Of a stretch of 56,072 nt of DNA, positions 1 to 56,072 are shown piece after piece. The translations under genes were made by a program, and so were the position numbers. The notes beneath the pieces were generated by a model that was given only the letters and a program-made list of their open reading frames with translations, was not told the origin of the DNA and did no database searches. The first letter of the stretch is position 1, and each line of letters opens with the position of its first letter. Source of the DNA: Oscillospiraceae bacterium (GTDB taxonomy: Bacteria; Bacillota; Clostridia; Oscillospirales; CAG-272). The stretch lies in assembly GCA_015064525.1 (NCBI GenBank), contig SVSC01000001.1, positions 1-56,072 of the forward strand. Reading direction: 5' to 3'.

Positions 1-98
1 GAGGAGGGCTCCGCGCCCTCCACCGCGCCGCCTTTTGAAAAAGGCGGGCGAAAACTTTTCGTCAAAATGATAGTGCTAACCCCTTTGTCAGCAAGCTG
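1..98. repeat. Left copy of a dispersed hairpin-module repeat. It is the perfect reverse complement of 55948..56045.
   Basis: Base-by-base comparison: 1..98 equals the reverse complement of 55948..56045. It contains the hairpin ccgccttttgaaaaaggcgg. The repeat runs off the window edge. Confidence 0.95.
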
Positions 99-172
99 GG
101 GAACCGCCGCGTCAGCGGCGGTTCCGTTGATCTTTCCCGCAATCGGCGGGAGAATGGAGACTGTAAAGCGAT

Positions 173-1447
173 ATGAAAAAAGTGAAAGTCATTCTGATCG
201 GCGCGGGAGACCGCGGAACCACCTATGCCAATCTCGGCGCGGAAAACTGCCCCGAGCTGGAGCTGGTGGGGGTTGCGGATCCCGATCCCGTCAGAAGAAA
301 CTATATCAGAGATAAATTCAACCTTCCCGAGGAGCGTTGTTTCACCACCTGGGAGGATATTCTGGCAATGCCCAAGTGGGCGGATGCCGCCATTATCGCA
401 ACCCAGGATCAGCTGCATTTTGCCCCCGCAATGAGGGCAATCGAATTGGGCTATGAGCTGTTGCTGGAGAAGCCTGTGGCGCCCACCCCCGAGGAATGCC
501 TGCAGATTGCCCGCGCCGCCGAGGCAAAGGGCGTTCGCGTGGTGGTTTGCCACGTTCTGCGGTTCACCCCCTTCTTCCGTCTGCTCAAGCAGCTGATCGA
601 GGAGGATCGGGTTGGAAGGGTTTTGAATATTGTTCACGTGGAGTGTGTTGGCAACGTGCATCAAAGCCACAGCTACGTGCGCGGCAACTGGCGCAACTCG
701 GAAACCAGCACGCCTATGATCCTTGCCAAGTCCTGCCACGATCTTGACATCCTTCAATGGCTGCTGGACGAGCCCTGCACGCGGGTGCAAAGCTTTGGCT
801 CTCTCAGCTATTTCTGCAAGGAGAACAAGCCCGAGGGCGCGCCCGAATATTGCGTCGACGGCTGCCCCGCCGAGCGGGATTGCCCCTACAGCGCCCTCAA
901 GATCTACCGCGACAGAGGATTTCCTCCCTTCTGCCGCACCGCCACCAAGAAGCACGATCCCACCGACGAGGATCTGCTGAAAACCATCCGCGAGAGCAAT
1001 TACGGCAGATGCGTTTTCCAAAGCGACAATAACGTGGTGGATCATCAGGTGGTGAATCTGGAGTATCGCGGCGGCGCCACTGTGTCTTTCAACATGAGCG
1101 CCTTCAACCGCGGCGGCAGAAAGCTCCGTATTATGGGAACCAAGGGCGAGATCACGGCGGAGATGAATCATGATTACGTCACGCTGTTCGATTTTGCCAC
1201 CCGTGAGGAGACGAAGATCGTCATTGCGGACGCCGTGAAGGATGAGAGCATCCGCGGCGGTCACGGCGGCGGTGACAGAGGCATCATCAGAAGCTTCTGC
1301 AAGCTTCTCACCAACTCCTACGAGGGAAATTCCATCACGGACATTTCCACCTCGGTGCTGAATCACCTCACTGCCTTTGCGGCGGAGGAAGCGCGCCTCT
1401 CGGGTGAGACTGTTTGTATGGAAAGCTACGTAAAAAACCTGATCTGA
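173..1447 (+). CDS. Gfo/Idh/MocA family NAD(P)-dependent oxidoreductase
   Basis: 424-aa ORF with an N-terminal Rossmann motif (VILIGAGDRG), the EKP motif (LLLEKPVA) and a family-typical C-terminal domain. The antisense ORF 62..1366 is a low-complexity shadow. Confidence 0.85.
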   Translation: MKKVKVILIGAGDRGTTYANLGAENCPELELVGVADPDPVRRNYIRDKFNLPEERCFTTWEDILAMPKWADAAIIATQDQLHFAPAMRAIELGYELLLEKPVAPTPEECLQIARAAEAKGVRVVVCHVLRFTPFFRLLKQLIEEDRVGRVLNIVHVECVGNVHQSHSYVRGNWRNSETSTPMILAKSCHDLDILQWLLDEPCTRVQSFGSLSYFCKENKPEGAPEYCVDGCPAERDCPYSALKIYRDRGFPPFCRTATKKHDPTDEDLLKTIRESNYGRCVFQSDNNVVDHQVVNLEYRGGATVSFNMSAFNRGGRKLRIMGTKGEITAEMNHDYVTLFDFATREETKIVIADAVKDESIRGGHGGGDRGIIRSFCKLLTNSYEGNSITDISTSVLNHLTAFAAEEARLSGETVCMESYVKNLI

Positions 1448-1453
1448 AAGGAG

Positions 1454-1490
1454 CCCCCCGTTGCGAAAACTCGCAACGGGGGGCGTTTGT
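1454..1490. terminator. Stem-loop terminator between convergent genes
   Basis: 13-bp GC stem (ccccccgttgcga / tcgcaacgggggg) with loop aaac, followed by cgtttgt. It lies between the stop at 1447 (+) and the stop at 1508 (-). The T-tract is weak. Confidence 0.6.
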
Positions 1491-1507
1491 ATATCCGAAA
1501 TGCCTTT

Positions 1508-2272
1508 TCAGAAGGTGATCCGCTCTGCCGAGATCGCTCGGTTGCCATCCAATTCAAACAGCGTGCCGTGGGCGGTGATGGGACCGTCCGCCACGGTGAA
1601 GCGGGCGGGCAAAAGATTGCGAAGGCGCTCCAGAACGCCCTCGGTGGCGCTTCCGATGATACCGCCGTGGGGACCGCACATTCCCAGGTCGGTTTGGTAG
1701 GCGCTTCCCTTGGGAAGAATCTGCTCGTCGGCGGTGGTCACGTGGGTGTGCGTGCCGAAAATCACGTGGATCCTGCCGTCGAACACCCGCGCCATTGCCA
1801 GCTTTTCGCTGGTTGCCTCGGCGTGAAAGTCTAACACAGCGTAGTCGTATTGATTTCTTTCACGGTCCAGAATACGCTGAACGGCGTCAAAGGGGTCGCC
1901 GTAGGTGTCCATGTGGGCTCTGCCGCAGGCGTTGATGCAAAGGATCCTCCAGCCGTCGGCGTTGAAAACAGTGTAGCCCATACCGGGGGCTTGCGGAGGA
2001 AAATTGGCGGGACGGATGATGCAATCGGAGCTGTCCAGCAGGGGATAGAGATCCTTCTGCCCAAAGGCATGGTTGCCCAACGTGATCACGTCGGCACCGC
2101 AATTCAAAAGACGCTGCGCGTCCTTTTGGGAGATTCCGCGGATCTCGGTGGCGTTCTCTCCGTTGGCAATCACAAAATCGGCGCGGTATTGCTTCCGCAC
2201 CTGCCACAAATGCTCCTCCAGGTACGCCAACGCGCGCACGCCAACAACGTCTCCAAGGGCTAAAATTCGCAT
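1508..2272 (-). CDS. ymdB: YmdB-like metallophosphoesterase (2',3'-cyclic-nucleotide phosphodiesterase family)
   Basis: 254 aa. Metallophosphoesterase motifs are present in order: LGDVVG, ANGEN, GNH, DFHAEATSEK, GTHTHV. Length and ends are typical of the YmdB/TIGR00282 type. Confidence 0.85.
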   Translation of the reverse strand: MRILALGDVVGVRALAYLEEHLWQVRKQYRADFVIANGENATEIRGISQKDAQRLLNCGADVITLGNHAFGQKDLYPLLDSSDCIIRPANFPPQAPGMGYTVFNADGWRILCINACGRAHMDTYGDPFDAVQRILDRERNQYDYAVLDFHAEATSEKLAMARVFDGRIHVIFGTHTHVTTADEQILPKGSAYQTDLGMCGPHGGIIGSATEGVLERLRNLLPARFTVADGPITAHGTLFELDGNRAISAERITF

Positions 2273-2371
2273 AGTCTGCCTCTTTCTATCAGAATTGCCA
2301 CCATTATACCATACCGCGCTTTTTTTGTCAAGTATTCCACGGCAACCGCCGCGGGTTTTCTTTGTTTTCTC

Positions 2372-2400
2372 TTGACATCTCGGTTAAAATATGATATAAT
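2372..2400 (+). promoter_or_regulatory. Sigma-A type promoter for the flavin reductase-cysS-gtrA unit
   Basis: TTGACA (2372..2377), 17-nt spacer, TGaTATAAT extended -10 (TATAAT at 2395..2400), 33 nt upstream of the ATG at 2433. Confidence 0.7.
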
Positions 2401-2432
2401 CTTTTAGATATGGAGAGATAGGAGGATGACCG

Positions 2433-3038
2433 ATGGCAAAGATCCAATGGAAGGGCGGCGCGTTGCTGGCGCCTGTGCCTCCCGCGCTGGTGACCTGTGG
2501 GCTCGGTGAGGAGAAAAACGTTCTCACCGTGGCGTGGACGGGGATCGTGAACACCCAACCGCCAAAAACCTATATTTCGGTTCGTCCCTCCCGTCATTCC
2601 CATCGTCTCATCAAGGAGAGCGGCGAGTTTGTGATCAACCTTACCACCGCGGAGCTGGTTCGCGCCGCCGATTGGTGTGGGGTTCACACGGGGAAAAAGG
2701 TGGATAAATTTGAACACTGTCACCTGACTCCCGCACCTGCTACGGCGGTTGGCTGTCCGCTTTTGTCGGAAAGCCCGCTTTCGCTGGAATGCAGGGTTAC
2801 CGATGTAATCTCCTTAGGCTCTCACGATATGTTTCTTGCCGACATTGTTGCCGTTGACGTGGAGGAGACTCTGATCGGCAAAGATGGCAAGCTTCATTTG
2901 GAGCGGGCAAATCTGGCGGCGTACGCCCACGGCGACTACTATGAGCTTGGCAGGCGGCTGGGTAGCTTCGGCTTTGCCGTTGCCAAAAAGAAGAAGCATC
3001 CGTCGCGGCAAAAGGGCGGAGCAAATCAGAAAAAGTAA
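2433..3038 (+). CDS. Flavin reductase family protein (FMN-binding split barrel)
   Basis: 201 aa. Typical N-terminus (LAPVPPALVTCG..NVLTVAWTG) and family length. RBS ggagg lies 7 nt upstream. Lys-rich C-terminal tail. Confidence 0.8.
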   Translation: MAKIQWKGGALLAPVPPALVTCGLGEEKNVLTVAWTGIVNTQPPKTYISVRPSRHSHRLIKESGEFVINLTTAELVRAADWCGVHTGKKVDKFEHCHLTPAPATAVGCPLLSESPLSLECRVTDVISLGSHDMFLADIVAVDVEETLIGKDGKLHLERANLAAYAHGDYYELGRRLGSFGFAVAKKKKHPSRQKGGANQKK

Positions 3039-3080
3039 TTTGTTTAACGGAGGTTTTCCGTTTGGAAAGGATCTTTCGGT

Positions 3081-4502
3081 ATGCAGCTTTATAATTCACT
3101 ATCACACACCAAGGAGGAATTCGTTCCTCATGAGGCGGGCAAGGTGTCCATGTACACCTGCGGCCCCACCGTTTATCACTATGCCCATATCGGCAACCTC
3201 CGCACCTACATCATGGAGGATATTCTGGACCGCTACCTGCGCTATGCGGGCTATGAGGTCACCCGCGTGATGAACATTACCGACGTGGGACATCTCACCT
3301 CCGATGCCGACAGCGGCGAGGATAAGATGCTCAAGGGTGCCAGACGGGAAAAAAAGACCGTGATGGAGATCGCGGAGTACTACACCAAGTGCTTCTTTGA
3401 GGATTGCGAAAAGCTCAACATTCGCCGCCCCGAGGTGGTTCAGCCCGCAACGGGATGCATTGATGACTTCATCAAGGTGATCTCCTCCCTTCTGGAGAAG
3501 GGCTTTGCCTACGAGGCGGGCGGAAATATCTACTTCGACACCTCCAAGCTGAAGCAGTACTACGTGTTCCACAATTTCGAGGAGGAGGATCTTGCCGTTG
3601 GCGTTCGCGAGGGCGTTGAGGAGGACGGAAACAAGCGCAATAAGGCAGATTTCGTTCTGTGGTTTACCAAGTCCAAATTCGACGATCAGGAGCTGAAATG
3701 GGAGAGCCCTTGGGGTGTTGGTTACCCCGGCTGGCATATTGAATGCTCCTGCATCAGCATGAAAAATCTGGGAGAGTATCTGGATATCCATTGCGGCGGA
3801 ATTGATAACGCCTTCCCTCACCACACCAACGAAATTGCCCAGTCTGAGGCGTATTTGGGTCACAAGTGGTGCAACTACTGGTTCCACGTGCTGCATCTCA
3901 ACACCAATTCGGGAAAAATGAGCAAGTCCAAGGGAGAATTCCTCACCGTTTCTCTGCTGGAGTCCAAGGGATATGACCCGATGGTTTATCGGATGTTCTG
4001 CCTCCAATCCCACTATCGGAAGTCTCTTGTTTTCTCTTGGGAGAATCTGGACAACATGAAGGTTGCCTACAACAAGCTGGTTGCCAAGATCGCCACCCTC
4101 AAGGACGGTGACGCGGTGGATCGGGCGGTATTTGAGGAGCAGAGAGCCGGCTTTGTGAAGGCTTTGGACAACGATCTGAACACCTCCCTTGCGGTGACCG
4201 CTATCTACGATGCCCTCAAGGCAAAAACCAACGACGCCACCAAGCTGGCGCTGATCCGCGAATACGATAAGGTGCTGTGCCTGAATCTCATTGAGGCGGC
4301 GGAGCAGCTGAAGGGGCAGGAAAAGGCTCCCGCTGCCGATGGCGAGCTGGTTGCAAAGATTGAGGCGATGATCGAGGCGCGTCGCGCTGCCAAGCAGGCA
4401 AAGAATTATGCCGAGGCAGACCGCATTCGCGGGGAGCTTTCCGCCATGGGTGTCACCCTGATCGACACCAAGGAAGGTACCACCTACAAGATTGAAGGCT
4501 GA
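3081..4502 (+). CDS. cysS: Cysteine--tRNA ligase
   Basis: 473 aa. Class I HIGH motif (HIGNLRTY), KMSKS motif (KMSKSKG), and CysRS-typical MYTCGPTVY and WHIECS. Confidence 0.97.
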   Translation: MQLYNSLSHTKEEFVPHEAGKVSMYTCGPTVYHYAHIGNLRTYIMEDILDRYLRYAGYEVTRVMNITDVGHLTSDADSGEDKMLKGARREKKTVMEIAEYYTKCFFEDCEKLNIRRPEVVQPATGCIDDFIKVISSLLEKGFAYEAGGNIYFDTSKLKQYYVFHNFEEEDLAVGVREGVEEDGNKRNKADFVLWFTKSKFDDQELKWESPWGVGYPGWHIECSCISMKNLGEYLDIHCGGIDNAFPHHTNEIAQSEAYLGHKWCNYWFHVLHLNTNSGKMSKSKGEFLTVSLLESKGYDPMVYRMFCLQSHYRKSLVFSWENLDNMKVAYNKLVAKIATLKDGDAVDRAVFEEQRAGFVKALDNDLNTSLAVTAIYDALKAKTNDATKLALIREYDKVLCLNLIEAAEQLKGQEKAPAADGELVAKIEAMIEARRAAKQAKNYAEADRIRGELSAMGVTLIDTKEGTTYKIEG

Positions 4503-4506
4503 TCCC

Positions 4507-4956
4507 ATGTTGGAAAAGCTGAAAACTCTGTACGCAAAATACAAGGAGCCCTTGCTCTACCTGATTTTCGGGGGCTTGACCACCGCCATTGATTGGGCGA
4601 TCAGCTTTCTGCTCTACTACTTCTGGATCGACGCCACGCAGGCGCCCGACGGAATGATCCACGTGGCGGACGCCATTGCCTGGGCGGCGGCGGTGACCTT
4701 TGCCTTTATCACCAATCGCATCTGGGTGTTTGAGAGCAAGAAGCGGGGCTGGATTCCGATCCTTGGGGAGCTTGTGGGCTTTGCGGGGGGAAGAGTTGCC
4801 ACCTTTTTGGTGCAGGAGGGGATCCTTCTCGTCTTTGTCACCTGGCTGGGCCTCAATAAGTATCTCTTCCGAATCCTCACGGCGGTGCTTGTGATCGTGC
4901 TGAACTATTTCATCAGTAAGCTGTTTGTTTTTCGAAAGAAGGACAACAACACTTGA
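4507..4956 (+). CDS. GtrA family membrane protein
   Basis: About 149 aa with 4 predicted TM segments. GtrA-like motifs NRIWVF and ISKLFVF. ATG at 4507 with gaagg 8 nt upstream. The track start at 4492 is a TTG inside the cysS 3' end. Confidence 0.75.
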   Translation: MLEKLKTLYAKYKEPLLYLIFGGLTTAIDWAISFLLYYFWIDATQAPDGMIHVADAIAWAAAVTFAFITNRIWVFESKKRGWIPILGELVGFAGGRVATFLVQEGILLVFVTWLGLNKYLFRILTAVLVIVLNYFISKLFVFRKKDNNT

Positions 4957-4961
4957 ACCTG

Positions 4962-4992
4962 GGCGGCGTGCCAAAGCACGCCGCCGTTTTTA
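4962..4992 (+). terminator. Rho-independent terminator after gtrA
   Basis: ggcggcgtgc / gcacgccgcc 10-bp stem, loop caaa, followed by gttttta. Confidence 0.8.
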
Positions 4993-5075
4993 TGGGTTGT
5001 TTCAATAATAAAATCAATTCTTATTTCAAAATAAAAATAAGAATAACACCCGAAAAAGCAAAATTTATGCTTATT

Positions 5076-6221
5076 TTATTTCATAGTGATCTCCTTTAGC
5101 GCTTTCCAAACCGCGTCGGCATCGGATCGTTCGGAGCGATATCCGGGGCTGATCCGTACCGCTCCGTCGGCAACGGTGCCAAGGGTTCTGTGGGCGAGAG
5201 CGGCGCAATGAAAGCCTGCGCGAACGCAGATTCCGCGGCGATCCAGCTCCTGCCCCAGGATCTCGGAGGGGATGCGGGGGGCGTGGAGCAAAAGGATACT
5301 CCCCTTGAGGTGGGGGCAGATCACCCGAATATTTCGCAGGTCGGCAAGTCGCTCCTCCAAAAGGCGATTGAAGTGAGCTTCCGTTTTTGCAATGTTGTCC
5401 TGTCCAATGCTTCGTACCGTGCGAATTCCCGCGCAAAGCCCCGCAATGGCGGGGGTGGCGGGAGTGCCGGCTTCATATCTCTCGGGAGGATCCTCCGGCA
5501 TGGCTTCATCCAGTGAATGCACGCCGCTTCCGCCCTCCATTAGCGTGTCGGCGCGTATTCCGTCTCCAAGCAGCAGAAATCCGCTGCCCTGCAAGCCGAA
5601 AAGCCCCTTATGCCCCGGCGCGCAAAGCGCGTGAATTCCCATGTCCTCCAGGCGAATGACCTCTCGCCCTGCCGATTGGGCGGCGTCCACCACAAATAAC
5701 AGTCCGCGACGGCGGCAGAGCGCGCCGATCTCTCGGATCGGCATGAGGGCAGAGCAGATGTTGGAGGCGTGGGTGCAGACCACCATGCGGGTGTTTGGTC
5801 GGAGCATGGCTTCAATGCCTTGGCAAATTGCCTCGGCGGTTCGGTCGGGGCGGAGGGCAAGGGAAGGGAAGAGATCGTAGGTGATGCGTCCCTCCCGCGC
5901 CAGCCGACAGATCGGACGCCAAACGGCGTTATGCTCCAGATCCGAGATCAGAACGTGATCGCCCTGCCGTAAAAGTCCCTTGAGGGCGAGATTGATCGCC
6001 GCCGTGGCGTTGGGGGTGAAGATGACGTTTTCGGGATGGCGACTGCCAAACAGTGCGGCGATCTCCTCCCTGCATTCGTACAGTCTCTCCGCCGCCAGCA
6101 TAGAAAGACGGTGCCCCCCCCGACCGGGATTGCCGCCCTCTCGTCGCAGGCAATGCAGAACCGCCTCGGTTACGGCGGCGGGCTTGGGAAAGGAGGTGGC
6201 GGCGTTGTCTAAATAGATCAT
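5076..6221 (-). CDS. Class V aminotransferase / cysteine desulfurase family protein
   Basis: 381 aa. IYLDNAATSFP N-terminus and PLP-lysine region APGHKGLFG. Overall NifS/CsdA-like pattern. Confidence 0.85.
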   Translation of the reverse strand: MIYLDNAATSFPKPAAVTEAVLHCLRREGGNPGRGGHRLSMLAAERLYECREEIAALFGSRHPENVIFTPNATAAINLALKGLLRQGDHVLISDLEHNAVWRPICRLAREGRITYDLFPSLALRPDRTAEAICQGIEAMLRPNTRMVVCTHASNICSALMPIREIGALCRRRGLLFVVDAAQSAGREVIRLEDMGIHALCAPGHKGLFGLQGSGFLLLGDGIRADTLMEGGSGVHSLDEAMPEDPPERYEAGTPATPAIAGLCAGIRTVRSIGQDNIAKTEAHFNRLLEERLADLRNIRVICPHLKGSILLLHAPRIPSEILGQELDRRGICVRAGFHCAALAHRTLGTVADGAVRISPGYRSERSDADAVWKALKEITMK

Positions 6222-6454
6222 CCGTCACCCCCTCGGATGCGGATCCCCCCGCGTCGGAGCAACTCTCGCGCCTCATCCGCCTGCTGGCAGGGGTAGGTGA
6301 CGGCATAAGCGCAGCCCCTTCCCGTTTCCTTGGGGCTTGCCTTGATCACCCGCGCCATCACTTTGCCTCCAACCAGCAAACGCTGCGCTCGCATGGCTTG
6401 CGTCACAGATCCGATCACCGCGTTGCAGGTGCCGGGTGTGCCTTGGTTTTGCAT
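6218..6454 (-). CDS. DUF3343-type small protein (putative S/Se carrier-like)
   Basis: 78 aa with RBS aaggag. Its stop overlaps the desulfurase start by 4 nt. Size and the RAQRLL..GG..ARVI..P pattern resemble DUF3343 proteins often paired with desulfurases. Confidence 0.6.
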   Translation of the reverse strand: MQNQGTPGTCNAVIGSVTQAMRAQRLLVGGKVMARVIKASPKETGRGCAYAVTYPCQQADEARELLRRGGIRIRGGDG

Positions 6455-6575
6455 GGTTCACACTCCTTTCATCGCTTTTTGGGGGAGACGCTCCCCCTTG
6501 CACAGGATATGCGCGATTCTGCCTGCGCGCCTATTCTTTTTGTCGATTTGCCCGATCGAAACACGAAAAAAGACG

Positions 6576-6623
6576 AAAAAAACCTGCCGAGGGGACTCTT
6601 GCGGAGAAGGTCCTCTCGGCAGG
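6576..6623 (-). terminator. Rho-independent terminator of nth
   Basis: On the minus strand: cctgccgag...ctcggcagg stem (9 bp plus an extension) followed by a run of 7 T, just downstream of the nth stop at 6633. Confidence 0.8.
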
Positions 6624-6632
6624 CTCTTGACT

Positions 6633-7301
6633 TCAGCTTGCGTCTTGTTTTTTTCCATGCTCACAGAGATCGCGGAGCGGGCAGGCTTGGCAGGCGGGAT
6701 TACGGGCGGCGCAAACGTCTCGCCCGAATTGAACGATGCGGTGGCAGAAGTCGCAACGAAGCTCCTGCGGGAGGAGAGAATCCATGATCCGTTCCACCCG
6801 AACGGGATCCTTCAGACTCTCGGGATACATTCCGAAGCGACCGCAGATGCGGATGCAATGGGTGTCGGCAACGGTGCCTCCCTTGCCGTAAAGATCGCCT
6901 AAAAGAAGGTTCGCCACCTTGCGCCCAACGCCCGGGAATTTTAAAAGCTCCTCCATGGTTTCGGGAAGGATGCCGCCGTAGTCCTCTGTCAGCATACGGG
7001 AGGCATCGCGGATGCTTTTTGCCTTTACCCGAAAGAGTCCGCAGGGGCGCACCAGCTCCTCAATTTCGGAAAGCTCGCCCGCGGCAAGAGCGGCGGGGGT
7101 GGGGTAGCGGGCAAACAGCTCGCGGCAAACGGTATTCACGCGGGCATCGGTGCATTGTGCCGACAGCCGCCCCATGATCAACAGCCTCCAAGGGTCGCCC
7201 TGCCATTCCAACGCGCAGAGCGCTTCGGGGTATATTTCTGCCAGCCGTTGGCTGATCTCAAGGATTCTTTCGCGTTTTTCGGGCTCTGTCATGCAGGTCA
7301 C
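6633..7301 (-). CDS. nth: Endonuclease III
   Basis: 222 aa. HhH-GPD motif (FPGVGRKVANLLL), catalytic region, and the C-terminal 4Fe-4S loop C-x6-C-x2-C-x5-C (CAARNPACQACPLRDLC). Confidence 0.9.
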   Translation of the reverse strand: MTCMTEPEKRERILEISQRLAEIYPEALCALEWQGDPWRLLIMGRLSAQCTDARVNTVCRELFARYPTPAALAAGELSEIEELVRPCGLFRVKAKSIRDASRMLTEDYGGILPETMEELLKFPGVGRKVANLLLGDLYGKGGTVADTHCIRICGRFGMYPESLKDPVRVERIMDSLLPQELRCDFCHRIVQFGRDVCAARNPACQACPLRDLCEHGKKQDAS

Positions 7302-7396
7302 TCCTTTGTTTTTTTCAAGGTGCTTTTATTATAGCAATTCCGGCGAAAAATGTCAATCCTTTGACAATAAAAACGTCAATTTTTTGACAATTCGAG

Positions 7397-7412
7397 TGTG
7401 ATATTTTTCACA
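7397..7412. promoter_or_regulatory. TGTGA-N6-TCACA palindrome (candidate Rex- or CRP/FNR-type operator) upstream of rnf
   Basis: gTGTGAtattttTCACAa is a perfect 5+5 palindrome in the nth/rnfC divergent intergenic region, about 65 nt upstream of the rnf -35. Confidence 0.35.
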
Positions 7413-7476
7413 ATCGAAAAAGACCAAAAAAACGCCGAAAAAGGGCTTTTTTTCAATACGTAATTGAGAAAAACGA

Positions 7477-7505
7477 TTGACAAAGCAGGAAAATTATATT
7501 ATAAT
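7477..7505 (+). promoter_or_regulatory. Sigma-A type promoter of the rnf operon
   Basis: TTGACA (7477..7482), 17-nt spacer, TATAAT (7500..7505). It lies inside the track's TTG-extended rnfC ORF, which argues for the downstream ATG. Confidence 0.7.
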
Positions 7506-7553
7506 GAGTGTAAGATCATCACTCCGAGCAGATCGGAGGAAAGGACTGAAAGC

Positions 7554-8921
7554 ATGAAAAAATTTACCTTTCGGAGAGGAACGCATCTGAGAGAGCATAA
7601 GGACACCGCGCTGATTCCCACCGAGCGCCTGCCCGAGCCCGCCTTTGTTTCCCTTCGTATGTCACAGCACATCGGCGCTCACGCAACGCCGGTCGTGAAG
7701 GTGGGAGACTACGTGAAGATCGGTCAGGTGGTGGGGGAAGTGACCCAGGGCTTGGGCTGTCCCATCCACGCCAGCATTTCGGGAACGGTGAAGGAGATCA
7801 TCTCCCGCAGAAACGCAACGGGTACCGTAATTCAGAACGTGGTAATCGAGAACGACGGCAAGCGCGCCCTGCATGAATCGGTGATCCGACGGGAGGGAAC
7901 GCTGGCGGAAAGCACTACGGAGGAGATCATTGAGGTGGTGCGGCGCGCGGGAATCAGCGGTCTCGGAGGAGCAACCTTCCCAACCTATGCCAAGCTGCAA
8001 AGTGCCGTTGGCAAGGTGGACACCGTGATTATCAACTGCGCCGAGTGTGAGCCCTACCTCACCGCCAACCATCGCCTGCTTCTGGAGCGCGGCGAAATTG
8101 TGGTATCGGGGCTGGAGGTTGTGATGCACGCCTTGGGCGTAACGAAGGGAATCCTTGCCGTAGAGGATAACAAGGAGGATGCCATTGCGCTTCTGGAGGA
8201 GATTCTTGCCAAGCGCACGCCCTTCCGTCCCGACGCCGACATCCGCGTTTGCGTGATGAAAACCAAATATCCTCAGGGCGACGAGCGCCAGCTGGTTTAC
8301 GCCCTGATGAAGAAGGAGATCCCTGCGGGAAAGCTCCCCGCGGACATCGGCGTGGTGATCATCAACGCCGAAACCTCCGCCGCGATCTCCCGCGCCTTTT
8401 GGAGAGGCGTACCGCTGGTGAGCAGAATCGTGACGGTAACGGGCGACTGTGTGGTGAACCCCAGAAACGTTCGCGCTCCCATCGGCGCTTCGGTGCAGGA
8501 TTTGATCAATTTCTGCGGTGGCTTGAAGGAAACGCCCAAAAAAATGGTTTCGGGAGGCCCCATGATGGGAACCGCCCTGTGGGATCCGGAAACCCCCGTT
8601 TCCAAGGGAATGTCGGGGCTGTTGGTGTTCTCCGAGGAGCATGATCGGGTGAACACCTACCACACCAACTGTATTCATTGCGGCAGATGCGTGAGCCATT
8701 GCCCCATGCACCTCATGCCCTATTACCTGGCGCTCTATGCCAAGTCCAGAAACTACGATAAGGCGGAGCAAATGGATGCCATGAGCTGCGTGGAATGCGG
8801 CACGTGTACGTATAATTGCCCTGCGGGCGTGGAGATCGTGCAATACATCCGCGTGGCAAAGGGCAATATTCGCGCCAAGGCGGCAGCGCTGCGGGCGGCA
8901 AAAGAGCAACAGCAGAAGTAA
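7554..8921 (+). CDS. rnfC: Rnf electron-transport complex subunit C
   Basis: ATG at 7554 preceded by ggaggaaagga. MKKFTFRRGTH N-terminus typical of RnfC. Two ferredoxin motifs (CIHCGRCVSHCP, CVECGTCTYNCP). Confidence 0.92.
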   Translation: MKKFTFRRGTHLREHKDTALIPTERLPEPAFVSLRMSQHIGAHATPVVKVGDYVKIGQVVGEVTQGLGCPIHASISGTVKEIISRRNATGTVIQNVVIENDGKRALHESVIRREGTLAESTTEEIIEVVRRAGISGLGGATFPTYAKLQSAVGKVDTVIINCAECEPYLTANHRLLLERGEIVVSGLEVVMHALGVTKGILAVEDNKEDAIALLEEILAKRTPFRPDADIRVCVMKTKYPQGDERQLVYALMKKEIPAGKLPADIGVVIINAETSAAISRAFWRGVPLVSRIVTVTGDCVVNPRNVRAPIGASVQDLINFCGGLKETPKKMVSGGPMMGTALWDPETPVSKGMSGLLVFSEEHDRVNTYHTNCIHCGRCVSHCPMHLMPYYLALYAKSRNYDKAEQMDAMSCVECGTCTYNCPAGVEIVQYIRVAKGNIRAKAAALRAAKEQQQK

Positions 8922-8933
8922 GGAGAGAAACAA

Positions 8934-9935
8934 ATGGATGAACAATTGAATCGGGGCTCCGCTCCCATGCCCGAGGTTCTCACCGTCACTCCCTCGCCCC
9001 ACGTGCGGAGAAAGGGACTGAAAACCTCGGTGATCATGATCGACGTGATCATTGCGTTGCTTCCCGCCACGGTCTGGGGTGTGATTGCCTTTGGCTTTTC
9101 CGCCGCCCTCGTGGTGGCGCTGGCAACCGTTTCGGCTGTCTTTTTTGAGTGGATGATGCGAAAGCTGATGAAGCGTCCCATGACGATCTCGGATTGCTCT
9201 GCGGCAGTCACGGGGCTTCTCCTCGGCTTGAATCTGTCTCCCTCGGTTCCGTGGTACGTGCCCATCGTTGGCTCCGCCTTTGCCATTATTGTGGTAAAGC
9301 AGCTGTTCGGCGGGATCGGACGGAATATCATGAATCCCGCGCTGGCTGCAAGAGTTTTTCTCATGATGTGCTGGCCCGCGGCAATGTCGGATTATCCCGC
9401 GGCGTTTACATACGGCGCCGACGCGGTTGCGGGCGCCACGCCTCTGGTCGCGCTGAAGGGCAGCGCTCTTCCGGATGCCTCTCTGTTGGATCTGTTTCTG
9501 GGCAAAACGGGGGGGTGCATCGGTGAAATCTCAACCCTGTTGTTGCTGGTGGGCGGTGTTTACCTGATCGTTCGTCGGGTGATCGCCTGGCAGATCCCCG
9601 TTTGTATGCTGGGAACCGTGGCGGTTCTCACCCTTCTGTTCCCGCAGGGAGACGTTGGCGCGTTGCAGTATATGACGGCGTCGCTGTGCAGCGGAGGTCT
9701 GATGATCGGCGCCATCTATATGGCAACCGATTACGTCACCTCTCCCGTTACCACGCTGGGGCGGGTGATCTACGGTGTGGGATGCGGACTCCTGGTTGTC
9801 TTTATCCGCTTCTTCGGAGGCTACCCCGAGGGAACCTCCTTTGCCATTCTGATTATGAACTCGCTGGTTTGGTATCTGGATATGCTGACCAGACCGAAGG
9901 TGTACGGAAAAAACCGCAAGAAGGGAGGTGCCTGA
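8934..9935 (+). CDS. rnfD: Rnf complex subunit D
   Basis: 333 aa, polytopic. NqrB/RnfD-type FMN attachment region (AVAGATPL). Confidence 0.92.
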   Translation: MDEQLNRGSAPMPEVLTVTPSPHVRRKGLKTSVIMIDVIIALLPATVWGVIAFGFSAALVVALATVSAVFFEWMMRKLMKRPMTISDCSAAVTGLLLGLNLSPSVPWYVPIVGSAFAIIVVKQLFGGIGRNIMNPALAARVFLMMCWPAAMSDYPAAFTYGADAVAGATPLVALKGSALPDASLLDLFLGKTGGCIGEISTLLLLVGGVYLIVRRVIAWQIPVCMLGTVAVLTLLFPQGDVGALQYMTASLCSGGLMIGAIYMATDYVTSPVTTLGRVIYGVGCGLLVVFIRFFGGYPEGTSFAILIMNSLVWYLDMLTRPKVYGKNRKKGGA

Positions 9936-9936
9936 C

Positions 9937-10509
9937 GTGGAGGACGTTGCAAGAAAAGAGCTGACCCCTGTGGAAATGCTGATGGTGGGCTTGAAGCTGT
10001 TGATTGTTTGCGCGGTGGTTGCGGCGGTGGTTGCGGGAGTCAATTTTTTGACGGAAGCGAAATACGCCGAAAATCTGACCGAGCAGAAGCGGCAGGCGAT
10101 TTCCGAAATTTACATGGGCATGGAGATCGAATACCGCCGACTGAATGACGAGAACTCCTCCGAAATCGTTTACGAGGTGCTTTCCGAGGGCTCCATCGTT
10201 GGCTACTGCGTGGAGGTTGCCTCGCCCGGCTTTGGAGGAGATATTACCATGATGGTTGGCTTTGAGGCGGATCGGAGCGTGAGAGGCGTGAGCATTGTTT
10301 CTCTCAACGAAACTCCCGGACTTGGCTCCAAGGTGAACGACCCCGCCTTTCTGGGGCAGTATCGGGGCGCGGTGAGCCAAGTGGCGGTGGGCGAGGAGAT
10401 CGACGCCATCACGGGCGCTACCATCAGCTCCAAGGCGGTTACGGCGGGGGTCAATCTTGCCATGAACGCGCTGGAGCGCTGTGTTGTGGGAGGTGCTGTA
10501 AATGAATAA
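9937..10509 (+). CDS. rnfG: Rnf complex subunit G (FMN-binding)
   Basis: N-terminal TM segment and FMN-binding domain with DAITGATISS. GTG at 9937 sits 8 nt after aagggagg. The alternative GTG at 9928 (track) overlaps the rnfD stop. Confidence 0.85.
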   Translation: MEDVARKELTPVEMLMVGLKLLIVCAVVAAVVAGVNFLTEAKYAENLTEQKRQAISEIYMGMEIEYRRLNDENSSEIVYEVLSEGSIVGYCVEVASPGFGGDITMMVGFEADRSVRGVSIVSLNETPGLGSKVNDPAFLGQYRGAVSQVAVGEEIDAITGATISSKAVTAGVNLAMNALERCVVGGAVNE

Positions 10510-11191
10510 GTTTCTCAAGCAAATGAAGGAGGGGATTCTGGATCAAAATCCCGTTTTGGTTCAGCTCCTCGGTATGTGTCCCACCCTTGCCACCACCACG
10601 TCGCTGGAAAACGCCTTTGGTATGGGCATGGCGGCAACGGCGGTGCTGATCTGCTCCAATATTTTCATCTCGCTCCTGCGAAAATTCATTCCCAAGCAGG
10701 TGCGTATCGCGGCGTACATCGTGATCATTTCGGGATTTGTAACGGCGGTGGAGCTGTTGATGAGAGCCTATCTCTTCACCCTGTATCAGTCGCTGGGACT
10801 GTTTATTCCCTTGATTGTGGTGAACTGTATTATTTTGGCGCGAGCCGAGGCGTTCGCCTCCAAAAATCCCGTTCTGCCCAGTGCGGTGGACGGTCTTGCC
10901 ATGGGCTTGGGCTTCACCTTTGCCCTTTGCATCCTCGGCGCTGTTCGCGAGCTGCTGGGAGCGGGATCGCTTTTGGGCTTCCGTATCCTTCCCGAGGCGT
11001 ACCCCGATATGGTGATCTTCATTCTGCCTGCGGGCGCCTTCTTCACCCTCGGCTTTGTGATTGCCGCTGTGCAGAAGATCAGCAGCGTTGCAGCCAAACG
11101 CGCCAGAGCGCGTGAAAACGCCGCCGAGGAGGCTGAGAGAGCGGCTGAGGCAGAGCAGCAAAATAACGAAAGCGAGGTGCAGGTGGGATGA
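10502..11191 (+). CDS. rnfE: Rnf complex subunit E
   Basis: 229 aa. NPVLVQLLGMCPTLATT motif typical of RnfE/NqrD. Overlaps rnfG by 8 nt. Confidence 0.92.
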   Translation: MNKFLKQMKEGILDQNPVLVQLLGMCPTLATTTSLENAFGMGMAATAVLICSNIFISLLRKFIPKQVRIAAYIVIISGFVTAVELLMRAYLFTLYQSLGLFIPLIVVNCIILARAEAFASKNPVLPSAVDGLAMGLGFTFALCILGAVRELLGAGSLLGFRILPEAYPDMVIFILPAGAFFTLGFVIAAVQKISSVAAKRARARENAAEEAERAAEAEQQNNESEVQVG

Positions 11192-11772
11192 GCTTTACAG
11201 AAACCCTGTTGCTGATGTTTACGGCGATTCTTGCCGAAAACTTTATTTTCTCCAAATTCTACGGTTGTTGCCCCTTCCTGGGGGTTTCGGAGCATCCCGA
11301 TACGGCGCTGGGAATGGGTATGGCGGTCACCTTTGTTATGACGGTGGCATCCGCCGCAACCTGGTCGGTTTATCACTTCCTGCTGGTTCCCTTCGGCTTG
11401 GAATTTTTGCAGACGGTAGCGTTTATTCTGGTGATCGCCGCGTTGGTGCAGTTTATTGAAATGTTCCTGCGTCGCTACATTCCTGCGCTGTACAGCGCCT
11501 TGGGAATCTATCTTCCCTTGATCACCACAAACTGCGCGGTGCTGAGCTCGGCGCTTCTGATCGTGCAAAACGGCTATGAATTTCCTCAGGCGGTGGCATT
11601 CGGCTTTGCGGCGGCATTGGGCTTCACCCTTGCCATCACCGTGTTTGCGGGAGCGCGCGCGCGCATGGAAACCACCCATCCGCCGAGAGCCTTCCGCGGC
11701 TTTCCCATCACGCTGATCGCGGCGGGCTTGCTTGCCATGGCGTTCTCGTGCTTTTCGGGAATCAAGCTTTGA
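11188..11772 (+). CDS. rnfA: Rnf complex subunit A
   Basis: 194 aa, RnfA/NqrE-like (ENFIFSKFYGCCPFLGVS). ATGA overlap with rnfE. Confidence 0.92.
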   Translation: MSFTETLLLMFTAILAENFIFSKFYGCCPFLGVSEHPDTALGMGMAVTFVMTVASAATWSVYHFLLVPFGLEFLQTVAFILVIAALVQFIEMFLRRYIPALYSALGIYLPLITTNCAVLSSALLIVQNGYEFPQAVAFGFAAALGFTLAITVFAGARARMETTHPPRAFRGFPITLIAAGLLAMAFSCFSGIKL

Positions 11773-11784
11773 GGAGGTGGCATT

Positions 11785-12582
11785 ATGACGGTTGTTTTGA
11801 TTTCAGTTGGAATTTTCGCGGGGCTGGGCATTCTGTTCGGCTTGGTGCTTGCCTTGGCGTCCCGCGTGTTTGCTGTAAAAACCGATCCCCGCGTTGAGCA
11901 GATTATTGAGGCGCTTCCGGGGGCCAATTGCGGCGGCTGTGGCTACTCGGGCTGTGCCGGCTTTGCTGAGGCGGTTGTAAAGGGAGAGGCGCCTGCCAAC
12001 GCCTGCAGAGCGGGCGGAGAGGCGGCTGCAAAACGAATCGGAGAGGTTATGGGCATCGAGGTGCAGGCATTGGAGCCTATGCGCGCCGAGGTGCTTTGCT
12101 CGGGCGGCTGCGGCAAGGCAAAGGAAAAATGCAACTACGAGGGAGCCCACGACTGCATTGCGGCGGATCGTATGTACGGCGGCGCGAAGGCTTGCCCCGC
12201 GGGCTGTATGGGATTGGGTACCTGCGTGGATATCTGCCGCTACGACGCGTTGTCCGTGGTGGACGGCGTTGCCAAGGTGGATCCCAAGAAATGTACGGGC
12301 TGCGGCGCTTGCGCGCAGGTTTGTCCCAAGCATCTCATTGAGATGATCCCGCGAAGAGTGAAGTACAGCGTGGTATGTCACTCTCCTGAAAGCGCGAAGG
12401 AGACGAGACAATACTGCGACGCGGGCTGTATCGGCTGTAAGCTTTGTCAGAAAAATTGCCCCAACGATGCCATTCGCGTTACGGGCGCGCTGGCAACCAT
12501 TGACTACAATAAGTGTACCTCCTGCGGCATCTGCGCGCAGAAATGCCCCAGAAAGATCATTCGATTGGTGCGGGAGGACTAA
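11785..12582 (+). CDS. rnfB: Rnf complex subunit B (polyferredoxin)
   Basis: 265 aa. N-terminal TM segment, NCGGCGYSGC cluster motif, and several CxxCxxCxxxCP ferredoxin motifs. Confidence 0.92.
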   Translation: MTVVLISVGIFAGLGILFGLVLALASRVFAVKTDPRVEQIIEALPGANCGGCGYSGCAGFAEAVVKGEAPANACRAGGEAAAKRIGEVMGIEVQALEPMRAEVLCSGGCGKAKEKCNYEGAHDCIAADRMYGGAKACPAGCMGLGTCVDICRYDALSVVDGVAKVDPKKCTGCGACAQVCPKHLIEMIPRRVKYSVVCHSPESAKETRQYCDAGCIGCKLCQKNCPNDAIRVTGALATIDYNKCTSCGICAQKCPRKIIRLVRED

Positions 12583-12628
12583 AGTCCAAAAGCGCCGCCA
12601 AGCAAGTCGCTTGGCGGCGCGGACTGTA

Positions 12629-12799
12629 GACGAAACGAACGGATTTCGTCAGCTTGATGAAGGTTTTCGACCACCTTTTTCAAAAGGTGGCACGGATCCA
12701 ACGCCGTGGGGCGTTGGTCGCCCGTCGCAACGGGCGAAATCCTCCAAACGGCGTTTTCTTTGTTAGCTTTCTTTTGCGCCTGCGGCATCAAAAGAAAGC
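12629..12799. repeat. Third, diverged copy of the hairpin-module repeat (5 consecutive stem-loops)
   Basis: Hairpins at 12629..12650, 12671..12690, 12698..12717, 12718..12737 and 12766..12799. The hairpin tcgcccgtcgcaacgggcga is identical to 56044..56063. The hairpin ccaccttttt/caaaaggtgg differs from ccgccttttt/caaaaggcgg (55999..56018) by a compensatory pair. Confidence 0.85.
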
Positions 12800-12854
12800 G
12801 GCTAAGGAGTTTTTGCAATCTAAAGATTACGCACCTTTGGTCTACAACCCGAGG

Positions 12855-12894
12855 CGCCGTCAAGCAAAAGCGCTTGACGGCGGCTCGTTTTTTT
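12855..12894 (+). terminator. Rho-independent terminator closing the rnf transcription unit
   Basis: cgccgtcaagc / gcttgacggcg 11-bp stem followed by a run of 8 T (12887..12894). Confidence 0.75.
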
Positions 12895-12908
12895 GCAATA
12901 CGTATTGC

Positions 12909-14135
12909 TTAAAGCACGGAATTTGCCGTTTCCTCCAGTGCGATCTCCGACCAGCGCCAAAGCCGACGGGGATCCCTTTGCACGGTGGTGATATCCTTGA
13001 GAAGAAGCTCCAGCCCCAGCCCGTTGGCATTTGCCGCCGCGAGCGTTCTGCGGAGATCCTTGCGGATCACCTCCTCGTCAAAGGAGGAGCCGCCCAGGTA
13101 GGTGGGGGTTGGCTTGTTGGACATAATGTATTTCTTGGGCAGCGTGGCGGCAAAGCGCTCTCTGTCGCTCCAGGGACTGCAGGAAATTTTGCGGATGTTG
13201 GGCATACGGTCGATGATGTGGAGACGGTCGTCCAGTCGCTCGCAGCATCCATAGTAAATCGATCCGAAATAGGCGAAAATTCTCGACATATAAGGCACCT
13301 CGAACTCCTCGTTCACCGCAGGGGACACCGATGTAAAGAGCTGCGCCATGCTGTATGTCCAACCGTTTTGGGTGGTGTTCTCAAGGGCGGGAGTGGTGCT
13401 GAAGGTGTGGGAGCAGTGGCAGATATTGCTGACCGTATCGTAAATTTTCAGTTGGTTGAGCTGCTCCAGCTGGGCAATGAAGGCGTTGGTGTAGCGCTCC
13501 ATAATGGCGTGGATCAGCTCGGGACGGTCGATCAGATCGAAATAGCAGTTTTCCACGCCCTTCCAGAAGGTGATAAAGTCCCAAAGCCCCGCGTGAACCA
13601 TTACGCCCGCCCACTTCACGGGGGCGATGCCTCGGAAAAGCTCCTCTGCCACCGTCATGATCTCCTCCTCGGCGTGGGGATTCAGGGAAATCTCGGGGGT
13701 TTTGATCTTTTCCACGTCGGTAAGCTCCTCCAGCTGATCCCGAAAGAGGTGCGTTTGAACCTCGCCGCCCCGATGCTCCAGCGGTTGCGTTTTCAACCCA
13801 AATCCCGTGTTCACAATGGGGCGCTTGAGAAGAATATAGGGGTTCAGCACCATGTCTGCGGGCAGATGCTCCCATTGGTAGAGATATCTGCGAAGAGCGC
13901 ATTCCAGCCAACGAAAATAAGGATTTTCCACGGTGCAGATCAGGGCGGGGTCGCTTTCCAGCTCCTCCCACGGAATCTGGTGAATGGTGATCATGGGCTT
14001 TTGCATGTTTCCGCTGTTGAGAGCCTGCCACAAAGTTCTTTTTTTGTTGTTTTCTTCGGAAAGCGCGTAGCCCATATAGCGGCTTGCCAGCGCGCGCAGG
14101 GTGTTCTTTTCCGCCGCGGTCAGCATGATGTTCAT
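12909..14135 (-). CDS. Conserved hypothetical protein. Possibly a URO-D/MetE-like metal-dependent TIM-barrel; that guess is weak.
   Basis: 408 aa with balanced composition. RBS aaggaga lies before the ATG. Cys/His-rich motifs (ICHCSH, YYGCCERLD, ISCSPW). The overlapping + ORF 12654..14174 is a G/V/L/H-rich shadow. Confidence 0.7.
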   Translation of the reverse strand: MNIMLTAAEKNTLRALASRYMGYALSEENNKKRTLWQALNSGNMQKPMITIHQIPWEELESDPALICTVENPYFRWLECALRRYLYQWEHLPADMVLNPYILLKRPIVNTGFGLKTQPLEHRGGEVQTHLFRDQLEELTDVEKIKTPEISLNPHAEEEIMTVAEELFRGIAPVKWAGVMVHAGLWDFITFWKGVENCYFDLIDRPELIHAIMERYTNAFIAQLEQLNQLKIYDTVSNICHCSHTFSTTPALENTTQNGWTYSMAQLFTSVSPAVNEEFEVPYMSRIFAYFGSIYYGCCERLDDRLHIIDRMPNIRKISCSPWSDRERFAATLPKKYIMSNKPTPTYLGGSSFDEEVIRKDLRRTLAAANANGLGLELLLKDITTVQRDPRRLWRWSEIALEETANSVL

Positions 14136-14386
14136 TGGAATCTCCTTTTCTGTATGTTTGTGCTGTTATTATAGCATCTTTGCGCAAACCTGTCAAGTCT
14201 CGCCTGAATTTTTCGGGTATTTTTGTTGGCATGGGAGGAGGGAAGACGACCAAATGAGGGGTGTTGAAAATACATCGCCCGAGTGGTTGAAAAATAGGAT
14301 GCAAGCGAAATAAAGCCGTTTTTTTGACAAATGTTGAGAATGCGAAAAAGTTTCCTCCGAAAAGTCGCTTTTTTATTATGATATTG

Positions 14387-14415
14387 TTGACAAAATTTGC
14401 GCGCTGTGATATAAT
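14387..14415 (+). promoter_or_regulatory. Sigma-A type promoter of the three-gene lipoprotein operon
   Basis: TTGACA (14387..14392), 17-nt spacer, TGaTATAAT (TATAAT at 14410..14415), about 85 nt upstream of the ATG at 14500. Confidence 0.7.
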
Positions 14416-14499
14416 TACCATGAATGAGTGTCTTTGCCGTCGGGAATCCGCGTAAGCGACGCGCGGCGAAGAAAAAGTGTGAAACAACAGGAGACGAAT

Positions 14500-17073
14500 A
14501 TGAAACAGATCAAAATATTGGCGTGGATCCTTGTGCTTTTGCTGGCGACAGCCTGCCTGTGGGCTTGCGATGACGTTGGAGAGGAACCCTCGGAGAACAA
14601 CGATCCCCCCTCGGGCAACGTTCAGAACCCCGTTGGAAACGGTGAGATCATGATCACCTATTATCCCGACGCGGGTCAGGCGGCTGTAACCGTTCGGGTA
14701 ACGGGCGGCTTTACGCTGAGCCCCATCCCCACCAAGGCGGGGCATGAGTTTTTGGGGCTGTTCGACGCGCCCGCGGGCGGTAGCTGTATCGTCAATGCCA
14801 ACGGGGAGCTAACGGTCACCCTTGCCAAGTCGGTCACCCTTTACGCCCAATGGAAAACCAAGACCTACAAGCTGATCTTCGATCCTGCCGAGGGCGAGCT
14901 GAGTCGCAAGGAGCAAACGGTGCTGATGGGCGGCGCGGTGGTTGCCCTGCCCGTGCCCGAAAGAGAGGGCTTCGATTTTGTTGGCTGGCAGGATCAGCGC
15001 GGCAACATGATCTCGGAGGGATCCAAGGTGTTGGACGCATGGAAAACCTTCACCCCCGAAAGCTATTCCCTGGTGAATGATTGCGCTAGGCTGACCGCTG
15101 TGTACACTCGCCGCCAGATCACCGTCACGCTGGATTACCGCGACGGCAGCTACAAGGCGGGAACGCTGACCCTCAACTACGGTGATGTCCTCACCGCCTC
15201 CTCTCTTCCCGTGGAGGATAACGGCACTCGTCGGATCGTGGCGTGGTCGATCTTTGCCAACGGAACCGTTCCCTATGCGGATGACGCGGTGGAGGAGAGC
15301 TTCACTCTTTACGCGGTCTGGAAAAATTATCAAACCGTGATGATGGACGATGGCATGGGCAATCAAACCAAGGCGTACGTTTATGAGGGCGAGCGCTTCG
15401 ACCTGAACACCTACAACGGTGTGGTGCGCCCCGGCTACCGTGTGGAGGGCTGGTATTCCAACCAAGGTCTCACGGGCTCCCCCGTTACCCATCTTTCCTA
15501 CGGTATGGCGCAAACGGTTTTCTACGCCAAGTGGACGCCCACCGTGTACACCCTGACCTTTGACGCGGTAAGCACGGGAAAGACGATTCAGCCGATCACG
15601 TATTCCTACGGCAGCTTTGTGCAGCTGGAGAGCCTCTATCGGGAGGGCTACACCTTCAACGGTTGGTGCGTCACGCCCGATTGCTCGGATCCCCCCATGA
15701 CCGCCGTAACGGCGGAGTTCTTCGGGGATTACACCCTCTACGCCAAGTTTACTCCCGATAGCTACACCGTGAAGCTGAATCCCGGAAAGGGAACCGTGAG
15801 CCGCGAGGAGGCGCAGGTTTCCTACGAAAGTCACTTTATTCTTCCCATCCCCACCCGCGCGGGCGCTTCCTTTGTGGGATGGTACTATCTGGAGGACGGA
15901 GTTGAGGTGCTTTGTACCGACGAATTGGGTCAGTCCACCAAGATCTACACCTTCATGGAGGGCAAAACCCTCTATGCCCGTTGGAAGACCGTAACGCTTA
16001 CCGTTTACTACGATTCCAACGGCGGCACCGAGGTGGCGGCGCAGACCTACGGCTACGGCGACCCGCTGAAATTCCCCGCGCCTCCCACCAAAACCAATCT
16101 TTATTTCATGGGCTGGTATCACGGCGATCTTTCAGAGGCGTATTTGCAGGATTCCGAGGTGAACAGCAATCTCACTCTCTATGCCAAGTGGGGAGACGTT
16201 GACCGCGGGGAGGTTTACGGAAAGTGCAATTACGAGAGCATTTTGGATACTGCCACCGAGTATAACGGAAATTACTACAAGATCTTCAACCTCACCTGTA
16301 CCTGGGAGCAGGCAAGGGCATACTGCGAGGCGCTGGGCGGACATCTGGTAACCATCACCTCCATCGGTGAGGATGCCGTTTGCGGGCAGATGTACCGCGC
16401 CAACAACGTGACCACCTGCTATATCGGCGCTACCGACAAGGATGCCGAGGGCGTTTGGACCTGGGTGACCGGTGAGAAGTGGGGCTACAACAACTTCAAC
16501 ACGGGCGAGCCCAACGGCGGAACGGGCAGTAACTTCGGCGCCTACTACATCATCAACGGGCAGACCGCCTACTGGGACGATACCTCGGGCGAGCATATTT
16601 TCATGTGCGAATGGGAAGAGGGCGACGTGGCGTGGGTCCGCGAGAACGTGGGCTTCCTCAAGAGCGCCGACGAGCTTTACAACGAGGCGATCTACTACGC
16701 GGGACACGTTTATCAGGTCTATAATATTTCGGACTACGATTACGCCAAGCAGAAGCAATACTGCGAGAAGCTGGGCGGTCGGCTTGCAACCATTGAAAGC
16801 GCGAGAGAAAACACCGTTGTGGGCTTCCTTTTGAAAACGGCGGGAATTGCCAACGCGATATTTGGCGCAACCGACCGATATCAGGAGGGAACGTGGTGTT
16901 GGACCGACGGCAGAGTGATCGGCTACAGCAATTGGAACAGCGGTGAGCCCAACAACAGCAGCAATGCCGAGCATTACGCGGAGGTTTACGCCACCGGCGG
17001 ATGGAACGACGTGCAGGGCTCGGGCAGAGCGGCATTCGTTTGCGAATGGGACTACTGGGAGCTTAAACAATAA
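14500..17073 (+). CDS. Surface lipoprotein: about 7 Listeria-Bacteroides (InlB B-repeat/Flg_new) modules plus two C-terminal C-type lectin domains
   Basis: ATG at 14500 after aggag. Signal peptide MKQIKILAWILVLLLATACLWAC. Repeats of about 70 aa end in TLYA[QKR]W. There are two CTLD signatures (TWEQARAYCEALGGHLVTI..EPN..WDD..CEWE and YAKQKQYCEKLGGRLATI..EPN..WND..CEWD). Confidence 0.9.
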   Translation: MKQIKILAWILVLLLATACLWACDDVGEEPSENNDPPSGNVQNPVGNGEIMITYYPDAGQAAVTVRVTGGFTLSPIPTKAGHEFLGLFDAPAGGSCIVNANGELTVTLAKSVTLYAQWKTKTYKLIFDPAEGELSRKEQTVLMGGAVVALPVPEREGFDFVGWQDQRGNMISEGSKVLDAWKTFTPESYSLVNDCARLTAVYTRRQITVTLDYRDGSYKAGTLTLNYGDVLTASSLPVEDNGTRRIVAWSIFANGTVPYADDAVEESFTLYAVWKNYQTVMMDDGMGNQTKAYVYEGERFDLNTYNGVVRPGYRVEGWYSNQGLTGSPVTHLSYGMAQTVFYAKWTPTVYTLTFDAVSTGKTIQPITYSYGSFVQLESLYREGYTFNGWCVTPDCSDPPMTAVTAEFFGDYTLYAKFTPDSYTVKLNPGKGTVSREEAQVSYESHFILPIPTRAGASFVGWYYLEDGVEVLCTDELGQSTKIYTFMEGKTLYARWKTVTLTVYYDSNGGTEVAAQTYGYGDPLKFPAPPTKTNLYFMGWYHGDLSEAYLQDSEVNSNLTLYAKWGDVDRGEVYGKCNYESILDTATEYNGNYYKIFNLTCTWEQARAYCEALGGHLVTITSIGEDAVCGQMYRANNVTTCYIGATDKDAEGVWTWVTGEKWGYNNFNTGEPNGGTGSNFGAYYIINGQTAYWDDTSGEHIFMCEWEEGDVAWVRENVGFLKSADELYNEAIYYAGHVYQVYNISDYDYAKQKQYCEKLGGRLATIESARENTVVGFLLKTAGIANAIFGATDRYQEGTWCWTDGRVIGYSNWNSGEPNNSSNAEHYAEVYATGGWNDVQGSGRAAFVCEWDYWELKQ

Positions 17074-17118
17074 GACAGACCGAACGAGAGATCGAATCAA
17101 GTCAGGAGGAACTTTATC

Positions 17119-20100
17119 TTGAAAAAACGTATTTTATGGATCACGGCGATGCTGCTGGTTCTGTTGCTTACTCTCGGACTCACCGCTTGCGATGATGATG
17201 AGGGCGGTAGCGGGGGCGACGGCAACGGTCCGATCAACGATCCGTCCTACAACGATGGTGTTGGCTCGCAGCCGATTACCGTTACCTATTTCACCGAGGC
17301 GGGAGGCGCTGCCCTCACCGCAACGGTAACCGACGGGCGCTTCACGCTGTCGCCGATCCCCACCAAGGAGGGCTATGTTTTCCTGGGGCTCTTTGACAGT
17401 CCCACGGGAGGCAGCTGTATTGTGGATGCTTACGGCGGCAGTCAGGTGACCTTTACCAAGTCGGTCACACTCTATGCCCAGTGGTCGGCAAAGAGCTACA
17501 CCGTGCTGCTCGATCCCGCGGGCGGAAGCATGAGCGGGTCGGATACCATGACGGTTACCTACGGCTCCTATATGCCCATGCTTCCCGTTGTGGAAAAGCC
17601 GGGCTTCGAGTTTGTGGGCTGGACCGATAACGTACACGGTCTTTGCTCCAACAAGGAAAACGTGCTTTCCGAGTTTTCCACCTTCAACAGCCTGAATTAC
17701 TTCATCAACAACGATTCGGTCACGCTTTACGCCACGTTTAAGGAGAAGAAGCTCACCGTTACCTTTGACTACAACGACGGTAGCTATCAGACCGATTCCT
17801 TTTCCGTGAAGTACGGCGACACGGTGGGCGCGGATCGTTACCCGCAAATGGACACGGGCAGCCGCGTGATCACGGGATGGTCGCTGAACCGCAACGATAT
17901 GGTTGCTCATTCGGGCCCCATTACCTCGGATCTCACTCTCTACGCCATTTGGAAGGACTATAAAACCTTCACGCTCCATGCGGGCAACGGCGATCAGCCC
18001 ACGCAGATCAAGGTGTTCCGCAACGAGTTCCATAATCTGGAGGCTCCTCAATGGAACGGCTACGAGTTCGACGGTTGGTACACCTCCACGCTGTTCTCGG
18101 GCGTTCCCGTGACGACCGTGGGCTATGGCTCCGCCAATTCGGAGCTGTACGCCAAGTGGATTCCCATCGACTACACCCTGCACCTGCAGGTGGGCGACGG
18201 AACCAGTCTCCCCGATATGTCCTATAACGTGAAGGACACGCTGGAGCTTCCCACGGCAACCAGACAGTATTGCACCTTTATCGGTTGGTGCCTGAGAGAG
18301 GATCTCTCCGATACTCCCTTTACCACTCTTCCCGCAGGCTACACGGGGGAATTGACCCTTTACGCCAAGTTCGCGGGTGAGGACAGAACGGTGATTCCCG
18401 ATGCCTGCGGCGGCAGTCTGGCGCAGAAGCAGGTAACCGTGGAATACGGCAACTTCTATCAGCTTCCCGTTCCCTCCAAGGAGGGCTACCTGTTCGTTGG
18501 CTGGTTCGCGGGCAATGACGAGGACGCGCTTCGCCTCACCGATGAGAACGGTAAGTCTCTCTCCGCCTTCAATTACGCCGAGGAAAGCACCACGGTGTAC
18601 GCCAAGTACTCCAAAAAGTACTACGTTCGCGTGGAAATCAACCTTCCCGCGGGAGGTAGCGTGGAGGTGAAGGAGCATTACGCCAACGGAGGAACGGTTG
18701 CTCCCAAGCTCACCCTCAACACGGGCTATATTTTTGAGGGCTACTACGTTGATAACGAAAAGATCTCCGACGATCCCAACTATACCTTCCTGATGGAGGG
18801 CATGGACGTGACGCTGGAGGTGCGCTTCAAGGCGAAGGAATACACCTTTACTCTGAATTCCGACGGCGGCTTCTGCCAGCAAGGCTCCGCTTCGGTGGTT
18901 CACGGCGAGAGCTATCTGCTGCCCGTTGCGTGGAAGCAGGGCTATCTGTTCAGCGGCTGGTCCTATAACGGTCAGCTGATCACCGATGAAACCGGCGCGT
19001 CGCTGGAAAGCTGGTCCCGCGAGGTTGCGGGCTCCACGCAGCTCAAGGCGGTCTTCATTGTGGATCCCCAGGGCGAATCCTTCATTGTGGTGAAGGATAA
19101 GGAAACCTTCCTCACCATGCTTCAGTTCCCCGACCGTGTCTACAGCCTTGTGGCGGACATCGACCTTTCGGGCGTTACCTGGAATCCCGTTGCCTTCAAG
19201 GGACAGCTCTACGGCAACAATTTCACCATTAAAAACCTCACCGTCACCTCCAACGCGCAGAACGTGGGTCTGTTCACCGTTCTCACGGGAACCGTGAGAG
19301 ATCTGAACTTCGAGAACGTGACGGTGAAGTCCGAGGGCTACAACGGCAATGCCTACGTTGGCGTGGTTTGCGGTACCCTGCAGGGCGGTAAGATCGAAAA
19401 CGTGAAGGTGCTTTCGGGCAGCGTTTCCGCAGGTGTATCTCACGTTGGCGGTATCGCGGGCTACGTTCTCACCAACAGCACCGTGAACGGCTGTGTGAAC
19501 CACGCCACCGTTACGGGCGCCGCCTCGGAGAGCTCGGGCGCAACCGGAGGTATCGTGGGTCATATTCCCGCTAACGCCGCCGTTACCCTAACCAACTGTG
19601 AGAACCACGGTGCCATTACGGGAACCTGGCGCACGGGCGGTATTGTGGGCGCGCTTTATGAGAACATCAAAATTTACAACGTGCTGAACACGGGCGCCAT
19701 CGTTGGTTCCAACAACGAAACGGGCGGTATCGTGGGCTCCTTCCAAACCTCCCATGCGGGAACCTTCGATCTCAACTGGAAGGCTGTGAACCGAGGCGCG
19801 GTTACGGGCAACAACAGCACGGGCGGTCTGATCGGATACGCAAAATATAACTTCGGCGGCTACGCCACCCTCTATTTCAACGATTCTCTCAACGAGGGAA
19901 CCGTTGTGGGAAACCAGTACGTTGGCGGTATCGTTGGTTACGGCTATTATAACTCCACCAACAACGATCTGGTGATCACCGTTTCGGGGCAAAAGAATCT
20001 GGGCAACGTGACGGGTAAGAACCACGTTGGCGGTATCTACGGCTACGTTTACTCCGATAACTACCTTTCGGTTCTGAAGGGAAGCTCCTCCTCCGCCAAG

Positions 20101-23100
20101 ATTTCCGGTGACTACTACATCGGCGGCATCATCGGTAAGGCGGATAACCTCTACGTGGACTCCTGCTCCAACAAGGGCAGTGAGATCATTGTAACGGGTA
20201 GCTACGTCAACAACAACACCTTCCAGACCTGGGTGGGCGGCTACGTTGGTTACGGTGCCTTTGTTTCCAACTGTCGCAACGAATGCGCCATCTCGGTTGC
20301 GGGCGAGGGCAAATTCGTTGGCGGTATTGCGGGGTATGTGAATCGCGGTGTTTCCAACTGCGAGAACCTTGGAGCCATCAATGCGCCCAAGTGCGATGCG
20401 GTTGGCGGCGTTGTGGGCGGCTCCTACGGCAGCGCCGTGCTGACACAGCAGAACCTCACCAATAAAGCAGACGTCACCGGTAAAACATGGGTTGGCGGTG
20501 TTTACGGCTATCTGGATGAAAACACCAGCGGCAATCCCAATCACGTGGTCACCGACCTTCGCAACGAGGGTAACGTGACCGGTGTGGAATGCGTTGGCGG
20601 TATTTTGGGCTCCTTCTACGGGCAATCCTCCAACGGCAACGTTCTCATGTCTCTCTCGAATTGGCACAGCGTCGGTAACGTCACCGGAGACATCCGAGTG
20701 GGTGGCGTGGTTGGTAAAGCATATGGCGATTATCAGCTCTCCCGCCTCACCAACGCCACGGCAAAGGGCGTGATCACGGGTCGCTACTACGTTGGCGGTA
20801 TTGTTGGTATGTGCGAGAACATCGTTCTCGACACCTGCTCCAACGAGGGCACAAGCTTTGTGATCACGGGAAGCTATCTGGACGGCACCGTTTACCGCTC
20901 CTTCGTTGGCGGTATCGCGGGCTATAGCTTCAGCATTCTCAATTCCACCAATCACGCGGATATCACCGTGGATTATGATGGCAGAAACGTGGCGGGTATT
21001 GTTGGTCATGGCTACGGCGTTCTGCAGAACTGCACCAATCTCGGCAACATCAATGCGCCCAAGTGTGATTACGTTGGCGGCATCACGGGTAATGTTACCA
21101 CCGGTATTGCCGAGGGACACCATCACCTGGAAAACAAGGGAAGCGTTGCGGCGAGAAGCTACGTTGGCGGTATCTTCGGTCGCTTTGAAAACGCGAACTC
21201 CGGTAATAACACACAAGCTGTTGAGCATTTGAACAGCGAGGGCAACGTTTCGGGCGAGCTCTACGTTGGCGGTATTGTGGGTCACATCTACTATAATTCC
21301 TCCAACGGCTCCAACCGCATGAGCGCAACCGACTGGAGCTGTGAGGGTGACGTGACGGGTAACAATCATATTGGCGGTCTCATTGGTTTTGGTGAAACCG
21401 ACCATGCGGAATCCATCCTCACGGAATCCACCTATTCGGGTAAGGTTTCCGCAAACTACATTCTCGGCGGCATTGCGGGTAAGCTGCTTTCCGTTGTGCT
21501 GGACAGCTGCTCCGTTGAGGAGGGCAGCGTGCTGAACGTTACCGGCAACTGGCTGGACGGCTCCACCTACCGTATCTACGCGGGCGGTATCGCGGGTCAA
21601 GGCTATAGTATCTTTCATTGCAAGAACAGCATTGCCATCACAATCACCACCGAGGGCGACCACGTTGGCGGCATTGCGGGCTACACCTACGGTGTGATCG
21701 AAAATTGCGAAAACACCGCGGAGATCCATGCGCCCAAGTGTCAGTACGTTGGCGGTATCGTTGGTCGGGCATATTCCAACGTGAACAGCTCGGTGAACTC
21801 CTACAGCAAGCTCACCAACAGCGGTAAGATCACGGGTCTGAACTACGTTGGCGGCGTTGCGGGCTATTTTGAAAGTCATTGTTATTACGGCAGTACACAG
21901 AATATCACGGATCTTACCAACAGCGGTGAGATTACGGGTGCTTTGTACGTTGGCGGTGTTGTGGGCAGTCTCTACGATAACTCGTCGAACAGCACGCTCG
22001 TCATGCTGGCGAGCGGCTGGAAGAACGAGGCGAACGTAACGGGTACCGGCTACGTTGGCGGTCTCATCGGAACCGCCTCCACCGATGTGAACACCTCCAA
22101 GCTTTCCGAATCCTCCTCCTCGGGAGCGATTAAGGCGGCATACCGCGTTGGCGGTTTGGTTGGCAGCATGACGCTGCTCACGCTGGACACCTGCTCCAAC
22201 GAGGGAACCACCGTAACGGCAACCGGCTTTGAGAATTCCGATTCCTTCGGAAACAATGCCTACGTTGGCGGCTACGCTGGCTACGGCTACGGCTTTATCA
22301 ATTGCCACAATGCGTCGAGCATCACCCTTTCCCACGCGGGCAACTGCGTTGGCGGTATCGTGGGCTATGCCTACGGTAGCCTGGAGAACTGCTCCAACGA
22401 GGGCGAGATCAACGCTCCCAAGGGTACCTTTGTTGGCGGCGTTGTGGGCAGAAGCTATTCGGGCGACAATTCTTTCCTTCCTTCTTATAAAGAGCTTTCC
22501 AACAGCGGCAAGATCACGGGTAAAGACTACGTTGGCGGTGTGCTGGGAAGCGCGGAGGCCGAATGCTATTACGGCGGCACGCAGATTTACCGCGCGCTTT
22601 CCAACACGGGGCTTATCCTTGGCGAAAGTCAGGTTGGCGGCGTGGTTGGAAATATCTATCTGAATTCCAACAACAGCGTGGTGAAGATGGATGCCACCGA
22701 TTGGAGCAATGTCTCCAACGTAACGGGCAACAACCGCGTTGGTGGTCTGATCGGCGACGTTTACACCGATTCGGTGGATTCCAAGCTGTCGCAGTCCACA
22801 TCCATCGGTAACATCTCCGCCGACTACTATCTGGGCGGTCTGGTGGGCTCCGCCGAGTATCTGACGCTGGAAGCCTGCTACAACGCGGGAACCAGGGTCA
22901 ATGTTACGGGCTACCTGCTGGAGAACTCGGTTTACTACACCTATGCGGGCGGCTTTGCGGGCAAGGGATACCGCTTCATTGACTGTGTGAACACGGTGGA
23001 GATCAGCGTTGACCAAAAGGGCTCCTACGTTGGCGGTATCGCGGGCTACGTTTCGGCATCCTCCGCAGGCGCGTCCTCCGGATGCAAGAATACGGCGAAG

Positions 23101-26100
23101 GTAACCGCAAAGAACTGTGACTACGTTGGCGGTCTCTACGGCTACTTTGCCACCAACACCTCCTCGAGTATTTCCAATTTCACCAACGAGGGCGACGTTT
23201 TGGGTAAAACCTTTGTTGGCGGTCTGTTCGGCTACCATTATACCTATGGTGGCGGCGCCATCACCGTAACCCTCACCGATCTCACCAATAGCGGAAGCGT
23301 TGAGGCAAAGGCAGATACCGCGGGCGGCATCGTCGGATTCTATTCGGGCGATTCCTCCAACAATAACTGCACGCTCAACGGAACCAACTGGAAGAACACG
23401 GGAGACGTGAAGGTGGAGGGTCATCGCGCGGGCGGTCTCCTGGGCTACGGCTGGACCGACCACAACGCCTCCAAGATTCAGAATTCCTCCTCCGCGGGTG
23501 AAATTTCCGCTGAGTATTACGTTGGCGGTCTGGCAGGATACCTTTCCAATATTGAATTGAACAGTTGCTCCAACAAGGGAACAACCATCAAGGTTACGGG
23601 TTATCTGCTGGATAATTCGGTTTACTACACCTATGCGGGCGGCTTTGCGGGCTACGGCTACCGCTTTACCTCCTGCGAGAACAACGCAACCGTCAGCGTC
23701 AGCCAAAAGGGCGCGAACGTGGGCGGTATCGCGGGCTGGGCAAACGGCTATGCCAACAGCTGCGCAAACCTGGCGGATATCACCGCTCCCAACTGCGAGA
23801 ACGTGGGCGGTATCTACGGTCAGTATAACTACGGTGGCTCCATGACCATGACCGATCTTTCCAACGAGGGTGACGTCACCGGAAAAACCAAGGTTGGCGG
23901 TATCTACGGCTACTACTACACCTACGGCAGCGGCGCCATCACCATCAATCTCAACACGCTGGAGAACGAGGGAGCCATTACCGCGAGCGGCGAGTCTGCG
24001 GGCGGTATCGCGGGCTACTTTAACGGCGACTCCTCCAACAACAACTGCACCTTCACGGGAACCGATTGGGAGAACTCGGGCGACGTTACGGGCGACATTC
24101 GGGTTGGCGGTCTGATCGGTCACCTATGGGACGATTACACCGGCTCCAAGCTGCAGGAATGCTCCTCCTCGGGAACCATCACGGGTAGAGCATACGTTGG
24201 CGGTCTGGCAGGCTGCGCTTGGTACACCACCTTCTTTGCCTGCGATAACATTGGCACCAAGATTGTGGTAACGGGCAACCTGCTGGAGAACTCCGTGTAT
24301 TATCTCTACGTTGGCGGCTACGCGGGCAGAGGCTATGCCTTTACCGATTGCGTGAACTACGCGGATCTTTCCGCCGCGAGCAAGGGCTACTACGTTGGCG
24401 GTATCGCGGGCTACTGCGATGGCAGCCTCTCGGGCTGCGAGAACTATGGCGGAATCACCGCAGCCAACGCCACCTACGTTGGCGGCCTGGTGGGCAGAGT
24501 GGAATGCTACGCCAATATCAGCGTAACCGAATCCTTGAATGAGGGCGACATTATCGGTAAGGATCACGTTGGCGGTTTGTTCGGAGAAGTTTATATGTAT
24601 CTGGCAAGCTATCGCGAGGTCACCTTCTCCAATCTGCAAAATAAGGGTGACGTGACTGCCTCGGGCGATTATGCCGGTGGTATCGCGGGCTACCACAACA
24701 CCATTTCTACCAATAATAACTGCCTCTTCCGCGGCACCGGCTTGAAGAACAGCGGCAACGTGACGTCAACCGGCGGCTACGTTGGCGGTCTGTTCGGATA
24801 TCTGGTGACCGACTACGCCGAATCCAAGCTGGAGGAAAGCTCCTCCTCGGGTGCGGTAAAGGGCGCTCACACCGTTGGCGGTCTTGTTGGTTGGGCAACT
24901 GCCGTGAAGCTTTTGAACTGCTCCAACGAGGGAGCCTCCGTGGAGGCCACAGGCAGCCTTCTGAAAAATGACGTACACTACGCTCAGGTTGGCGGCTACG
25001 TTGGCTATAGCGACGGTAACACAACCATCACGGGCTGCGACAACGCCGTGGATATTATCTACAGCGGTAACGGCATTTACGTTGGCGGAATCGCGGGCTA
25101 CTGCACCAACAGCATCACCGATTTCACCAACGTTGGTGAAATCAACGCGCCTCGGGCAGCCCACGTTGGCGGTATCGTGGGAAGACTGGCTTGTGACAGC
25201 ACCGTCACCGTCACCGCAACCGTTAACGAGGGCAAGATCACGGGTAAGGATCACGTTGGCGGCCTGTTCGGAGAGGTTTATATGTATCTGGCAAGCTATC
25301 GCGAGGTCACCTTCTCCAATCTGCAAAATAAGGGTGACGTGATTGCCTCGGGCGATTATGTGGGCGGTATCGCGGGCTACCACAACACCATTTCCACCAA
25401 TAATAACTGCCTCTTCCGCGGCACCGGCTTGAAGAACAGCGGCGATGTGACGTCAACCGGCGGCTACGTTGGCGGTCTGTTCGGATATTTGGCTACCGAC
25501 TACGCCGAATCCAAGCTGGAGGAAAGCTCCTCCTCGGGCGCTGTGAAGGGATTGCACACGGTTGGCGGCATCGCGGGTTGGGTTACCGCCGTGAAGCTTT
25601 TGAACTGTTCCAATGAGGGAGCCACTGTGGAAGCTACGGGAAGCTTCCTGCAGAATGATATTTATTATGCACAGGTAGGCGGCTACGTTGGCTACAGCGA
25701 CGGTCTTGCTCCCATCACGGGTTGCAACAATGCCGTGAATATTACCTACAGCGGTAACGGTATTTACGTTGGCGGTATTGCGGGCTATAGCTCCTACACC
25801 ATCACCGATTGCACCAACAGCGGTACTATCACCGCTTCGAAGTCCGATTATGTTGGCGGTATCGTTGGTAGAATGGGATGCTCCACGGGAGCGCCCGATT
25901 TGAAAAACTGTACCAACAGCGGCAAGATCACGGGTAACGCTCAGGTTGGCGGTCTTGTGGGAGAGTTCTATTTCAACTATTCCTCCGAGCGTCATTCCTA
26001 TTTCAGTGATCTCACCAACAGCGGCGCGGTTCTTGCCTCGGGCGAGAACGCGGGCGGTATCGTTGGAAACTACTATTTCAACTCCACCAACAGCGTCGCA

Positions 26101-26979
26101 ACCCTCCATGCCAACAGCTTGAAGAATACCGCAAGCATAACAGGCACGCGTGGGGTAGGAGGCATTTTCGGAAAGCTTTATACCGATACCACTAACTCTA
26201 AAATGGAGGCATGCTCCTCCTCGGGTGCTGTGAAGGGCGTGAGCGCCGTTGGCGGCTTGGTTGGATATGCGGAAAACCTGCAGATTGTCAATTGCTCCAA
26301 TGATGGAGCAACCGTTACAGCTACCGGTGCTTACACAGAAAACGGGGCGAATGACGCTCAGGTTGGCGGCTACGTGGGCTACTTCAACGGAACGGTTTCC
26401 GGATGCGTTAACAAAGCGATCGTTTCCTACAGCGGTGACGGTAAATACGTTGGCGGTATTGCGGGACATTGCGTTTCCACCATTACCGATTGTGAGAACC
26501 AAGGCAATATCACCGCGTCCAATGCCTCCTATGTTGGCGGCATTGTGGGTAGACTGGGAGGCTCCTCCAACTGTCCCGACATGAAAAATTGCTCCAACAG
26601 TGGCACTGTGCAGGGCAAGGAACGTGTGGGGGGATTGATGGGTGACTACTATGTGAGCGCGGGCAATAATCACTGCACCACCTATTTCGCCTCTCTCACC
26701 AACACGGGTAATGTGGTTGCCTCGGGTGATTACGTTGGCGGCATCATCGGATATTGCTACGGAGCTGCCAATGGCGGTTACACCGACACATTCGTTGCCA
26801 CCGATCTCAAAAATACGGGCAATGTGCGGGGAGGCGATTTTGTGGGTGGTTTGATCGGAGAGTTTTCATCGGACACCTCCGCATCCTCCATCACAGGCTA
26901 TTCCTCCACGGGAACCATCGTTGCAACGGGCACCAAATCCGAGCTGGTTGCGCAAAGTCAAAATTTGACCTTGAAATAA
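17119..26979 (+). CDS. Giant (3286 aa) surface lipoprotein: about 8 Flg_new modules followed by a GLUG-motif beta-solenoid
   Basis: TTG start 9 nt after aggagga. Signal peptide with lipobox LGLTAC|DDD. N-terminal repeats resemble those of the upstream gene. From about aa 640 there are hundreds of [VI]GG[IL][VA]G[YR] coils (GLUG-like). An uninterrupted 9.86-kb frame. Confidence 0.92.
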   Translation: MKKRILWITAMLLVLLLTLGLTACDDDEGGSGGDGNGPINDPSYNDGVGSQPITVTYFTEAGGAALTATVTDGRFTLSPIPTKEGYVFLGLFDSPTGGSCIVDAYGGSQVTFTKSVTLYAQWSAKSYTVLLDPAGGSMSGSDTMTVTYGSYMPMLPVVEKPGFEFVGWTDNVHGLCSNKENVLSEFSTFNSLNYFINNDSVTLYATFKEKKLTVTFDYNDGSYQTDSFSVKYGDTVGADRYPQMDTGSRVITGWSLNRNDMVAHSGPITSDLTLYAIWKDYKTFTLHAGNGDQPTQIKVFRNEFHNLEAPQWNGYEFDGWYTSTLFSGVPVTTVGYGSANSELYAKWIPIDYTLHLQVGDGTSLPDMSYNVKDTLELPTATRQYCTFIGWCLREDLSDTPFTTLPAGYTGELTLYAKFAGEDRTVIPDACGGSLAQKQVTVEYGNFYQLPVPSKEGYLFVGWFAGNDEDALRLTDENGKSLSAFNYAEESTTVYAKYSKKYYVRVEINLPAGGSVEVKEHYANGGTVAPKLTLNTGYIFEGYYVDNEKISDDPNYTFLMEGMDVTLEVRFKAKEYTFTLNSDGGFCQQGSASVVHGESYLLPVAWKQGYLFSGWSYNGQLITDETGASLESWSREVAGSTQLKAVFIVDPQGESFIVVKDKETFLTMLQFPDRVYSLVADIDLSGVTWNPVAFKGQLYGNNFTIKNLTVTSNAQNVGLFTVLTGTVRDLNFENVTVKSEGYNGNAYVGVVCGTLQGGKIENVKVLSGSVSAGVSHVGGIAGYVLTNSTVNGCVNHATVTGAASESSGATGGIVGHIPANAAVTLTNCENHGAITGTWRTGGIVGALYENIKIYNVLNTGAIVGSNNETGGIVGSFQTSHAGTFDLNWKAVNRGAVTGNNSTGGLIGYAKYNFGGYATLYFNDSLNEGTVVGNQYVGGIVGYGYYNSTNNDLVITVSGQKNLGNVTGKNHVGGIYGYVYSDNYLSVLKGSSSSAKISGDYYIGGIIGKADNLYVDSCSNKGSEIIVTGSYVNNNTFQTWVGGYVGYGAFVSNCRNECAISVAGEGKFVGGIAGYVNRGVSNCENLGAINAPKCDAVGGVVGGSYGSAVLTQQNLTNKADVTGKTWVGGVYGYLDENTSGNPNHVVTDLRNEGNVTGVECVGGILGSFYGQSSNGNVLMSLSNWHSVGNVTGDIRVGGVVGKAYGDYQLSRLTNATAKGVITGRYYVGGIVGMCENIVLDTCSNEGTSFVITGSYLDGTVYRSFVGGIAGYSFSILNSTNHADITVDYDGRNVAGIVGHGYGVLQNCTNLGNINAPKCDYVGGITGNVTTGIAEGHHHLENKGSVAARSYVGGIFGRFENANSGNNTQAVEHLNSEGNVSGELYVGGIVGHIYYNSSNGSNRMSATDWSCEGDVTGNNHIGGLIGFGETDHAESILTESTYSGKVSANYILGGIAGKLLSVVLDSCSVEEGSVLNVTGNWLDGSTYRIYAGGIAGQGYSIFHCKNSIAITITTEGDHVGGIAGYTYGVIENCENTAEIHAPKCQYVGGIVGRAYSNVNSSVNSYSKLTNSGKITGLNYVGGVAGYFESHCYYGSTQNITDLTNSGEITGALYVGGVVGSLYDNSSNSTLVMLASGWKNEANVTGTGYVGGLIGTASTDVNTSKLSESSSSGAIKAAYRVGGLVGSMTLLTLDTCSNEGTTVTATGFENSDSFGNNAYVGGYAGYGYGFINCHNASSITLSHAGNCVGGIVGYAYGSLENCSNEGEINAPKGTFVGGVVGRSYSGDNSFLPSYKELSNSGKITGKDYVGGVLGSAEAECYYGGTQIYRALSNTGLILGESQVGGVVGNIYLNSNNSVVKMDATDWSNVSNVTGNNRVGGLIGDVYTDSVDSKLSQSTSIGNISADYYLGGLVGSAEYLTLEACYNAGTRVNVTGYLLENSVYYTYAGGFAGKGYRFIDCVNTVEISVDQKGSYVGGIAGYVSASSAGASSGCKNTAKVTAKNCDYVGGLYGYFATNTSSSISNFTNEGDVLGKTFVGGLFGYHYTYGGGAITVTLTDLTNSGSVEAKADTAGGIVGFYSGDSSNNNCTLNGTNWKNTGDVKVEGHRAGGLLGYGWTDHNASKIQNSSSAGEISAEYYVGGLAGYLSNIELNSCSNKGTTIKVTGYLLDNSVYYTYAGGFAGYGYRFTSCENNATVSVSQKGANVGGIAGWANGYANSCANLADITAPNCENVGGIYGQYNYGGSMTMTDLSNEGDVTGKTKVGGIYGYYYTYGSGAITINLNTLENEGAITASGESAGGIAGYFNGDSSNNNCTFTGTDWENSGDVTGDIRVGGLIGHLWDDYTGSKLQECSSSGTITGRAYVGGLAGCAWYTTFFACDNIGTKIVVTGNLLENSVYYLYVGGYAGRGYAFTDCVNYADLSAASKGYYVGGIAGYCDGSLSGCENYGGITAANATYVGGLVGRVECYANISVTESLNEGDIIGKDHVGGLFGEVYMYLASYREVTFSNLQNKGDVTASGDYAGGIAGYHNTISTNNNCLFRGTGLKNSGNVTSTGGYVGGLFGYLVTDYAESKLEESSSSGAVKGAHTVGGLVGWATAVKLLNCSNEGASVEATGSLLKNDVHYAQVGGYVGYSDGNTTITGCDNAVDIIYSGNGIYVGGIAGYCTNSITDFTNVGEINAPRAAHVGGIVGRLACDSTVTVTATVNEGKITGKDHVGGLFGEVYMYLASYREVTFSNLQNKGDVIASGDYVGGIAGYHNTISTNNNCLFRGTGLKNSGDVTSTGGYVGGLFGYLATDYAESKLEESSSSGAVKGLHTVGGIAGWVTAVKLLNCSNEGATVEATGSFLQNDIYYAQVGGYVGYSDGLAPITGCNNAVNITYSGNGIYVGGIAGYSSYTITDCTNSGTITASKSDYVGGIVGRMGCSTGAPDLKNCTNSGKITGNAQVGGLVGEFYFNYSSERHSYFSDLTNSGAVLASGENAGGIVGNYYFNSTNSVATLHANSLKNTASITGTRGVGGIFGKLYTDTTNSKMEACSSSGAVKGVSAVGGLVGYAENLQIVNCSNDGATVTATGAYTENGANDAQVGGYVGYFNGTVSGCVNKAIVSYSGDGKYVGGIAGHCVSTITDCENQGNITASNASYVGGIVGRLGGSSNCPDMKNCSNSGTVQGKERVGGLMGDYYVSAGNNHCTTYFASLTNTGNVVASGDYVGGIIGYCYGAANGGYTDTFVATDLKNTGNVRGGDFVGGLIGEFSSDTSASSITGYSSTGTIVATGTKSELVAQSQNLTLK
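20158..26976 (+). repeat. Ten in-frame tandem super-modules (period 672-690 bp, about 230 aa) within the giant gene
   Basis: Module starts, marked by the recurring [DN]xC[SY]N[EKA]G motif, fall at 20158, 20830, 21512, 22186, 22870, 23560, 24235, 24913, 25600 and 26287. Conserved Cys positions recur in each module (CxN.G, NC.N.G.I.AP.C.YVGG). Confidence 0.85.
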
Positions 26980-27006
26980 GGTCTAAAAAATAAAAAGGAG
27001 ACTATC

Positions 27007-30000
27007 ATGAAAAAAAGATTTCTGATCCTGACCCTTGTTCTGCTTCTTTCGGTGCTGGCGTTTTCCGCCTGCGATAAGGAAGCAGGCGGCAGCGGCGCTC
27101 TGGGTGGCTTGCTCGGCGGCGCTCCCGTCACCCCCCAGAACCTGCGCTACGATGGCACCCTCATCACGTGGAATGCCTCGGAGGGCGCGGAGGCGTACCT
27201 CGTTCAGATCAACGATGGCGAGGAGTGGACGGTAACCGTTCCTCAGTATGCCTACGACGCTGCGGGCGGTCAATTCACCTTTAAGGTGACTGCCGTTGCC
27301 GATGCGAACGCCAAGAAGCCCAAGAAATCCGAGCCCGCAACCATGAACTTCAAGCCTCTGGGCAACATTGGGGAATTGCGCGTGGCAGACGACGGAAGCG
27401 TTTCCTGGGACGTTGTGAGCATGGCAACCGCCTACGTTGTGAAGATCGACGGCGTGCAGACCGCCCACGTGCTTCCCACTCCCACCTTCACCGAGGTTCC
27501 CGTGGGCAGACACAGCATTCAGATCCGCCCCGTGATCAACGGCGACGATTCCTACTACTCCAAGTGGAGCAACCCCGTCAGCTTCGAGGTTCTGCAGCCC
27601 GTTTCCAAGGATACCATCACCTATGATCCCAGCGGCTACATCAAGTGGGGCGCTGTGGGCGCGCAGTTCTATGACGTTTACGTGAACGGTAATCTGATTG
27701 CGGATAACTGCAACAGCACGCAGGTGAGCTATGATCCCCTGAACGCCAACTTTGAGGTTACCATTCAGGCGATCGGTAACCATTCCTCCACCTACGACGC
27801 AAAAATAAGTGATGCCAAGAAGTTCGTCTTCCTGGATTCGGTTACCAACATTGTGGTTGAGGACGGTATTTTGAAGTGGGATCCCGTGAACGGCGCCAAC
27901 GGCTACCGTTTACGCCTCAACGGCACCGAGCTGAACGAAACCTTCACCACCTGCGAATTCAACCGTCTCACCGCCAACACCAACACTCGCGTGGAGATCC
28001 GTGCCATCAGCAATGACGACACCTATTTCTCCTCCTGGTCGGCTGAAAAGAACGTGCTTCTCCTGCCCGCTCCTACGCTCCGTTGGAACGAGTATGAGCT
28101 GGACGGTCAGGCAAACAGCAACATTTATTGGGATACCGTTGCCCAAGCGGCAGGCTATGCGATCCGCATCACCCGTCCCAACGGTGTAACCGAGGTTCTG
28201 ACCTACGGCGAGACCCAGAGATTCTTCCAAGAGGCTTATCTGGAAAGCGGAACCTACATTGTTGAGGCAAAGGCGCTGGCAAACACCACCACCAGCAACG
28301 TGTACGATTCCATTTATTCCACCCCCATCAAGGTCATCCGTTTGGATGCTCCCAAGCCCGCCAAGAGCAACCCCCTCACCAGTAATCCCAACGATCTGGA
28401 CGACGGATTTGTTGTAACCTTCGAAAAGGTTGCGGGCGCCACCTCCTATAAGCTCTTCCAGGATAACGTTCTCAACCAAACCATTTCCTCTACTCAGGGA
28501 CAGTTCTCCGTGAAGAATTTCTCGGATCCCGGCAGAATTGAGGAGCAGACCTACAACTTTAAGATCCAGAGCGTGGGCTCGGTGCAAACCGTGAACGGTC
28601 AGATCGTTGCAACCCTCAGCTCTCTCAGCGCGAATTCCTATGCCTTTGAGGTTACCGTGCTGGCAACACCCGCACAGCCCACCATCAGCGGTTATCAGTA
28701 TTCCTATGGCTCTGTGAGCCGTGCCTTCGGCTACGTTGTGGACGTTGGCGGTCAGAGCTTTGTGAGCGGCGAAACCTTCTATAATTTGGATATGCTGGCG
28801 GCAGGCAACTATTCTGTCAGCGTTTGCGCTCAGGGTAACGGCACCAACGTGCTGCCCTCCAACTACTCCGCGCCCATCACCGTTTACCGTTTGGATGCTC
28901 CCGCCAACGTGCGCATCGACACTACCGAGGCATCCGAGGGTATCCTCACCTTCGACGACGTGCTGTACGCGCAGAGCTACGAGGTTTTCTTCAACAACGA
29001 CGGTAACGCCCTTCCCGTAAGCTCCATTCAGAACATGAACCAGTATATCACCGAGCAGGGAACCACGGTTCATATGAAGAGCGTCGCTAACTACTACAAC
29101 TCCGACGGAACCATCTACTATATGTCCTCCCAGCCCGGCTCCACCACCAACTTCATCAAGCTGGCAAAGCCCACCTTCGGTGACGTTGCGTTTACCAACG
29201 ATAACCTGATCTGGAAGGCTCCCGGCAACGTGGATTCCTCGGTTTACACGCCCACCTATGAGGTTTATTACCCCAACGGCATGATCTACAACGGCGAGAA
29301 GAACGGAACCTCCTTCAGCCTTGCAACCCTGGAGGGCGGACAGTCCTATGAGTTCCAGGTGAAGGCGATCGGTAACGGAACCAAGTATATCAACTCCGAA
29401 AAGTCGATCACCGTGGCGATCTACAAGCTGGCAACTCCCAAGGTTGAGCGCGAGAACGGTAAGTACGTGTTCAAGCGCGTGACCAATGCCGTGAGCTACG
29501 CCGTTTACGTGGACGGTGAGCTGGTTGCCACCTATCAGCACAATTCCGACATCACCTCCTATGAGTACACGCCTCTCTTCAAGGAGCTGAAAACCTACAT
29601 GGTTGAGGTGGTTGCGATTGGTGACCAGGGCTACACCAGCATCAATTCCAACCCCTGCGTGATCGAGCAGGAGACCAAGCAGCTGCAGACTCCCGATTTC
29701 AAGCTGAGCTACAGCGAGGAGAGCTATAGCCCCTCGGGTCAGGTGATCGCAACCATCACCAAGGAATCCCCCTACGCGAAGGAATATGCCTACGATATCG
29801 GCGGCACCACCTACACCTCCGCGGCGCTTTCTCAGGGTAAAACCGTTAGCACCGCAGGTAAGATTACCGTGAGAGTGTACGCCATTGGCGGAAACTTTGA
29901 TGAGAACGGCGTTTACTACATTGATTCTCAGAGTCAGGGCGGAAACGATCGCTATTCCATCATCATTCTTGCGTCTCCCAACCCCTCCGACTTTAAGTTC

Positions 30001-30240
30001 TCCATGGACGGTTCGATTTCCTGGACTCCCATCAGCGGCACCAGCAAGTATCGCGTGACCATTGTGTGCGGAAACGTGAGCAAGACCGTTGAGGTGACCT
30101 CCACCACGTTGGATCTTCTCAACTATGAGGAGTTTGAGGACGTGAATATGAAGTCCGACCACATCGAGATCACGGTTCAAGCCATCGGAAACGGAATGAC
30201 TACCGTTACCTCTGAGGCTGCCACCGCGGTTTGGAACTAA
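27007..30240 (+). CDS. Surface lipoprotein composed of about 12 FN3/Ig-like modules
   Basis: 1077 aa. Signal peptide with lipobox LAFSAC|DK. Twelve units of about 85-95 aa each show the pattern P.n[LIV]....g.[IL].W..V.gA..Y.[VI]......, e.g. PQNLRYDGTLITWNASEGAEAYLVQING. Confidence 0.85.
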   Translation: MKKRFLILTLVLLLSVLAFSACDKEAGGSGALGGLLGGAPVTPQNLRYDGTLITWNASEGAEAYLVQINDGEEWTVTVPQYAYDAAGGQFTFKVTAVADANAKKPKKSEPATMNFKPLGNIGELRVADDGSVSWDVVSMATAYVVKIDGVQTAHVLPTPTFTEVPVGRHSIQIRPVINGDDSYYSKWSNPVSFEVLQPVSKDTITYDPSGYIKWGAVGAQFYDVYVNGNLIADNCNSTQVSYDPLNANFEVTIQAIGNHSSTYDAKISDAKKFVFLDSVTNIVVEDGILKWDPVNGANGYRLRLNGTELNETFTTCEFNRLTANTNTRVEIRAISNDDTYFSSWSAEKNVLLLPAPTLRWNEYELDGQANSNIYWDTVAQAAGYAIRITRPNGVTEVLTYGETQRFFQEAYLESGTYIVEAKALANTTTSNVYDSIYSTPIKVIRLDAPKPAKSNPLTSNPNDLDDGFVVTFEKVAGATSYKLFQDNVLNQTISSTQGQFSVKNFSDPGRIEEQTYNFKIQSVGSVQTVNGQIVATLSSLSANSYAFEVTVLATPAQPTISGYQYSYGSVSRAFGYVVDVGGQSFVSGETFYNLDMLAAGNYSVSVCAQGNGTNVLPSNYSAPITVYRLDAPANVRIDTTEASEGILTFDDVLYAQSYEVFFNNDGNALPVSSIQNMNQYITEQGTTVHMKSVANYYNSDGTIYYMSSQPGSTTNFIKLAKPTFGDVAFTNDNLIWKAPGNVDSSVYTPTYEVYYPNGMIYNGEKNGTSFSLATLEGGQSYEFQVKAIGNGTKYINSEKSITVAIYKLATPKVERENGKYVFKRVTNAVSYAVYVDGELVATYQHNSDITSYEYTPLFKELKTYMVEVVAIGDQGYTSINSNPCVIEQETKQLQTPDFKLSYSEESYSPSGQVIATITKESPYAKEYAYDIGGTTYTSAALSQGKTVSTAGKITVRVYAIGGNFDENGVYYIDSQSQGGNDRYSIIILASPNPSDFKFSMDGSISWTPISGTSKYRVTIVCGNVSKTVEVTSTTLDLLNYEEFEDVNMKSDHIEITVQAIGNGMTTVTSEAATAVWN

Positions 30241-30250
30241 CAAATAAAAA

Positions 30251-30305
30251 ACAGAAGCCCTCCCCCGCAAGCAGGCGCTTGCGGGGGAGGGCTTCTGTTT
30301 TTTTC
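30251..30305 (+). terminator. Strong rho-independent terminator of the lipoprotein operon (A-tract/T-tract, potentially bidirectional)
   Basis: Perfect 22-bp stem (acagaagccctcccccgcaagc / gcttgcgggggagggcttctgt), loop aggc, followed by a T-run at 30298..30304. Confidence 0.93.
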
Positions 30306-30314
30306 GACGTGTCT

Positions 30315-30370
30315 ACTTTCCAAATTCGGCGGGTGGGCAAGCCCACTTTCCAAACTCGGCGGGCAAGCCC
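30315..30370. repeat. Short tandem repeat (30 + 26 nt), each unit carrying a small GC hairpin
   Basis: actttccaaaTtcggcgggTGggcaagccc followed by actttccaaaCtcggcgggcaagccc, with hairpins gtgggc-aa-gcccac and gcgggc-aa-gcccgc. Confidence 0.8.
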
Positions 30371-30460
30371 GCTTTCAAGGATCGACGTTCGTTCAGTTAA
30401 ATTTTGATTATTCCGTCCCCGAGAATGAAATTTTATCTGTTTCCAAAACAGTTCAACCTC

Positions 30461-30866
30461 ACTAACATCGTGGAGCGTTTTGGGTGGTGGTACCAAAACG
30501 CTTGCGGGAGCTATTGCGTGGTGAGCGTACCGCAGATAGGCGGCATAAAACTACAGACCGAGCCGCCATGTATTGCAAACTCCAAAACAACCCCTGATGA
30601 AAGTTCTTGGAGGTGTGGAACCTTCTTTCAAGAAGGTTCCACAAGCCACCCTTTTCTTTCCAAACTAACATCGTGGAGCGTTTTGGGTGGTGGTACCAAA
30701 ACGCTTGCGGTAGCTATTGCTTGATCAGCGTACCGCAGATAGGCGGCATAAAACTACAGACCGAGCCGCCATGTATTGCAAACTCCAAAACAACCCCTGA
30801 TGAAAGTTCTTGGAGGTGTGGAACCTTCTTTCAAGAAGGTTCCACGAGTTCAAATGACTCCAAACT
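30461..30866. repeat. Tandem duplication (period 203 bp) of a 182-bp hairpin-rich non-coding element
   Basis: Cores at 30461..30642 and 30664..30845 are both 182 bp and differ at 4 positions (30508, 30518, 30521, 30523 versus their partners). Each has 4 predicted stem-loops, including a 12-bp stem gtggaaccttct/agaaggttccac. The boundary word ccaaactaac occurs 3 times. Confidence 0.9.
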
Positions 30867-30877
30867 AACTCCCTATC

Positions 30878-32410
30878 TTAACCCGCCTGCCCGCAAAGCT
30901 TGGTGATCAGAGCGCGAAGCTCGGCGCGGTCGGGGAGGGAAGTGAAGTCCATGGCGTTCAGCTCGGCGGCGATCACCTCAAGGGTGAAGTCGGCATCCAG
31001 ATAGGCGCTGTTGTGGAGATACATGGCGATCTCGATTACGGCGGTAATAAACCTGAAGTCGGCGGTGGGGGTCTCGGTCAGGTTGGCAGAGCCGATGGCG
31101 TACTCGTTGAGCGTGGAGGTCTCCTCGTTGGGACGCTTGTAGCGAACGGCAAGCTTCATCCAGTCGGTGAGGGTGGCGGTCTGCTCGGTGAGGGTCAGCT
31201 CGTAGCAAACGGTCACCTGATGTCCGGCGCCAACCTCGCCTGCGTCCTTGGTGTCGTCCTCAAAGTCCTCTTGGTTGAGCATACGGTTTTCGTAGCCGAT
31301 GAGGCGGTAGGAGGAAACGGCGGCGGGATCGAAGGTGATCTGGAGCTTGGTGTCCTTTGCAACGGTATAGAGGGTGGAGAGAAGGTCGGTGCCGAAAATG
31401 CGCTCGGCTTCGCTCTCGCCGTCAATGTAGTAGTAAACGCCGTTGCCGTTGTCGGCAAGCGCTTCCATGTTGGCGTCGCGGTAGTTGCCCGTTCCAAAGC
31501 CGAGAACCGAGAGATAGATGCCCTGGTCGCGCTTTGCTTCAACAAACTGTTTCAGCTCCTCGGCGGAGGAGATGCCCACGTTCAGGTCGCCGTCGGATGC
31601 CATGATGATGCGGTTGTTGCCGTTTTCAATCATGCTGTCGGCGGCAACCTGGTAGGCTCTTTGCAAACCCGCCTGACCGTTGGTGGAGCCCGATGCCTTC
31701 AGGCTGTTGATCGCCTGCAGGATCCGCTCGCCCTGATTTCCGGGACAGCCCGAAAGCACAACCTCCTCCTTGCCCGAGTAGGTTACAATGGAAACGCGAT
31801 CCTGCTCGGTGAGTTGAGAGGTGAGGTAGGTGAATGCCTTTTTCAGAAGCGGGAGCTTATCGGAGGAGGACATAGAGCCCGAAACGTCGATGAGAAAGAC
31901 CAGATTGTTGCCGCCCTCGGGCGTGCTTTCCTCAGCTTGCAGGGTGAGGCGCAGCAGACGGGTGTTGGCGTTCCAGGGCGTTTGGGCGATCTCCGCCTTC
32001 ACGCCGAACAGCTCGCCGTTTTGGGGAGATACCGCCTCATACTTGAAATAGTTGATGAACTCCTCGGTGCGGAAGGAGGCACCGTTCTGACGGAGATAGC
32101 TGATGGCATAGTTGTTGTTCACCAGCTTGCGAAAATAGGTGTAGGAGGCAGTGTCCACGTCGGCGGAGAAGGTGGAAACAGGCTGCTCCATGGTGGCGAT
32201 AAAGGGATTTTCCTTGAAGGTGGGAGCGGAGGGATCCTTGTTTTCCTCCTGATCGGGGAGCCCATCCTCGGGAAGCGCGCCCGCGTTGTAGTTTGGCAAA
32301 AGGGCTTCATTTTCCATGGGGGCGTTTCCCATGCTGTCCTTGGCGGCGCCGCAGGAGGCAAGGGTGATCAGCAGAGACAGCGTTAAAAGAATTGATAACA
32401 GTTTTTTCAT
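30878..32410 (-). CDS. VWA-domain lipoprotein (YfbK-like: N-terminal extension + von Willebrand A + C-terminal domain)
   Basis: 510 aa. Lipobox LITLASC. MIDAS motif in LVFLIDVSGSMSS. N-terminal FSADVDTASY region typical of this family. Confidence 0.85.
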   Translation of the reverse strand: MKKLLSILLTLSLLITLASCGAAKDSMGNAPMENEALLPNYNAGALPEDGLPDQEENKDPSAPTFKENPFIATMEQPVSTFSADVDTASYTYFRKLVNNNYAISYLRQNGASFRTEEFINYFKYEAVSPQNGELFGVKAEIAQTPWNANTRLLRLTLQAEESTPEGGNNLVFLIDVSGSMSSSDKLPLLKKAFTYLTSQLTEQDRVSIVTYSGKEEVVLSGCPGNQGERILQAINSLKASGSTNGQAGLQRAYQVAADSMIENGNNRIIMASDGDLNVGISSAEELKQFVEAKRDQGIYLSVLGFGTGNYRDANMEALADNGNGVYYYIDGESEAERIFGTDLLSTLYTVAKDTKLQITFDPAAVSSYRLIGYENRMLNQEDFEDDTKDAGEVGAGHQVTVCYELTLTEQTATLTDWMKLAVRYKRPNEETSTLNEYAIGSANLTETPTADFRFITAVIEIAMYLHNSAYLDADFTLEVIAAELNAMDFTSLPDRAELRALITKLCGQAG

Positions 32411-32452
32411 GGTGTTGCTCCTTTCATAAAAAGAAATCGAAATACGGTCTGC

Positions 32453-33100
32453 TTACGTCAGATCCGACAGCAGATCCAAAAACAGATCGGTTGGAACCCG
32501 CTCGGATTCATAGTCGAAGAGAACGGCACCGCCAACATTTCCAACGGTGGGGTTGAGGCAAGGGGTCACCACACTGCCGTCACCCAGCATCACCCAAACG
32601 CGATATTCCTCGGGGGACGCGTTGGCTGCTACCTGTTTGCCGTTAGCGCGGAATTCGCGGGCAAGGGTGGATTGCTCGGCGGCGGTCAGCGGGCGACTCA
32701 CAAACAGCTCGCCTGAGGAACGGTTTTCCACCGTTAGTCGAACGTTCCCGTCGAAAAAGTTAAGCTCATCGGCGGCAGATTTTGCAAACGAAGGACTTTC
32801 GGCGCATCCCTCAAGGAGAGCGGAGAGCGTTGGGGCAGAGGTGGGAAGCTTGGTTCCCTCCTGGGGTTGCTCCTGCGTTGGAGCATTGGGAGTATCGGTT
32901 TTCAAAATTCGGGAGAGAGGGCCTGTTACGGCAAAGAGCAGGATCGCCGCCACAGCCGCCACCGCGATCCAATTGCGGAGGGTGTGGCGAATGGGGGGAC
33001 GGGCGGTTCGATAGTTCAGCGCCTCGTCCAGAAAGCTATCGTTGATTCCGCCAATGGCGTCCAGCAGGCGGTCTGCCCGATGTTGATCGCGGCGCTTCAT
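32453..33100 (-). CDS. Single-pass membrane protein, putative anti-sigma factor
   Basis: 215 aa. ATGA overlap with the upstream ECF sigma gene. N-terminal LLDAIGGINDSFLDEA motif, then one TM segment (WIAVAAVAAILLFAV) and an extracytoplasmic domain. No ZAS motif. Confidence 0.5.
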   Translation of the reverse strand: MKRRDQHRADRLLDAIGGINDSFLDEALNYRTARPPIRHTLRNWIAVAAVAAILLFAVTGPLSRILKTDTPNAPTQEQPQEGTKLPTSAPTLSALLEGCAESPSFAKSAADELNFFDGNVRLTVENRSSGELFVSRPLTAAEQSTLAREFRANGKQVAANASPEEYRVWVMLGDGSVVTPCLNPTVGNVGGAVLFDYESERVPTDLFLDLLSDLT

Positions 33101-33651
33101 AAGAGATCCTCCTTTCCAAGCTCTTGGCGCAGGGCTTCCCGCAGGCGCAGTAGCGTGACCTTCACGTTGGATTCGGAGAGGTTCAGCTCCCGAGCGATCT
33201 GCGAGATGGGGGCGGCATAGAAATACCGCTGAACAAACATGACGCGACGCTCATCGGGGAGCTTGGAGAGAAAACGGTTGATGGCTTGGGTGAGCCGCTT
33301 GTTTTCGTAAGCGTCGGCGGGGGTAGGGGAGCTGTCGGGAATACAATCGGTCAGCTCCTCGGTAATGGCTCCGAGACCGCCTCGCTTCTGTCGGTGATCG
33401 CGGCGAAAGCGGTCGATGGAGATTCTTCGGGTAATTTTCGCCAGAAAGGCGCCCAAATGGGTGGGGCGTTGAGGCGGCATGGCGTTCCAGGCGTCCAGCC
33501 AGGTATCGTTCACGCACTCCTCGGCGTCCTGATGGGAGGAGAGACAGGAATAGGAAAGCTGACGGAGCATCCTTCCGTACTTGCGGTCGGATTCGGTGAT
33601 TGCCAGCTCGTTTCTTGCCCAGTAGAGCTTTACGATTTGAAAGTCTTCCAT
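33097..33651 (-). CDS. ECF-type RNA polymerase sigma-70 family factor
   Basis: 184 aa. Region 2 (DAEECVNDTWLDAW) and region 4 HTH (ISQIARELNLSESNVKVTLLRLR). Confidence 0.88.
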   Translation of the reverse strand: MEDFQIVKLYWARNELAITESDRKYGRMLRQLSYSCLSSHQDAEECVNDTWLDAWNAMPPQRPTHLGAFLAKITRRISIDRFRRDHRQKRGGLGAITEELTDCIPDSSPTPADAYENKRLTQAINRFLSKLPDERRVMFVQRYFYAAPISQIARELNLSESNVKVTLLRLREALRQELGKEDLL

Positions 33652-33734
33652 ATGTATTTCACGGTCCTTTCCGTTTGTAATCGCAGATCCTCGGCATCGG
33701 CTGCATCCTCCTTTCGGTGTCCTTCAATCATTCA

Positions 33735-33760
33735 GTCGCTGAATATTCCGAAAGGTTACA
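33735..33760 (-). promoter_or_regulatory. Candidate ECF-type autoregulated promoter
   Basis: The minus strand reads TGTAAC-N16-CGAC about 80 nt upstream of the sigma start. This resembles ECF -35 AAC / -10 CGT(A/C) architectures. Confidence 0.35.
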
Positions 33761-34029
33761 GGGAAATCTGATTTTATTATAACATTTTTTCAAAAAAATG
33801 TCCACAAAAATCTGAAAAATCAAAAAATGCAAGATTTTTGTTAAAAACATTCAAAAACAACTTCTCAATTTAGCAAAAAAGATGGGGATTGATGATTTTT
33901 TAAGTTGGCTTTAAGTTATATGTGAATAATTGATGATAAAAAACGGATGAATATACAAGAAAAACCTCTTTTTGGGGGAGAAAAAGTGTATAAAGAAAAC
34001 AAAAAATCGAATGATTTTAGCAAAACCGA

Positions 34030-34058
34030 TTGACAAAAATTAAAAAGTGTGATATACT
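34030..34058 (+). promoter_or_regulatory. Sigma-A type promoter of the ABC transporter operon
   Basis: TTGACA (34030..34035), 17-nt spacer, TGaTATACT (34053..34058). It leaves a leader of about 175 nt before the ATG at 34237. Confidence 0.65.
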
Positions 34059-34236
34059 TTAAGAACAGCAGAGCAGAGTTGCGCTTTATAAAATGAATAA
34101 TTTCTTCGGAAAAACTTCAAAAAAGCACGATTCGGCGATGTGTCAACGGGCTTGCCGCGCCCCATTGCGGCGGATGCTTTGATTGTTAGCCTTTGATCGG
34201 GGCTGCAATATAAAAAATTTCATGGAGGAAAATATC

Positions 34237-36462
34237 ATGAACAAGATCAGAATTCTGTCCTTTCTTATGGTTGTGATTCTGGTTGCCGTTATGGCTGTTG
34301 GTTGCTTCAATAAGGATGAAAATCCCCAGAACACCACAGAGCCGAGCGGTAACAACACTCCTGTTGTATATCAGGATATCGACCTGAAGGACGCCATCAA
34401 GCGCACCGACTTTACTTCCGTTTATTCTAAGATCGGCGCAAACATCACCATCGCGGACGTAACCGAGACCCCCGACGGTCTTGCATACGTTACCGTTGAC
34501 GGCAAGAAGTATGACCTGGGTATGGACTTCTTGTCCATGGCTATGGTGTACAACACCAAGGTTCCCGAGGGCAGCACCAAGTACCAGACCGAAGAGGATG
34601 TTTACAACGAGTGGTGGAAGCTCTACATTCAGAGATGGAACTACCTCGCTCCCGAGGTTCCGCTGTACTCCAACCAGTACTTCGATCTCTACAACGCAAA
34701 GCTTCAGAACTTTGTAACCTCTCCTTACTGGGATCCCGCAGATGCGATCATCGCGGCTTCCGTTAAGGCAGGCGCTGCAAACTCCGTTATTCTGGGTAGC
34801 GCAACCGAGCTTTCCGGTGCGTTCCGCAGCTCCAGCTGGGGCAAGTCCTCTCCCGGATCCGCCGACCTGGATATCGAGAACCTGACCTCCGGTCACGCAA
34901 CCGTTCAAACCGATAAGAACGGCGCTATGATCTGGAACGAGTACGTGGTTAACGGCACTCCTACCTCCAAGGTAAATGAGGACGGCACTCTCACCTACAC
35001 CATTAAGATTAAGGAAGGCCTGAAGTTCAGCGATGGCTCCGCTGTTAAGGCAGAGAACTATATCGTTTCCCTTCTGGCGAACTCCACTCCCGTTGCTGCA
35101 GCAGCAGGCGGCTCCGATCGGGCAGGTATGCAGCTGATTGGCTTCGATGAGTTCAACAAGGGTACCTCCAAGTTCTTCAAGGGCGTTCAGCTGCTTGATG
35201 ACTACACCTTCGCGGTAACCTTCCTGGCTGACTACGCAGGCTACTACTATGCAATGTCCTACGCGAGCTTCAGCCCCGTTCCCATGGCGCTCTACACCGG
35301 TGACAACACCGTTACCATCACCAAGGACGCCAACAACTGCTGCGGCTTGAGCGACAACTTCTATGCGCAGGTTGAGAAGGACGGCACACAGGTTTATGTT
35401 CAGGCTGAGAAGATCGTTGCTAACCTGAAGTGGAACTCCAACCTGCCTTACTCCGGTCCTTATGTGGTTCACAATTACGATGCATCCACTCTGATCGCAA
35501 CCCTGAAGCTGAACCCCAACTATTCCGGTGACACCGCAAGAGGCAAGGCTTCCATTGAAACCATCACCTATATCAAGATCGAGTCCGAGACTCAGACCGA
35601 TAAGTTCAAGGCAGGCGAGGTTGACGTGCTGGCAGGTATCACCGGCGCCACCGAAACCGTTGCAGCTCTTGAGCTGGTTAAGAGCGATCCCACGAAGTAC
35701 GCTGAAACGCACTACGACCGCGCAGGCTACGGTAAGCTGGGCTTCCGCGCAGACTTCGGTCCCACCGGCTTCACCGCTGTTCGTCAGGCAATCATGTACA
35801 CCATCAACCGCAACCAGTTTGCTCAGGACTTCACCGGCGGCTATGGCTCTGTGGTTCACGGTCCCTACTACACCGGCTACTCTGCTTACAAGGCAGTTGA
35901 GAACACCATTAAGCTGAATGCTTACACCTACAGCAAGGACAGCGCAATTGAGGCTCTTGAAGAGGGCGGCTGGATCTACAACGTTGAGGGTAAGACCTTT
36001 GATGCTTCCAAGGATAAGGTTCGCTACAAGAAGCTGGCAGGCTATGAGCTGACCGAGGAGAACATTCAGTTCAAGTCCACCGACAGCAAGTACAAGACCG
36101 TAAAGATCGACGGTGAGTACTACATGCCTTTGGCAATCAACTGGTTCGGAACTCAGCCCAATGACGTGACCGACATGCTGATCGTTGCATGGCAGGAAAG
36201 CAAGACCGCAACCGAGGAGATCGGTATGTATATCACCTATACCTCCACCGACTTCACCACCGGTTTGTACGGTGAGCTTTCTTGGATTCCCGATTACGGC
36301 TTCGACGGCACTCCCAAGCTGAATGCCATCAACTTTGCAACCGGATTTACCAGCGCACTGTATGACTACTCTTGGAACTGGACCATTGATCCCGATATGT
36401 ACGACGATTATTCCGTTTGCTACGTGATGGATTCCGCTGATTTCTGGGCAGACTATCAGTAA
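34237..36462 (+). CDS. ABC transporter substrate-binding lipoprotein, family 5 (peptide/nickel/oligosaccharide type), unusually long at 741 aa
   Basis: ATG at 34237 after ggaggaa. Lipobox VMAVGC. Family-5-like core (e.g. KFSDGS.V.AENY, NPNYSGD, GGW). Confidence 0.85.
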   Translation: MNKIRILSFLMVVILVAVMAVGCFNKDENPQNTTEPSGNNTPVVYQDIDLKDAIKRTDFTSVYSKIGANITIADVTETPDGLAYVTVDGKKYDLGMDFLSMAMVYNTKVPEGSTKYQTEEDVYNEWWKLYIQRWNYLAPEVPLYSNQYFDLYNAKLQNFVTSPYWDPADAIIAASVKAGAANSVILGSATELSGAFRSSSWGKSSPGSADLDIENLTSGHATVQTDKNGAMIWNEYVVNGTPTSKVNEDGTLTYTIKIKEGLKFSDGSAVKAENYIVSLLANSTPVAAAAGGSDRAGMQLIGFDEFNKGTSKFFKGVQLLDDYTFAVTFLADYAGYYYAMSYASFSPVPMALYTGDNTVTITKDANNCCGLSDNFYAQVEKDGTQVYVQAEKIVANLKWNSNLPYSGPYVVHNYDASTLIATLKLNPNYSGDTARGKASIETITYIKIESETQTDKFKAGEVDVLAGITGATETVAALELVKSDPTKYAETHYDRAGYGKLGFRADFGPTGFTAVRQAIMYTINRNQFAQDFTGGYGSVVHGPYYTGYSAYKAVENTIKLNAYTYSKDSAIEALEEGGWIYNVEGKTFDASKDKVRYKKLAGYELTEENIQFKSTDSKYKTVKIDGEYYMPLAINWFGTQPNDVTDMLIVAWQESKTATEEIGMYITYTSTDFTTGLYGELSWIPDYGFDGTPKLNAINFATGFTSALYDYSWNWTIDPDMYDDYSVCYVMDSADFWADYQ

Positions 36463-36513
36463 GCTACCTTGGTCGGAGAGTGTTTGAATTGAATACTGTC
36501 TGACTGCTTGAAC

Positions 36514-36545
36514 GTAGGAGCGGCGTTGCAAAACGCCGTTCCTAC
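36514..36545 (+). other. Intercistronic stem-loop (GCAA tetraloop) between the binding-protein and permease genes
   Basis: 14-bp stem gtaggagcggcgtt / aacgccgttcctac (one G-U pair) with no T-tract. Consistent with mRNA stabilisation or partial attenuation, as is common after SBP genes. Confidence 0.5.
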
Positions 36546-36650
36546 TAAAGTGTTATAAAGGGGTCTCGTCAAGCCCGCTTTTTTTGCGTATTGACCCCTG
36601 TTGTTTTGAAATGAAAAATCAGCTATGCTGAAAAGCTTGGAGGAGAGCCT

Positions 36651-37685
36651 ATGGGCAAATATATCGTTAAGCGCATACTGTATATCCTCGTTGTGTTTCT
36701 GATCCTCTCGTTGATGATCTTTTTGATATACAATATGCTGCCCGTGGACAAGGCGATGGAAAAGGCGAGAGAGGAAGCCCAAAATCCCGCGAACCGAAAC
36801 AACCCGAATTTTAATATCGACGAGCGATATGCCTTTTGGCAGGAAAAGCTCGGCTTGAACGGTAATAAATTTGAGAGGTACCTGCGTTGGCTGGGTGTTT
36901 ATCCCTATGTCGACGGAACGTTCAACGGCTTGCTGCAGGGCAACCTGGGAGAATCGTTTAAGTACGCGCGTCCCGTATCAGAGGTTTTGGTGGAGCCTAT
37001 GAAAAACACCATTTTTATCAACATTTTCGCAACGATCCTCGCGTTGGGGATCACCATTCCGCTGGGTATTTTTTGCGCGGTGAAGCGAGGCAGCAAACGC
37101 GACCTTGCCGTGCAGGTTGGAACGGTTATTGGCTATAGCTTGCCAACGTTCATTATTGCAATCGTATTTATTTGGCTGTTTTCTGTAACGCTGGAGTGGT
37201 TCCCCGTTTCCGGTATGGCAACGGCGGGCAGCTTGGATTGGTCTCCCGCGAAGCAGTTCTGGGATAAAATGTATCACCTGTGTCTGCCTTTGATGGTTAT
37301 GACCTTCTGCTCTCTTGGCGGTATGACCCGCTATGTGAGAGCCTCCATGACCGAGGCGCTCTCGATGGATTGCATCCGCACCGCTCGCGCCAAGGGCTTG
37401 CGAGAAAAGACCGTGGTGTATTCTCACGCGTGGAAAAATGCGCTGATCCCCATTGTCACCCTTGTGATCGGTTGGTTTTTGGGAATCTTCAGCGGCTCGC
37501 TGATGATCGAGAATATCTTCTCCCTCAACGGCGTTGGAAAGGTATATTTCGATGCGCTGCAGAACAACGATAACGATATCGTTCTGGCGTTGCAGATGTT
37601 CTATATCTTTATTTCGTTGGCGGGAAATCTGCTCATCGACATTGCCTACGGATTTGTGGATCCTCGCGTGCGCGTGAATAAGTAA
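36651..37685 (+). CDS. ABC transporter permease, DppB/OppB type
   Basis: 344 aa. MGKYIVKRILY N-terminus typical of OppB/DppB. EAA-like region (MDCIRTARAKGL). Confidence 0.9.
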   Translation: MGKYIVKRILYILVVFLILSLMIFLIYNMLPVDKAMEKAREEAQNPANRNNPNFNIDERYAFWQEKLGLNGNKFERYLRWLGVYPYVDGTFNGLLQGNLGESFKYARPVSEVLVEPMKNTIFINIFATILALGITIPLGIFCAVKRGSKRDLAVQVGTVIGYSLPTFIIAIVFIWLFSVTLEWFPVSGMATAGSLDWSPAKQFWDKMYHLCLPLMVMTFCSLGGMTRYVRASMTEALSMDCIRTARAKGLREKTVVYSHAWKNALIPIVTLVIGWFLGIFSGSLMIENIFSLNGVGKVYFDALQNNDNDIVLALQMFYIFISLAGNLLIDIAYGFVDPRVRVNK

Positions 37686-37699
37686 GGGGGAAAAATGCC

Positions 37700-39658
37700 A
37701 TGAATGAACAAAATAAAAAGACCCCCTCAAAGGCAGGCGCAATCTTGCGCACGCCCTTCCGCTGGATTGGAAGAATGTTCTTTGGCGCCAGCAAGTCGAT
37801 GGCGAACGATCCCTTCGCCGTGGAGAAGCTGGAAAGCCCCTCCAAAATGGCGGTGAAGGAGTTTTTCCGCCGCAAGGTTGCGGTTGTGGCACTGGTTGTT
37901 CTGGTGGCGCTGTTCCTGTTCGTGTTTGTGGGCTCGCTCTTCATTCCCATGGATCTGAGCTACACCGATACGCTTCAGGCAAACATTCCCCCAAACTATT
38001 CCATGCGTCGGGTTCCCAAGGAGCTGAAGGACAACATTCGTGAGATCAACGGATTTTCCAATTTCACCGTTGGTGTGAGCCATGACAACACCCTCTATAT
38101 GTGGGGCCATACCAACAATGCTCTTTCCAATCAGGATTACGCCGCGTTCCCCGAGGAGATTCAGCCCGGCAAGGTGCTCACCGCCTCCGCAGGCTATAAC
38201 CATGTGATCGCCATTACCACCGACGGTAAGGTGGTTGGATGGGGAGACAACACCAGAGGACAGTACGGCACGGCAAATGAGGCGGATAACCTTTTGCAGA
38301 TGCCCGATCTCATCCTCAACGGAACCTTGGACCCCGCAAAGGTTCAGCAACTGGTTTGCGGCTATCAGGCAACCGCCCTGGTTTACGACGGTCAGCTCTA
38401 TATGTGGGGTAACTGCAATGCCCTCACCAACATGAAGCAGCTTCTTGCGGCAAGCGAGACCTACTGTCAGGAGAATAACACTCGCGTGGCAAAGGTGGTG
38501 CTTTCCAACTACTATGGCGTGGTGCTCTTTGAGAACGGCGCTATGACGGGAAGCAATATGCTCTTTAACCGAGAGTCCGCCATGTCCTCCACGGGCGAAA
38601 AGGTGAAGAATTTCACCACCTATATCTTTGATAAGAAGCTGGTTGACATTGCCGCCACCAACAACTGCTTTGCCTTCCTTCTGGAGAGCGGAGAGGTTCT
38701 GGTTGCGGGTGCTGCCGAGTTTGGCGAGCAGGATATTGCCCCCATTCCCGAGGGAGAAAAATACGTTTCTCTTGCGGGGGGAACCCGCCATTTCGTTGGT
38801 GTGACCGACGCGGGCAAGGCGTATGCGTGGGGTCATAACGATAAGGGTCAGGCAGAGATCAACGGTCAGGCGGCAACCACCGTTTACGCAGGTGCAAAGC
38901 AAACCTATTTGGTGAACGGTGAGGATGATCTCACCGAGTCCTTCGGCTTGAAGGGCTATCTGTTCGGAACCGATAACCGAGGCAGAGACACCTTCACCCG
39001 AATCGTTCACGGCGGCAAGATGACCATGACCATCGGCGCCGTTGCGGTGATCGTTTCCTCGATCATTGCCATCATCGTTGGATGTCTTTCGGGATATTTC
39101 GGCGGTTGGGTGGATATGCTGCTGATGCGTATCACCGAGATCTTCTCCGCCATCCCCTTCCTGCCCTTTGCCATGATGCTTTCCATGATCATTCGGTTTT
39201 ATCCCATCAGCGACACCATGAGAATTTTCATTATCATGATTATTCTCGGTCTGCTCAGCTGGACGGGTCTTGCGCGCATGATTCGCGGACAGGTGCTGGC
39301 AGAGAGAGAGAAGGAGTTCGTTATCGCGGCGCAGTCGATGGGTGTGAAGGAGCATCTGATTGCCTTTAAGCACATCCTGCCCAACGTAATCTCGGTAATT
39401 CTTGTGAGCATGACGCTGGACTTCGCGGGATGCTTGCTCACCGAGTCGTCGCTGTCCTACCTGGGCTTCGGCGTTCAGCAGCCTCAGCCTACCTGGGGTA
39501 ATATGCTCAACGGCGCAAACAACTCCATCGTCATTCAGAACTACTGGTGGCAATGGGTGTTCCCCTCGATCTTCCTGTCGCTGGCAACCATTAGCATCAA
39601 CGTGATCGGAGACACCCTGAGAGACGTTCTTGACCCCAAGAGCAGCAGAGAAAAATAA
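37700..39658 (+). CDS. ABC transporter permease, DppC/OppC type, with a ~330-aa RCC1-like beta-propeller inserted in the first extracytoplasmic loop
   Basis: 652 aa. TM1 is VAVVALVVLVALFLFVFVGSLFI, followed by seven blade-like units (YMWGH, GWGDNTRGQYG, YMWGN, AWGHNDKGQAE and others), then the canonical LFGTDNRGRD motif and the OppC core. Confidence 0.88.
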   Translation: MNEQNKKTPSKAGAILRTPFRWIGRMFFGASKSMANDPFAVEKLESPSKMAVKEFFRRKVAVVALVVLVALFLFVFVGSLFIPMDLSYTDTLQANIPPNYSMRRVPKELKDNIREINGFSNFTVGVSHDNTLYMWGHTNNALSNQDYAAFPEEIQPGKVLTASAGYNHVIAITTDGKVVGWGDNTRGQYGTANEADNLLQMPDLILNGTLDPAKVQQLVCGYQATALVYDGQLYMWGNCNALTNMKQLLAASETYCQENNTRVAKVVLSNYYGVVLFENGAMTGSNMLFNRESAMSSTGEKVKNFTTYIFDKKLVDIAATNNCFAFLLESGEVLVAGAAEFGEQDIAPIPEGEKYVSLAGGTRHFVGVTDAGKAYAWGHNDKGQAEINGQAATTVYAGAKQTYLVNGEDDLTESFGLKGYLFGTDNRGRDTFTRIVHGGKMTMTIGAVAVIVSSIIAIIVGCLSGYFGGWVDMLLMRITEIFSAIPFLPFAMMLSMIIRFYPISDTMRIFIIMIILGLLSWTGLARMIRGQVLAEREKEFVIAAQSMGVKEHLIAFKHILPNVISVILVSMTLDFAGCLLTESSLSYLGFGVQQPQPTWGNMLNGANNSIVIQNYWWQWVFPSIFLSLATISINVIGDTLRDVLDPKSSREK

Positions 39659-39682
39659 TAGGAAAGAAGGAGACAAACAACA

Positions 39683-40696
39683 ATGGCATTATTGGAAGTT
39701 AAGAACCTTCACACCTATTTCAAAACCAGAAAAGGCATTGTGAAGGCGGTCAATGACGTATCCTACACGCTGGAGCCGGGCAAGACCATTGGTATTGTTG
39801 GTGAATCGGGCTCCGGAAAATCGGTTTCGGCAATGAGCATTCTGCGCCTGCTGGACGATAACGGCTATATCGCCGAGGGAGAGATTCTGTTTGAGGGAAA
39901 GGAGCTGACCAAGCTCCCCATGAGCGAGATGTACAACATCCGCGGAAACGCCATTTCGGTGATCTTTCAGGAGCCCATGACCTCCCTCAACCCTGTGTTT
40001 ACCGTTGGTAAGCAGCTCAGCGAGCCCTTTATGATCCATCAGGGCATGAAAAAGAAGCAGGCGATGGAGCAAGCGCTGAAAATGCTCTACGACGTGCAGA
40101 TCCCCAACCCCGAGGCGGTGATCCGCCAGTATCCGCACCAGCTTTCGGGCGGTATGCGCCAGAGAGTGATGATTGCCATGGCGCTTGCCTGCAAGCCCAA
40201 GATTCTGATCGCGGATGAGCCCACAACGGCGCTGGACGTAACCATTCAGGCGCAGATCCTGAAATTGATGAACGACCTGCAAAAAGAGAAGGGAACCTCG
40301 ATCCTCTTTATCACCCATGACCTTGGCGTAATCAACGAGATGGCAGACGACGTGGTGGTGATGTACTGCGGTCAGGTGGTGGAAAAAGCCTCCGCCCGTA
40401 CCATCTTCACCAATACAAAAAAGAGCCATCCCTACACCGAGGGATTGATGTACTCAATCCCGAGAATCGACAATATCACCAAGAAGTTAGAGCCCATTCC
40501 CGGTGTGGTGCCGCATCCGTTGGCGCTGCCCAAGGGCTGTAAGTTCGCGCCCCGTTGCAAGTACTGCACGCAGAAATGCATGGAGGAGGAGCCTCCCCTG
40601 CAGGATGTTGGCAACGGTCAAATGGTGAGATGTTTTTATCCCGAAAAGGAGGAAAGATGCAGCGATGCCCACAAAGAAATTACTGTCAATCACTAA
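39683..40696 (+). CDS. ABC transporter ATP-binding protein, DppD/OppD type
   Basis: 337 aa. Walker A GESGSGKS, signature LSGGMRQR, Walker [13 protein letters not shown], and the C-terminal oligopeptide-type Cys motif ([10 protein letters not shown]). Confidence 0.92.
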
Positions 40697-42284
40697 TCTG
40701 AAAAAGTATTTCCCCGTTGCAAAGTCCTCTATTTTCCAAAAGGAGCAGCTCTACGTCCGCGCAAACGAGGACATTACGCTGGATATCTACGAGGGCGAGA
40801 CCCTTGGCATCGTGGGAGAATCGGGATGCGGAAAATCCACTCTCGGCCGCGTGCTGCTGCAGCTTTATTCGCAAACCGCGGGCGCAACCGTTTACTACGG
40901 CAGAACGCTGGACGATATGACCCCCTCCTACGTGGAGGATACCCTCAAGCACTTTTTCGCTTATCGCAAAAAGTATTACAAGGCAGTTGCGAAGGTTGCC
41001 GAGCTGGAGAAAAAGATGGAAGCCGTGGGCGGCGAGGATCATGCGGACTTTTTTCTGCATCAAAATCTGAATCTTGCCCGTTGCGAGGAGCATTCCGCGC
41101 TGAATAACATTGTGAAAATCCTGGGCGGATTTTTCGCCGTTCCCGAAGATCATCGCGGCGTTGAGCTGCTTTTGGAGATCTATCGTCTCAACAGCAAGAA
41201 AAACCGCTTGGCAGAGATGGCGCGGGAGTTTACCGTGATCTGTTCTCACGTGGAGGAATTGGAGGCGGAGGGCTCCGCAAAGCCCGCCGATCTCAGAAAG
41301 AAGGCCTCTGCCGAGGAAAAGCTCAGGGGGGTTAACGCCCGTGTTGAGGAGCTGAACGCCGCTATTGCGGGTGTTCGGGAAAAGCTGGACGCTGTGAAGG
41401 CAGAGTATGCCAACAATGAGGAATTTCAAAAGTACGAGGCGATGCTGGATAACGGCATCGACCTGGCGCGTTTGAAGTATGCGGAAATGAGAATGCTCCG
41501 AAAAGAGCTGCAGATTATTTTCCAGGATCCCTATTCCAGTCTGAACCCCCGATTTACCATCGGTCAGATCATCGAAGAAGGATTGGTAACCCACAAATTC
41601 TTCAAGCACGGTTCCAACAAGCTGAGAGAATATATCACGGAAACCATGGAGGAATGCGGCCTGCAGGAGTATATGCTCTACCGCTATCCTCACCAGTTCT
41701 CGGGCGGTCAGCGTCAGAGAATTTCCATTGCCCGCGCGTTGGCGGTGAAGCCTCGCTTCATCGTTTGTGATGAGTGCGTGTCGGCGCTGGACGTTTCCAT
41801 TCAGTCACAGATCATCAATCTGCTGCAGGAGCTGAAGGAAAAGGAAAAGCTCACCTATATGTTCATTTCTCATGACCTTTCGGTGGTGCGGTACATTTCC
41901 GACCGTATTTGCGTAATGTATCTGGGCAATATCGTGGAGCTGGCAGATGCCAAAACGGTGTTTGAGGATCCCCGACATCCCTATACGGTTGCGCTGCTTT
42001 CCTCGATTCCCACAACCGATATGGCGAACCTGAACCGCCCTCGGATTCTTCTGGAGGGTAATATTCCCAGCCCCATCCGTCCGCCCTCGGGCTGTAAGTT
42101 CCACACGCGCTGCTATATGGCTTGCGAGAAGTGTAAGCGCGTGCCGCCTCCTCTGCAGGAGGTGGAGCCCGGACATTTTGTGGCTTGCCATTTCTCCGAG
42201 CGAAAGCTGGATGAGAATGGAAACTACCTGTTCGAGGTGAAAAGCACTGAGGAGCGGGTTCTCAGAGACGGCGCCGCGGAATGA
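40665..42284 (+). CDS. ABC transporter ATP-binding protein, DppF/OppF type, with a ~190-aa helical/coiled-coil-like insertion
   Basis: 539 aa. Walker A GESGCGKST, then an insert rich in heptad-like E/K/A/L sequence, then QIIFQDPYSSLNPR, FSGGQRQR, FIVCDECVSALD and CKFHTRC. Confidence 0.88.
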   Translation: MPTKKLLSITNLKKYFPVAKSSIFQKEQLYVRANEDITLDIYEGETLGIVGESGCGKSTLGRVLLQLYSQTAGATVYYGRTLDDMTPSYVEDTLKHFFAYRKKYYKAVAKVAELEKKMEAVGGEDHADFFLHQNLNLARCEEHSALNNIVKILGGFFAVPEDHRGVELLLEIYRLNSKKNRLAEMAREFTVICSHVEELEAEGSAKPADLRKKASAEEKLRGVNARVEELNAAIAGVREKLDAVKAEYANNEEFQKYEAMLDNGIDLARLKYAEMRMLRKELQIIFQDPYSSLNPRFTIGQIIEEGLVTHKFFKHGSNKLREYITETMEECGLQEYMLYRYPHQFSGGQRQRISIARALAVKPRFIVCDECVSALDVSIQSQIINLLQELKEKEKLTYMFISHDLSVVRYISDRICVMYLGNIVELADAKTVFEDPRHPYTVALLSSIPTTDMANLNRPRILLEGNIPSPIRPPSGCKFHTRCYMACEKCKRVPPPLQEVEPGHFVACHFSERKLDENGNYLFEVKSTEERVLRDGAAE

Positions 42285-42296
42285 TGGGAGGCTCCC

Positions 42297-42491
42297 ATGA
42301 TCTGGCGCAGGCTCAAAAAAAGCACTCCCGAGCAGGATCGGGAGCTTGACAGAAGAATGAACGAGGTGAAGCTGTCGCCCAAGGATGTGATCGCTCTGAT
42401 GGCATCGGCGTTCGTGATGATCGTGCTGCCTTGCCTTGCGGTTCTTTTAGGGCTTGCCCTCGTGGCAATGCTTCTGTTCGGATTGCTTTGA
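42297..42491 (+). CDS. Small membrane protein (hypothetical)
   Basis: 64 aa. RBS gggagg. Charged N-terminus followed by about 2 TM helices. It is the last ORF before the operon terminator. Confidence 0.5.
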   Translation: MIWRRLKKSTPEQDRELDRRMNEVKLSPKDVIALMASAFVMIVLPCLAVLLGLALVAMLLFGLL

Positions 42492-42499
42492 ATTTTACC

Positions 42500-42546
42500 A
42501 ACGGCGTGATCCTTCCAAGCGAAGGATCACGCCGTTTCCTTTTCGG
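42500..42546 (+). terminator. Rho-independent terminator of the ABC operon
   Basis: Perfect 16-bp stem aacggcgtgatccttc / gaaggatcacgccgtt, loop caagc, followed by tccttttc. Confidence 0.85.
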
Positions 42547-42624
42547 CTTGCAGGGCGGGGGATCGCTCCCATTTGCGTTTTGTCTTTTTTTTGTCACTGT
42601 CGGACAAAAACTTTTTGATAGCTC

Positions 42625-42653
42625 TTGATTTTTACCGAAAAAAACTGTATAAT
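42625..42653 (+). promoter_or_regulatory. Sigma-A type promoter of the ACT/UPF0210 pair
   Basis: TTGATT (42625..42630), 17-nt spacer, TATAAT (42648..42653). Confidence 0.6.
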
Positions 42654-42693
42654 ATAGATAGATTTCAGCAACGAATGAAAGGTAGGTTTCCTT

Positions 42694-42963
42694 ATGAAAG
42701 CAGTAATTACCGTAACAGGAAAGGACAGCGTTGGCATCATTGCCGACGTAGCAGGCATTTGCGCGCAAAAGGGAGCGAATATTCTGGATATTACCCAGAC
42801 CGTTCTCAGTGACTATTTCGCGATGATCATGCTCGCCTCCATCGACGAGCTTAAGATCGACTTCGCCGACTTCGTTGACACGCTCTCCGCGCTGGGACGC
42901 GCCCGCGGGCTGGATATTCACACCATGCACGAGGATATTTTTAACACCATGCATCATATTTGA
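42694..42963 (+). CDS. ACT domain protein (UPF0237 type)
   Basis: 89 aa. [19 protein letters not shown] is typical of the small ACT proteins that precede UPF0210 genes. Confidence 0.85.
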
Positions 42964-42976
42964 GGGAGGAGCCGTC

Positions 42977-44335
42977 ATGATCAACACGCAGGACGTTTTG
43001 GAAACGATCCAAATGATCCGTGAGGAAAATCTGGATATTCGCACGGTTACCATGGGGATCTCCCTTTGGGATTGCGTGAGCGAGGACGTGAACCGCCTTT
43101 GCGACCGCATCTACGACAAGATCACGCACTCCGCAGAGCATCTTGTGCAAACAGGCTGCGAGATCGAAAAGAAATACGGAATTCCGATTGTGAACAAGCG
43201 GGTTTCGGTAACTCCCGTTTCGCTGATTGGCGGTGATTGCGGCCCCGATGGCTACATCAAGATCGCAAAAGCGCTCCAACGGGCGGCGGATGCGGTTGGA
43301 ATTAACTTTTTGGGGGGCTTTTCCGCATTGGTGCAGAAGGGGATGACCCGCGGCGCCGACGCGATGCTTTCGGCGCTTCCCGATGCGCTGGCGGAAACCA
43401 GAAACATCTGTTCCTCGGTGAATGTTGCAAGCACAAAGGCTGGCATCAATATGGATGCCGTATCCCGTATGGGCTCGATCATCAAGCGCGCGGCGTATCT
43501 CACGCGGGATGAGGATTCCATCGGCTGCGCCAAGCTGGTGGTGTTTGCCAACGTTCCGGAGGACAACCCCTTTATGGCAGGCGCCTTTTGCGGTGTGGGC
43601 GAGCCCGAAACCGTGATCAACGTTGGCGTCAGCGGCCCCGGCGTGGTTGTCTCTGCCATTCGTCGGGCGGGAGATTGCGACCTTTCCGAGCTTGCCGATA
43701 TTATCAAAAAGACTGCGTTCAAGATCACCCGCGTGGGTCAGCTGGTTGCCAGCGAGGCGGCGCGGAAGCTGGGCGTTCCCTTTGGAATCGTGGATCTTTC
43801 TCTGGCGCCTACCCCTGCCATCGGTGACTCCGTGGCGTATATTCTGGAGGAAATGGGACTGGAGTCCTGCGGCGCTCACGGCACAACCGCTTGCCTTGCC
43901 ATGCTCAACGACGCCGTGAAGAAGGGCGGCGTGATGGCGTCCTCCCACGTTGGCGGACTTTCGGGCGCATTTATCCCCGTCTCTGAGGACGCGGGCATGA
44001 TCGCCGCTGCCGAGAGAGGCGCCCTCACGCTGGAAAAGCTGGAAGCAATGACTGCGGTTTGCTCGGTGGGATTGGACATGATCGCGGTTCCCGGAGATAC
44101 CTCCGAGGAGGTGATCAGCGGCATCATTGCCGACGAAATCTCCATTGGTGTTGCGAACACCAAAACCACCGCGGTGCGTCTGATTCCCGCCTACGGCAAG
44201 CAGGCAGGTGACTCGGTGAACTTTGGGGGATTGCTTGGCAGAGCTCCCGTGATGCCTGTGAAGCCCTATTCGCCCGCTCGCTTTATTCGTCGCGGCGGAC
44301 GGATTCCCGCGCCGATCCACAGCTTGAAGAACTGA
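42977..44335 (+). CDS. UPF0210 (DUF711/PFL4705-like) family protein
   Basis: 452 aa from the ATG at 42977 (RBS gagggagga). The N-terminus [20 protein letters not shown] is typical of the family. The track start at 42875 overlaps the ACT gene. Confidence 0.88.
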
Positions 44336-44352
44336 ATGTGAACGTGGGGCAG

Positions 44353-44436
44353 ATTGCCATGGAAGCGTTGGACGTTTGGAATCTTTCGAAAGAAAGCCTC
44401 CAAGCCTCCAAGCGCCTTCATGGCAATTTTTCTTTT
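44353..44436 (+). terminator. Probable terminator (long imperfect hairpin + T-tract)
   Basis: attgccatg...catggcaat outer stem enclosing an inner tctttc/gaaaga hairpin, followed by tttttcttttg. Confidence 0.45.
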
Positions 44437-44494
44437 GTATGCGGGGAAAAGCCGAATACAACCAACAGTGGTGGAAATAACAATGTAAAATCCC

Positions 44495-44523
44495 TTTACA
44501 TTGCCGAGAACTTGTGATAAAAT
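44495..44523 (+). promoter_or_regulatory. Sigma-A type promoter of the ADP-ribosylglycohydrolase pair
   Basis: TTTACA (44495..44500), 17-nt spacer, TGaTAAAAT (TAAAAT at 44518..44523). Confidence 0.6.
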
Positions 44524-44555
44524 AAAATCGTAAATTCTAATTTGGAGGTTCCGAT

Positions 44556-46133
44556 ATGAATTTCAGTAAGGCTATTTGCCAGATGAGAAAACAAACGAAA
44601 TTAACACAAGAGCAATTTGCGGAATTGTTTGACGTTTCACAGCAAGCGGTTCAAAAATGGGAAAGCGGAGCATCGGTGCCGGACGTTGAGAAAATCATTC
44701 GGATCGCGAAATATTTTGATATATCGTTGGATTCTTTGCTGATGGACAACGATAATCGCGTGGTTGAGGAAATGAATCAAGCGCAAATTCTGAAGCCGCA
44801 GTACCAAAACCTCCACGATTGGGAGTTTTATTCGGCAAATTTAATGACCGAATTTCAGCAATCCATCGACGAGGGCCTGAATATTGATGCGTATAAAGAT
44901 ATTTTTGAGTCGGTTTCAAGGCTTCCCAAAGGAGAATACAAGAAAAAGCTGGGCGACGTTTTGTTTGAAATCGTGATCTCTGCCGAGCAAAAGGAGGGAT
45001 ACCCCTACGTTGAGCCGTCGGATCTGAACCGAATTCAAATGCTGAGGCGGGGCGCGGAGGCTCCTTTGCCCTTCGATGCGAGCCAGATCAGGGATAAGAT
45101 ATACGGCGCTTGGCTGGGAAGGATCTGCGGATGCCTGCTGGGCAAGTCGGTTGAGGGGATTCGAACGGACGATATCGTTCCCTTTTTGAAGGATACCGAC
45201 AACTACCCCTTGCATCGGTATATTCTGCACAGCGATCTGGCAAAAACGGATCTGACCAAGTACAGATTCAATTTTGTGGGCAGAACCTACGCGGATGATT
45301 TTGACGAGATGCCTCCGGATGACGACACCAATTACACCGTTCTCGCGCAGGAGATCGTTAAAAAGTACGGAAGAAATTTCACCCCCTACGACGTTTCAAG
45401 GGCTTGGCTCGCGTCTCAATGCAAGGATTCCTACTGCACCGCCGAGAGAGTGGCTTTTTGCAATTTTGTGAAGGGTTATACGCCTCCTCAATCCGCCATC
45501 TACAAAAATCCTTATCGCGAGTGGATCGGCGCGCAGATCAGGGGCGACTACTTTGGATATATCAACCCGGGCGATCCCAAGCTCGCGGCGGAAATGGCTT
45601 GGCGCGATGCCTCCATTTCCCACGTGAAGAATGGAATTTACGGTGAAATGTTCGTGGCGGCGATGCTTGCCATGGCGGCTGTAACCAACAATCCTGAGGA
45701 AATTATTCTCGGTGGACTGGCGGAAATCCCACACACGTCGAGGCTTTATGAGCATTGTATGCTGGTGGTCAAGCACTATCAAAGCGGGGAGTCTCAGAAG
45801 GCTTGCTTTGAAATGATTCATAATCTGTATGACGAATATACCGGTCACGGCTGGTGTCATACCATTTCCAACGCCATGGTTGTGGTGGCTTCGCTTTTGT
45901 ACGGCGAGGGCGATTATACGAAATCAATCTGTATGGCGGTTGAAACGGGATTTGATACGGATTGCAACGGCGCAACGGTTGGGTCTGTTCTCGGAATGGC
46001 GTTTGGCAAGGACTCTATTCCAAGCTGCTGGACGGATTCGATTCACGATACGCTCCGAACCACGATTTTTGGCGTTGGAACCGTTCGGATTGCCGATCGC
46101 GTTGAGCAAACCATGAAGCATCTTCTTCCGTGA
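44556..46133 (+). CDS. XRE-family HTH domain fused to an ADP-ribosylglycohydrolase-fold domain
   Basis: 525 aa. N-terminal HTH (LTQEQFAELFDVSQQAVQKWESG). ARH-like motifs include DDDTNYT and the C-terminal GFDTDCNGATVGSVLG. Confidence 0.85.
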   Translation: MNFSKAICQMRKQTKLTQEQFAELFDVSQQAVQKWESGASVPDVEKIIRIAKYFDISLDSLLMDNDNRVVEEMNQAQILKPQYQNLHDWEFYSANLMTEFQQSIDEGLNIDAYKDIFESVSRLPKGEYKKKLGDVLFEIVISAEQKEGYPYVEPSDLNRIQMLRRGAEAPLPFDASQIRDKIYGAWLGRICGCLLGKSVEGIRTDDIVPFLKDTDNYPLHRYILHSDLAKTDLTKYRFNFVGRTYADDFDEMPPDDDTNYTVLAQEIVKKYGRNFTPYDVSRAWLASQCKDSYCTAERVAFCNFVKGYTPPQSAIYKNPYREWIGAQIRGDYFGYINPGDPKLAAEMAWRDASISHVKNGIYGEMFVAAMLAMAAVTNNPEEIILGGLAEIPHTSRLYEHCMLVVKHYQSGESQKACFEMIHNLYDEYTGHGWCHTISNAMVVVASLLYGEGDYTKSICMAVETGFDTDCNGATVGSVLGMAFGKDSIPSCWTDSIHDTLRTTIFGVGTVRIADRVEQTMKHLLP

Positions 46134-46166
46134 GCCGTCTTGTTATCTTAGAAAAGGAGCTTTACC

Positions 46167-48179
46167 ATGAGTAGAAAAAACGTCAGAGCTATCTGTTTCG
46201 CGGTAGCCGCAACGCTCCTCGCCTTGGCGTTGACCGCTTGCGGATCGTCGGGGAAGGGAGGCGACGAAACCTCCTCCACCGTTGCGGCTCTCCCCTCGGG
46301 AACCGCTGCTGAAACACCCAATCAGCCTCCCGCGCAGCTTACCAAGCAGGTGCGCATCAGCGAGGATGAATTATACGATAAGCTGGTGGGCGGATGGATC
46401 GGACAGATGCTGGGGGTTGGATGGGCTGCCTCCACCGAGTTCAAATGGTGCGGATCCATCATTCCCGAGGATTCCTTCCCGAAATGGGAGCCTTCCATGA
46501 TCAACGATGCCTTTCGGCAGGATGACCTTTACGTTGAGGTGCCGTTTCTGGATGCCATGAAAAACCATGGCGCGCTGTGCGACTCCAAGCACATGGCGGA
46601 TGCCTTCCGTGATTCGAAATTTCCGTTGTGGCATGCCAACGTGCAGGCAAGAGAAAATTTGCTGGAGGGCATTGAGTACCCTAATTCGGGCAGTTATCTT
46701 TATAACTATCATTGCGACGATCTTGATTGGCAGATCGAATGCGATTTTTTGGGACAGATGTACCCCGGGCTTGTTAACGCCTCGGCAATGCGTTCCTTTG
46801 ACGTTGGCCACATCACCAATTACGGTGACGGCGTTTACGGCGGCGTGTTTATCACGGCAATGCACGCGGCTGCCTACACAGCCGAATCAATTCAGGAGAT
46901 CATCAACGCGGGCATCGCCGTGATCCCCGAAAACACAGAATTCCGCATGCTGATCGATCAGGTGATGGAAAACTACCGCAACGGCTGTACCTGGAAGCAA
47001 AACTGGAACAAAATCGAGGCGCGATGGGGGCGTGACGACAGATGCTGCGATCTGGTGTCCTCCAAGGCAAACATTGATGCCAAGCTCAATTCCGCTTACG
47101 TGCTGATCGGTCTGCTGTACGGAGAGGGCGATCTGGAGCAAACGGTAATCATTTCCGGCAGATGCGGTCAAGATAGCGACTGCAATCCCTCCAGTGCGGC
47201 GTCTATTTTGGGTAATTTCTACGGCGCGTCGAAGATTCCCGAAGACTATACCGACGATTTGAGAACAGAGGGGATCACCTTCCATTCCACCACCTACACT
47301 TTTTCGGATGTGGTTGATGTCAGCTTTCAGCTGATGAAGGAGATCCTTGCGGCAAACGGCGCCGTTTGCGAGGACGGTGTTTGGACGATTCCCGTTGATC
47401 TGGTGTATGCTCCCGTTCCCTTTGAGCAATGGCCCGAGGATTACATTGGCGCAACTATGAGTATTGCCACCGATGCCACCCGCGCGATCAGATTGAAGGT
47501 TTCGCACTTTGGCACCCAAAGCATTGCAAGCGTGGAGCTTGACATGGGCGACGGTACGGTTCTCACCGCTCTGCCCACCGAGGCGTATGAATACAAGCAG
47601 GCGGGCGAATACACAATTACCTGCAAGCTCACGGGTAGCGGTGGCAGCACGGTCACAATTGTCAAAAAGGCGGTTATCGAGGATCGGATCATCGTTCCCG
47701 GACGGGCGATTTGCTCGATCACAAATCCCCAGGGGGGCGGCAATAAGGATATGCAGGTGATGTACGATCACATTGTTCCCGCGGTTGGAACCCTGAACGC
47801 AAGCCTGCAATACGATACCTACCGCAGCTCGGAGCGCCCCGAATCTGTGTACGCGGGCGTGGAGTTTGACGTGCCTGCCAAGCTGACAGGCGTTGCCTTT
47901 ACCGAGGGAATGCACTTCAATGACGGAGGATGGTTTGAAAACGCCCCCACCGTTGAGGTGCTGGTTGACGGCGTTTGGAAGGCGGTGGAGGCATCGGTCA
48001 GTCCGATCTATCCCTTAGGCACCTACGGGCGTGGGTCGAATTTCGACACCTATACCTTCACGTTCGCTGAGGAGGTTGTGTGCGAGGGCGTGCGTTTGAT
48101 CGGTAAGCCCGGCGGGTCGGCATGCTTTATCAGTATTGGTGAGATCACGCCCTTTGCGGTCGAGATCTACCCTTCGTAA
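46167..48179 (+). CDS. Secreted lipoprotein: ADP-ribosylglycohydrolase-fold domain + PKD-like domain + C-terminal beta-sandwich (discoidin/CBM-like)
   Basis: 670 aa. Lipobox LALTAC. ARH-like GQDSDCNPSSAASILG. PKD-like DMGDGTVL..YEYKQAGEYTITCKLTGSGG. The fold of the C-terminal ~170 aa is not identified with confidence. Confidence 0.8.
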   Translation: MSRKNVRAICFAVAATLLALALTACGSSGKGGDETSSTVAALPSGTAAETPNQPPAQLTKQVRISEDELYDKLVGGWIGQMLGVGWAASTEFKWCGSIIPEDSFPKWEPSMINDAFRQDDLYVEVPFLDAMKNHGALCDSKHMADAFRDSKFPLWHANVQARENLLEGIEYPNSGSYLYNYHCDDLDWQIECDFLGQMYPGLVNASAMRSFDVGHITNYGDGVYGGVFITAMHAAAYTAESIQEIINAGIAVIPENTEFRMLIDQVMENYRNGCTWKQNWNKIEARWGRDDRCCDLVSSKANIDAKLNSAYVLIGLLYGEGDLEQTVIISGRCGQDSDCNPSSAASILGNFYGASKIPEDYTDDLRTEGITFHSTTYTFSDVVDVSFQLMKEILAANGAVCEDGVWTIPVDLVYAPVPFEQWPEDYIGATMSIATDATRAIRLKVSHFGTQSIASVELDMGDGTVLTALPTEAYEYKQAGEYTITCKLTGSGGSTVTIVKKAVIEDRIIVPGRAICSITNPQGGGNKDMQVMYDHIVPAVGTLNASLQYDTYRSSERPESVYAGVEFDVPAKLTGVAFTEGMHFNDGGWFENAPTVEVLVDGVWKAVEASVSPIYPLGTYGRGSNFDTYTFTFAEEVVCEGVRLIGKPGGSACFISIGEITPFAVEIYPS

Positions 48180-48255
48180 GCTTTGGCGGGTTGAAGATGG
48201 CAGCTGATACAGCCGCGTAGCCAAACGATTTTCGAACCTTTGTTTACAACGTGGA

Positions 48256-48288
48256 CGCCGCCGAGGCATTGTCTCGGCGGCGCTTTTG
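48256..48288 (+). terminator. Rho-independent terminator
   Basis: cgccgccgag / ctcggcggcg 10-bp stem, loop gcattgt, followed by cttttgg. Confidence 0.75.
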
Positions 48289-48296
48289 GTTGATCG

Positions 48297-48518
48297 TTAA
48301 TGGGATTGACCAACGCGGTCATATTCCTCGCGGGGACGGAACACCAAAGAGATGCACCAGATGCCCGCCAGGGCGATCACCGTGTAGATGATGCGGCTGA
48401 GGAGGGATGCGGGGCCACCGCAGATCCACGCCACAATATCAAATTGAAACAGTCCGATGCTACCCCAGTTCAGGGCGCCCGCAATGGTCAGAATCAAAGC
48501 GATACGATCCATAATCAT
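48297..48518 (-). CDS. DUF378 family small membrane protein
   Basis: 73 aa. ALNWGSIGLFQFDIVAW motif and two TM helices. RBS aaggaga lies 8 nt upstream. Confidence 0.8.
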   Translation of the reverse strand: MIMDRIALILTIAGALNWGSIGLFQFDIVAWICGGPASLLSRIIYTVIALAGIWCISLVFRPREEYDRVGQSH

Positions 48519-48633
48519 CTTTCAAATCTCCTTTTCAGCATAAAAATGCCGTTGTCAGTATGTGTTGTGATCGGTTGATCTATGCAAGCGACGCGCTGGT
48601 AGAATCTACAAGTCGTTTTTTGTCAAAAAACAA

Positions 48634-48662
48634 TTTACAAGGATTCTCTTTTGTGCTATAAT
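48634..48662 (+). promoter_or_regulatory. Sigma-A type promoter of the CHAP-SDR unit
   Basis: TTTACA (48634..48639), 17-nt spacer, TGcTATAAT (TATAAT at 48657..48662). It lies inside the track's extended ORF start. Confidence 0.65.
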
Positions 48663-48713
48663 AATGTTGCTCGAGCAAATCAAGACAAATCATCAAGTAT
48701 GAGGAAAATACAT

Positions 48714-50333
48714 ATGACAAAGCATTCAAAACGCGGAGCCGCAGCGCTTTTTCTGACGGCGCTTCTGCTTTTTGCGCTGACGCTGCAGCCCACGGCCGCT
48801 CCCTATCGAACGGGCGCAAACCGTGTGTCGGAGTCCTACAAGGCAGGTCCCTACTATGAAAATCTCCAAAAGGTTCCCCTCACGGGGGACGGCAGAACCG
48901 ACGTGCTTGCCGTGGCGCTATCGCAGGTGGGCTATCAGGAGGGGAGCTCGGTGGAGCAATTGGGAGGAACGGTGGGAACCTCCGGAAATTTCACCGAATA
49001 TAACTACAGCATGGGAGATTTTTCCCAGGGCTACGGCGGGAAAAATTATCCGTGGTGCGCCTCCTTTGTCTCCTTCTGTCTCCTGCAGGCGCGATGCACC
49101 GATCAGAACAGCATTTCCGATTGGTGCCGCAAGCACGTGGGCGACAAGCGGTACGTCTGGCGAGAGGTCAGCTGTAATCAATGGGCAAGTCAATTGCGGA
49201 AATGCGGATATTTTCAGGATTCCTCCGCTTTTGGCGGGGGATATGCGCCGCAGTCGGCAGATCTGATCTTTTTCACCAAGGACGGAGCGTCCGAATCCCA
49301 TATCGGGTTGGTACTTTACGTCAAGAACGGAACGGTTTATACCGTGGAGGGCAATACCTCCTCGGCGCAGGGGCTGGAGTCCAATGGGGGAGGGGTGTAC
49401 GTTAAGTCCTATGATCTCTCGGATCGCTGTATCCGCGGCTACGGTGTTCTGCCATACAAGGCGGAGGACAACGTTCCCGCCATCGACTATTCGGGAGCGG
49501 TTCCCACAACGGGCATCTACGTTGCCACCACCAATAAATACGTTTACACCACGGCAACCGCCACCTCCCACAAGTGGCTCCTGCCCAAATATTCGCTGGT
49601 GGCTGTTTCGGAGGTTGCGCCCAACGGTCGGTTGCGGGTGGTTTGCAGGATCGGAAACAGCTGGGTGGAGGGCTATGTGAAAAACAACACCGACCGTGTG
49701 GTTCAGCTTTCCTCCTTTGGCGTAAAAAAGGCGGTAACGCCGCTGGAATTTTCCAACGTGTACAAAAGCAAGGACCTGAATTCCTACAGGCTGAACGGTG
49801 CCGCGCTGCCGCAGTATCACACGGTATTCACGGGAGGAGAAGGGGATTTGCTGGTTGCCTCGGGAACGCTGAGGCTGACGAAGCCCGCAACGGCGGTGGG
49901 ATATTCCTTCGACGGCGAGGAGACGGTGTGGCAGAGTGTGGGCTCCGCAGAGGTCACCCTTGATCTGCGGGTGGCGCTTCCGCGCTATGACCGCTTGCTG
50001 CATACCTTCACCGTGGTAGTGAAGCTGGAGGATGGTCGCGTTTACGCGGTGGATACCCTCACCTTCACCCTTCAGCCGTCCCCCGAAACCGAGGCGCCCA
50101 CCCGCGAGCCAACGAAGGAGCCTACTCGCGAGCCAATTTCGGAGCCAACGAAGGAGCCAACAAAGGAGCCGAAGCCCGATTGGACGGATGCCCCCGCTGA
50201 CAGCGAAGCGGAGACGTGGGAGAACAGCGACGTCGCGCTTGGCGGATGCGGAGCCGTTGCACCCTCGGCGGCGCTGATGGTAACGGTTTTTCTTGGCGCG
50301 GCTCTGCTGAACAGAAAGGAAACAAGGCTATGA
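48714..50333 (+). CDS. Secreted CHAP-domain amidase/peptidase with central beta-rich region, EPTK-rich stalk and C-terminal hydrophobic anchor
   Basis: ATG at 48714, 8 nt after gagga. Signal peptide ...LTLQPTAA. CHAP catalytic Cys (YPWCASFVSF) and His (SHIGLV..VEGNTS). C-terminus: (E/K)PT repeats, GGCGAV, a TM helix, then NRKETRL. Confidence 0.85.
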   Translation: MTKHSKRGAAALFLTALLLFALTLQPTAAPYRTGANRVSESYKAGPYYENLQKVPLTGDGRTDVLAVALSQVGYQEGSSVEQLGGTVGTSGNFTEYNYSMGDFSQGYGGKNYPWCASFVSFCLLQARCTDQNSISDWCRKHVGDKRYVWREVSCNQWASQLRKCGYFQDSSAFGGGYAPQSADLIFFTKDGASESHIGLVLYVKNGTVYTVEGNTSSAQGLESNGGGVYVKSYDLSDRCIRGYGVLPYKAEDNVPAIDYSGAVPTTGIYVATTNKYVYTTATATSHKWLLPKYSLVAVSEVAPNGRLRVVCRIGNSWVEGYVKNNTDRVVQLSSFGVKKAVTPLEFSNVYKSKDLNSYRLNGAALPQYHTVFTGGEGDLLVASGTLRLTKPATAVGYSFDGEETVWQSVGSAEVTLDLRVALPRYDRLLHTFTVVVKLEDGRVYAVDTLTFTLQPSPETEAPTREPTKEPTREPISEPTKEPTKEPKPDWTDAPADSEAETWENSDVALGGCGAVAPSAALMVTVFLGAALLNRKETRL

Positions 50334-51214
50334 GAATCGAGCAATGGATACGGAAAAACACCGCGTCCCTGCGGGGGAAAACCGTTGCGCTAACGGGAAG
50401 CACGGGAGGCTTGGGGCAGGCGCTGTGCCGCCATCTGGCAGGGCTGGAGGCAAACCTGATTCTGCTGGATCGCAACCCACAAAAGGCGGCGATCGCCGAT
50501 GAGGGGCTGCTCTCGGAGTATCCCGCGCTGTCGATCCGTCGAATTCCATTGGATTTGGAGGATATGGGCTCCGTTCGCGCCGCGGCGGAGGCGTTGAAGT
50601 CCTTGCCTGTGGATGCTCTGATCCTGAACGCGGGAGCGTACAAAATTCCGCGCAGATCCTGCGCTTTGGGGCTGGACAACGTGTTTCAGATCAATTTTGC
50701 GGCGCCCTACTATCTTGTGCGGGAGCTGATGCCTCTGCTGCGGGAGCGGCGGGGCAAGGTGATTGCCGTGGGGAGCATTGCCCATCGGTATTCTGCAACC
50801 GATCCGAGGGACGTGGATTTTTCGGGCAGAGCAAGGGCTTCGCTGGTTTACGGAAATGCCAAGCGCTATCTCATGTGGTCGTTGTTCGACTTGTTCCGCG
50901 GGGAGCGAGAGGCGAGGCTTGCCGTGGTGCATCCGGGCATCACCTTCACCAATATCACGTCCCATTATCCCAAGCCGATCTTTGCTTTGATCAAGTACCC
51001 CATGAAGGTGATCTTCATGTCCACCAAAAAGGCGTCGCTGTCGATCCTTGCGGGGGTCTTTCAGGATTGCGGGGATCAGCATTGGATCGGACCCTGCGTA
51101 TTCGACGTTTGGGGCTACCCCAAGCGGCGCCCCCTGCGATCGGTTACGGGGGAGGAGGGGGACGCCATTGCCGCCCGCGCCCGTGAGATCTACCGCCGAC
51201 TGCGGGAGGACTGA
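50330..51214 (+). CDS. Short-chain dehydrogenase/reductase (SDR) family protein
   Basis: 294 aa from the ATG at 50330 (ATGA overlap with the CHAP gene stop). TGSTGGLG cofactor motif. YGNAK resembles the catalytic YxxxK. Confidence 0.8.
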   Translation: MRIEQWIRKNTASLRGKTVALTGSTGGLGQALCRHLAGLEANLILLDRNPQKAAIADEGLLSEYPALSIRRIPLDLEDMGSVRAAAEALKSLPVDALILNAGAYKIPRRSCALGLDNVFQINFAAPYYLVRELMPLLRERRGKVIAVGSIAHRYSATDPRDVDFSGRARASLVYGNAKRYLMWSLFDLFRGEREARLAVVHPGITFTNITSHYPKPIFALIKYPMKVIFMSTKKASLSILAGVFQDCGDQHWIGPCVFDVWGYPKRRPLRSVTGEEGDAIAARAREIYRRLRED

Positions 51215-51255
51215 TCGGGACTTATTTGACAGAGGCGGAAAAATTTTCAAAGCTA

Positions 51256-51284
51256 TTGAAAAAACATCCGAGGTGTGATATAAT
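51256..51284 (+). promoter_or_regulatory. Sigma-A type promoter
   Basis: TTGAAA (51256..51261), 17-nt spacer, TGaTATAAT (TATAAT at 51279..51284). Confidence 0.6.
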
Positions 51285-51353
51285 GCTCTCAAGAGGGTTG
51301 GCAAAACAAGAGAAATTACCACGGAAAAGCTCTCTTAAAATCAAGCAAGGAGA

Positions 51354-51785
51354 ATGAAATCTATGATGACGATCAAAAAGTATTGCGAGGAAAACAATCT
51401 GGATCCCGATCGGGTGTTCGACATGGTTTTGGGAGAGAGCGGCAATCTTTTGCCCAAGGCAAGAGGCTTCACGGGATACATCGTGGAAATTCGGGACGAT
51501 TGCCTGGATTTCAACAACGATAAATTCGGCGTTGCGCACAAGCAGATTCCTTTTTCTTCTTTTCAGCAAGCGGAGTTCGGTATGGGAAGCGGACAGCTTT
51601 GGCTGCAATGCATGGTTGACGGCGAGCCCTTGATTTTTTGCACCACAAGACGTGGCTGGATGTCTCCCGCCGCCAAGCTGATCATGGAGAAGATTGGGGA
51701 AAAGACCGAGATTTTGGGCATGGACGATTACAAAAAAATGACCGGAAGGCTTTTCTGGTTCTACATGATCAAAAACGCCTTTTAA
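51354..51785 (+). CDS. Hypothetical protein
   Basis: 143-aa ORF with no recognisable motif. RBS aaggaga spacing favours the ATG at 51363 or 51366 over 51354. Confidence 0.6.
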   Translation: MKSMMTIKKYCEENNLDPDRVFDMVLGESGNLLPKARGFTGYIVEIRDDCLDFNNDKFGVAHKQIPFSSFQQAEFGMGSGQLWLQCMVDGEPLIFCTTRRGWMSPAAKLIMEKIGEKTEILGMDDYKKMTGRLFWFYMIKNAF

Positions 51786-51818
51786 GCCGACGTCAATCAC
51801 ACGAAAAGGAGCCTTGAT

Positions 51819-52109
51819 ATGTACACGATTTACGTTCAATTTCGATGCTTTCCCGAAAAGAGAGAAGCCTTTGTGGAGGCAGTGAAGCGGGAGGGGATTC
51901 TTTCGGCGGTTCGGGCAGAGGACGGATGCCTGCGCTATGATTACTATTTTTCCGAAGCCGACAAAAACGAGCTTTTGCTCGTTGAGGCTTGGGAAACCAA
52001 GCGGCACCAGCAGGTTCACGTGGAGCAGCCCCACATGGCGCGTCTGAGGGAGATTAAGGACGACTACATTCAGTCAACGGTTCTTGGTGAGTTTGAGCTG
52101 AAAAAATGA
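51819..52109 (+). CDS. ABM (antibiotic biosynthesis monooxygenase-like) domain protein
   Basis: 96 aa. Ferredoxin-like ABM pattern (EGCLRYDYY...LLLVEAWETKRHQQVH). Confidence 0.75.
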   Translation: MYTIYVQFRCFPEKREAFVEAVKREGILSAVRAEDGCLRYDYYFSEADKNELLLVEAWETKRHQQVHVEQPHMARLREIKDDYIQSTVLGEFELKK

Positions 52110-52135
52110 TTGTAGAATGCAGTTTGAGGGGGACT

Positions 52136-52381
52136 TTAATCCCCCTCAAATAATTTTTCCATGGGAACGCCGAGAATTTTTGAAATGGCGTATATTTCCC
52201 GATCGGTGGCTGAGCGGATTTGCCCCTCTAATTTTGAGTAGCTTGTGGGGTTGATGTCACATCCGAACACCTGCATTTTGGCAATAAAATCTTTCTGCTT
52301 GATCTTTTTCTCTTTTCTGAGTCGCTCCACGGTTTTTCCAACCATATTGGCTGTTCCATAATCCTGCTTTCGAATTTTCAT
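52136..52381 (-). CDS. XRE-family HTH transcriptional regulator
   Basis: About 81 aa from the internal ATG at 52381. HTH (IKQKDFIAKMQVFGCDINPTSYSKLE). Divergent from the zinc-ribbon/TM2 gene. Confidence 0.75.
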   Translation of the reverse strand: MKIRKQDYGTANMVGKTVERLRKEKKIKQKDFIAKMQVFGCDINPTSYSKLEGQIRSATDREIYAISKILGVPMEKLFEGD

Positions 52382-52428
52382 TTTTTGTCCTTCTTCGGTT
52401 TTTTTTAGAATTATATACCAAAAAAGTA

Positions 52429-52457
52429 TTGACAAAATTCCAAAATAGAATTATAAT
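52429..52457 (+). promoter_or_regulatory. Sigma-A type promoter of the zinc-ribbon/TM2 gene
   Basis: TTGACA (52429..52434), 17-nt spacer, TATAAT (52452..52457). Confidence 0.65.
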
Positions 52458-52478
52458 ATAGATAATTCCATTTTGGAA
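52438..52478. promoter_or_regulatory. 17-bp inverted repeat (candidate operator) overlapping the -10 box
   Basis: ttccaaaatagaattat (52438..52454) and ataattccattttggaa (52462..52478) are reverse complements with 16 of 17 matches and a 7-nt spacer. They lie between the divergent HTH and TM2 genes. Confidence 0.5.
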
Positions 52479-52501
52479 ATATAATTCATGGAGGAAAAGT
52501 T

Positions 52502-52888
52502 ATGTTTTGCAGAAATTGCGGAGAAGAAATGAATGAAAATCAAGCGATATGCTTAAAATGCGGTGTTGCGATTGGCAATGGAAAGTCATATTGCTCGAAT
52601 TGCGGATGTTCCGTAAAAGACAATGCCGCGGTGTGTCTGAACTGTGGTTGTAAAATCGAAGATGAAAAGACGGCGCAGGCAGGAAAGCTGAATGGACAGG
52701 ACAAGTGGACAATGGCGATTGTTTGCTTTTTCTTGGGCGGCATCGGTATTCACAATTTTATGATGGGAGAAAAGAAGCGCGGCATTACGAAGATTGTGCT
52801 GTGTTTCCTTTGCGGAATCAGCGGTATTTTGGCGTTGATCGATTTCATTCAGATTTTAACCGATAATTATCAAGTAAAATTGGGATAA
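52502..52888 (+). CDS. Double zinc-ribbon + TM2 domain membrane protein
   Basis: 128 aa. CRNCG..CLKCG and CSNCG..CLNCG ribbons, then the TM2-like FFLGGIGIHNFMMG...GILALIDFI. Confidence 0.8.
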   Translation: MFCRNCGEEMNENQAICLKCGVAIGNGKSYCSNCGCSVKDNAAVCLNCGCKIEDEKTAQAGKLNGQDKWTMAIVCFFLGGIGIHNFMMGEKKRGITKIVLCFLCGISGILALIDFIQILTDNYQVKLG

Positions 52889-52893
52889 AAAAA

Positions 52894-52926
52894 TGCGTTG
52901 CGTCTTTTCGGCGCAACGCATTTTCG
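52894..52926 (+). terminator. Rho-independent terminator
   Basis: tgcgttgcg / cgcaacgca 9-bp stem followed by ttttcg. Confidence 0.7.
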
Positions 52927-52948
52927 CGGTCGGAACAAAAGCGACCTA

Positions 52949-52977
52949 TTGTAATTTTGTCTCATTTGTGCTATAAT
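52949..52977 (+). promoter_or_regulatory. Sigma-A type promoter
   Basis: TTGTAA (52949..52954), 17-nt spacer, TGcTATAAT (TATAAT at 52972..52977). Confidence 0.6.
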
Positions 52978-53011
52978 AGGGTCAATGAAGCATGAAAACG
53001 GAGGAATTGCA

Positions 53012-53677
53012 ATGAAGGTTTTATTTATCGGCAATAGCGCAACCTATGTTCATGAAATTCCCAAAACGCTGGAGCGTTTGGCACTGGCTGCGGGGGAGGT
53101 TTTGGAGGTTGAGCAGATCACGGCGGGAGGTTTGGAGCTTTCTCAACACGCCGACCCTCAATCCGTCCACGGGAAAAAGGTAATCGAAGCGCTCGACCGC
53201 TGCTTTGACTATGTTTTCTTGCAGGAGCATGGCAATTGCATCATCAGCGACGAAAAGCGTATGGCGTGCGCCAATGCCTGCCGCAGACTGATCCAAAAAG
53301 TACGTGCGAGCGGTGCCACTCCGGGCTTTTACGTGCGTCCTCCCTACGGAAAGGACAACGGCGGCTACAACCCCCTCGCTCAATGCGAAAGGCTGGATGC
53401 GCTGTTTGGTGAGCTTTCCCGCGAAAACGGCGGTATTCTTTGCGTTCATGCCAACCGACTGTTCGAGCGCGCCATTCGGGAAACATCGATCCCCATGTGG
53501 GGCGAGGACAACGGTCACACCTCCTTGCAGGGGGCTTACTTGATCGTATGCGGATTTTTCATTGCGTTGTTTCACCGCTCGGCAACCTGCTTGGAAGCAA
53601 ACGGGCTGGACGAGTCGGACGCCAAGACCCTTCAGCACTTGGCGGATCGGGTGCATGCGGAGCTGCTTGCGCGGTGA
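53012..53677 (+). CDS. SGNH/GDSL-like hydrolase family protein (tentative)
   Basis: 221 aa from the ATG at 53012 (RBS ggagga). MKVLFIGNSATYVHEIP is typical of the SGNH block I region. Later blocks are less clear. Confidence 0.6.
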   Translation: MKVLFIGNSATYVHEIPKTLERLALAAGEVLEVEQITAGGLELSQHADPQSVHGKKVIEALDRCFDYVFLQEHGNCIISDEKRMACANACRRLIQKVRASGATPGFYVRPPYGKDNGGYNPLAQCERLDALFGELSRENGGILCVHANRLFERAIRETSIPMWGEDNGHTSLQGAYLIVCGFFIALFHRSATCLEANGLDESDAKTLQHLADRVHAELLAR

Positions 53678-53697
53678 AATGAAGAAAGCTGTCGGTT

Positions 53698-53737
53698 TAA
53701 AAAAAGAGCAGAGCGCGCGGCGCTCTGCTCTTTTTAT
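53698..53737. terminator. Bidirectional rho-independent terminator between convergent genes
   Basis: agagcagagcgc / gcgctctgctct 12-bp stem flanked by an A-run (53697..53704) and a T-run (53732..53735). Confidence 0.85.
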
Positions 53738-53755
53738 GCGGGATTGGGGTCTGTG

Positions 53756-55792
53756 TTAAAACACGGCAGGGTCGATGGAATAGCCGTTTTTGACGGGCTT
53801 GACGCCGTATTCGGCTTTTTTCAGAAGGTCAAACAGTCGGTCACCGTCGATACCAACGCAGTTGTCCAAGCTGTCCAAAAGCTTTTGAGCGGAGGGATGA
53901 AAGACCGAGGTGGTCACGTAGATGCCTCGGCTGCCCTTTTGGGCGTGGAGGGCGCCGTAGAATTCCCGTACCTCTTTTTCGGTAACGTGCTGACTGCCCC
54001 TGCACTTGGCTTGCACCAGAATCTGCTCGGAAAAGCCAAGCTCGTCCACGGTGTGAACCTCCACGTCGATGCCTCCGTCGGCGCTTCCGCCGGGAATATT
54101 GCAGTAGGTCACGTTTCTGCCCGAGGTGAGAAAGTATTTTTCCAGGGCGTTGGCAAGGAAGCGCTCAAAAAAGCGACCGTCCCGCGCCACCAGCTGCTCC
54201 AGGAGCAGGCGCTTGCATTCCTGTTCGGGCATCACCTTTTCGGAGGTGATGGGCTTGACCGCGCACAGAACGCCGCCGTCGCCGTTCACGATCTCGCCCG
54301 AGGCGATCAGCTTTTCCACCACGCGCTCGGTGAGCTTTTGCAGGTCGCGATCATCCTGCGGGGAAGCGGTGGCGTTGGTTCCAAAGGTCTCCTCCAGCAA
54401 GCGGAACAGCTCGCGGCGGGGATATTTTTTCTTTTTCAGAAGGCGACGAACCGCCTCCTCGCATTCCGTTTCCTTCACCAGAATATGAGAGTCGTTTGCA
54501 AGGCGATGCTCGCCTCCGTTTTTGAGGATGGAGCCCTGCTGAATCAGGGAAGTCAACGCGCTTCCAACGTAGCTTCCTGTGCGAACGTAGCGGCTGTTCG
54601 GGGAGCGTTGATTCATTTCGGCGGGGGTGAGACCGTAGGTGGCAATGGCGCCGTCCAAAATGGCCTTTCGGGTGGCGTTGGGGTGAGCGGAGAGATACTT
54701 GATCACCGCCTCCGCAGCCCTTTGCGCCTCGGTCAGGTGAGGCTCCTCGGTTGCTTTTTTTGTGGCCTGCTTTTGCGTTTTTTGAAGGCTTGCGCGGTTG
54801 TCCTTTTGGTTGGTCTTTTCTTTTTTTGCCGTGGGAGCTTTTGGCTTTTCGGCATTCGTTGGAGTTCCCCTTGGCGCCTTTTTCAGGGAAATCATGTTCC
54901 CCTGCTTCACCGCCTCGCCGTTGTTGATCAGGTTGGTCAACACCTGCCCGATACGGGAGCGGAGGCGGACGGCGGGACTATCGGGGGAAGGATCCTTCAT
55001 TTCCGTCGGGCTGAGCCCGCACAACTCTATGGCGCCTGCCAGAATGGCTTGACGGGTTGAGGCGGGATGACGGGTGAGATAGGCCTTCACCGCCTGCAGC
55101 GCAGCCTCCCCCTCCTGCCGCTTGGTCATGGGGGCGGTCGATGAGGGCGTATTTTGGGAGGGCGCGGGGGCTTGCCGCTTTTGATTGGAAGCGGTTTTGG
55201 CGGGTCTTGCGGGGAGGACATTCTTCTTTTTTTGCGTTTTCTCGTTGCTTTTGCCGATGGGGGAGGCAGGCTGATCCTCTGCGTTCAGAGAATAGAGCAT
55301 CTGCTCCTTTTTCAAAACTCCCGACTCGGTTAGCGAGCGCATGGCTCGGCAGATTTCGTTTCGCAGCAGATTTTTGCGGCTGCGAGGAGATTCATCCCGC
55401 TTTTCGGCAGGGGTGAGCGAAAATTGCTCCAGCGCGCCGTCCAGCAGCTCCTTGCGGCTTACCTTGGAATGGTGCTTCAGGTAGGCGGTGACGGCGTTTT
55501 CCACCTTTTTTGGGTCGGCGGCTTCCACGGTGGGAAGGTTTTTTTGATGCTTCCCGACGGGAGCGGCTACTGTGTCCAACTCCTTTGCCACCGTATAGCG
55601 CAGACCCTTTCGGCAGATTTTCTTTTCCCGCAGTAAGGCGGTTAGTGTCTCCGAAAGCCGAGCCTCCTCAAGCCCGCATTGGGTGGCAACGCCTCGGAGC
55701 AACTGTGCTTTTCCGATGCTTGGATGGGCAACGAGGTATTGCAGAAGCGCCTCGCGAGCGCCATCTTCTCCGATTGTTTTCTGATTGAACAT
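53756..55792 (-). CDS. Mrr-type restriction endonuclease-domain protein with five tandem winged-helix-like N-terminal modules
   Basis: 678 aa from the ATG at 55792 (ggag 9 nt upstream). C-terminal PD-(D/E)xK Mrr-like core (GGIDVEV..ILVQAKC..REFYGAL..GIYVTTS). The N-terminus has 3 clearly homologous ~72-aa modules plus 2 diverged ones, separated by K/P/T/Q-rich linkers. Confidence 0.85.
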   Translation of the reverse strand: MFNQKTIGEDGAREALLQYLVAHPSIGKAQLLRGVATQCGLEEARLSETLTALLREKKICRKGLRYTVAKELDTVAAPVGKHQKNLPTVEAADPKKVENAVTAYLKHHSKVSRKELLDGALEQFSLTPAEKRDESPRSRKNLLRNEICRAMRSLTESGVLKKEQMLYSLNAEDQPASPIGKSNEKTQKKKNVLPARPAKTASNQKRQAPAPSQNTPSSTAPMTKRQEGEAALQAVKAYLTRHPASTRQAILAGAIELCGLSPTEMKDPSPDSPAVRLRSRIGQVLTNLINNGEAVKQGNMISLKKAPRGTPTNAEKPKAPTAKKEKTNQKDNRASLQKTQKQATKKATEEPHLTEAQRAAEAVIKYLSAHPNATRKAILDGAIATYGLTPAEMNQRSPNSRYVRTGSYVGSALTSLIQQGSILKNGGEHRLANDSHILVKETECEEAVRRLLKKKKYPRRELFRLLEETFGTNATASPQDDRDLQKLTERVVEKLIASGEIVNGDGGVLCAVKPITSEKVMPEQECKRLLLEQLVARDGRFFERFLANALEKYFLTSGRNVTYCNIPGGSADGGIDVEVHTVDELGFSEQILVQAKCRGSQHVTEKEVREFYGALHAQKGSRGIYVTTSVFHPSAQKLLDSLDNCVGIDGDRLFDLLKKAEYGVKPVKNGYSIDPAVF

Positions 55793-55947
55793 ATTGGTAC
55801 TCCGTTGTAACAGTCGTTTGTATTGCTGCATAATGATTTCTTTAAGTATAGCACATTTGAGCGGAAAAGTCAATACAAAGGCTTGCGCGAGGCGGATTTC
55901 ATGGCGAATCAATTGGAAAAGGCGCCCCGTGTTGCCACGGGGCGCCT

Positions 55948-56072
55948 CAGCTTGCTGACAAAGGGGTTAGCACTATCATTTTGACGAAAAGTTTTCGCCC
56001 GCCTTTTTCAAAAGGCGGCGCGGTGGAGGGCGCGGAGCCCTCCTCGCCCGTCGCAACGGGCGAAATTCCCCT
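55948..56072. repeat. Right copy of the hairpin-module repeat (inverted relative to 1..98), truncated by the window end
   Basis: 55948..56045 is the exact reverse complement of 1..98. Hairpins at 55999..56018, 56025..56043 and 56044..56063. A further unrelated 11-bp-stem hairpin at 55921..55946 mirrors the one at 100..125. Confidence 0.95.

Follow-up and report, generated by a model that had tools for sequence, protein, structure and literature searches.

Fibrillar adhesins combine a stalk, an adhesive region and a surface anchor, and among the stalk domains recognized in such proteins is Flg_new (Monzon et al., J Bacteriol 2022, PMC9210967). In the 56-kb window (the whole stretch of DNA analysed here, from an uncultured gut Clostridia bacterium) three consecutive genes, g1, g2 and g3, encode products that resemble these adhesins: g1 and g2 are very long, with a repetitive Flg_new stalk and a distal non-stalk region, and g3 is an all-stalk FN3-like chain. 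Unlike the described adhesins, all three have a predicted N-terminal lipid anchor instead of a C-terminal LPXTG or wall-binding domain, so their polarity would be inverted; in addition, the three are encoded together in a predicted operon, an adhesive domain is missing from g3, and the set is part of a conserved cassette of which one member is invariant. With seven to eight modules above the Pfam threshold, g1 and g2 also resemble the InlB B-repeat/Listeria-Bacteroides proteins (PF09479, TIGR02543), which include archaeal and bacterial gut 'adhesin-like proteins'. Gut microbes commonly encode giant proteins in which this repeat is joined to domains such as GLUG, Lectin_C and LRR; those with GLUG or Lectin_C partners are widespread, each combination being common by itself. 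We rejected g1 and g2 as internalins, as they have no LRR or internalin domain and scored far below the cut-offs of the NCBIfam internalin models. The building blocks are thus familiar from adhesins; the new part is a gene set centred on g3 that is found again in dozens of gut bacteria related to this one, and full-text literature searches found no description of a gene set built around a 12-bead protein of this kind.

Proposed transcription unit and predicted anchoring

The locus comprises the following features:

14387..14415, plus strand: sigma-70-type promoter (TTGACA, 17 nt spacer, TG-extended TATAAT; 12/12 match)
14500..17073, plus strand: g1, putative 857-aa lipoprotein, Flg_new stalk and tandem C-type lectin head; GGAG ribosome-binding site 7 nt before the ATG
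14500..14568, plus strand: g1 signal peptide with lipobox; pattern fits LATAC (Cys19)
14653..16191, plus strand: g1 stalk, 7 Flg_new (Listeria-Bacteroides/InlB B-repeat) modules, residues 52-564 (Pfam, self-HMM)
16273..16617, plus strand: g1 C-type lectin domain 1 (CTLD1), ~residues 592-706; EPN at 670, WDD at 692
16696..17055, plus strand: g1 C-type lectin domain 2 (CTLD2), ~residues 733-852; EPN at 816, WND at 835
17119..26979, plus strand: g2, putative 3286-aa lipoprotein, Flg_new stalk and GLUG beta-helix rod; TTG start, lipobox GLTAC (Cys24)
17278..19056, plus strand: g2 stalk, 8 Flg_new-type modules, residues 54-646 (Pfam, self-HMM)
19066..26976, plus strand: g2 GLUG right-handed beta-helix; cap, then 11 super-repeats (one partial at each end)
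27007..30240, plus strand: g3, putative 1077-aa lipoprotein, the signature gene of the cassette; lipobox AFSAC (Cys22)
27127..30237, plus strand: g3 chain of 12 FN3/Ig-like beta-sandwich modules, residues 41-1077 (AlphaFold2, structure matches)
30251..30305, either strand: bidirectional intrinsic terminator; G+C-rich stem of at least 20 bp, T-runs on both strands

An earlier sequence-only reading had described three same-strand ORFs with gaps of 45 and 27 nt, and the ORF listing gives this same spacing (14428..17073, 17119..26979 and 27007..30240, all on the plus strand). The near-consensus promoter that it proposed matches at 12 of 12 positions, for which we estimate a chance expectation of ~0.006 in the 18-kb region on both strands. 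We place the g1 start at the ATG at 14500, the listed GTG at 14428 lying only 13 nt past the -10 box; this leaves a 5' leader of ~77 nt, which had no match in Rfam and no significant structure (z = -1.2). Each of the three genes has a strong ribosome-binding site, that of the g2 TTG start being AGGAGG, and the JGI start of g2 lies 10 codons later. The proposed terminator was also found, its stem (30251-30298) having at least 20 pairs, 13-14 of them G-C depending on register; as our scan counts a maximum of 20 pairs this length is a lower bound, beside the 22 bp first given. Searches for internal promoters or terminators that might separate the genes yielded none above chance: between 13500 and 31500 the other promoter-like matches were weak (9, versus 10.4 expected in shuffled sequence), as were the other terminator-like matches (15 versus 19.8). 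The unit is bounded by a divergent gene upstream and a convergent gene downstream, and an Rnf operon, an ECF sigma factor with a VWA protein and an Opp transporter are neighbours of the locus. From these signals we infer that g1, g2 and g3 are co-transcribed as one unit.

All three products begin with a signal peptide and a lipobox of the PROSITE PS51257 type. While this agrees with the reading that each has a lipobox cysteine, in g1 the pattern fits Cys19 (LATAC) and not the suggested Cys23 (LWAC), although the acidic linker after the latter is the same as that of g2. Motif and Pfam searches bore out the absence of wall anchors in the three proteins: there was no LPXTG in their C-terminal regions (the sole LPVSS, at residue 669 of g3, is mid-protein), SLH and other wall-binding domains were lacking, and the signal peptide was the only hydrophobic segment. 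All 50 g3 homologues examined, some with as little as 27% identity, retain the lipobox cysteine, and a strict lipobox pattern occurs in 38 of the 43 upstream partner genes of related loci. The three proteins are thus predicted to be lipidated and surface-exposed.

The lectin head of g1 and the beta-helix of g2

The two domain types of g1 had been recognized from the sequence as about seven Flg_new modules and two C-type lectin domains, and both scored above the Pfam cut-offs (Flg_new E=4e-48; Lectin_C E=1e-24, in two stretches), the count of seven modules being that of a self-HMM. CTLD2 aligned over the whole domain with collectin-type lectin domains, best with collectin-11 (E=1.4e-14) and also with MBP-A and SP-D, with the EPN motif, the following Glu and WND conserved, and we predict it to have a collectin-type Ca2+/mannose-class site. 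Because this EPN...E...WND calcium site is complete, Ca2+-dependent binding of mannose-, GlcNAc- or fucose-type sugars is most likely; however, sugar binding is not guaranteed, as WDD replaces WND in CTLD1 and the inner disulfide of animal CTLDs is missing from both domains, CTLD2 retaining the outer pair only. Unlike collectins, the g1 domains are bacterial, in tandem and fused to a Flg_new stalk, and a collagen or neck region is missing from g1. The closest relatives are microbial double-CTLD proteins (42–46% identity).

For g2, the Pfam matches (Flg_new E=7e-39, Glug E=3e-15, both above cut-offs) likewise upheld the earlier description of a TTG-initiated protein of 3286 residues with about eight Flg_new modules and a GLUG region. 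Its stalk is a collinear paralog of that of g1 (38% identity over 516 aa). The super-repeats of ~225 aa have seven xGGxxG coils each, giving ~80 coils in total, and an AlphaFold2 model of the region (pLDDT 87.4, pTM 0.85) superposes on the GLUG beta-helices of BACOVA_03286 (PDB 3n6z) and the N-terminal domain of the Streptococcus pneumoniae IgA1 protease (6xja; PMC7695701), from which g2 differs in lacking the M26 catalytic domain and in having a helix ~10 times longer, built of 225-aa super-repeats. A sequence search against PDB chains gave no match, and Foldseek matches of the model included 3n6z, Ag43 and the IgA1-protease beta-helix. As the matches also included chondroitinase B, PL6 lyases, polygalacturonases and phage tailspike depolymerases, and as GLUG helices are found in IgA1 metalloproteases (the partner protein of one relative has a weak Peptidase_M26_N match), g2, and perhaps g3, might be a cell-bound polysaccharide depolymerase or protease, to whose substrate the lectin would target the cell. 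We regard this as improbable, since the enzyme matches had E-values above 0.1 and low TM-scores, only that to 3n6z, a non-catalytic GLUG domain, falling below 0.001; the Pfam search of g2 found no catalytic domain, neither the M26 catalytic HExxH domain nor any other; the regular arrangement of the region, with its 11 diverged super-repeats, is more in keeping with a structural rod than with one active-site groove; and in relatives the cassette has no linked CAZyme or sugar-transport genes.

C-type lectin folds, such as those of g1, are the usual targets of diversity-generating retroelements (DGRs), and beta-helix rods resemble tailspikes, so that a mobile or phage-derived receptor-binding module, or a DGR target, was also considered. 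We give this origin almost no credence, and for the 56-kb window it is effectively refuted: no template/variable repeat pair with the lectin region occurs across it, the flanks have no reverse transcriptase, phage or integrase genes, and the G+C content is even throughout the locus.

The g3 family and its conserved cassette

The 12 modules claimed for g3 are supported by fold, and not by Pfam, in which fn3, PKD and Ig-like models were all sub-threshold (17.5 bits for fn3, whose cut-off is 25). An AlphaFold2 model (pLDDT 87) has 12 beta-sandwich beads that match FN3/Ig arrays, the best structural matches being to other long chains of this kind, the GhpA grappling-hook fiber of Aureispira (PDB 9flp and related) and the titin and fibronectin FN3 arrays. 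On this model the modules are FN3-like by fold only, with 9–17% identity to these proteins, and g3, a predicted lipoprotein with a fixed length of 12 modules, differs from GhpA, a giant protein that a Gram-negative predator secretes. The homologs form an unannotated, length-invariant family (~1040–1135 aa; 1042–1116 aa in the 50 examined) with the invariant lipobox cysteine, comprising more than 100 end-to-end clusters at 50% identity. Modules 1–11 are evenly conserved and module 12, at the distal tip, is the least conserved.

All relatives with g3 homologs are metagenome-assembled genomes of gut Clostridia. Where there was enough upstream DNA, a Flg_new/GLUG lipoprotein gene lay directly upstream of the g3 homolog in 32 of 35 loci, in unrelated genomic contexts; there are one to four such variable Flg_new(±GLUG) genes, and all 10 of the partner proteins tested passed the Pfam Flg_new cut-off. 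In 26 of 39 loci the gene after g3 encodes a polytopic membrane protein of ~270 aa with an HExxH motif. The lectin-GLUG-g3 order is retained only in the closest relatives (L008, L020 and L041, with 56–63% g3 identity); thus, of the expected three-gene synteny, the co-occurrence held but the trio is not the conserved unit. From these comparisons, the deeply conserved unit consists of the variable Flg_new(±GLUG) lipoprotein genes, numbering one to four, then the 12-module g3 and usually the HExxH gene. That gene is absent from the 56-kb window and from the 81% relative and is therefore not obligatory; the cassette here may accordingly lack a component or rely on a gene at another genomic site.

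These data could also be read as an assembled multi-protein fiber in which the Flg_new stalks of the variable partners dock on g3 as an invariant scaffold or ruler, the HExxH protein of relatives processing or releasing them. The close same-strand adjacency of g3 and Flg_new lipoprotein genes despite differing flanks, the strictly conserved length of g3 against highly variable partners, the single g3 locus per genome (in the 40 GTDB genomes with matches), the conserved HExxH gene and the collinear paralogy of the g1 and g2 stalks are consistent with this. It is nonetheless unlikely in our judgement, as a predicted lipid anchor and a stalk in each protein suffice for independent display, a distant g3 homolog (28% identity) stands alone with no Flg_new neighbor, and the HExxH gene is not obligatory.

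Proposed independent display of three fibers

The possession of its own predicted lipid anchor by each protein, together with the paralogous g1 and g2 stalks, points to three parallel fibers, which runs counter to the sequence-only view of a head, fiber and stalk of one apparatus. Its broader claim of a co-expressed, lipid-only surface set is the best reading of the significant domain matches (for g3, matches of fold only), the lack of internal signals above chance, the lipoboxes and the co-occurrence of the genes. We therefore favor, with moderate confidence, a single transcription unit for three separately lipid-anchored, rod-like surface proteins. The invariant length of g3, the even conservation of its modules 1–11, the predicted lipid anchoring of every component and the absence of classical wall anchors would also fit a role in envelope architecture, in which the three lipoproteins would set envelope geometry or shield the cell as a spacer or coat in place of an S-layer, g3 being a molecular ruler. 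This seems very unlikely, however, as ligand-facing proteins typically show such features as the predicted canonical sugar-binding site of the g1 lectin and the fast-changing heads of the partners, no lattice-forming domains were recognized, and promoter and gene context are silent on abundance.

Under separate display, g1, g2 and g3 would be exported by Sec, as their signal sequences suggest, and acylated at the lipobox cysteine, so that a short acidic, Gly-rich tether fastens each to the outer leaflet of the cytoplasmic membrane. The sugar specificity, fiber lengths and adhesive role that follow are inferred. The g3 protein would be a chain of 12 FN3-like beads of perhaps ~40 nm, with no recognizable head, and as it has no recognizable binding domain its adhesive role is a guess; as the single-copy, invariant member of a cassette whose partner genes differ between genomes, it may serve as a fixed-length spacer or fiber beside variable adhesins, its variable tip being the likely contact surface. 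The g1 and g2 proteins would be fibrillar adhesins with an N-terminal anchor and a C-terminal head, the stalk of seven to eight Flg_new modules carrying the distal part through the wall and beyond. The head of g1 would contact sugars, Ca2+-dependently via CTLD2, and the distal part of g2 would be a rigid GLUG beta-helix, its rod ~38 nm long by our estimate, whose length may shift by gain or loss of super-repeats. Among these, SR8 and SR9 are 79% identical, while the remaining pairs share 29–55%.

The predicted operon and its lipid anchors

The three genes followed up here, g1, g2 and g3, lie on a 56-kb MAG contig (locus tag E7620_00090, JGI sample 3300031555), in the following order with the signals and the gene that adjoin them:

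12909-14135, - strand: upstream gene, 408 aa, with its own perfect (12/12) extended -10 promoter at 14196-14168
14387-14415, + strand: promoter before g1, a perfect TTGACA, 17 nt, TATAAT with a TG-extended -10 box (consensus scan)
14428-17073, + strand: long ORF holding g1 (ORF list)
17119-26979, + strand: long ORF, g2, 3286 aa from a TTG start (ORF list)
27007-30240, + strand: long ORF, g3, 1077 aa (ORF list)
30251-30298, both strands: terminator hairpin with a stem of 20 pairs or more (20 being the most that the scan counts), 13-14 of them G-C, with T-runs on either strand

The listed GTG start of g1 at 14428 lies 13 nt past the -10 box; we took ATG 14500, which carries a GGAG ribosome-binding site, as the real start, and g1 is therefore 857 aa long. 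The gaps between genes are 45 nt (g1-g2) and 27 nt (g2-g3), and these junctions contain ribosome-binding sites only (AGGAGG ahead of g2 and AGGAG ahead of g3). The remaining promoter-like and terminator-like matches of the consensus scan within 13500-31500 were all weak, and their numbers (9 vs. 10.4 expected and 15 vs. 19.8 expected from shuffled sequence) give no internal promoters or terminators above shuffle expectation that would split the operon in this interval. The operon is bounded on its 5' side by the divergent gene at 12909-14135 and on its 3' side by a convergent VWA/YfbK gene, and G+C content is uniform over the locus. An ORF on the + strand at 12654-14174 was set aside as a shadow of the real gene at 12909-14135 (-), the 408-aa product of which matched no Pfam or NCBIfam family and gave a weak URO-D-like match only. 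The two perfect promoters (14387-14415 on the + strand and 14168-14196 on the - strand) stand back to back within 250 nt. An invertible or phase-variable promoter was rejected, as the inverted repeats around 13900-14700 are weak only (76-80% complementary, or a 10-nt match), and so was a riboswitch or other leader RNA, there being no Rfam matches at gathering thresholds and no significant fold in the 5' leader.

The N-termini were judged by the presence of a basic n-region, a hydrophobic core and a lipobox [LVI][ASTVI][GAS]C (PROSITE PS51257). A lipobox pattern of this type matches all three (g1 Cys19, LATAC; g2 Cys24, GLTAC; g3 Cys22, AFSAC), each with two to three K/R among its first eight residues and with an acidic or Gly-rich linker following the lipobox Cys. 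The g1 lipobox had earlier been placed at Cys23 (LWAC), which is off-pattern; LATAC at Cys19 fits instead, Cys23 being still a possible site. None of the three proteins has a C-terminal LPXTG (a single LPVSS, at residue 669 of g3, is mid-protein), an SLH or other wall-binding Pfam domain, or a hydrophobic segment beyond the signal peptide; a predicted lipid anchor stands in place of the LPXTG or wall-binding domain of the classical fibrillar adhesins. The sequence-only reading had proposed an operon of lipid-anchored, adhesin-like fibres, and the short gaps, the one promoter, the one terminator and the lipoboxes support it.

Stalks, lectin domains and a GLUG rod in g1 and g2

Flg_new, the Listeria-Bacteroides or InlB B-repeat module, is an accepted stalk domain of fibrillar adhesins (PMC9210967). 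The Flg_new model (PF09479) scored 161.8 bits against g1 (E=4e-48) and 132.2 bits against g2, with a cut-off of 27, and TIGR02543 scored 86.7 and 64.4 bits, respectively, with a cut-off of 20.95. A self-derived HMM resolved seven modules in g1 (residues 52-564); the g2 stalk consists of eight Flg_new-type modules (residues 54-646) and is collinear with that of g1 (38% identity over 516 aa).

Beyond its stalk g1 matches Lectin_C (PF00059) in two stretches (E=1e-24, 87.6 bits vs. a cut-off of 22.6), corresponding to two C-type lectin domains (CTLDs). CTLD2 aligns full-length to collectin-11, MBP-A and SP-D (best E=1.4e-14) and, in the collectin-11 alignment, keeps the ligands of Ca2+ site 2 (EPN816, the next Glu, and WND835); CTLD1 has EPN670 but WDD692. 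The inner disulfide of CTLD2 is missing, Tyr and Gly replacing the Cys residues of collectin-11 'DCVEM' and 'VACH', while the outer pair is kept. With these ligands, the lectin part of g1 would bind glycans of the mannose class in a Ca2+-dependent manner. The nearest relatives of this part are microbial double-CTLD proteins, for which reason transfer of a lectin from an animal to a bacterium was set aside. A DGR target was rejected, since 16273-17073 has no partner forming a template/variable repeat anywhere in the window and a scan of flanking genes turned up no reverse-transcriptase domain.

In g2 the stalk is followed by a region matching Glug (PF07581; E=3e-15, 55.8 bits vs. a cut-off of 20.5) and made up of 11 super-repeats (with a partial one at either end) of ~225 aa that contain seven xGGxxG turns apiece. 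Pairwise identity between super-repeats is 29-55%, except for the eighth and ninth, which at 79% identity indicate a recent internal duplication; these two adjoin at 24385-25731. GLUG-bearing counterparts in related loci range from ~1700 to 3040 aa, so that rod length is evolving through gain and loss of repeats. The GLUG region has no sequence relative in the PDB, and matches came from fold search alone: an AlphaFold2 model of residues 640-1512 (pLDDT 87.4, pTM 0.85) matched right-handed beta-helices in Foldseek, the best being 3n6z, a GLUG domain (E=5e-4), with weaker scores to Ag43, pneumococcal IgA1 protease, Fap2, lyases and tailspikes. With ~80 coils of 4.8 Å per coil, the modelled rod would be ~38 nm long; g2 would serve as a stiff, extended rod whose length can evolve. 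The M26 IgA1 metalloproteases are distinguished by Peptidase_M26 with HExxH, and g2 has no M26 match. Enzymatic, envelope-layer, and DGR or phage readings of the operon were graded as less likely or rejected.

The operon resembles fibrillar adhesins in encoding long proteins with tandem stalk arrays (seven and eight Flg_new modules in g1 and g2, and twelve FN3-like modules in g3), and g1 and g2 fit the scheme of a stalk, a distal region with a putative binding function and an anchor. The candidate distal adhesive domain is Lectin_C with an intact EPN/WND in g1 and the GLUG helix in g2, with none recognised in g3. The difference lies in the anchor of g1 and g2, a predicted N-terminal lipid, and their polarity would therefore be inverted. 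Class 1 internalins, defined by an N-terminal cap and an LRR internalin domain, are a different family, the InlA/InlH models scoring ~61 bits against cut-offs of 1050-1600 and matching through the B-repeat part alone. As giant proteins that pair the InlB B-repeat with GLUG, Lectin_C or any of many further domains are common, and double-CTLD cassettes also circulate among microbes, the individual architectures of g1 and g2 are of known kinds.

The g3 family and its gene cassette

The fn3 model (PF00041) scored below threshold against g3 (17.5 bits vs. a cut-off of 25), as did PKD and Ig. AlphaFold2 with a 50-sequence alignment gave an all-beta, beads-on-a-string model (pLDDT 87, pTM 0.38), the best structural matches of which were to the GhpA grappling-hook fibre, titin/MyBP-C, fibronectin FN3 arrays and cytokine receptors. 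The likeness to FN3 arrays at the level of fold is strong, and g3 is thus FN3-like by structure only. Its twelve modules are also evident from the periodic motifs W...A..Y and Y.F.V.A.G, which are invariant or nearly so across the family. This family, which g3 defines, is unannotated: a word-index search gave ~60 clusters at 90% identity, and at 50% identity more than 100 clusters align with the profile from end to end. Almost all members have lengths of 1040-1135 aa. The Cys of the lipobox does not vary among 50 homologues, and conservation is even over modules 1-11 and lowest in module 12 and the tether. In the preferred reading g3 would be a fibre of constant length, contact being made by its variable tip. 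GTDB species representatives, scanned with a profile built from the 23 closest sequences, gave 40 loci, each in a different MAG and all belonging to gut Clostridia of animals or humans (labelled Christensenellaceae, Christensenellales, Oscillospiraceae, Ca. Coproplasma, Ca. Scatosoma and similar).

Of the 35 loci in which 1.5 kb or more of DNA is available upstream of the g3 homologue, 32 have a gene directly 5' of it on the same strand that matches the Flg_new or GLUG portions of g1 and g2, and in two of the three exceptions such a gene is 1.3-2.6 kb off. The window has the same arrangement, with Flg_new lipoprotein genes immediately preceding g3 on the same strand. There are one to four partner genes per locus, of ~430 to 3040 aa; nearly all are predicted lipoproteins by their lipobox, all ten partners tested pass the Flg_new Pfam cut-off, and several also have short GLUG parts. 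The flanking genes differ between loci, so that adjacency of g3 and its partners is specific. The trio of lectin, GLUG and FN3 genes is not itself the conserved unit: its order recurs in L008 (g3 56% identical) and, with g3 63% identical, in L020 and L041, and it is the cassette around g3 that is conserved more widely. In a further locus, L011, the Flg_new, lectin and GLUG parts are fused in one gene, and one homologue of 28% identity stands alone. Our search of the literature on Flg_new/GLUG/lipoprotein operons and bacterial EPN lectins returned general papers only (on fibrillar adhesins and IgA1 protease structure), none describing the cassette, and a cassette built on an invariant 12-module lipoprotein appears to be undescribed.

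In 26 of 39 loci the gene directly 3' of the g3 homologue encodes a polytopic membrane protein of ~270 aa with a conserved HELSHA (HExxH) motif, which has sub-threshold similarity only, to M50B-like and daptide intramembrane metalloproteases. Examples immediately downstream of the g3 homologue are:

L008, 13255-14070: HExxH membrane-protein gene
L020, 13109-13987: HExxH membrane-protein gene
L004, 13181-13978: HExxH membrane-protein gene

This gene is absent from the entire 56-kb window (best tblastn E=0.74) and also from the 81% relative; the 63% and 56% relatives do have it. The position that it occupies in most relatives, here the stretch that separates the operon terminator from the convergent VWA gene, holds a direct repeat:

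30461-30645 and 30664-30848: 185-nt element in two copies of 97% identity, with 18 nt between them

Each copy terminates in a 12-bp hairpin (GTGGAACCTTCT/AGAAGGTTCCAC). The element has no Rfam match and no further copy in the window or in 50 fetched loci, and a 106-aa ORF spanning the repeats (30404-30724) has no family match.

Proposed display of the fibres, and the surrounding genes

The earlier proposal of a single apparatus of lectin head, beta-solenoid fibre and FN3 stalk was not upheld, and we prefer a parallel display of three lipid-tethered fibres, which is the most likely mechanism to judge from the encoded proteins. Standard module dimensions suggest that g1, g2 and g3 would reach ~30, 60 and 40 nm, respectively. 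We also considered an unlikely but more far-reaching reading, in which proteins of the g3 family, together with the exchangeable Flg_new lipoproteins encoded beside them and the intramembrane HExxH protein, form a surface-fibre system that has gone unrecognised in uncultured gut Clostridia (Christensenellales- or Oscillospirales-like). Here g3 would be a scaffold or ruler of fixed length, interchangeable adhesin subunits (the lectin and GLUG rods of tunable length) would dock laterally via their Flg_new stalks, and the putative membrane metalloprotease would mature or shed subunits. The synteny of the cassette makes this model attractive, and such a system, if real, would parallel pili or cellulosome-type scaffolds while relying on lipid anchors and needing no sortase.

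Bacteria of these Christensenellales- and Oscillospirales-like groups are numerous in the guts of animals and humans and largely uncultured. The locus offers a concrete candidate for the means by which they might attach to mucus, particles or partner cells: a bacterial lectin of the collectin type, the sugar class of which can be predicted, and a beta-helix rod whose length evolves by gain and loss of super-repeats. The g3 family, with its fixed length and more than 100 clusters at 50% identity, marks a conserved cassette of predicted lipid-anchored fibres. Should the components cooperate physically, they would represent a new Gram-positive-type route to modular appendages without sortase, SLH or cohesin-dockerin; should they not, parallel display would still provide a clean case of giant adhesins held by what is predicted to be lipoprotein modification alone, with a polarity inverse to the LPXTG paradigm.

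Other genes of the window include:

7464-12582, + strand: complete Rnf operon (RnfC/D/(G)/E/A/B), upstream of g1-g3
30878-33651, - strand: ECF sigma factor, putative anti-sigma factor and VWA/YfbK protein, downstream of g1-g3
53756-55912, - strand: Mrr-like restriction endonuclease, near the window end

None of these is conserved beside the cassette in relatives. Within an Opp-like transporter operon (34183-42284), an OppC-type ABC permease (OppC_N and BPD_transp_1; 37700-39658, + strand) has an RCC1-repeat beta-propeller insert of ~140 aa (residues ~100-240) after its first TM region, an unusual fusion.

Follow-up and report, generated by a model that had tools for sequence, protein, structure and literature searches.

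The window analysed here, a stretch of 56,072 nucleotides from an uncultured gut-type Clostridia bacterium, carries at 14500..17073 on the forward strand (the strand of all features below) an open reading frame whose translation is an 857 aa predicted lipoprotein, P0001, with a Flg_new stalk and a tandem pair of C-type lectin domains (CTLDs). A sigma-70-type promoter was predicted upstream of this gene at 14387..14415 (TTGACA-17-TATAAT with a TG, 12/12 match to the consensus). A signal peptide with lipobox cysteines was read from the sequence at 14500..14568 (MKQIKILAWILVLLLATAC19LWAC23). Here a basic N-terminus and a hydrophobic core precede LLLATAC19LWAC23, which offers two candidate lipobox cysteines (C19 and C23), and an acidic low-complexity linker follows; the same layout was present in the orthologue P0002. 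The genome encodes Lgt (2.5e-71) and the signal peptidase II LspA (4.1e-41), and Omp85 was not found in this 82%-complete genome. P0001 is predicted to be lipidated at its N-terminal cysteine. The stalk consists of Listeria-Bacteroides repeats (Flg_new / TIGR02543) spanning residues of about 51-565 (14650..16194; Pfam PF09479 and PF18998, NCBIfam TIGR02543), with Flg_new detected by Pfam in 6 stretches at 4e-48. The remainder of the protein is made up of CTLD 1 (residues 576-706, 16225..16617, AF2 model residues 6-135), an inter-domain helix (residues 707-716, 16618..16647, AF2 helix 137-146) that packs the CTLDs into one unit, and CTLD 2 (residues 717-857, 16648..17070, Lectin_C match at 747-849). 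The lectin region had been placed from 16224, which is one base too early for the reading frame, as the codon of Cys576 begins at 16225. We rejected an opposite-strand gene, as the open reading frames there (16132..17100 and 14809..16122) matched no Pfam family.

The lectin gene lies between rnfB and other bacterial genes in DNA of even GC content. It is followed at 17119..26979 by a gene whose product, a 3286-aa lipoprotein, combines a Flg_new stalk (7e-39) paralogous to that of P0001 with a GLUG-repeat body (Glug, 3e-15). The two stalks are collinear, with 38% identity over 516 aa (E 2e-107), and the lectin and GLUG gene pair was conserved in the contigs carrying P0002. A third gene on the same strand (27007..30240, 1077 aa) starts 27 nt after the second; its product matched no Pfam or NCBIfam family, and this spacing suggests that it may share an operon with the lectin gene.

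The assignment of two tandem CTLDs to the C-terminus, made originally from motifs, held up in profile and structure searches. Pfam Lectin_C (PF00059) matched P0001 in two stretches with a whole-protein E of 1.1e-24 (87.6 bits against a curated gathering cut-off of 22.6), and both copies also scored above the cut-off in a six-frame search of the genome (55.2 and 48.6 bits). The AF2 model of the tandem had a pLDDT of 94.3 and a pTM of 0.92, and the pair is predicted to be rigid. Foldseek matched the model to more than 500 CTLD chains with probability 1.00, with an rmsd of 1.0-1.9 A over 115-117 columns to collectin-11 and SP-D. The long loop was present in both domains, aligning without gaps to collectin-11 in domain 2 and with one 3-residue insertion relative to SP-D in domain 1. 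The cysteines of the outer disulfide C1-C4 (C609/C703 and C755/C848, predicted bonds) lie at the CE..GG and CEW positions, the latter (16606 and 17041) near the end of each domain, where CEW had been noted before; in alignment A1 the conservation of these cysteines is 90% or higher. The inner disulfide C2-C3 is absent; the C2 position is Gly680 in domain 1 and Tyr826 in domain 2, and neither domain has a Cys after W-x-D. The core patterns proposed in the first-pass annotation fared less well. The pattern TW..A...CE.LGG.L.TI fits domain 1 (CTWEQARAYCEALGGHLVTI) but not domain 2, which reads YDYAKQKQYCEKLGGRLATI; W.G..D matches neither, the residues being YIGATD in domain 1 and IFGATD in domain 2. 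The WIGL Trp is thus missing from both (YIGA, IFGA), with the Gly and hydrophobic positions kept. A DGR-type CLec variable protein was also considered and rejected, as P0001, in contrast to Mtd/TvpA-type folds, exceeds the Lectin_C cut-off and has an intact Ca2+ site.

Both domains carry the EPN tripeptide (GAGCCCAAC) at the positions first reported, 16507..16515 (residues 670-672) and 16945..16953 (residues 816-818). Sequence alignment of domain 2 with collectin-11 and of domain 1 with SP-D placed the EPN and W-x-D residues at the canonical Ca2+ site of the long loop. Domain 2 aligned with collectin-11 at E 1e-15, with EPNN..E..GGWND matching residue for residue and an ungapped long loop. The primary Ca2+ site has its five ligands all in register: E816 and N818 of the EPN (E816-P817-N818), the loop Glu E824 (16969..16971), which is the equivalent of MBP-A E193 and lies opposite the second Glu of collectin-11 'DEEDC', and N836 and D837 of the WND (W835-N836-D837, TGGAACGAC, 17002..17010). 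The pLDDT across this site was 95-96 (AF2). The auxiliary Ca2+ site, for which MBP-A D161, E165, N188 and D194 served as reference, appears incomplete in both domains; domain 2 has D792, E796 and N819, with His825 at the Asp position. In same-genus relatives the final CTLD is always EPNN..E..WND and the preceding CTLDs are variable.

The claim that the sugar-site motifs are intact stood for domain 2, which has the full ligand set, and failed for domain 1. In domain 1 the alignment to SP-D (E 3e-8) set the EPN (E670-P671-N672) opposite SP-D E321-P-N323 and the sequence W692-D693-D694 (16573..16581) opposite W-N341-D342, in agreement with the WDD reported earlier in place of WND. The loop Glu ligand of domain 1 is missing as well, which had been overlooked. 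The place of this Glu (MBP-A E193 / SP-D E329) and of the next Asp is taken by Ser677-Asn678 (16528..16533); HMMER sets N678 opposite E329, and relatives read G-E-N where P0001 domain 1 reads G-S-N. The five-ligand set is therefore incomplete, with E670, N672 and D694 kept, Ser677/Asn678 in the place of the loop Glu and Asp693 in that of the WND Asn, all of these replacements being oxygen donors. At the auxiliary site D646 and E650 are present, with Gly673 and Phe679 at the other two positions. Within the core of the AF2 model, confidence was lowest in the domain 1 loop (pLDDT 85, model residues 101-110).

The closest known structure to a single domain was the collectin-11/CL-K1 CRD (PDB 4yli), which matched domain 2 with 32% identity and an rmsd of 1.0-1.1 A over 117 columns; CL-11 with fucose (9srk_A) gave a Foldseek TM of 0.88. 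Collectin-11 and domain 2 share an EPNN-x5-E-x10-WND loop of the same length. They differ in that domain 2 has Tyr826 at an inner-disulfide Cys position and His825 for the auxiliary-site Asp, and in that it lacks the collagen/neck trimerisation region and forms the tip of a bacterial lipoprotein. The loop half of domain 1 was best matched by the CRDs of SP-D and MBP A/C (4m17/4m18, 1kwu, 1rdi), whose auxiliary-site Asp and Glu of 'TD...EG' are kept in both P0001 domains. Relative to these, domain 1 replaces SP-D D330 with Phe679, carries its 3-residue insertion before WDD, and has an alternative Cys628/Cys640 pair in place of the C2-C3 pair. Other Foldseek matches included SP-D with trimannose and mannose receptor CRD4 with Man2. 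For the tandem as a whole the top Foldseek and phmmer matches were Endo180/uPARAP, the macrophage mannose receptor, DEC-205 and PLA2R, because these receptors too have consecutive CTLDs. Their relative domain orientation is different (TM about 0.39, with an rmsd of about 17 A when both domains are included), and P0001, a bacterial protein, has no CysR or FnII domain. Bacterial CTLDs have been described in reviews as compact and without the long loop (PMC9630629); these intimin/invasin type domains share the superfold with the P0001 CTLDs, which differ in carrying the full long loop and Ca2+ site.

The first-pass annotation had implied that retained EPN and WND motifs are rare in bacteria, and this was not borne out. 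Among 306 domains from the best 120 homologous proteins, EPN was found in 181/306, QPD in 39/306 and WND in 218/306, with the Pro conserved in 288/306, the Trp in 299/306 and the Asp206 equivalent in 294/306. Motif retention is the norm among prokaryotic homologues, and the single finding is not surprising. The family corresponds to the prokaryotic NCBI entries 'lectin-like protein' and 'C-type lectin domain-containing protein'. Like P0001, its members often lack the inner disulfide (Tyr at the C2 column in 138/306 domains), frequently carry EPN/QPD together with WND, and include the tandem-pair module with a conserved linker, which is 83% identical between P0001 and P0002. A pattern search built on a 6-sequence alignment found at least 482 relatives across many phyla in prokaryotic species-representative genomes, with a wide occurrence among herbivore-gut Clostridia, Verrucomicrobiota, Planctomycetota, Desulfobacterota and some archaea. 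A search of genome contigs with the whole P0001 protein found no relative. The combination of tandem, Flg_new stalk and lipobox was seen only in P0002, P0018 and P0007 among the 120 best matches. P0002, 66% identical to P0001 overall, keeps every site residue, and P0018 has EPD/WID in domain 1 and QPD-E-WND in domain 2. C-type lectin domains are common in uncultured prokaryotes, where their sugar binding is putative. A literature search turned up no experiments on canonical long-loop C-type lectins from prokaryotes, nor on any member of this family, and in two surveys of bacterial lectins in human microbiomes C-type lectins appear only as host proteins. LecB, which the literature names a 'bacterial C-type lectin', was set aside since it is not a CTLD. 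P0001 is a real but ordinary addition to a known, barely studied family.

The state of domain 1 bears on how much of the head could bind sugar. It is conceivable, though rather improbable in our judgement, that only domain 2 is a lectin and that domain 1 is a decayed structural CTLD serving as spacer or support with no Ca2+ or sugar bound at the former site. The missing loop Glu and F679 at the auxiliary-site Asp position would fit such decay, as would the EPD/WID of P0018 domain 1 and the EPS, EPG or WVD found in penultimate CTLDs of the same genus, where the last domain is always canonical. Against this, no other stretch is as well conserved between P0001 and P0002 as the domain 1 loop (85% identical, above the average for the protein), EPN persists together with the Trp and the last Asp, and the loss of Glu is matched by the change of Asn to Asp. 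Across homologues the loop Glu was absent in 20 of 24 WDD domains (179/8 versus 4/20, Fisher 6e-18) and, in an independent genome set, in 17 of 19 (62/1 versus 2/17, Fisher 2e-14). With this exchange three carboxylates are kept around the site. Since the pairing of WDD with the loss of Glu recurs in prokaryotic homologues, domain 1 looks like a charge-relocated variant site and not like decay. In a tree of 211 domains built with FastTree after removal of the loop columns, the two characters underwent 14 and 17 state changes and the supported branches held 3 independent pairs, all of which agreed with the link (3/3; sign test p 0.25). Covariation beyond phylogeny is therefore suggestive and not established.

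Compared with decay of one domain, we gave still less credence to the idea that both CTLDs are Ca2+-stabilised scaffolds for a non-carbohydrate ligand (protein, mineral or lipid), as many animal CTLDs are, with motifs that hold only a structural Ca2+. The majority of animal proteins with the CTLD fold are reportedly not lectins (Zelensky and Gready 2005), and the predicted rigid tandem could offer a composite surface. However, non-lectin animal CTLDs typically lose EPN/WND, and here domain 2 and its orthologues retain the full five-residue site. The switching between EPN (181) and QPD (39) is the pattern expected for changes in sugar specificity, and homologues also carry fused dockerin, ricin-B, CBM-like, GH25 or CHAP modules, which are typical of glycan-directed proteins. 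Eukaryotic contamination or an assembly chimera might be suspected from the closest solved structures, all of them animal proteins. We regard it as having practically no chance of being correct: the CTLDs share one open reading frame with Flg_new repeats and a bacterial lipobox, the surrounding genes and GC content are those given above, and the at least 482 relatives come from prokaryotic species genomes. It was ruled out by an identical protein on an independent JGI contig and by the 66% orthologue, with the same neighbours, on two ENA contigs.

P0001 has two genuine animal-style CTLDs on a putatively membrane-anchored protein and is therefore a good candidate for a sugar-binding adhesin. 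We consider it probable that P0001 is a cell-surface lipoprotein with a tandem CTLD head on a stalk and a role as glycan adhesin, most likely as the head that binds glycans in a Ca2+-dependent way within a surface operon of three lipoproteins. Domain identity, fold, register of the site residues, conservation and gene neighbourhood were shown directly; lipidation, Ca2+ binding, sugar binding, specificity and adhesin role we infer from the features described. In a monoderm host of the Clostridia type the lipid-modified N-terminal Cys would anchor P0001 on the outer face of the membrane, and about seven Flg_new repeats would form the stalk that carries the rigid pair of canonical long-loop CTLDs at its distal C-terminus. 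Domain 2 carries in full the primary Ca2+ site known from mannose-type animal lectins and would most likely bind sugars whose adjacent hydroxyls are equatorial (Man, GlcNAc, Glc or Fuc type), with the Ca2+ coordinating them directly; EPN is only a rough predictor of specificity, even in animals. Domain 1, with EPN kept and the carboxylate shifted from the loop Glu (Ser677/Asn678) to the WND Asn position (D693), is probably still Ca2+-binding, with a changed hydrogen-bond pattern or a weaker sugar site. Together with the GLUG-solenoid giant lipoprotein on the same stalk and the third lipoprotein, P0001 may form a surface adhesion apparatus for gut glycans, the possible targets being polysaccharides from plants or fungi, mucin, and other microbes.

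A more speculative proposal, which we hold to be doubtful, is that sites which combine EPN and WDD with a conserved x-Asn and lack the loop Glu form a functional class of their own among prokaryotic C-type lectins. If true, carboxylate and amide would have traded positions (Glu to Ser/Asn, Asn to Asp) on the second side of the Ca2+, mirroring the EPN to QPD exchange on the first side, and the hydrogen-bond donors and acceptors facing the sugar would be reversed. The specificity code would thereby gain a second 'letter', and the tandem would therefore read two different glycan epitopes at fixed spacing. Canonical Ca2+-type C-type lectins are textbook modules of animal innate immunity, and P0001 clearly exemplifies, with a good structural model, a prokaryotic family that is large, spans many taxa and keeps the animal sugar-site residues. 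Its compact 287-aa head, with one canonical disulfide predicted per domain and a canonical and a variant site side by side in one protein, makes it a convenient test case, for which P0002 with the same sites and P0018 with QPD form a natural comparison set.

The lectin gene lies in an ORF at 14428..17073 (+), whose most plausible start, ATG 14500, gives an 857-aa protein (P0001). In P0001, a Pfam search matched Flg_new, the Listeria-Bacteroides repeat, in six stretches (E 4e-48) and Lectin_C in two (E 1.1e-24, 87.6 bits vs a cut-off of 22.6), and a family search of the minus-strand ORFs overlapping the gene gave no match. The first-pass annotation had described two C-type lectin domains (CTLDs) that keep an EPN/WND calcium-sugar site, and had read this as suggesting real glycan recognition. 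Its codons were exact for EPN (16507..16515 in domain 1, 16945..16953 in domain 2) and WND (17002..17010), and the WDD that it named lies at 16573..16581; its start of 16224 was off frame by one base, Cys576 beginning at 16225. The core patterns that it quoted were found in part: CE.LGG.L.TI and CEW (at 16606 and 17041) are present in both domains and TW..A in domain 1 only, and W.G..D is absent from both, which show YIGATD and IFGATD.

Domain 2 (residues 717-857, 16648..17070) matched collectin-11 (9srk_A) at E 1e-15 in a phmmer search of PDB sequences, and the long loop aligned without gaps (W-N-S-G-EPNN-SSNAE-HYAEVYATGG-WND vs 9srk_A [26 protein letters not shown]). This ungapped alignment puts EPN and WND in the canonical long-loop Ca2+ site, as had been proposed, so that E816, N818, E824, N836 and D837 correspond to the five residues that ligate Ca2+ where sugar is bound. 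In MBP-A the equivalent ligands are E185, N187, E193, N205 and D206. Judged from sequence, domain 2 has all five ligands that define an EPN-class site. The auxiliary site retains D792, E796 and N819 with an Asp replaced by His825. Tyr826 occupies the C2 cysteine position and no C3 follows WND, leaving the inner disulfide missing, and the outer cysteine pair C755/C848 is retained.

The fold of both domains was assessed using an AlphaFold2 model of residues 571-857 built from a 28-row alignment (A1). Mean pLDDT was 94.3 and pTM 0.92, pLDDT reached 95-96 across the site of domain 2 and was 85 where the loop of domain 1 begins (its first ten residues), and a helix (707-716) connects the two CTLDs. 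Foldseek returned 523 PDB matches at E <= 0.001, which together with the model upheld the CTLD fold of both domains. Over both domains together, the best matches were the multi-CTLD receptors Endo180, mannose receptor and DEC-205, whose inter-domain orientation differs from that of the P0001 tandem (rmsd about 17 A). Single-domain matches included CL-K1 (4yli, rmsd 1.0-1.1 A over 117 columns, 32% identity), CL-11 with L-fucose (9srk, target TM 0.88), SP-D with trimannose (4m18) and mannose receptor CRD4 with Man-alpha1-2Man (7juf). The domains are predicted to work like collectin-type carbohydrate-recognition domains.

The site of domain 1 (residues 576-706, 16225..16617) is a variant. Its best loop alignment was to human SP-D (4m17, E 2.8e-8), with EPN at E321-P-N323, W692-D693-D694 at W-N341-D342, a 3-residue insertion ahead of WDD, and Asn678, Phe679 and Gly680 facing E329, D330 and C331. 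The loop reads EPNGGTG-S-N in P0001 and its orthologue P0002 and EPNGGTG-E-N in close relatives, so Ser677 rather than Asn678 more likely corresponds to the SP-D-type loop Glu. On either alignment the Glu ligand is absent and the WND Asn is Asp, and domain 1 does not have the full ligand set of an EPN-class site; the first-pass annotation had recorded the WDD change and overlooked the loss of the loop Glu. Domain 1 also carries an extra Cys pair, AVC628...TTC640 (16375-16413). P0002 and the homologues P0009-P0017 keep this pair in their own domain 1 copies, and it may form an alternative second disulfide in place of the missing C2-C3 pair.

Replacement of WND by WDD accompanies loop-Glu loss in this domain (16507-16581) and in the homologues P0016, P0017, P0020, P0026, P0029, P0034, P0046, P0093 and P0103. 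Counted over the domains of a 120-protein set that carry both [EQ]P[ND] and W[ND]D, WND occurred with the loop Glu 179 times and without it 8 times, and WDD 4 and 20 times (Fisher p 6e-18, from non-independent domains); the corresponding counts in a genome set, likewise non-independent, were 62 and 1 for WND and 2 and 17 for WDD (Fisher p 2e-14). A FastTree phylogeny of 211 domains, built after the columns of the loop had been removed, contained 14 changes of WDD state, and its supported branches hold only 3 independent pairs, all 3 in agreement (sign test p 0.25). The association has the look of a compensatory change in which one carboxylate was relocated within the Ca2+ site; because the counts are non-independent and only 3 contrasts are supported, we offer this as a hypothesis. 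Such a site would retain five ligands, three of them acidic and two with an amide or hydroxyl group. We consider it unlikely that this charge-relocated site is a second specificity switch.

P0002 shares 66% identity overall with P0001, the same architecture and the same giant gene next downstream. Its two Ca2+ sites are letter-for-letter equal to those of P0001, and no stretch of the protein is better conserved than the loop region of domain 1 (85%). A more distant relative from an NCBI MAG (P0018, 853 aa) has the same architecture with 43% identity in the tandem, and carries EPD/WID in domain 1 and a galactose-type QPD-E-WND in domain 2, the kind of switch expected when sugar specificity shifts. 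Head specificity appears, from these motifs, to switch between strains or species. In multi-CTLD relatives of the same genus (L008/L010 in G027, L009/L011 in G037) the last CTLD is always EPNN..E..WND, and those before it carry EPS, EPG, WVD, or EPN plus other variants; the terminal CTLD looks like a conserved lectin and the inner CTLDs look to be diversifying.

The tandem region, used as query in a protein search, gave 415 matches, and nearly all of these came from Clostridia and other prokaryotes sampled as metagenomes or MAGs; annotated homologues are named 'lectin-like protein' or 'C-type lectin domain-containing protein' by NCBI, and fusion partners include dockerin, cohesin, ricin-B, LRR, SLH, GH25, CHAP and M23. 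In 306 CTLD instances from the best 120 of these 415 proteins, the EPN position held EPN in 181, QPD in 39 and EPS in 17, and the WND position WND in 218 and WDD in 38; Pro (288), Trp (299) and the final Asp (294) were conserved, and the C2 column held Tyr in 138. Scanning one genome for each GTDB species with a sequence pattern confirmed at least 482 relatives, and 139 domains of 79 retained loci included 56 EPN, 27 QPD, 80 WND and 30 WDD. Those listed include Clostridia from guts of deer, buffalo, goat, yak and sheep, Lachnospiraceae, Acutalibacteraceae, Oscillospiraceae, Ruminococcus, Verrucomicrobiota, Kiritimatiellae, Planctomycetota, Desulfobacterota, Bacteroidota, Gammaproteobacteria, Nitrospirae, Heliorestis and one Methanosarcinales archaeon. 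Multi-copy EPN/WND Lectin_C was also seen in archaeal MAGs (L088, Methanosarcinales; P0025, P0033 and P0048, Hodarchaeales and Methanofastidiosia). By these motif counts EPN/WND retention is the rule in the prokaryotic Lectin_C family, and so the family norm and no special trait of this gene. At close range the gene is accessory, as its occurrence is patchy (8/81 genomes of the genus and order); it is the sole Lectin_C gene of the host genome (2.18 Mb, 82% complete), and 14/14 well-known control genomes had none.

Profile, fold and loop together assign both domains to Pfam Lectin_C and the canonical long-loop CTLD class. Both lack the WIGL Trp and the inner disulfide, two classical sequence hallmarks that most prokaryotic members are also without. 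A review describes bacterial CTLDs as compact and without the long loop (PMC9630629), a description that does not fit this family. The literature searched contained no experimental study of prokaryotic long-loop CTLDs of this type, and the tandem is a new member of an already known, widespread, unstudied prokaryotic family. The first-pass observation of two tandem CTLDs with EPN and WND/WDD is confirmed, and its glycan-recognition interpretation is supported as far as computation, by sequence and model, allows.

Gene 2 (17119..26979, +) encodes a 3286-aa protein that combines Flg_new and GLUG repeats with a lipobox (LTAC). Its stalk (17119-19200) and that of the lectin gene (14500-16209) are collinear paralogues (38% identity across 516 aligned residues, E 2e-107), and the two genes are predicted to join the same kind of anchor and stalk to different heads. 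The host genome encodes Lgt (two matches) and signal peptidase II, and Omp85/BamA was not found; as far as an 82%-complete MAG can show, this agrees with a monoderm cell. A lipid-anchored stalk would carry a rigid bivalent lectin head past the cell wall, in which domain 2 would provide a Ca2+-dependent site of mannose type and domain 1 a variant or weaker one. The nearest genome matches, herbivore gut MAGs, suggest a gut habitat, and candidate ligands would be mannans and glucans of plants or fungi, mucin glycans bearing fucose or GlcNAc, or surface glycans of other microbes.

A putative sigma-70 promoter (14387..14415, +; 12/12 consensus match, extended TG) is followed by three same-strand ORFs with intergenic gaps of 45 and 27 nt, the lectin gene first. 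The third ORF of this putative operon (27007-30240, 1077 aa) had no Pfam/NCBIfam match at E <= 0.001-0.01. A 408-aa gene without a Pfam family (12909..14135, -) is faced by a second putative promoter (14168-14196, -; 12/12 consensus, TG), which is divergent from and back to back with that of the operon.

Follow-up and report, generated by a model that had tools for sequence, protein, structure and literature searches.

An RCC1-like beta-propeller predicted within the extracytoplasmic loop of an OppC-type ABC permease of gut Clostridia

The stretch of DNA analyzed in the present work (the window, 56,072 nucleotides), whose host is an uncultured, Oscillospiraceae-like gut Clostridium, contains at 37700..39658 (+) a single uninterrupted reading frame for an OppC-type permease of 652 aa, and it is close to certain that a complete beta-propeller is inserted in the extracytoplasmic loop between the first two transmembrane helices (TM1 and TM2) of this permease. 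[quoted passage not shown]

37700..37948 (+): OppC residues 1-83, the basic cytoplasmic N-terminus and TM1, from the OppC_N match, hydrophobicity and alignment to TM1 of E. coli OppC
37949..38035 (+): OppC residues 84-112, the canonical outside loop after TM1 (PMDLSYTD..ANIPPNYS), which runs into the propeller and aligns to the E. coli OppC loop after removal of the insert
38036..38950 (+): OppC residues 113-417, the predicted RCC1-like seven-bladed beta-propeller, from the RCC1/RCC1_2 HMMs, the AF2 model, Foldseek and PDB sequence matches
38951..39658 (+): OppC residues 418-652, the LKGYLFGTDNRGRD motif and a five-helix permease core with the EAA-type coupling motif KEFVIAAQSMGVKEHLIAFKHILPN, from BPD_transp_1 and the E. 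coli OppC alignment

The permease parts are identified by two Pfam domains, OppC_N (PF12911) at residues 46-98 (39.3 bits against a cut-off of 23.9) and BPD_transp_1 at residues 457-648 (114.5 bits against 26.4), by alignment of the core to residues 80-301 of E. coli OppC (8z21_B, E 1e-49), and by the EAA-type motif, which can be read directly from the sequence. TM1, at approximately residues 59-82, is the sole strongly hydrophobic stretch upstream of residue 438 and ends at position 37948, while the motif LFGTDNRGRD, which is invariant among homologues, occupies residues 421-430 with its first residue at window position 38960. An earlier sequence-only reading had placed about 330 aa between these two landmarks, and both of its positions are borne out by the translation, in which all five of the RCC1-type motif strings that it quoted are also found; its assignment of the host protein to the OppC/DppC type likewise agrees with the two domain matches and with the gapless alignment described below. 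None of the NCBIfam equivalogs (Opp1C-4C, OppC, DppC, NikC, GsiD) scores above its cut-off, the best being Opp4C with 299.1 bits against 350, and the substrate is therefore not assignable by equivalence. The protein is an OppC/DppC-type importer permease by its TM1 domain, its core, its FGTDxxGRD motif and its operon partners, with uptake activity being predicted from these features.

Between OppC_N and BPD_transp_1 lie about 315 residues of RCC1 repeats. RCC1_2 (PF13540) matches in three stretches with E 1.1e-23 and 82.8 bits against a cut-off of 22, and RCC1 (PF00415), the search that had been proposed for checking the repeat signatures, matches with E 1.6e-11 and 45.0 bits against 21.7; the whole-domain model WD40_RLD (PF25390) gives E 1.2e-30 and 107.6 bits, which is under its cut-off of 150. 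The propeller is compact, with about 315 aa against about 360-400 aa in eukaryotic RLDs, and the WG motif is missing from blades 4, 5 and 7. The AlphaFold2 model has a pLDDT of about 80-93 over residues 100-420, and about 90 for the propeller, and it contains seven groups of three long strands, at residues 113-136, 159-182, 215-238, 263-296, 314-337, 355-378 and 394-416, from which the blades are delimited approximately.

Blades 1 to 7 (approximate OppC residues): 113-158, 159-214, 215-261, 262-312, 313-353, 354-392 and 393-417

Foldseek matches this model with probability 1.00 to UVR8, RCC1, RPGR and BLIP-II, and the HERC2 RLDs and the ectodomain of the plant receptor kinase ACR4 are also among its matches. 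UVR8 is found with E 1e-15 by Foldseek and E 1.6e-24 in the PDB sequence search, while BLIP-II is the best target-normalised match (target TM-score 0.71-0.73), with a sequence E of 6e-5 at about 19% identity. The propeller at 38036..38950 is far above chance expectation, and the model predicts that it is closed and seven-bladed, as the count of blades in the sequence-only reading had implied.

When the insert is deleted from OppC, the remaining protein aligns to residues 28-301 of E. coli OppC (8z21_B) without a gap across the junction, and the insertion is therefore clean, lying in the periplasmic TM1-TM2 loop just before FGTDxxGRD. The part of this loop that precedes the propeller (residues 84-112) is conserved, with a mean top-residue frequency of 0.67. 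In the solved structure of E. coli DppBCDF both DppB and DppC have their TM1-TM2 regions in the periplasm, and the DppB region, which is the equivalent in the partner subunit, bears a scoop motif that contacts DppA (PMC12136057). The N-terminus of the permease has 13 Lys/Arg within its first 60 residues, so that the positive-inside rule is satisfied with the insert facing outward. The loop alignment, the Dpp structure and the basic N-terminus thus place the insert outside the membrane, as had been proposed, and the propeller is on the external side of the membrane, where it borders the OppB/OppC dimer at its rim and is next to the docking position of the binding protein.

The permease gene stands in an operon whose other parts, all within the window, are the following.

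34030..34058 (+): promoter-like site upstream of the genes, with TTGACA, a 17-nt spacer, TATACT and a TG extension (11/12 consensus matches; a pattern match only)
34237..36462 (+): substrate-binding lipoprotein of cluster C (SBP_bac_5), 741 aa (Pfam SBP_bac_5, E 9e-33)
36651..37685 (+): OppB-type permease subunit, 344 aa (Pfam BPD_transp_1, E 3e-35, and BPD_transp_1_N)
39683..40696 (+): OppD-type ATPase, 337 aa, ending in an oligo_HPY domain and containing a four-Cys motif (Pfam ABC_tran and oligo_HPY)
40665..42284 (+): OppF-type ATPase, 539 aa, in which a helical insert of about 180 aa separates Walker A from the Q-loop (Pfam ABC_tran in two stretches)
42500..42536 (+): terminator-like hairpin downstream of the operon, with a 16-bp stem (consensus scan; a pattern match only)

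The signal peptide of the binding protein ends in ...AVMAVGC, which on direct reading is a lipobox. The description of this protein as unusually large holds, since its 741 aa compare with 479-602 aa in the solved relatives that were matched, a difference of about 180-240 aa; its AF2 model has a pLDDT of 85, and the best Foldseek matches of the model are Lactococcus OppA (3drh, E 3e-15), NikA and AppA. The four cysteines of OppD (Cys286/292/299/317) have the spacing 6/7/18 that is found in E. coli DppD, in which the corresponding residues, Cys284/290/297/315, are the ligands of a [4Fe-4S] cluster (PMC12136057). OppB has 59-81% identity across related loci. Walker A and the Q-loop are at residues 51 and 287 in OppF, as against 40 and 96 in OppD, and the helical insert that separates them in OppF is shorter or missing in many Scatosoma-type loci. 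Rfam and tRNA scans of the window gave no match, and the former therefore offers no riboswitch hint to the substrate.

The same architecture is present in at least 120 protein clusters, and all of the best 120 matches listed, when an OppC without the propeller or a large binding protein without a propeller partner was sought, belong to the family itself. A scan of species-representative genomes gave 484 matching stretches, and the 80 loci examined among these are all from gut Clostridia, with full-length coverage in 80/80, a 3'-complete reading frame in 78 and the GTDxxGRD motif kept in 79/80. At every locus with enough contig the genes stand in the order binding protein, OppB, OppC-propeller, OppD, OppF, and the large binding protein is kept at full length; the most divergent member, with 37% identity in the insert, still has the same operon, including the oversized binding protein. 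No member without the propeller was seen among the lineages examined, and the family is plentiful among the uncultured Clostridia that inhabit the gut of ruminants, birds, rabbits and humans. All-against-all clustering of the flanking ORFs of the 80 loci revealed no gene neighbours conserved across the family beyond the operon: the most widely shared flanking ORF is found at no more than about 22 of the 80, and the flanking genes that recur reflect synteny within one sub-clade.

Across 78 loci the median identity of the propeller is 53%, compared with 86% for the membrane domain of OppC, and the dN/dS of the insert in close pairs is 0.04-0.12. By these sequence comparisons, the insert is under purifying selection and nevertheless evolves faster than any other part of the system.

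In the docking explanation, the propeller would be a platform for protein-protein interaction on the permease which has no transport role of its own and is unrelated to Ran-GEF activity. It would recruit, orient or retain at the translocator the operon's own lipoprotein binding protein of about 740 aa; a peptide or peptide-like substrate would still be caught by that protein, and would then pass through the OppB/OppC pore, powered by OppD/OppF. Exchange activity of the Ran type does not define the RLD fold at large and is not expected of an extracytoplasmic bacterial domain. Of the three roles suggested in the sequence-only reading, which were a second receptor, a tether for the large binding protein and a sensor, it is the tether or docking role alone for which there is support, of an indirect kind. 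Docking is favoured because the propeller always occurs together with an oversized cluster-C binding protein in one operon, even in the outlier with 37% identity, because the family shares no further conserved gene in its neighbourhood, and because the pairwise distances of the propeller track those of the binding protein (raw r 0.85) better than those of its own membrane domain (0.72). When the OppC membrane domain and OppD are controlled for, the propeller has a partial r of 0.65 with the binding protein and of 0.46 with OppB, although such mirror-tree correlations are weak evidence, since fast-evolving extracellular proteins correlate trivially through better resolution and shared exposure. 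A further ground is the precedent of MalF, whose P2 loop (residues 91-276) is a large periplasmic permease domain that binds the binding protein MalE with a Kd of 7-22 uM and stays bound throughout the cycle (PMC6906923).

Several considerations weigh against docking. The mean distance of the propeller (0.88) exceeds that of the binding protein (0.51), and faster evolution of the propeller is odd for a tight, conserved interface and would fit an outward-looking surface equally well. The need for an additional tether is not obvious when the lipoprotein is already anchored in the membrane, and MalF P2 has another fold and lies in another loop. The co-occurrence of propeller and binding protein is, moreover, equally compatible with simple vertical inheritance of a single operon, all of the best 120 matches being within the family.

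The possibility that comes next, which can be entertained only tentatively, is that the propeller is an active second receptor, which at the cell surface would capture either a partner enzyme or a substrate that is macromolecular or conjugated, and would pass the product to the oversized binding protein. A co-receptor borne by the permease, whereby the propeller would bind the transported compound or a polymer bearing it (a glycopeptide, a cell-wall fragment, or a host or dietary protein, for instance) and so concentrate the substrate or feed the binding protein, is rather unlikely. RCC1-like propellers are versatile binders of ligands and proteins, some of them extracellular, such as secreted BLIP-II and the ACR4 ectodomain, both of which are Foldseek matches here, and the fastest evolution in the system is what would be expected of a surface that tracks variable external ligands. 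The nearest sequence relatives of the insert outside the OppC family are giant multi-RCC1 proteins of 2,000-7,000 aa, which are taken to be surface proteins. However, conservation analysis of the propeller identified no conserved pocket or ligand-binding motif, its invariant residues being mostly the structural Gly/Trp of the repeat, and the binding protein that the operon already encodes is a dedicated one of high capacity, similar in type to Lactococcus OppA.

That the propeller is instead a docking site for another extracellular protein, either a peptidase, by which degradation would be coupled to uptake, or an enzyme to be inhibited in the manner of BLIP-II, is improbable: BLIP-II is among the best structural matches, but the likeness is at the level of the fold, and neither a peptidase nor any other partner gene is conserved beside the operon in the 80 loci. 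Slightly less probable still is a passive element without a specific ligand, whether it serves as a spacer or shield by which cell wall or capsule is held off the docking site, or helps the permease to fold or to remain stable. The rather low conservation of the propeller relative to the membrane domain, and the tolerance of indels in blades 3 and 4, which are the most variable, would suit such an element, but the propeller is intact and under purifying selection in every lineage examined, including those with 37-45% identity, and no member lacking it was seen in the family. An artefact, in which the joining of an RCC1 gene to a permease gene would stem from a frameshift, from chimeric assembly or from mis-calling of the gene, as the sequence-only reading had cautioned, has a negligible probability and is rejected, given one uninterrupted reading frame, the recurrence of the fusion in hundreds of independent assemblies, with the protein clusters, all 80 loci and the most divergent member among the cases, and the canonical OppC sequence that flanks the insert on both sides.

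Canonical OppC/DppC proteins (E. coli OppC, 8z21_B; E. coli DppC, 8z1v_B; M. tuberculosis OppC, 8j5q_C) have the same OppC_N TM1, FGTDxxGRD motif, five-helix core and EAA-type motif, and the same operon partners, namely a cluster-C binding protein, OppB, and OppD/OppF, whose Cys motifs are of the Fe-S type, but their length is 287-302 aa and their TM1-TM2 loop has about 20-25 aa, whereas the present protein has about 315 extra residues there, forming the predicted propeller. MalF P2 of E. coli MalFGK2 is likewise a folded domain of large size that a type I ABC importer carries in an extracytoplasmic loop of its permease; it is, however, Ig-like, lies between TM3 and TM4 and belongs to a sugar importer, while the domain described here is a seven-bladed propeller between TM1 and TM2 of an Opp/Dpp system, so that there is analogy only and no homology. 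Fused extracytoplasmic domains are also found in Gram-positive ABC importers of the GlnPQ/OpuA type, in which the domains joined covalently to the translocator are substrate-binding Venus-flytrap domains; the propeller-OppC system differs in retaining a separate binding protein and in having a propeller as the fused domain. BLIP-II of Streptomyces (1jtd, 3qi0, 3qhy) is, like the OppC domain, a compact, bacterial, extracytoplasmic RCC1-like propeller with seven blades, which is used for tight protein binding, but it has about 270 aa and is secreted in soluble form, outside any transporter, and nothing points to beta-lactamase binding by the OppC propeller. RCC1, UVR8, RPGR, HERC2 and the ectodomain of ACR4/CRINKLY4 share the repeat family and the seven-bladed fold, with ACR4 providing a precedent for an RCC1-like propeller as the extracellular part of a membrane protein, although eukaryotic RLDs are mostly intracellular and act in Ran, chromatin and UV-B signalling contexts or as ubiquitin ligase scaffolds, while here the domain is inserted between two transmembrane helices of a transporter.

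The sequence-only reading knew of no characterised example of such a permease, and the literature searched yields no paper in which the permease of an ABC importer, whether Opp-type or other, has an RCC1 domain as a fusion or an insertion. The architecture itself is not rare, and proteins that have it are already found in public databases, under no other annotation than ‘ABC transporter permease subunit’, and on account of this generic annotation a whole nutrient-uptake system of these gut Clostridia is effectively undescribed. The Opp/Dpp structures compared have only short loops outside the membrane, and MalF P2 is the one large folded permease domain found described; a propeller at the OppC docking rim would be a second, unrelated solution, and propeller-OppC would offer a test of the way in which additional domains adjust the coupling of the binding protein to the translocator. 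If the second-receptor reading were true, the Opp-type importers of this family would form a new subclass, found in gut Clostridia, in which a co-receptor is part of the transporter itself and is more than a docking aid.

The OppC propeller is, in addition, a rare case of a bacterial extracytoplasmic RCC1-like domain with a defined molecular context, which could help to explain the RCC1 repeats of large Firmicutes proteins. A search of 50%-identity representatives with the insert alone is dominated by the giant multi-RCC1 proteins, whose scores are summed over 20-50 repeats, and P0098, P0267, P0154 and a few fragments are the only entries in it with a recognisably identical architecture. A further representative of a 50% cluster, P0231, looks chimeric at its N-terminus and is a different sequence from the OppC of the window.

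The analysis shows a folded propeller on the outer face of OppC, in an otherwise complete Opp-type importer. The permease that carries it, here called OppC-propeller, is translated from the window as a single uninterrupted open reading frame of 652 aa (37700..39658, forward strand), and judged by every sequence feature tested it belongs to the OppC/DppC permease family, while not being an equivalog of any named transporter (NCBIfam scores all below cut-off). OppC_N, the extra N-terminal transmembrane helix found in OppC/DppC permeases, is separated from the permease core by the insert, and Pfam places the domains along the protein, all on the forward strand, as follows.

Pfam domains of OppC-propeller (residue numbers)
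46-98, +, OppC_N
~104 to 420, +, RCC1-type repeats (RCC1_2, RCC1)
457-648, +, BPD_transp_1 permease core

The sequence-only reading had proposed an RCC1-like propeller between TM1 and the LFGTDNRGRD motif; hydropathy and translation place the end of TM1 at 37948 and the start of the motif at 38960, as that reading gave them, and all of the motifs which it cited are found in the translation. The propeller itself is borne out by repeat models and by predicted fold. RCC1_2 (E 1.1e-23) and RCC1 (E 1.6e-11) each exceed their curated cut-offs on the insert, and the whole-domain model WD40_RLD matches with E 1.2e-30 at a score under its cut-off; the insert is more compact than the eukaryotic RLDs. 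An AlphaFold2 model built from an alignment of 44 homologues has pLDDT ~80-93 over residues 100-420, where it forms seven groups of three long strands with a short fourth strand in each, and lower confidence (pLDDT 50-68) in the membrane part; the insert as modelled is a seven-bladed propeller. Foldseek comparison of the insert with the PDB returns UVR8 (E 1e-15), the bacterial secreted inhibitor BLIP-II (target TM-score 0.71-0.73), RPGR, RCC1, the HERC1/2 RLDs and the ectodomain of the receptor kinase ACR4, and for the C-terminal part the matches are E. coli DppC and M. tuberculosis OppC; PDB sequence searches are concordant. On repeat models and predicted fold together, the insert can be said to belong to the RCC1-repeat family.

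The insertion point was located by deleting residues 104-416 in silico, which leaves 339 residues for alignment. The deleted sequence pairs with residues 28-301 of E. coli OppC (8z21_B) in one stretch with an ungapped junction (...ANIPPNYSMR/LKGYLFGTD..., the slash marking the junction, with ...MMSSAPDME-SGHYFGTD...), and the score rises from 172 to 193 bits once the insert is removed. A strong hydrophobic segment spans residues ~59-82, the next comparable one begins only at 438, and the first 60 residues contain 13 Lys/Arg, which is consistent with a cytoplasmic N-terminus. In the solved structures of E. coli DppBCDF/DppABCDF, both permeases have a periplasmic TM1-TM2 region, and in DppB this region bears a scoop motif that reaches into the cleft of the binding protein docked there (PMC12136057). 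The gapless alignment, the periplasmic TM1-TM2 regions of the Dpp structures and the basic N-terminus together place the propeller in the permease TM1-TM2 loop outside the membrane, as had been proposed, and its attachment is at the rim of the binding-protein docking surface. The structural interpretation of the insertion is thereby supported.

OppC-propeller is the third gene of a five-gene operon, bounded by pattern matches to a promoter and a terminator.

The opp operon
34030-34058, +, strong promoter-like site upstream (pattern match)
34237-36462, +, lipoprotein binding protein, 741 aa counted from the likely start
36651-37685, +, OppB, gene 2
37700..39658, +, OppC-propeller, gene 3
39683-40696, +, OppD, gene 4
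40665-42284, +, OppF, gene 5
42500-42536, +, terminator-like hairpin downstream, 16-bp (pattern match)

A search of 5.8 billion proteins finds at least 120 protein clusters that match OppC-propeller at 65-100% identity, all of 640-693 aa and with identical Pfam architecture, drawn from independent assemblies (NCBI, ENA, JGI, Logan) and named, where named at all, only "ABC transporter permease subunit"; given this recurrence and the single reading frame, the fusion is not an assembly artefact. Patterns from the insert alignment, run against one genome for each of 185,579 species, match 484 stretches. In each of the best 80 of these 484 the whole insert is covered at 41-61% identity, and the source throughout is gut metagenome-assembled Clostridia (Oscillospiraceae, Faecousia, Clostridium sp. 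CAG:448, Candidatus Scatosoma and others) from hosts that include ruminants, yak, rabbit, chicken and human. The 3' end is complete in 78 of these 80 reading frames, none has an internal stop, and GTDxxGRD is kept in 79. By tblastn with the five window proteins, all those of the 80 loci with sufficient contig have the five genes in unchanged order. Domain order is also conserved in remoter members, whose inserts are 37-42% identical; one of them, the cluster representative P0267 (insert 37% identical), has the operon as in the window, its binding protein being 705 aa long and its OppF 546 aa. Another representative, P0231 (597 aa, from a 50%-identity cluster), has only the last 3-4 blades and the permease core, preceded by a Pro-rich lipoprotein-like N-terminus; it is probably the product of a chimeric or misassembled contig and not a true shorter variant. 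In a full-text literature search, no paper was found that describes an Opp or other ABC importer permease bearing a fused or inserted RCC1 domain. The propeller-bearing importer is a new, widespread and uncharacterised form within a well-known type of transporter; it does not amount to a system of a categorically new kind.

The propeller is the fastest-evolving component of the transport system, with a mean protein distance of 0.88, compared with 0.51 for the binding protein, 0.36 for OppB and 0.28 for OppD. Within OppC, median identity to the window over 78 loci is 86% in the membrane core, 70% in the N-terminus and TM1, and 53% in the propeller. Insert dN/dS is 0.04-0.12 in close pairs (dS < 1), and over all usable pairs its median is 0.26 against 0.06 for the membrane core, values which indicate that the propeller is kept by purifying selection. 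Its invariant positions are chiefly the Gly and Trp-Gly with a structural role in the RCC1 repeat; variability peaks in blades 3 and 4, which also have indels. Propeller distances correlate with those of the binding protein at r 0.85, and with those of the propeller's own membrane domain at 0.72; with the OppC membrane domain and OppD removed, the partial r is 0.65 for the binding protein and 0.46 for OppB. The observed correlations were not reached in any of 2000 permutations.

The propeller would act as a binding module on the outer face of OppC, and the favoured role is that it recruits or holds the cognate large binding protein. This role is favoured because the propeller's loop adjoins the docking surface, because the oversized binding protein is its sole constant companion besides the core subunits, because its divergence follows the binding protein more than its own membrane domain (weak evidence), and because a precedent exists in the P2 loop of MalF, which has micromolar affinity for MalE and remains bound throughout the cycle (PMC6906923). 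Since neither the fold nor the loop is the same, the proposed likeness in action to P2 is by analogy only. Against such a role, the proposed partner evolves more slowly than the propeller and, as a lipoprotein, already has a membrane tether. The propeller may instead be a co-receptor for the substrate or for a polymer bearing it, or it may dock another extracellular protein, with binding like that of BLIP-II; it may also be a passive spacer.

The binding protein, the partner in the favoured role, is a divergent member of cluster C and is full length in every locus with enough contig (tblastn, 50-71% identity over ~690-750 residues). Its AF2 model (pLDDT 85) best matches Lactococcus OppA, NikA and AppA at ~14% identity, and it is ~180-240 residues longer than these solved cluster-C proteins (479-602 aa). 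It has a lipobox (..AVMAVGC), SBP_bac_5 begins only at ORF residue 261 (Pfam), and the extra N-terminal region is well modelled (pLDDT ~90) and conserved across the family. Its substrate is not assignable, because the NCBIfam equivalogs all score far below cut-off.

OppF (539 aa) contains an extra ~180-aa segment, mostly helical or coiled-coil-like, between Walker A and the Q-loop (residues ~95-262, roughly 40947-41450, forward strand), the two motifs lying at residues 51 and 287, as against 40 and 96 in OppD. In Oscillospiraceae-type loci the two motifs are a median of 243 aa apart; ~12 Scatosoma-type loci have the normal 54-55 aa, and a few loci have an intermediate 146-166 aa. The OppF insert thus varies among the operons, with no coupling to the propeller. 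Both ATPases have C-terminal four-Cys motifs: the spacing in OppD (Cys286/292/299/317) equals that of the [4Fe-4S] ligands reported in E. coli DppD (284/290/297/315), and that in OppF (Cys477/483/490/508) equals that of the DppF ligands (293/299/306/323) to within one residue, which suggests Fe-S cluster domains as in the Dpp ATPases.

No gene is conserved beyond the operon limits across the 80 loci (tblastn and flanking-ORF comparison). In the window, a three-gene sigma-factor group (30878-33651, reverse strand) lies divergently upstream.

Divergent sigma-factor group
33097-33651, -, ECF sigma factor
32453-33100, -, putative membrane anti-sigma protein, no Pfam match
30878-32410, -, vWA/YfbK lipoprotein

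These genes are not kept beside the operon in other genomes, where a sigma-factor match occurs in a single locus (L031). In 18-19 of the Scatosoma-type loci L055-L080, ORFs recognised by eye as metA-like (homoserine O-acyltransferase) and metY-like (O-acetylhomoserine sulfhydrylase) precede the operon on the opposite strand; they probably reflect lineage synteny, though a link to nutrition on sulfur amino acids or peptides is conceivable.

Elsewhere in the window, two tandem 185-nt elements (30461-30645 and 30664-30848; 97% identical, period 203 nt) lie between convergent genes, each terminating in a 29-nt near-palindrome (GTGGAACCTTCTTTCAAGAAGGTTCCAC); they match neither Rfam families nor tRNAs, and the window contains no further copy. 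Just upstream, a perfect 27-bp hairpin (30246-30303) probably serves as terminator for the 1077-aa gene, which is the last of three successive very large putative surface proteins.

Putative surface proteins
14428-17073, 881 aa, Listeria-Bacteroides (Flg_new) repeats and C-type lectin domains
17119-26979, 3286 aa, Flg_new and GLUG motifs
27007-30240, 1077 aa, lipoprotein-like signal and many ~90-aa repeat units, no Pfam match

Two neighbouring genes encode ADP-ribosylglycohydrolase family proteins, of which that at 46167-48179 matches a PKD domain weakly, below threshold (23 bits, cut-off 27), and that at 44556-46133 has an N-terminal HTH_3 DNA-binding domain fused on, an unusual pairing.
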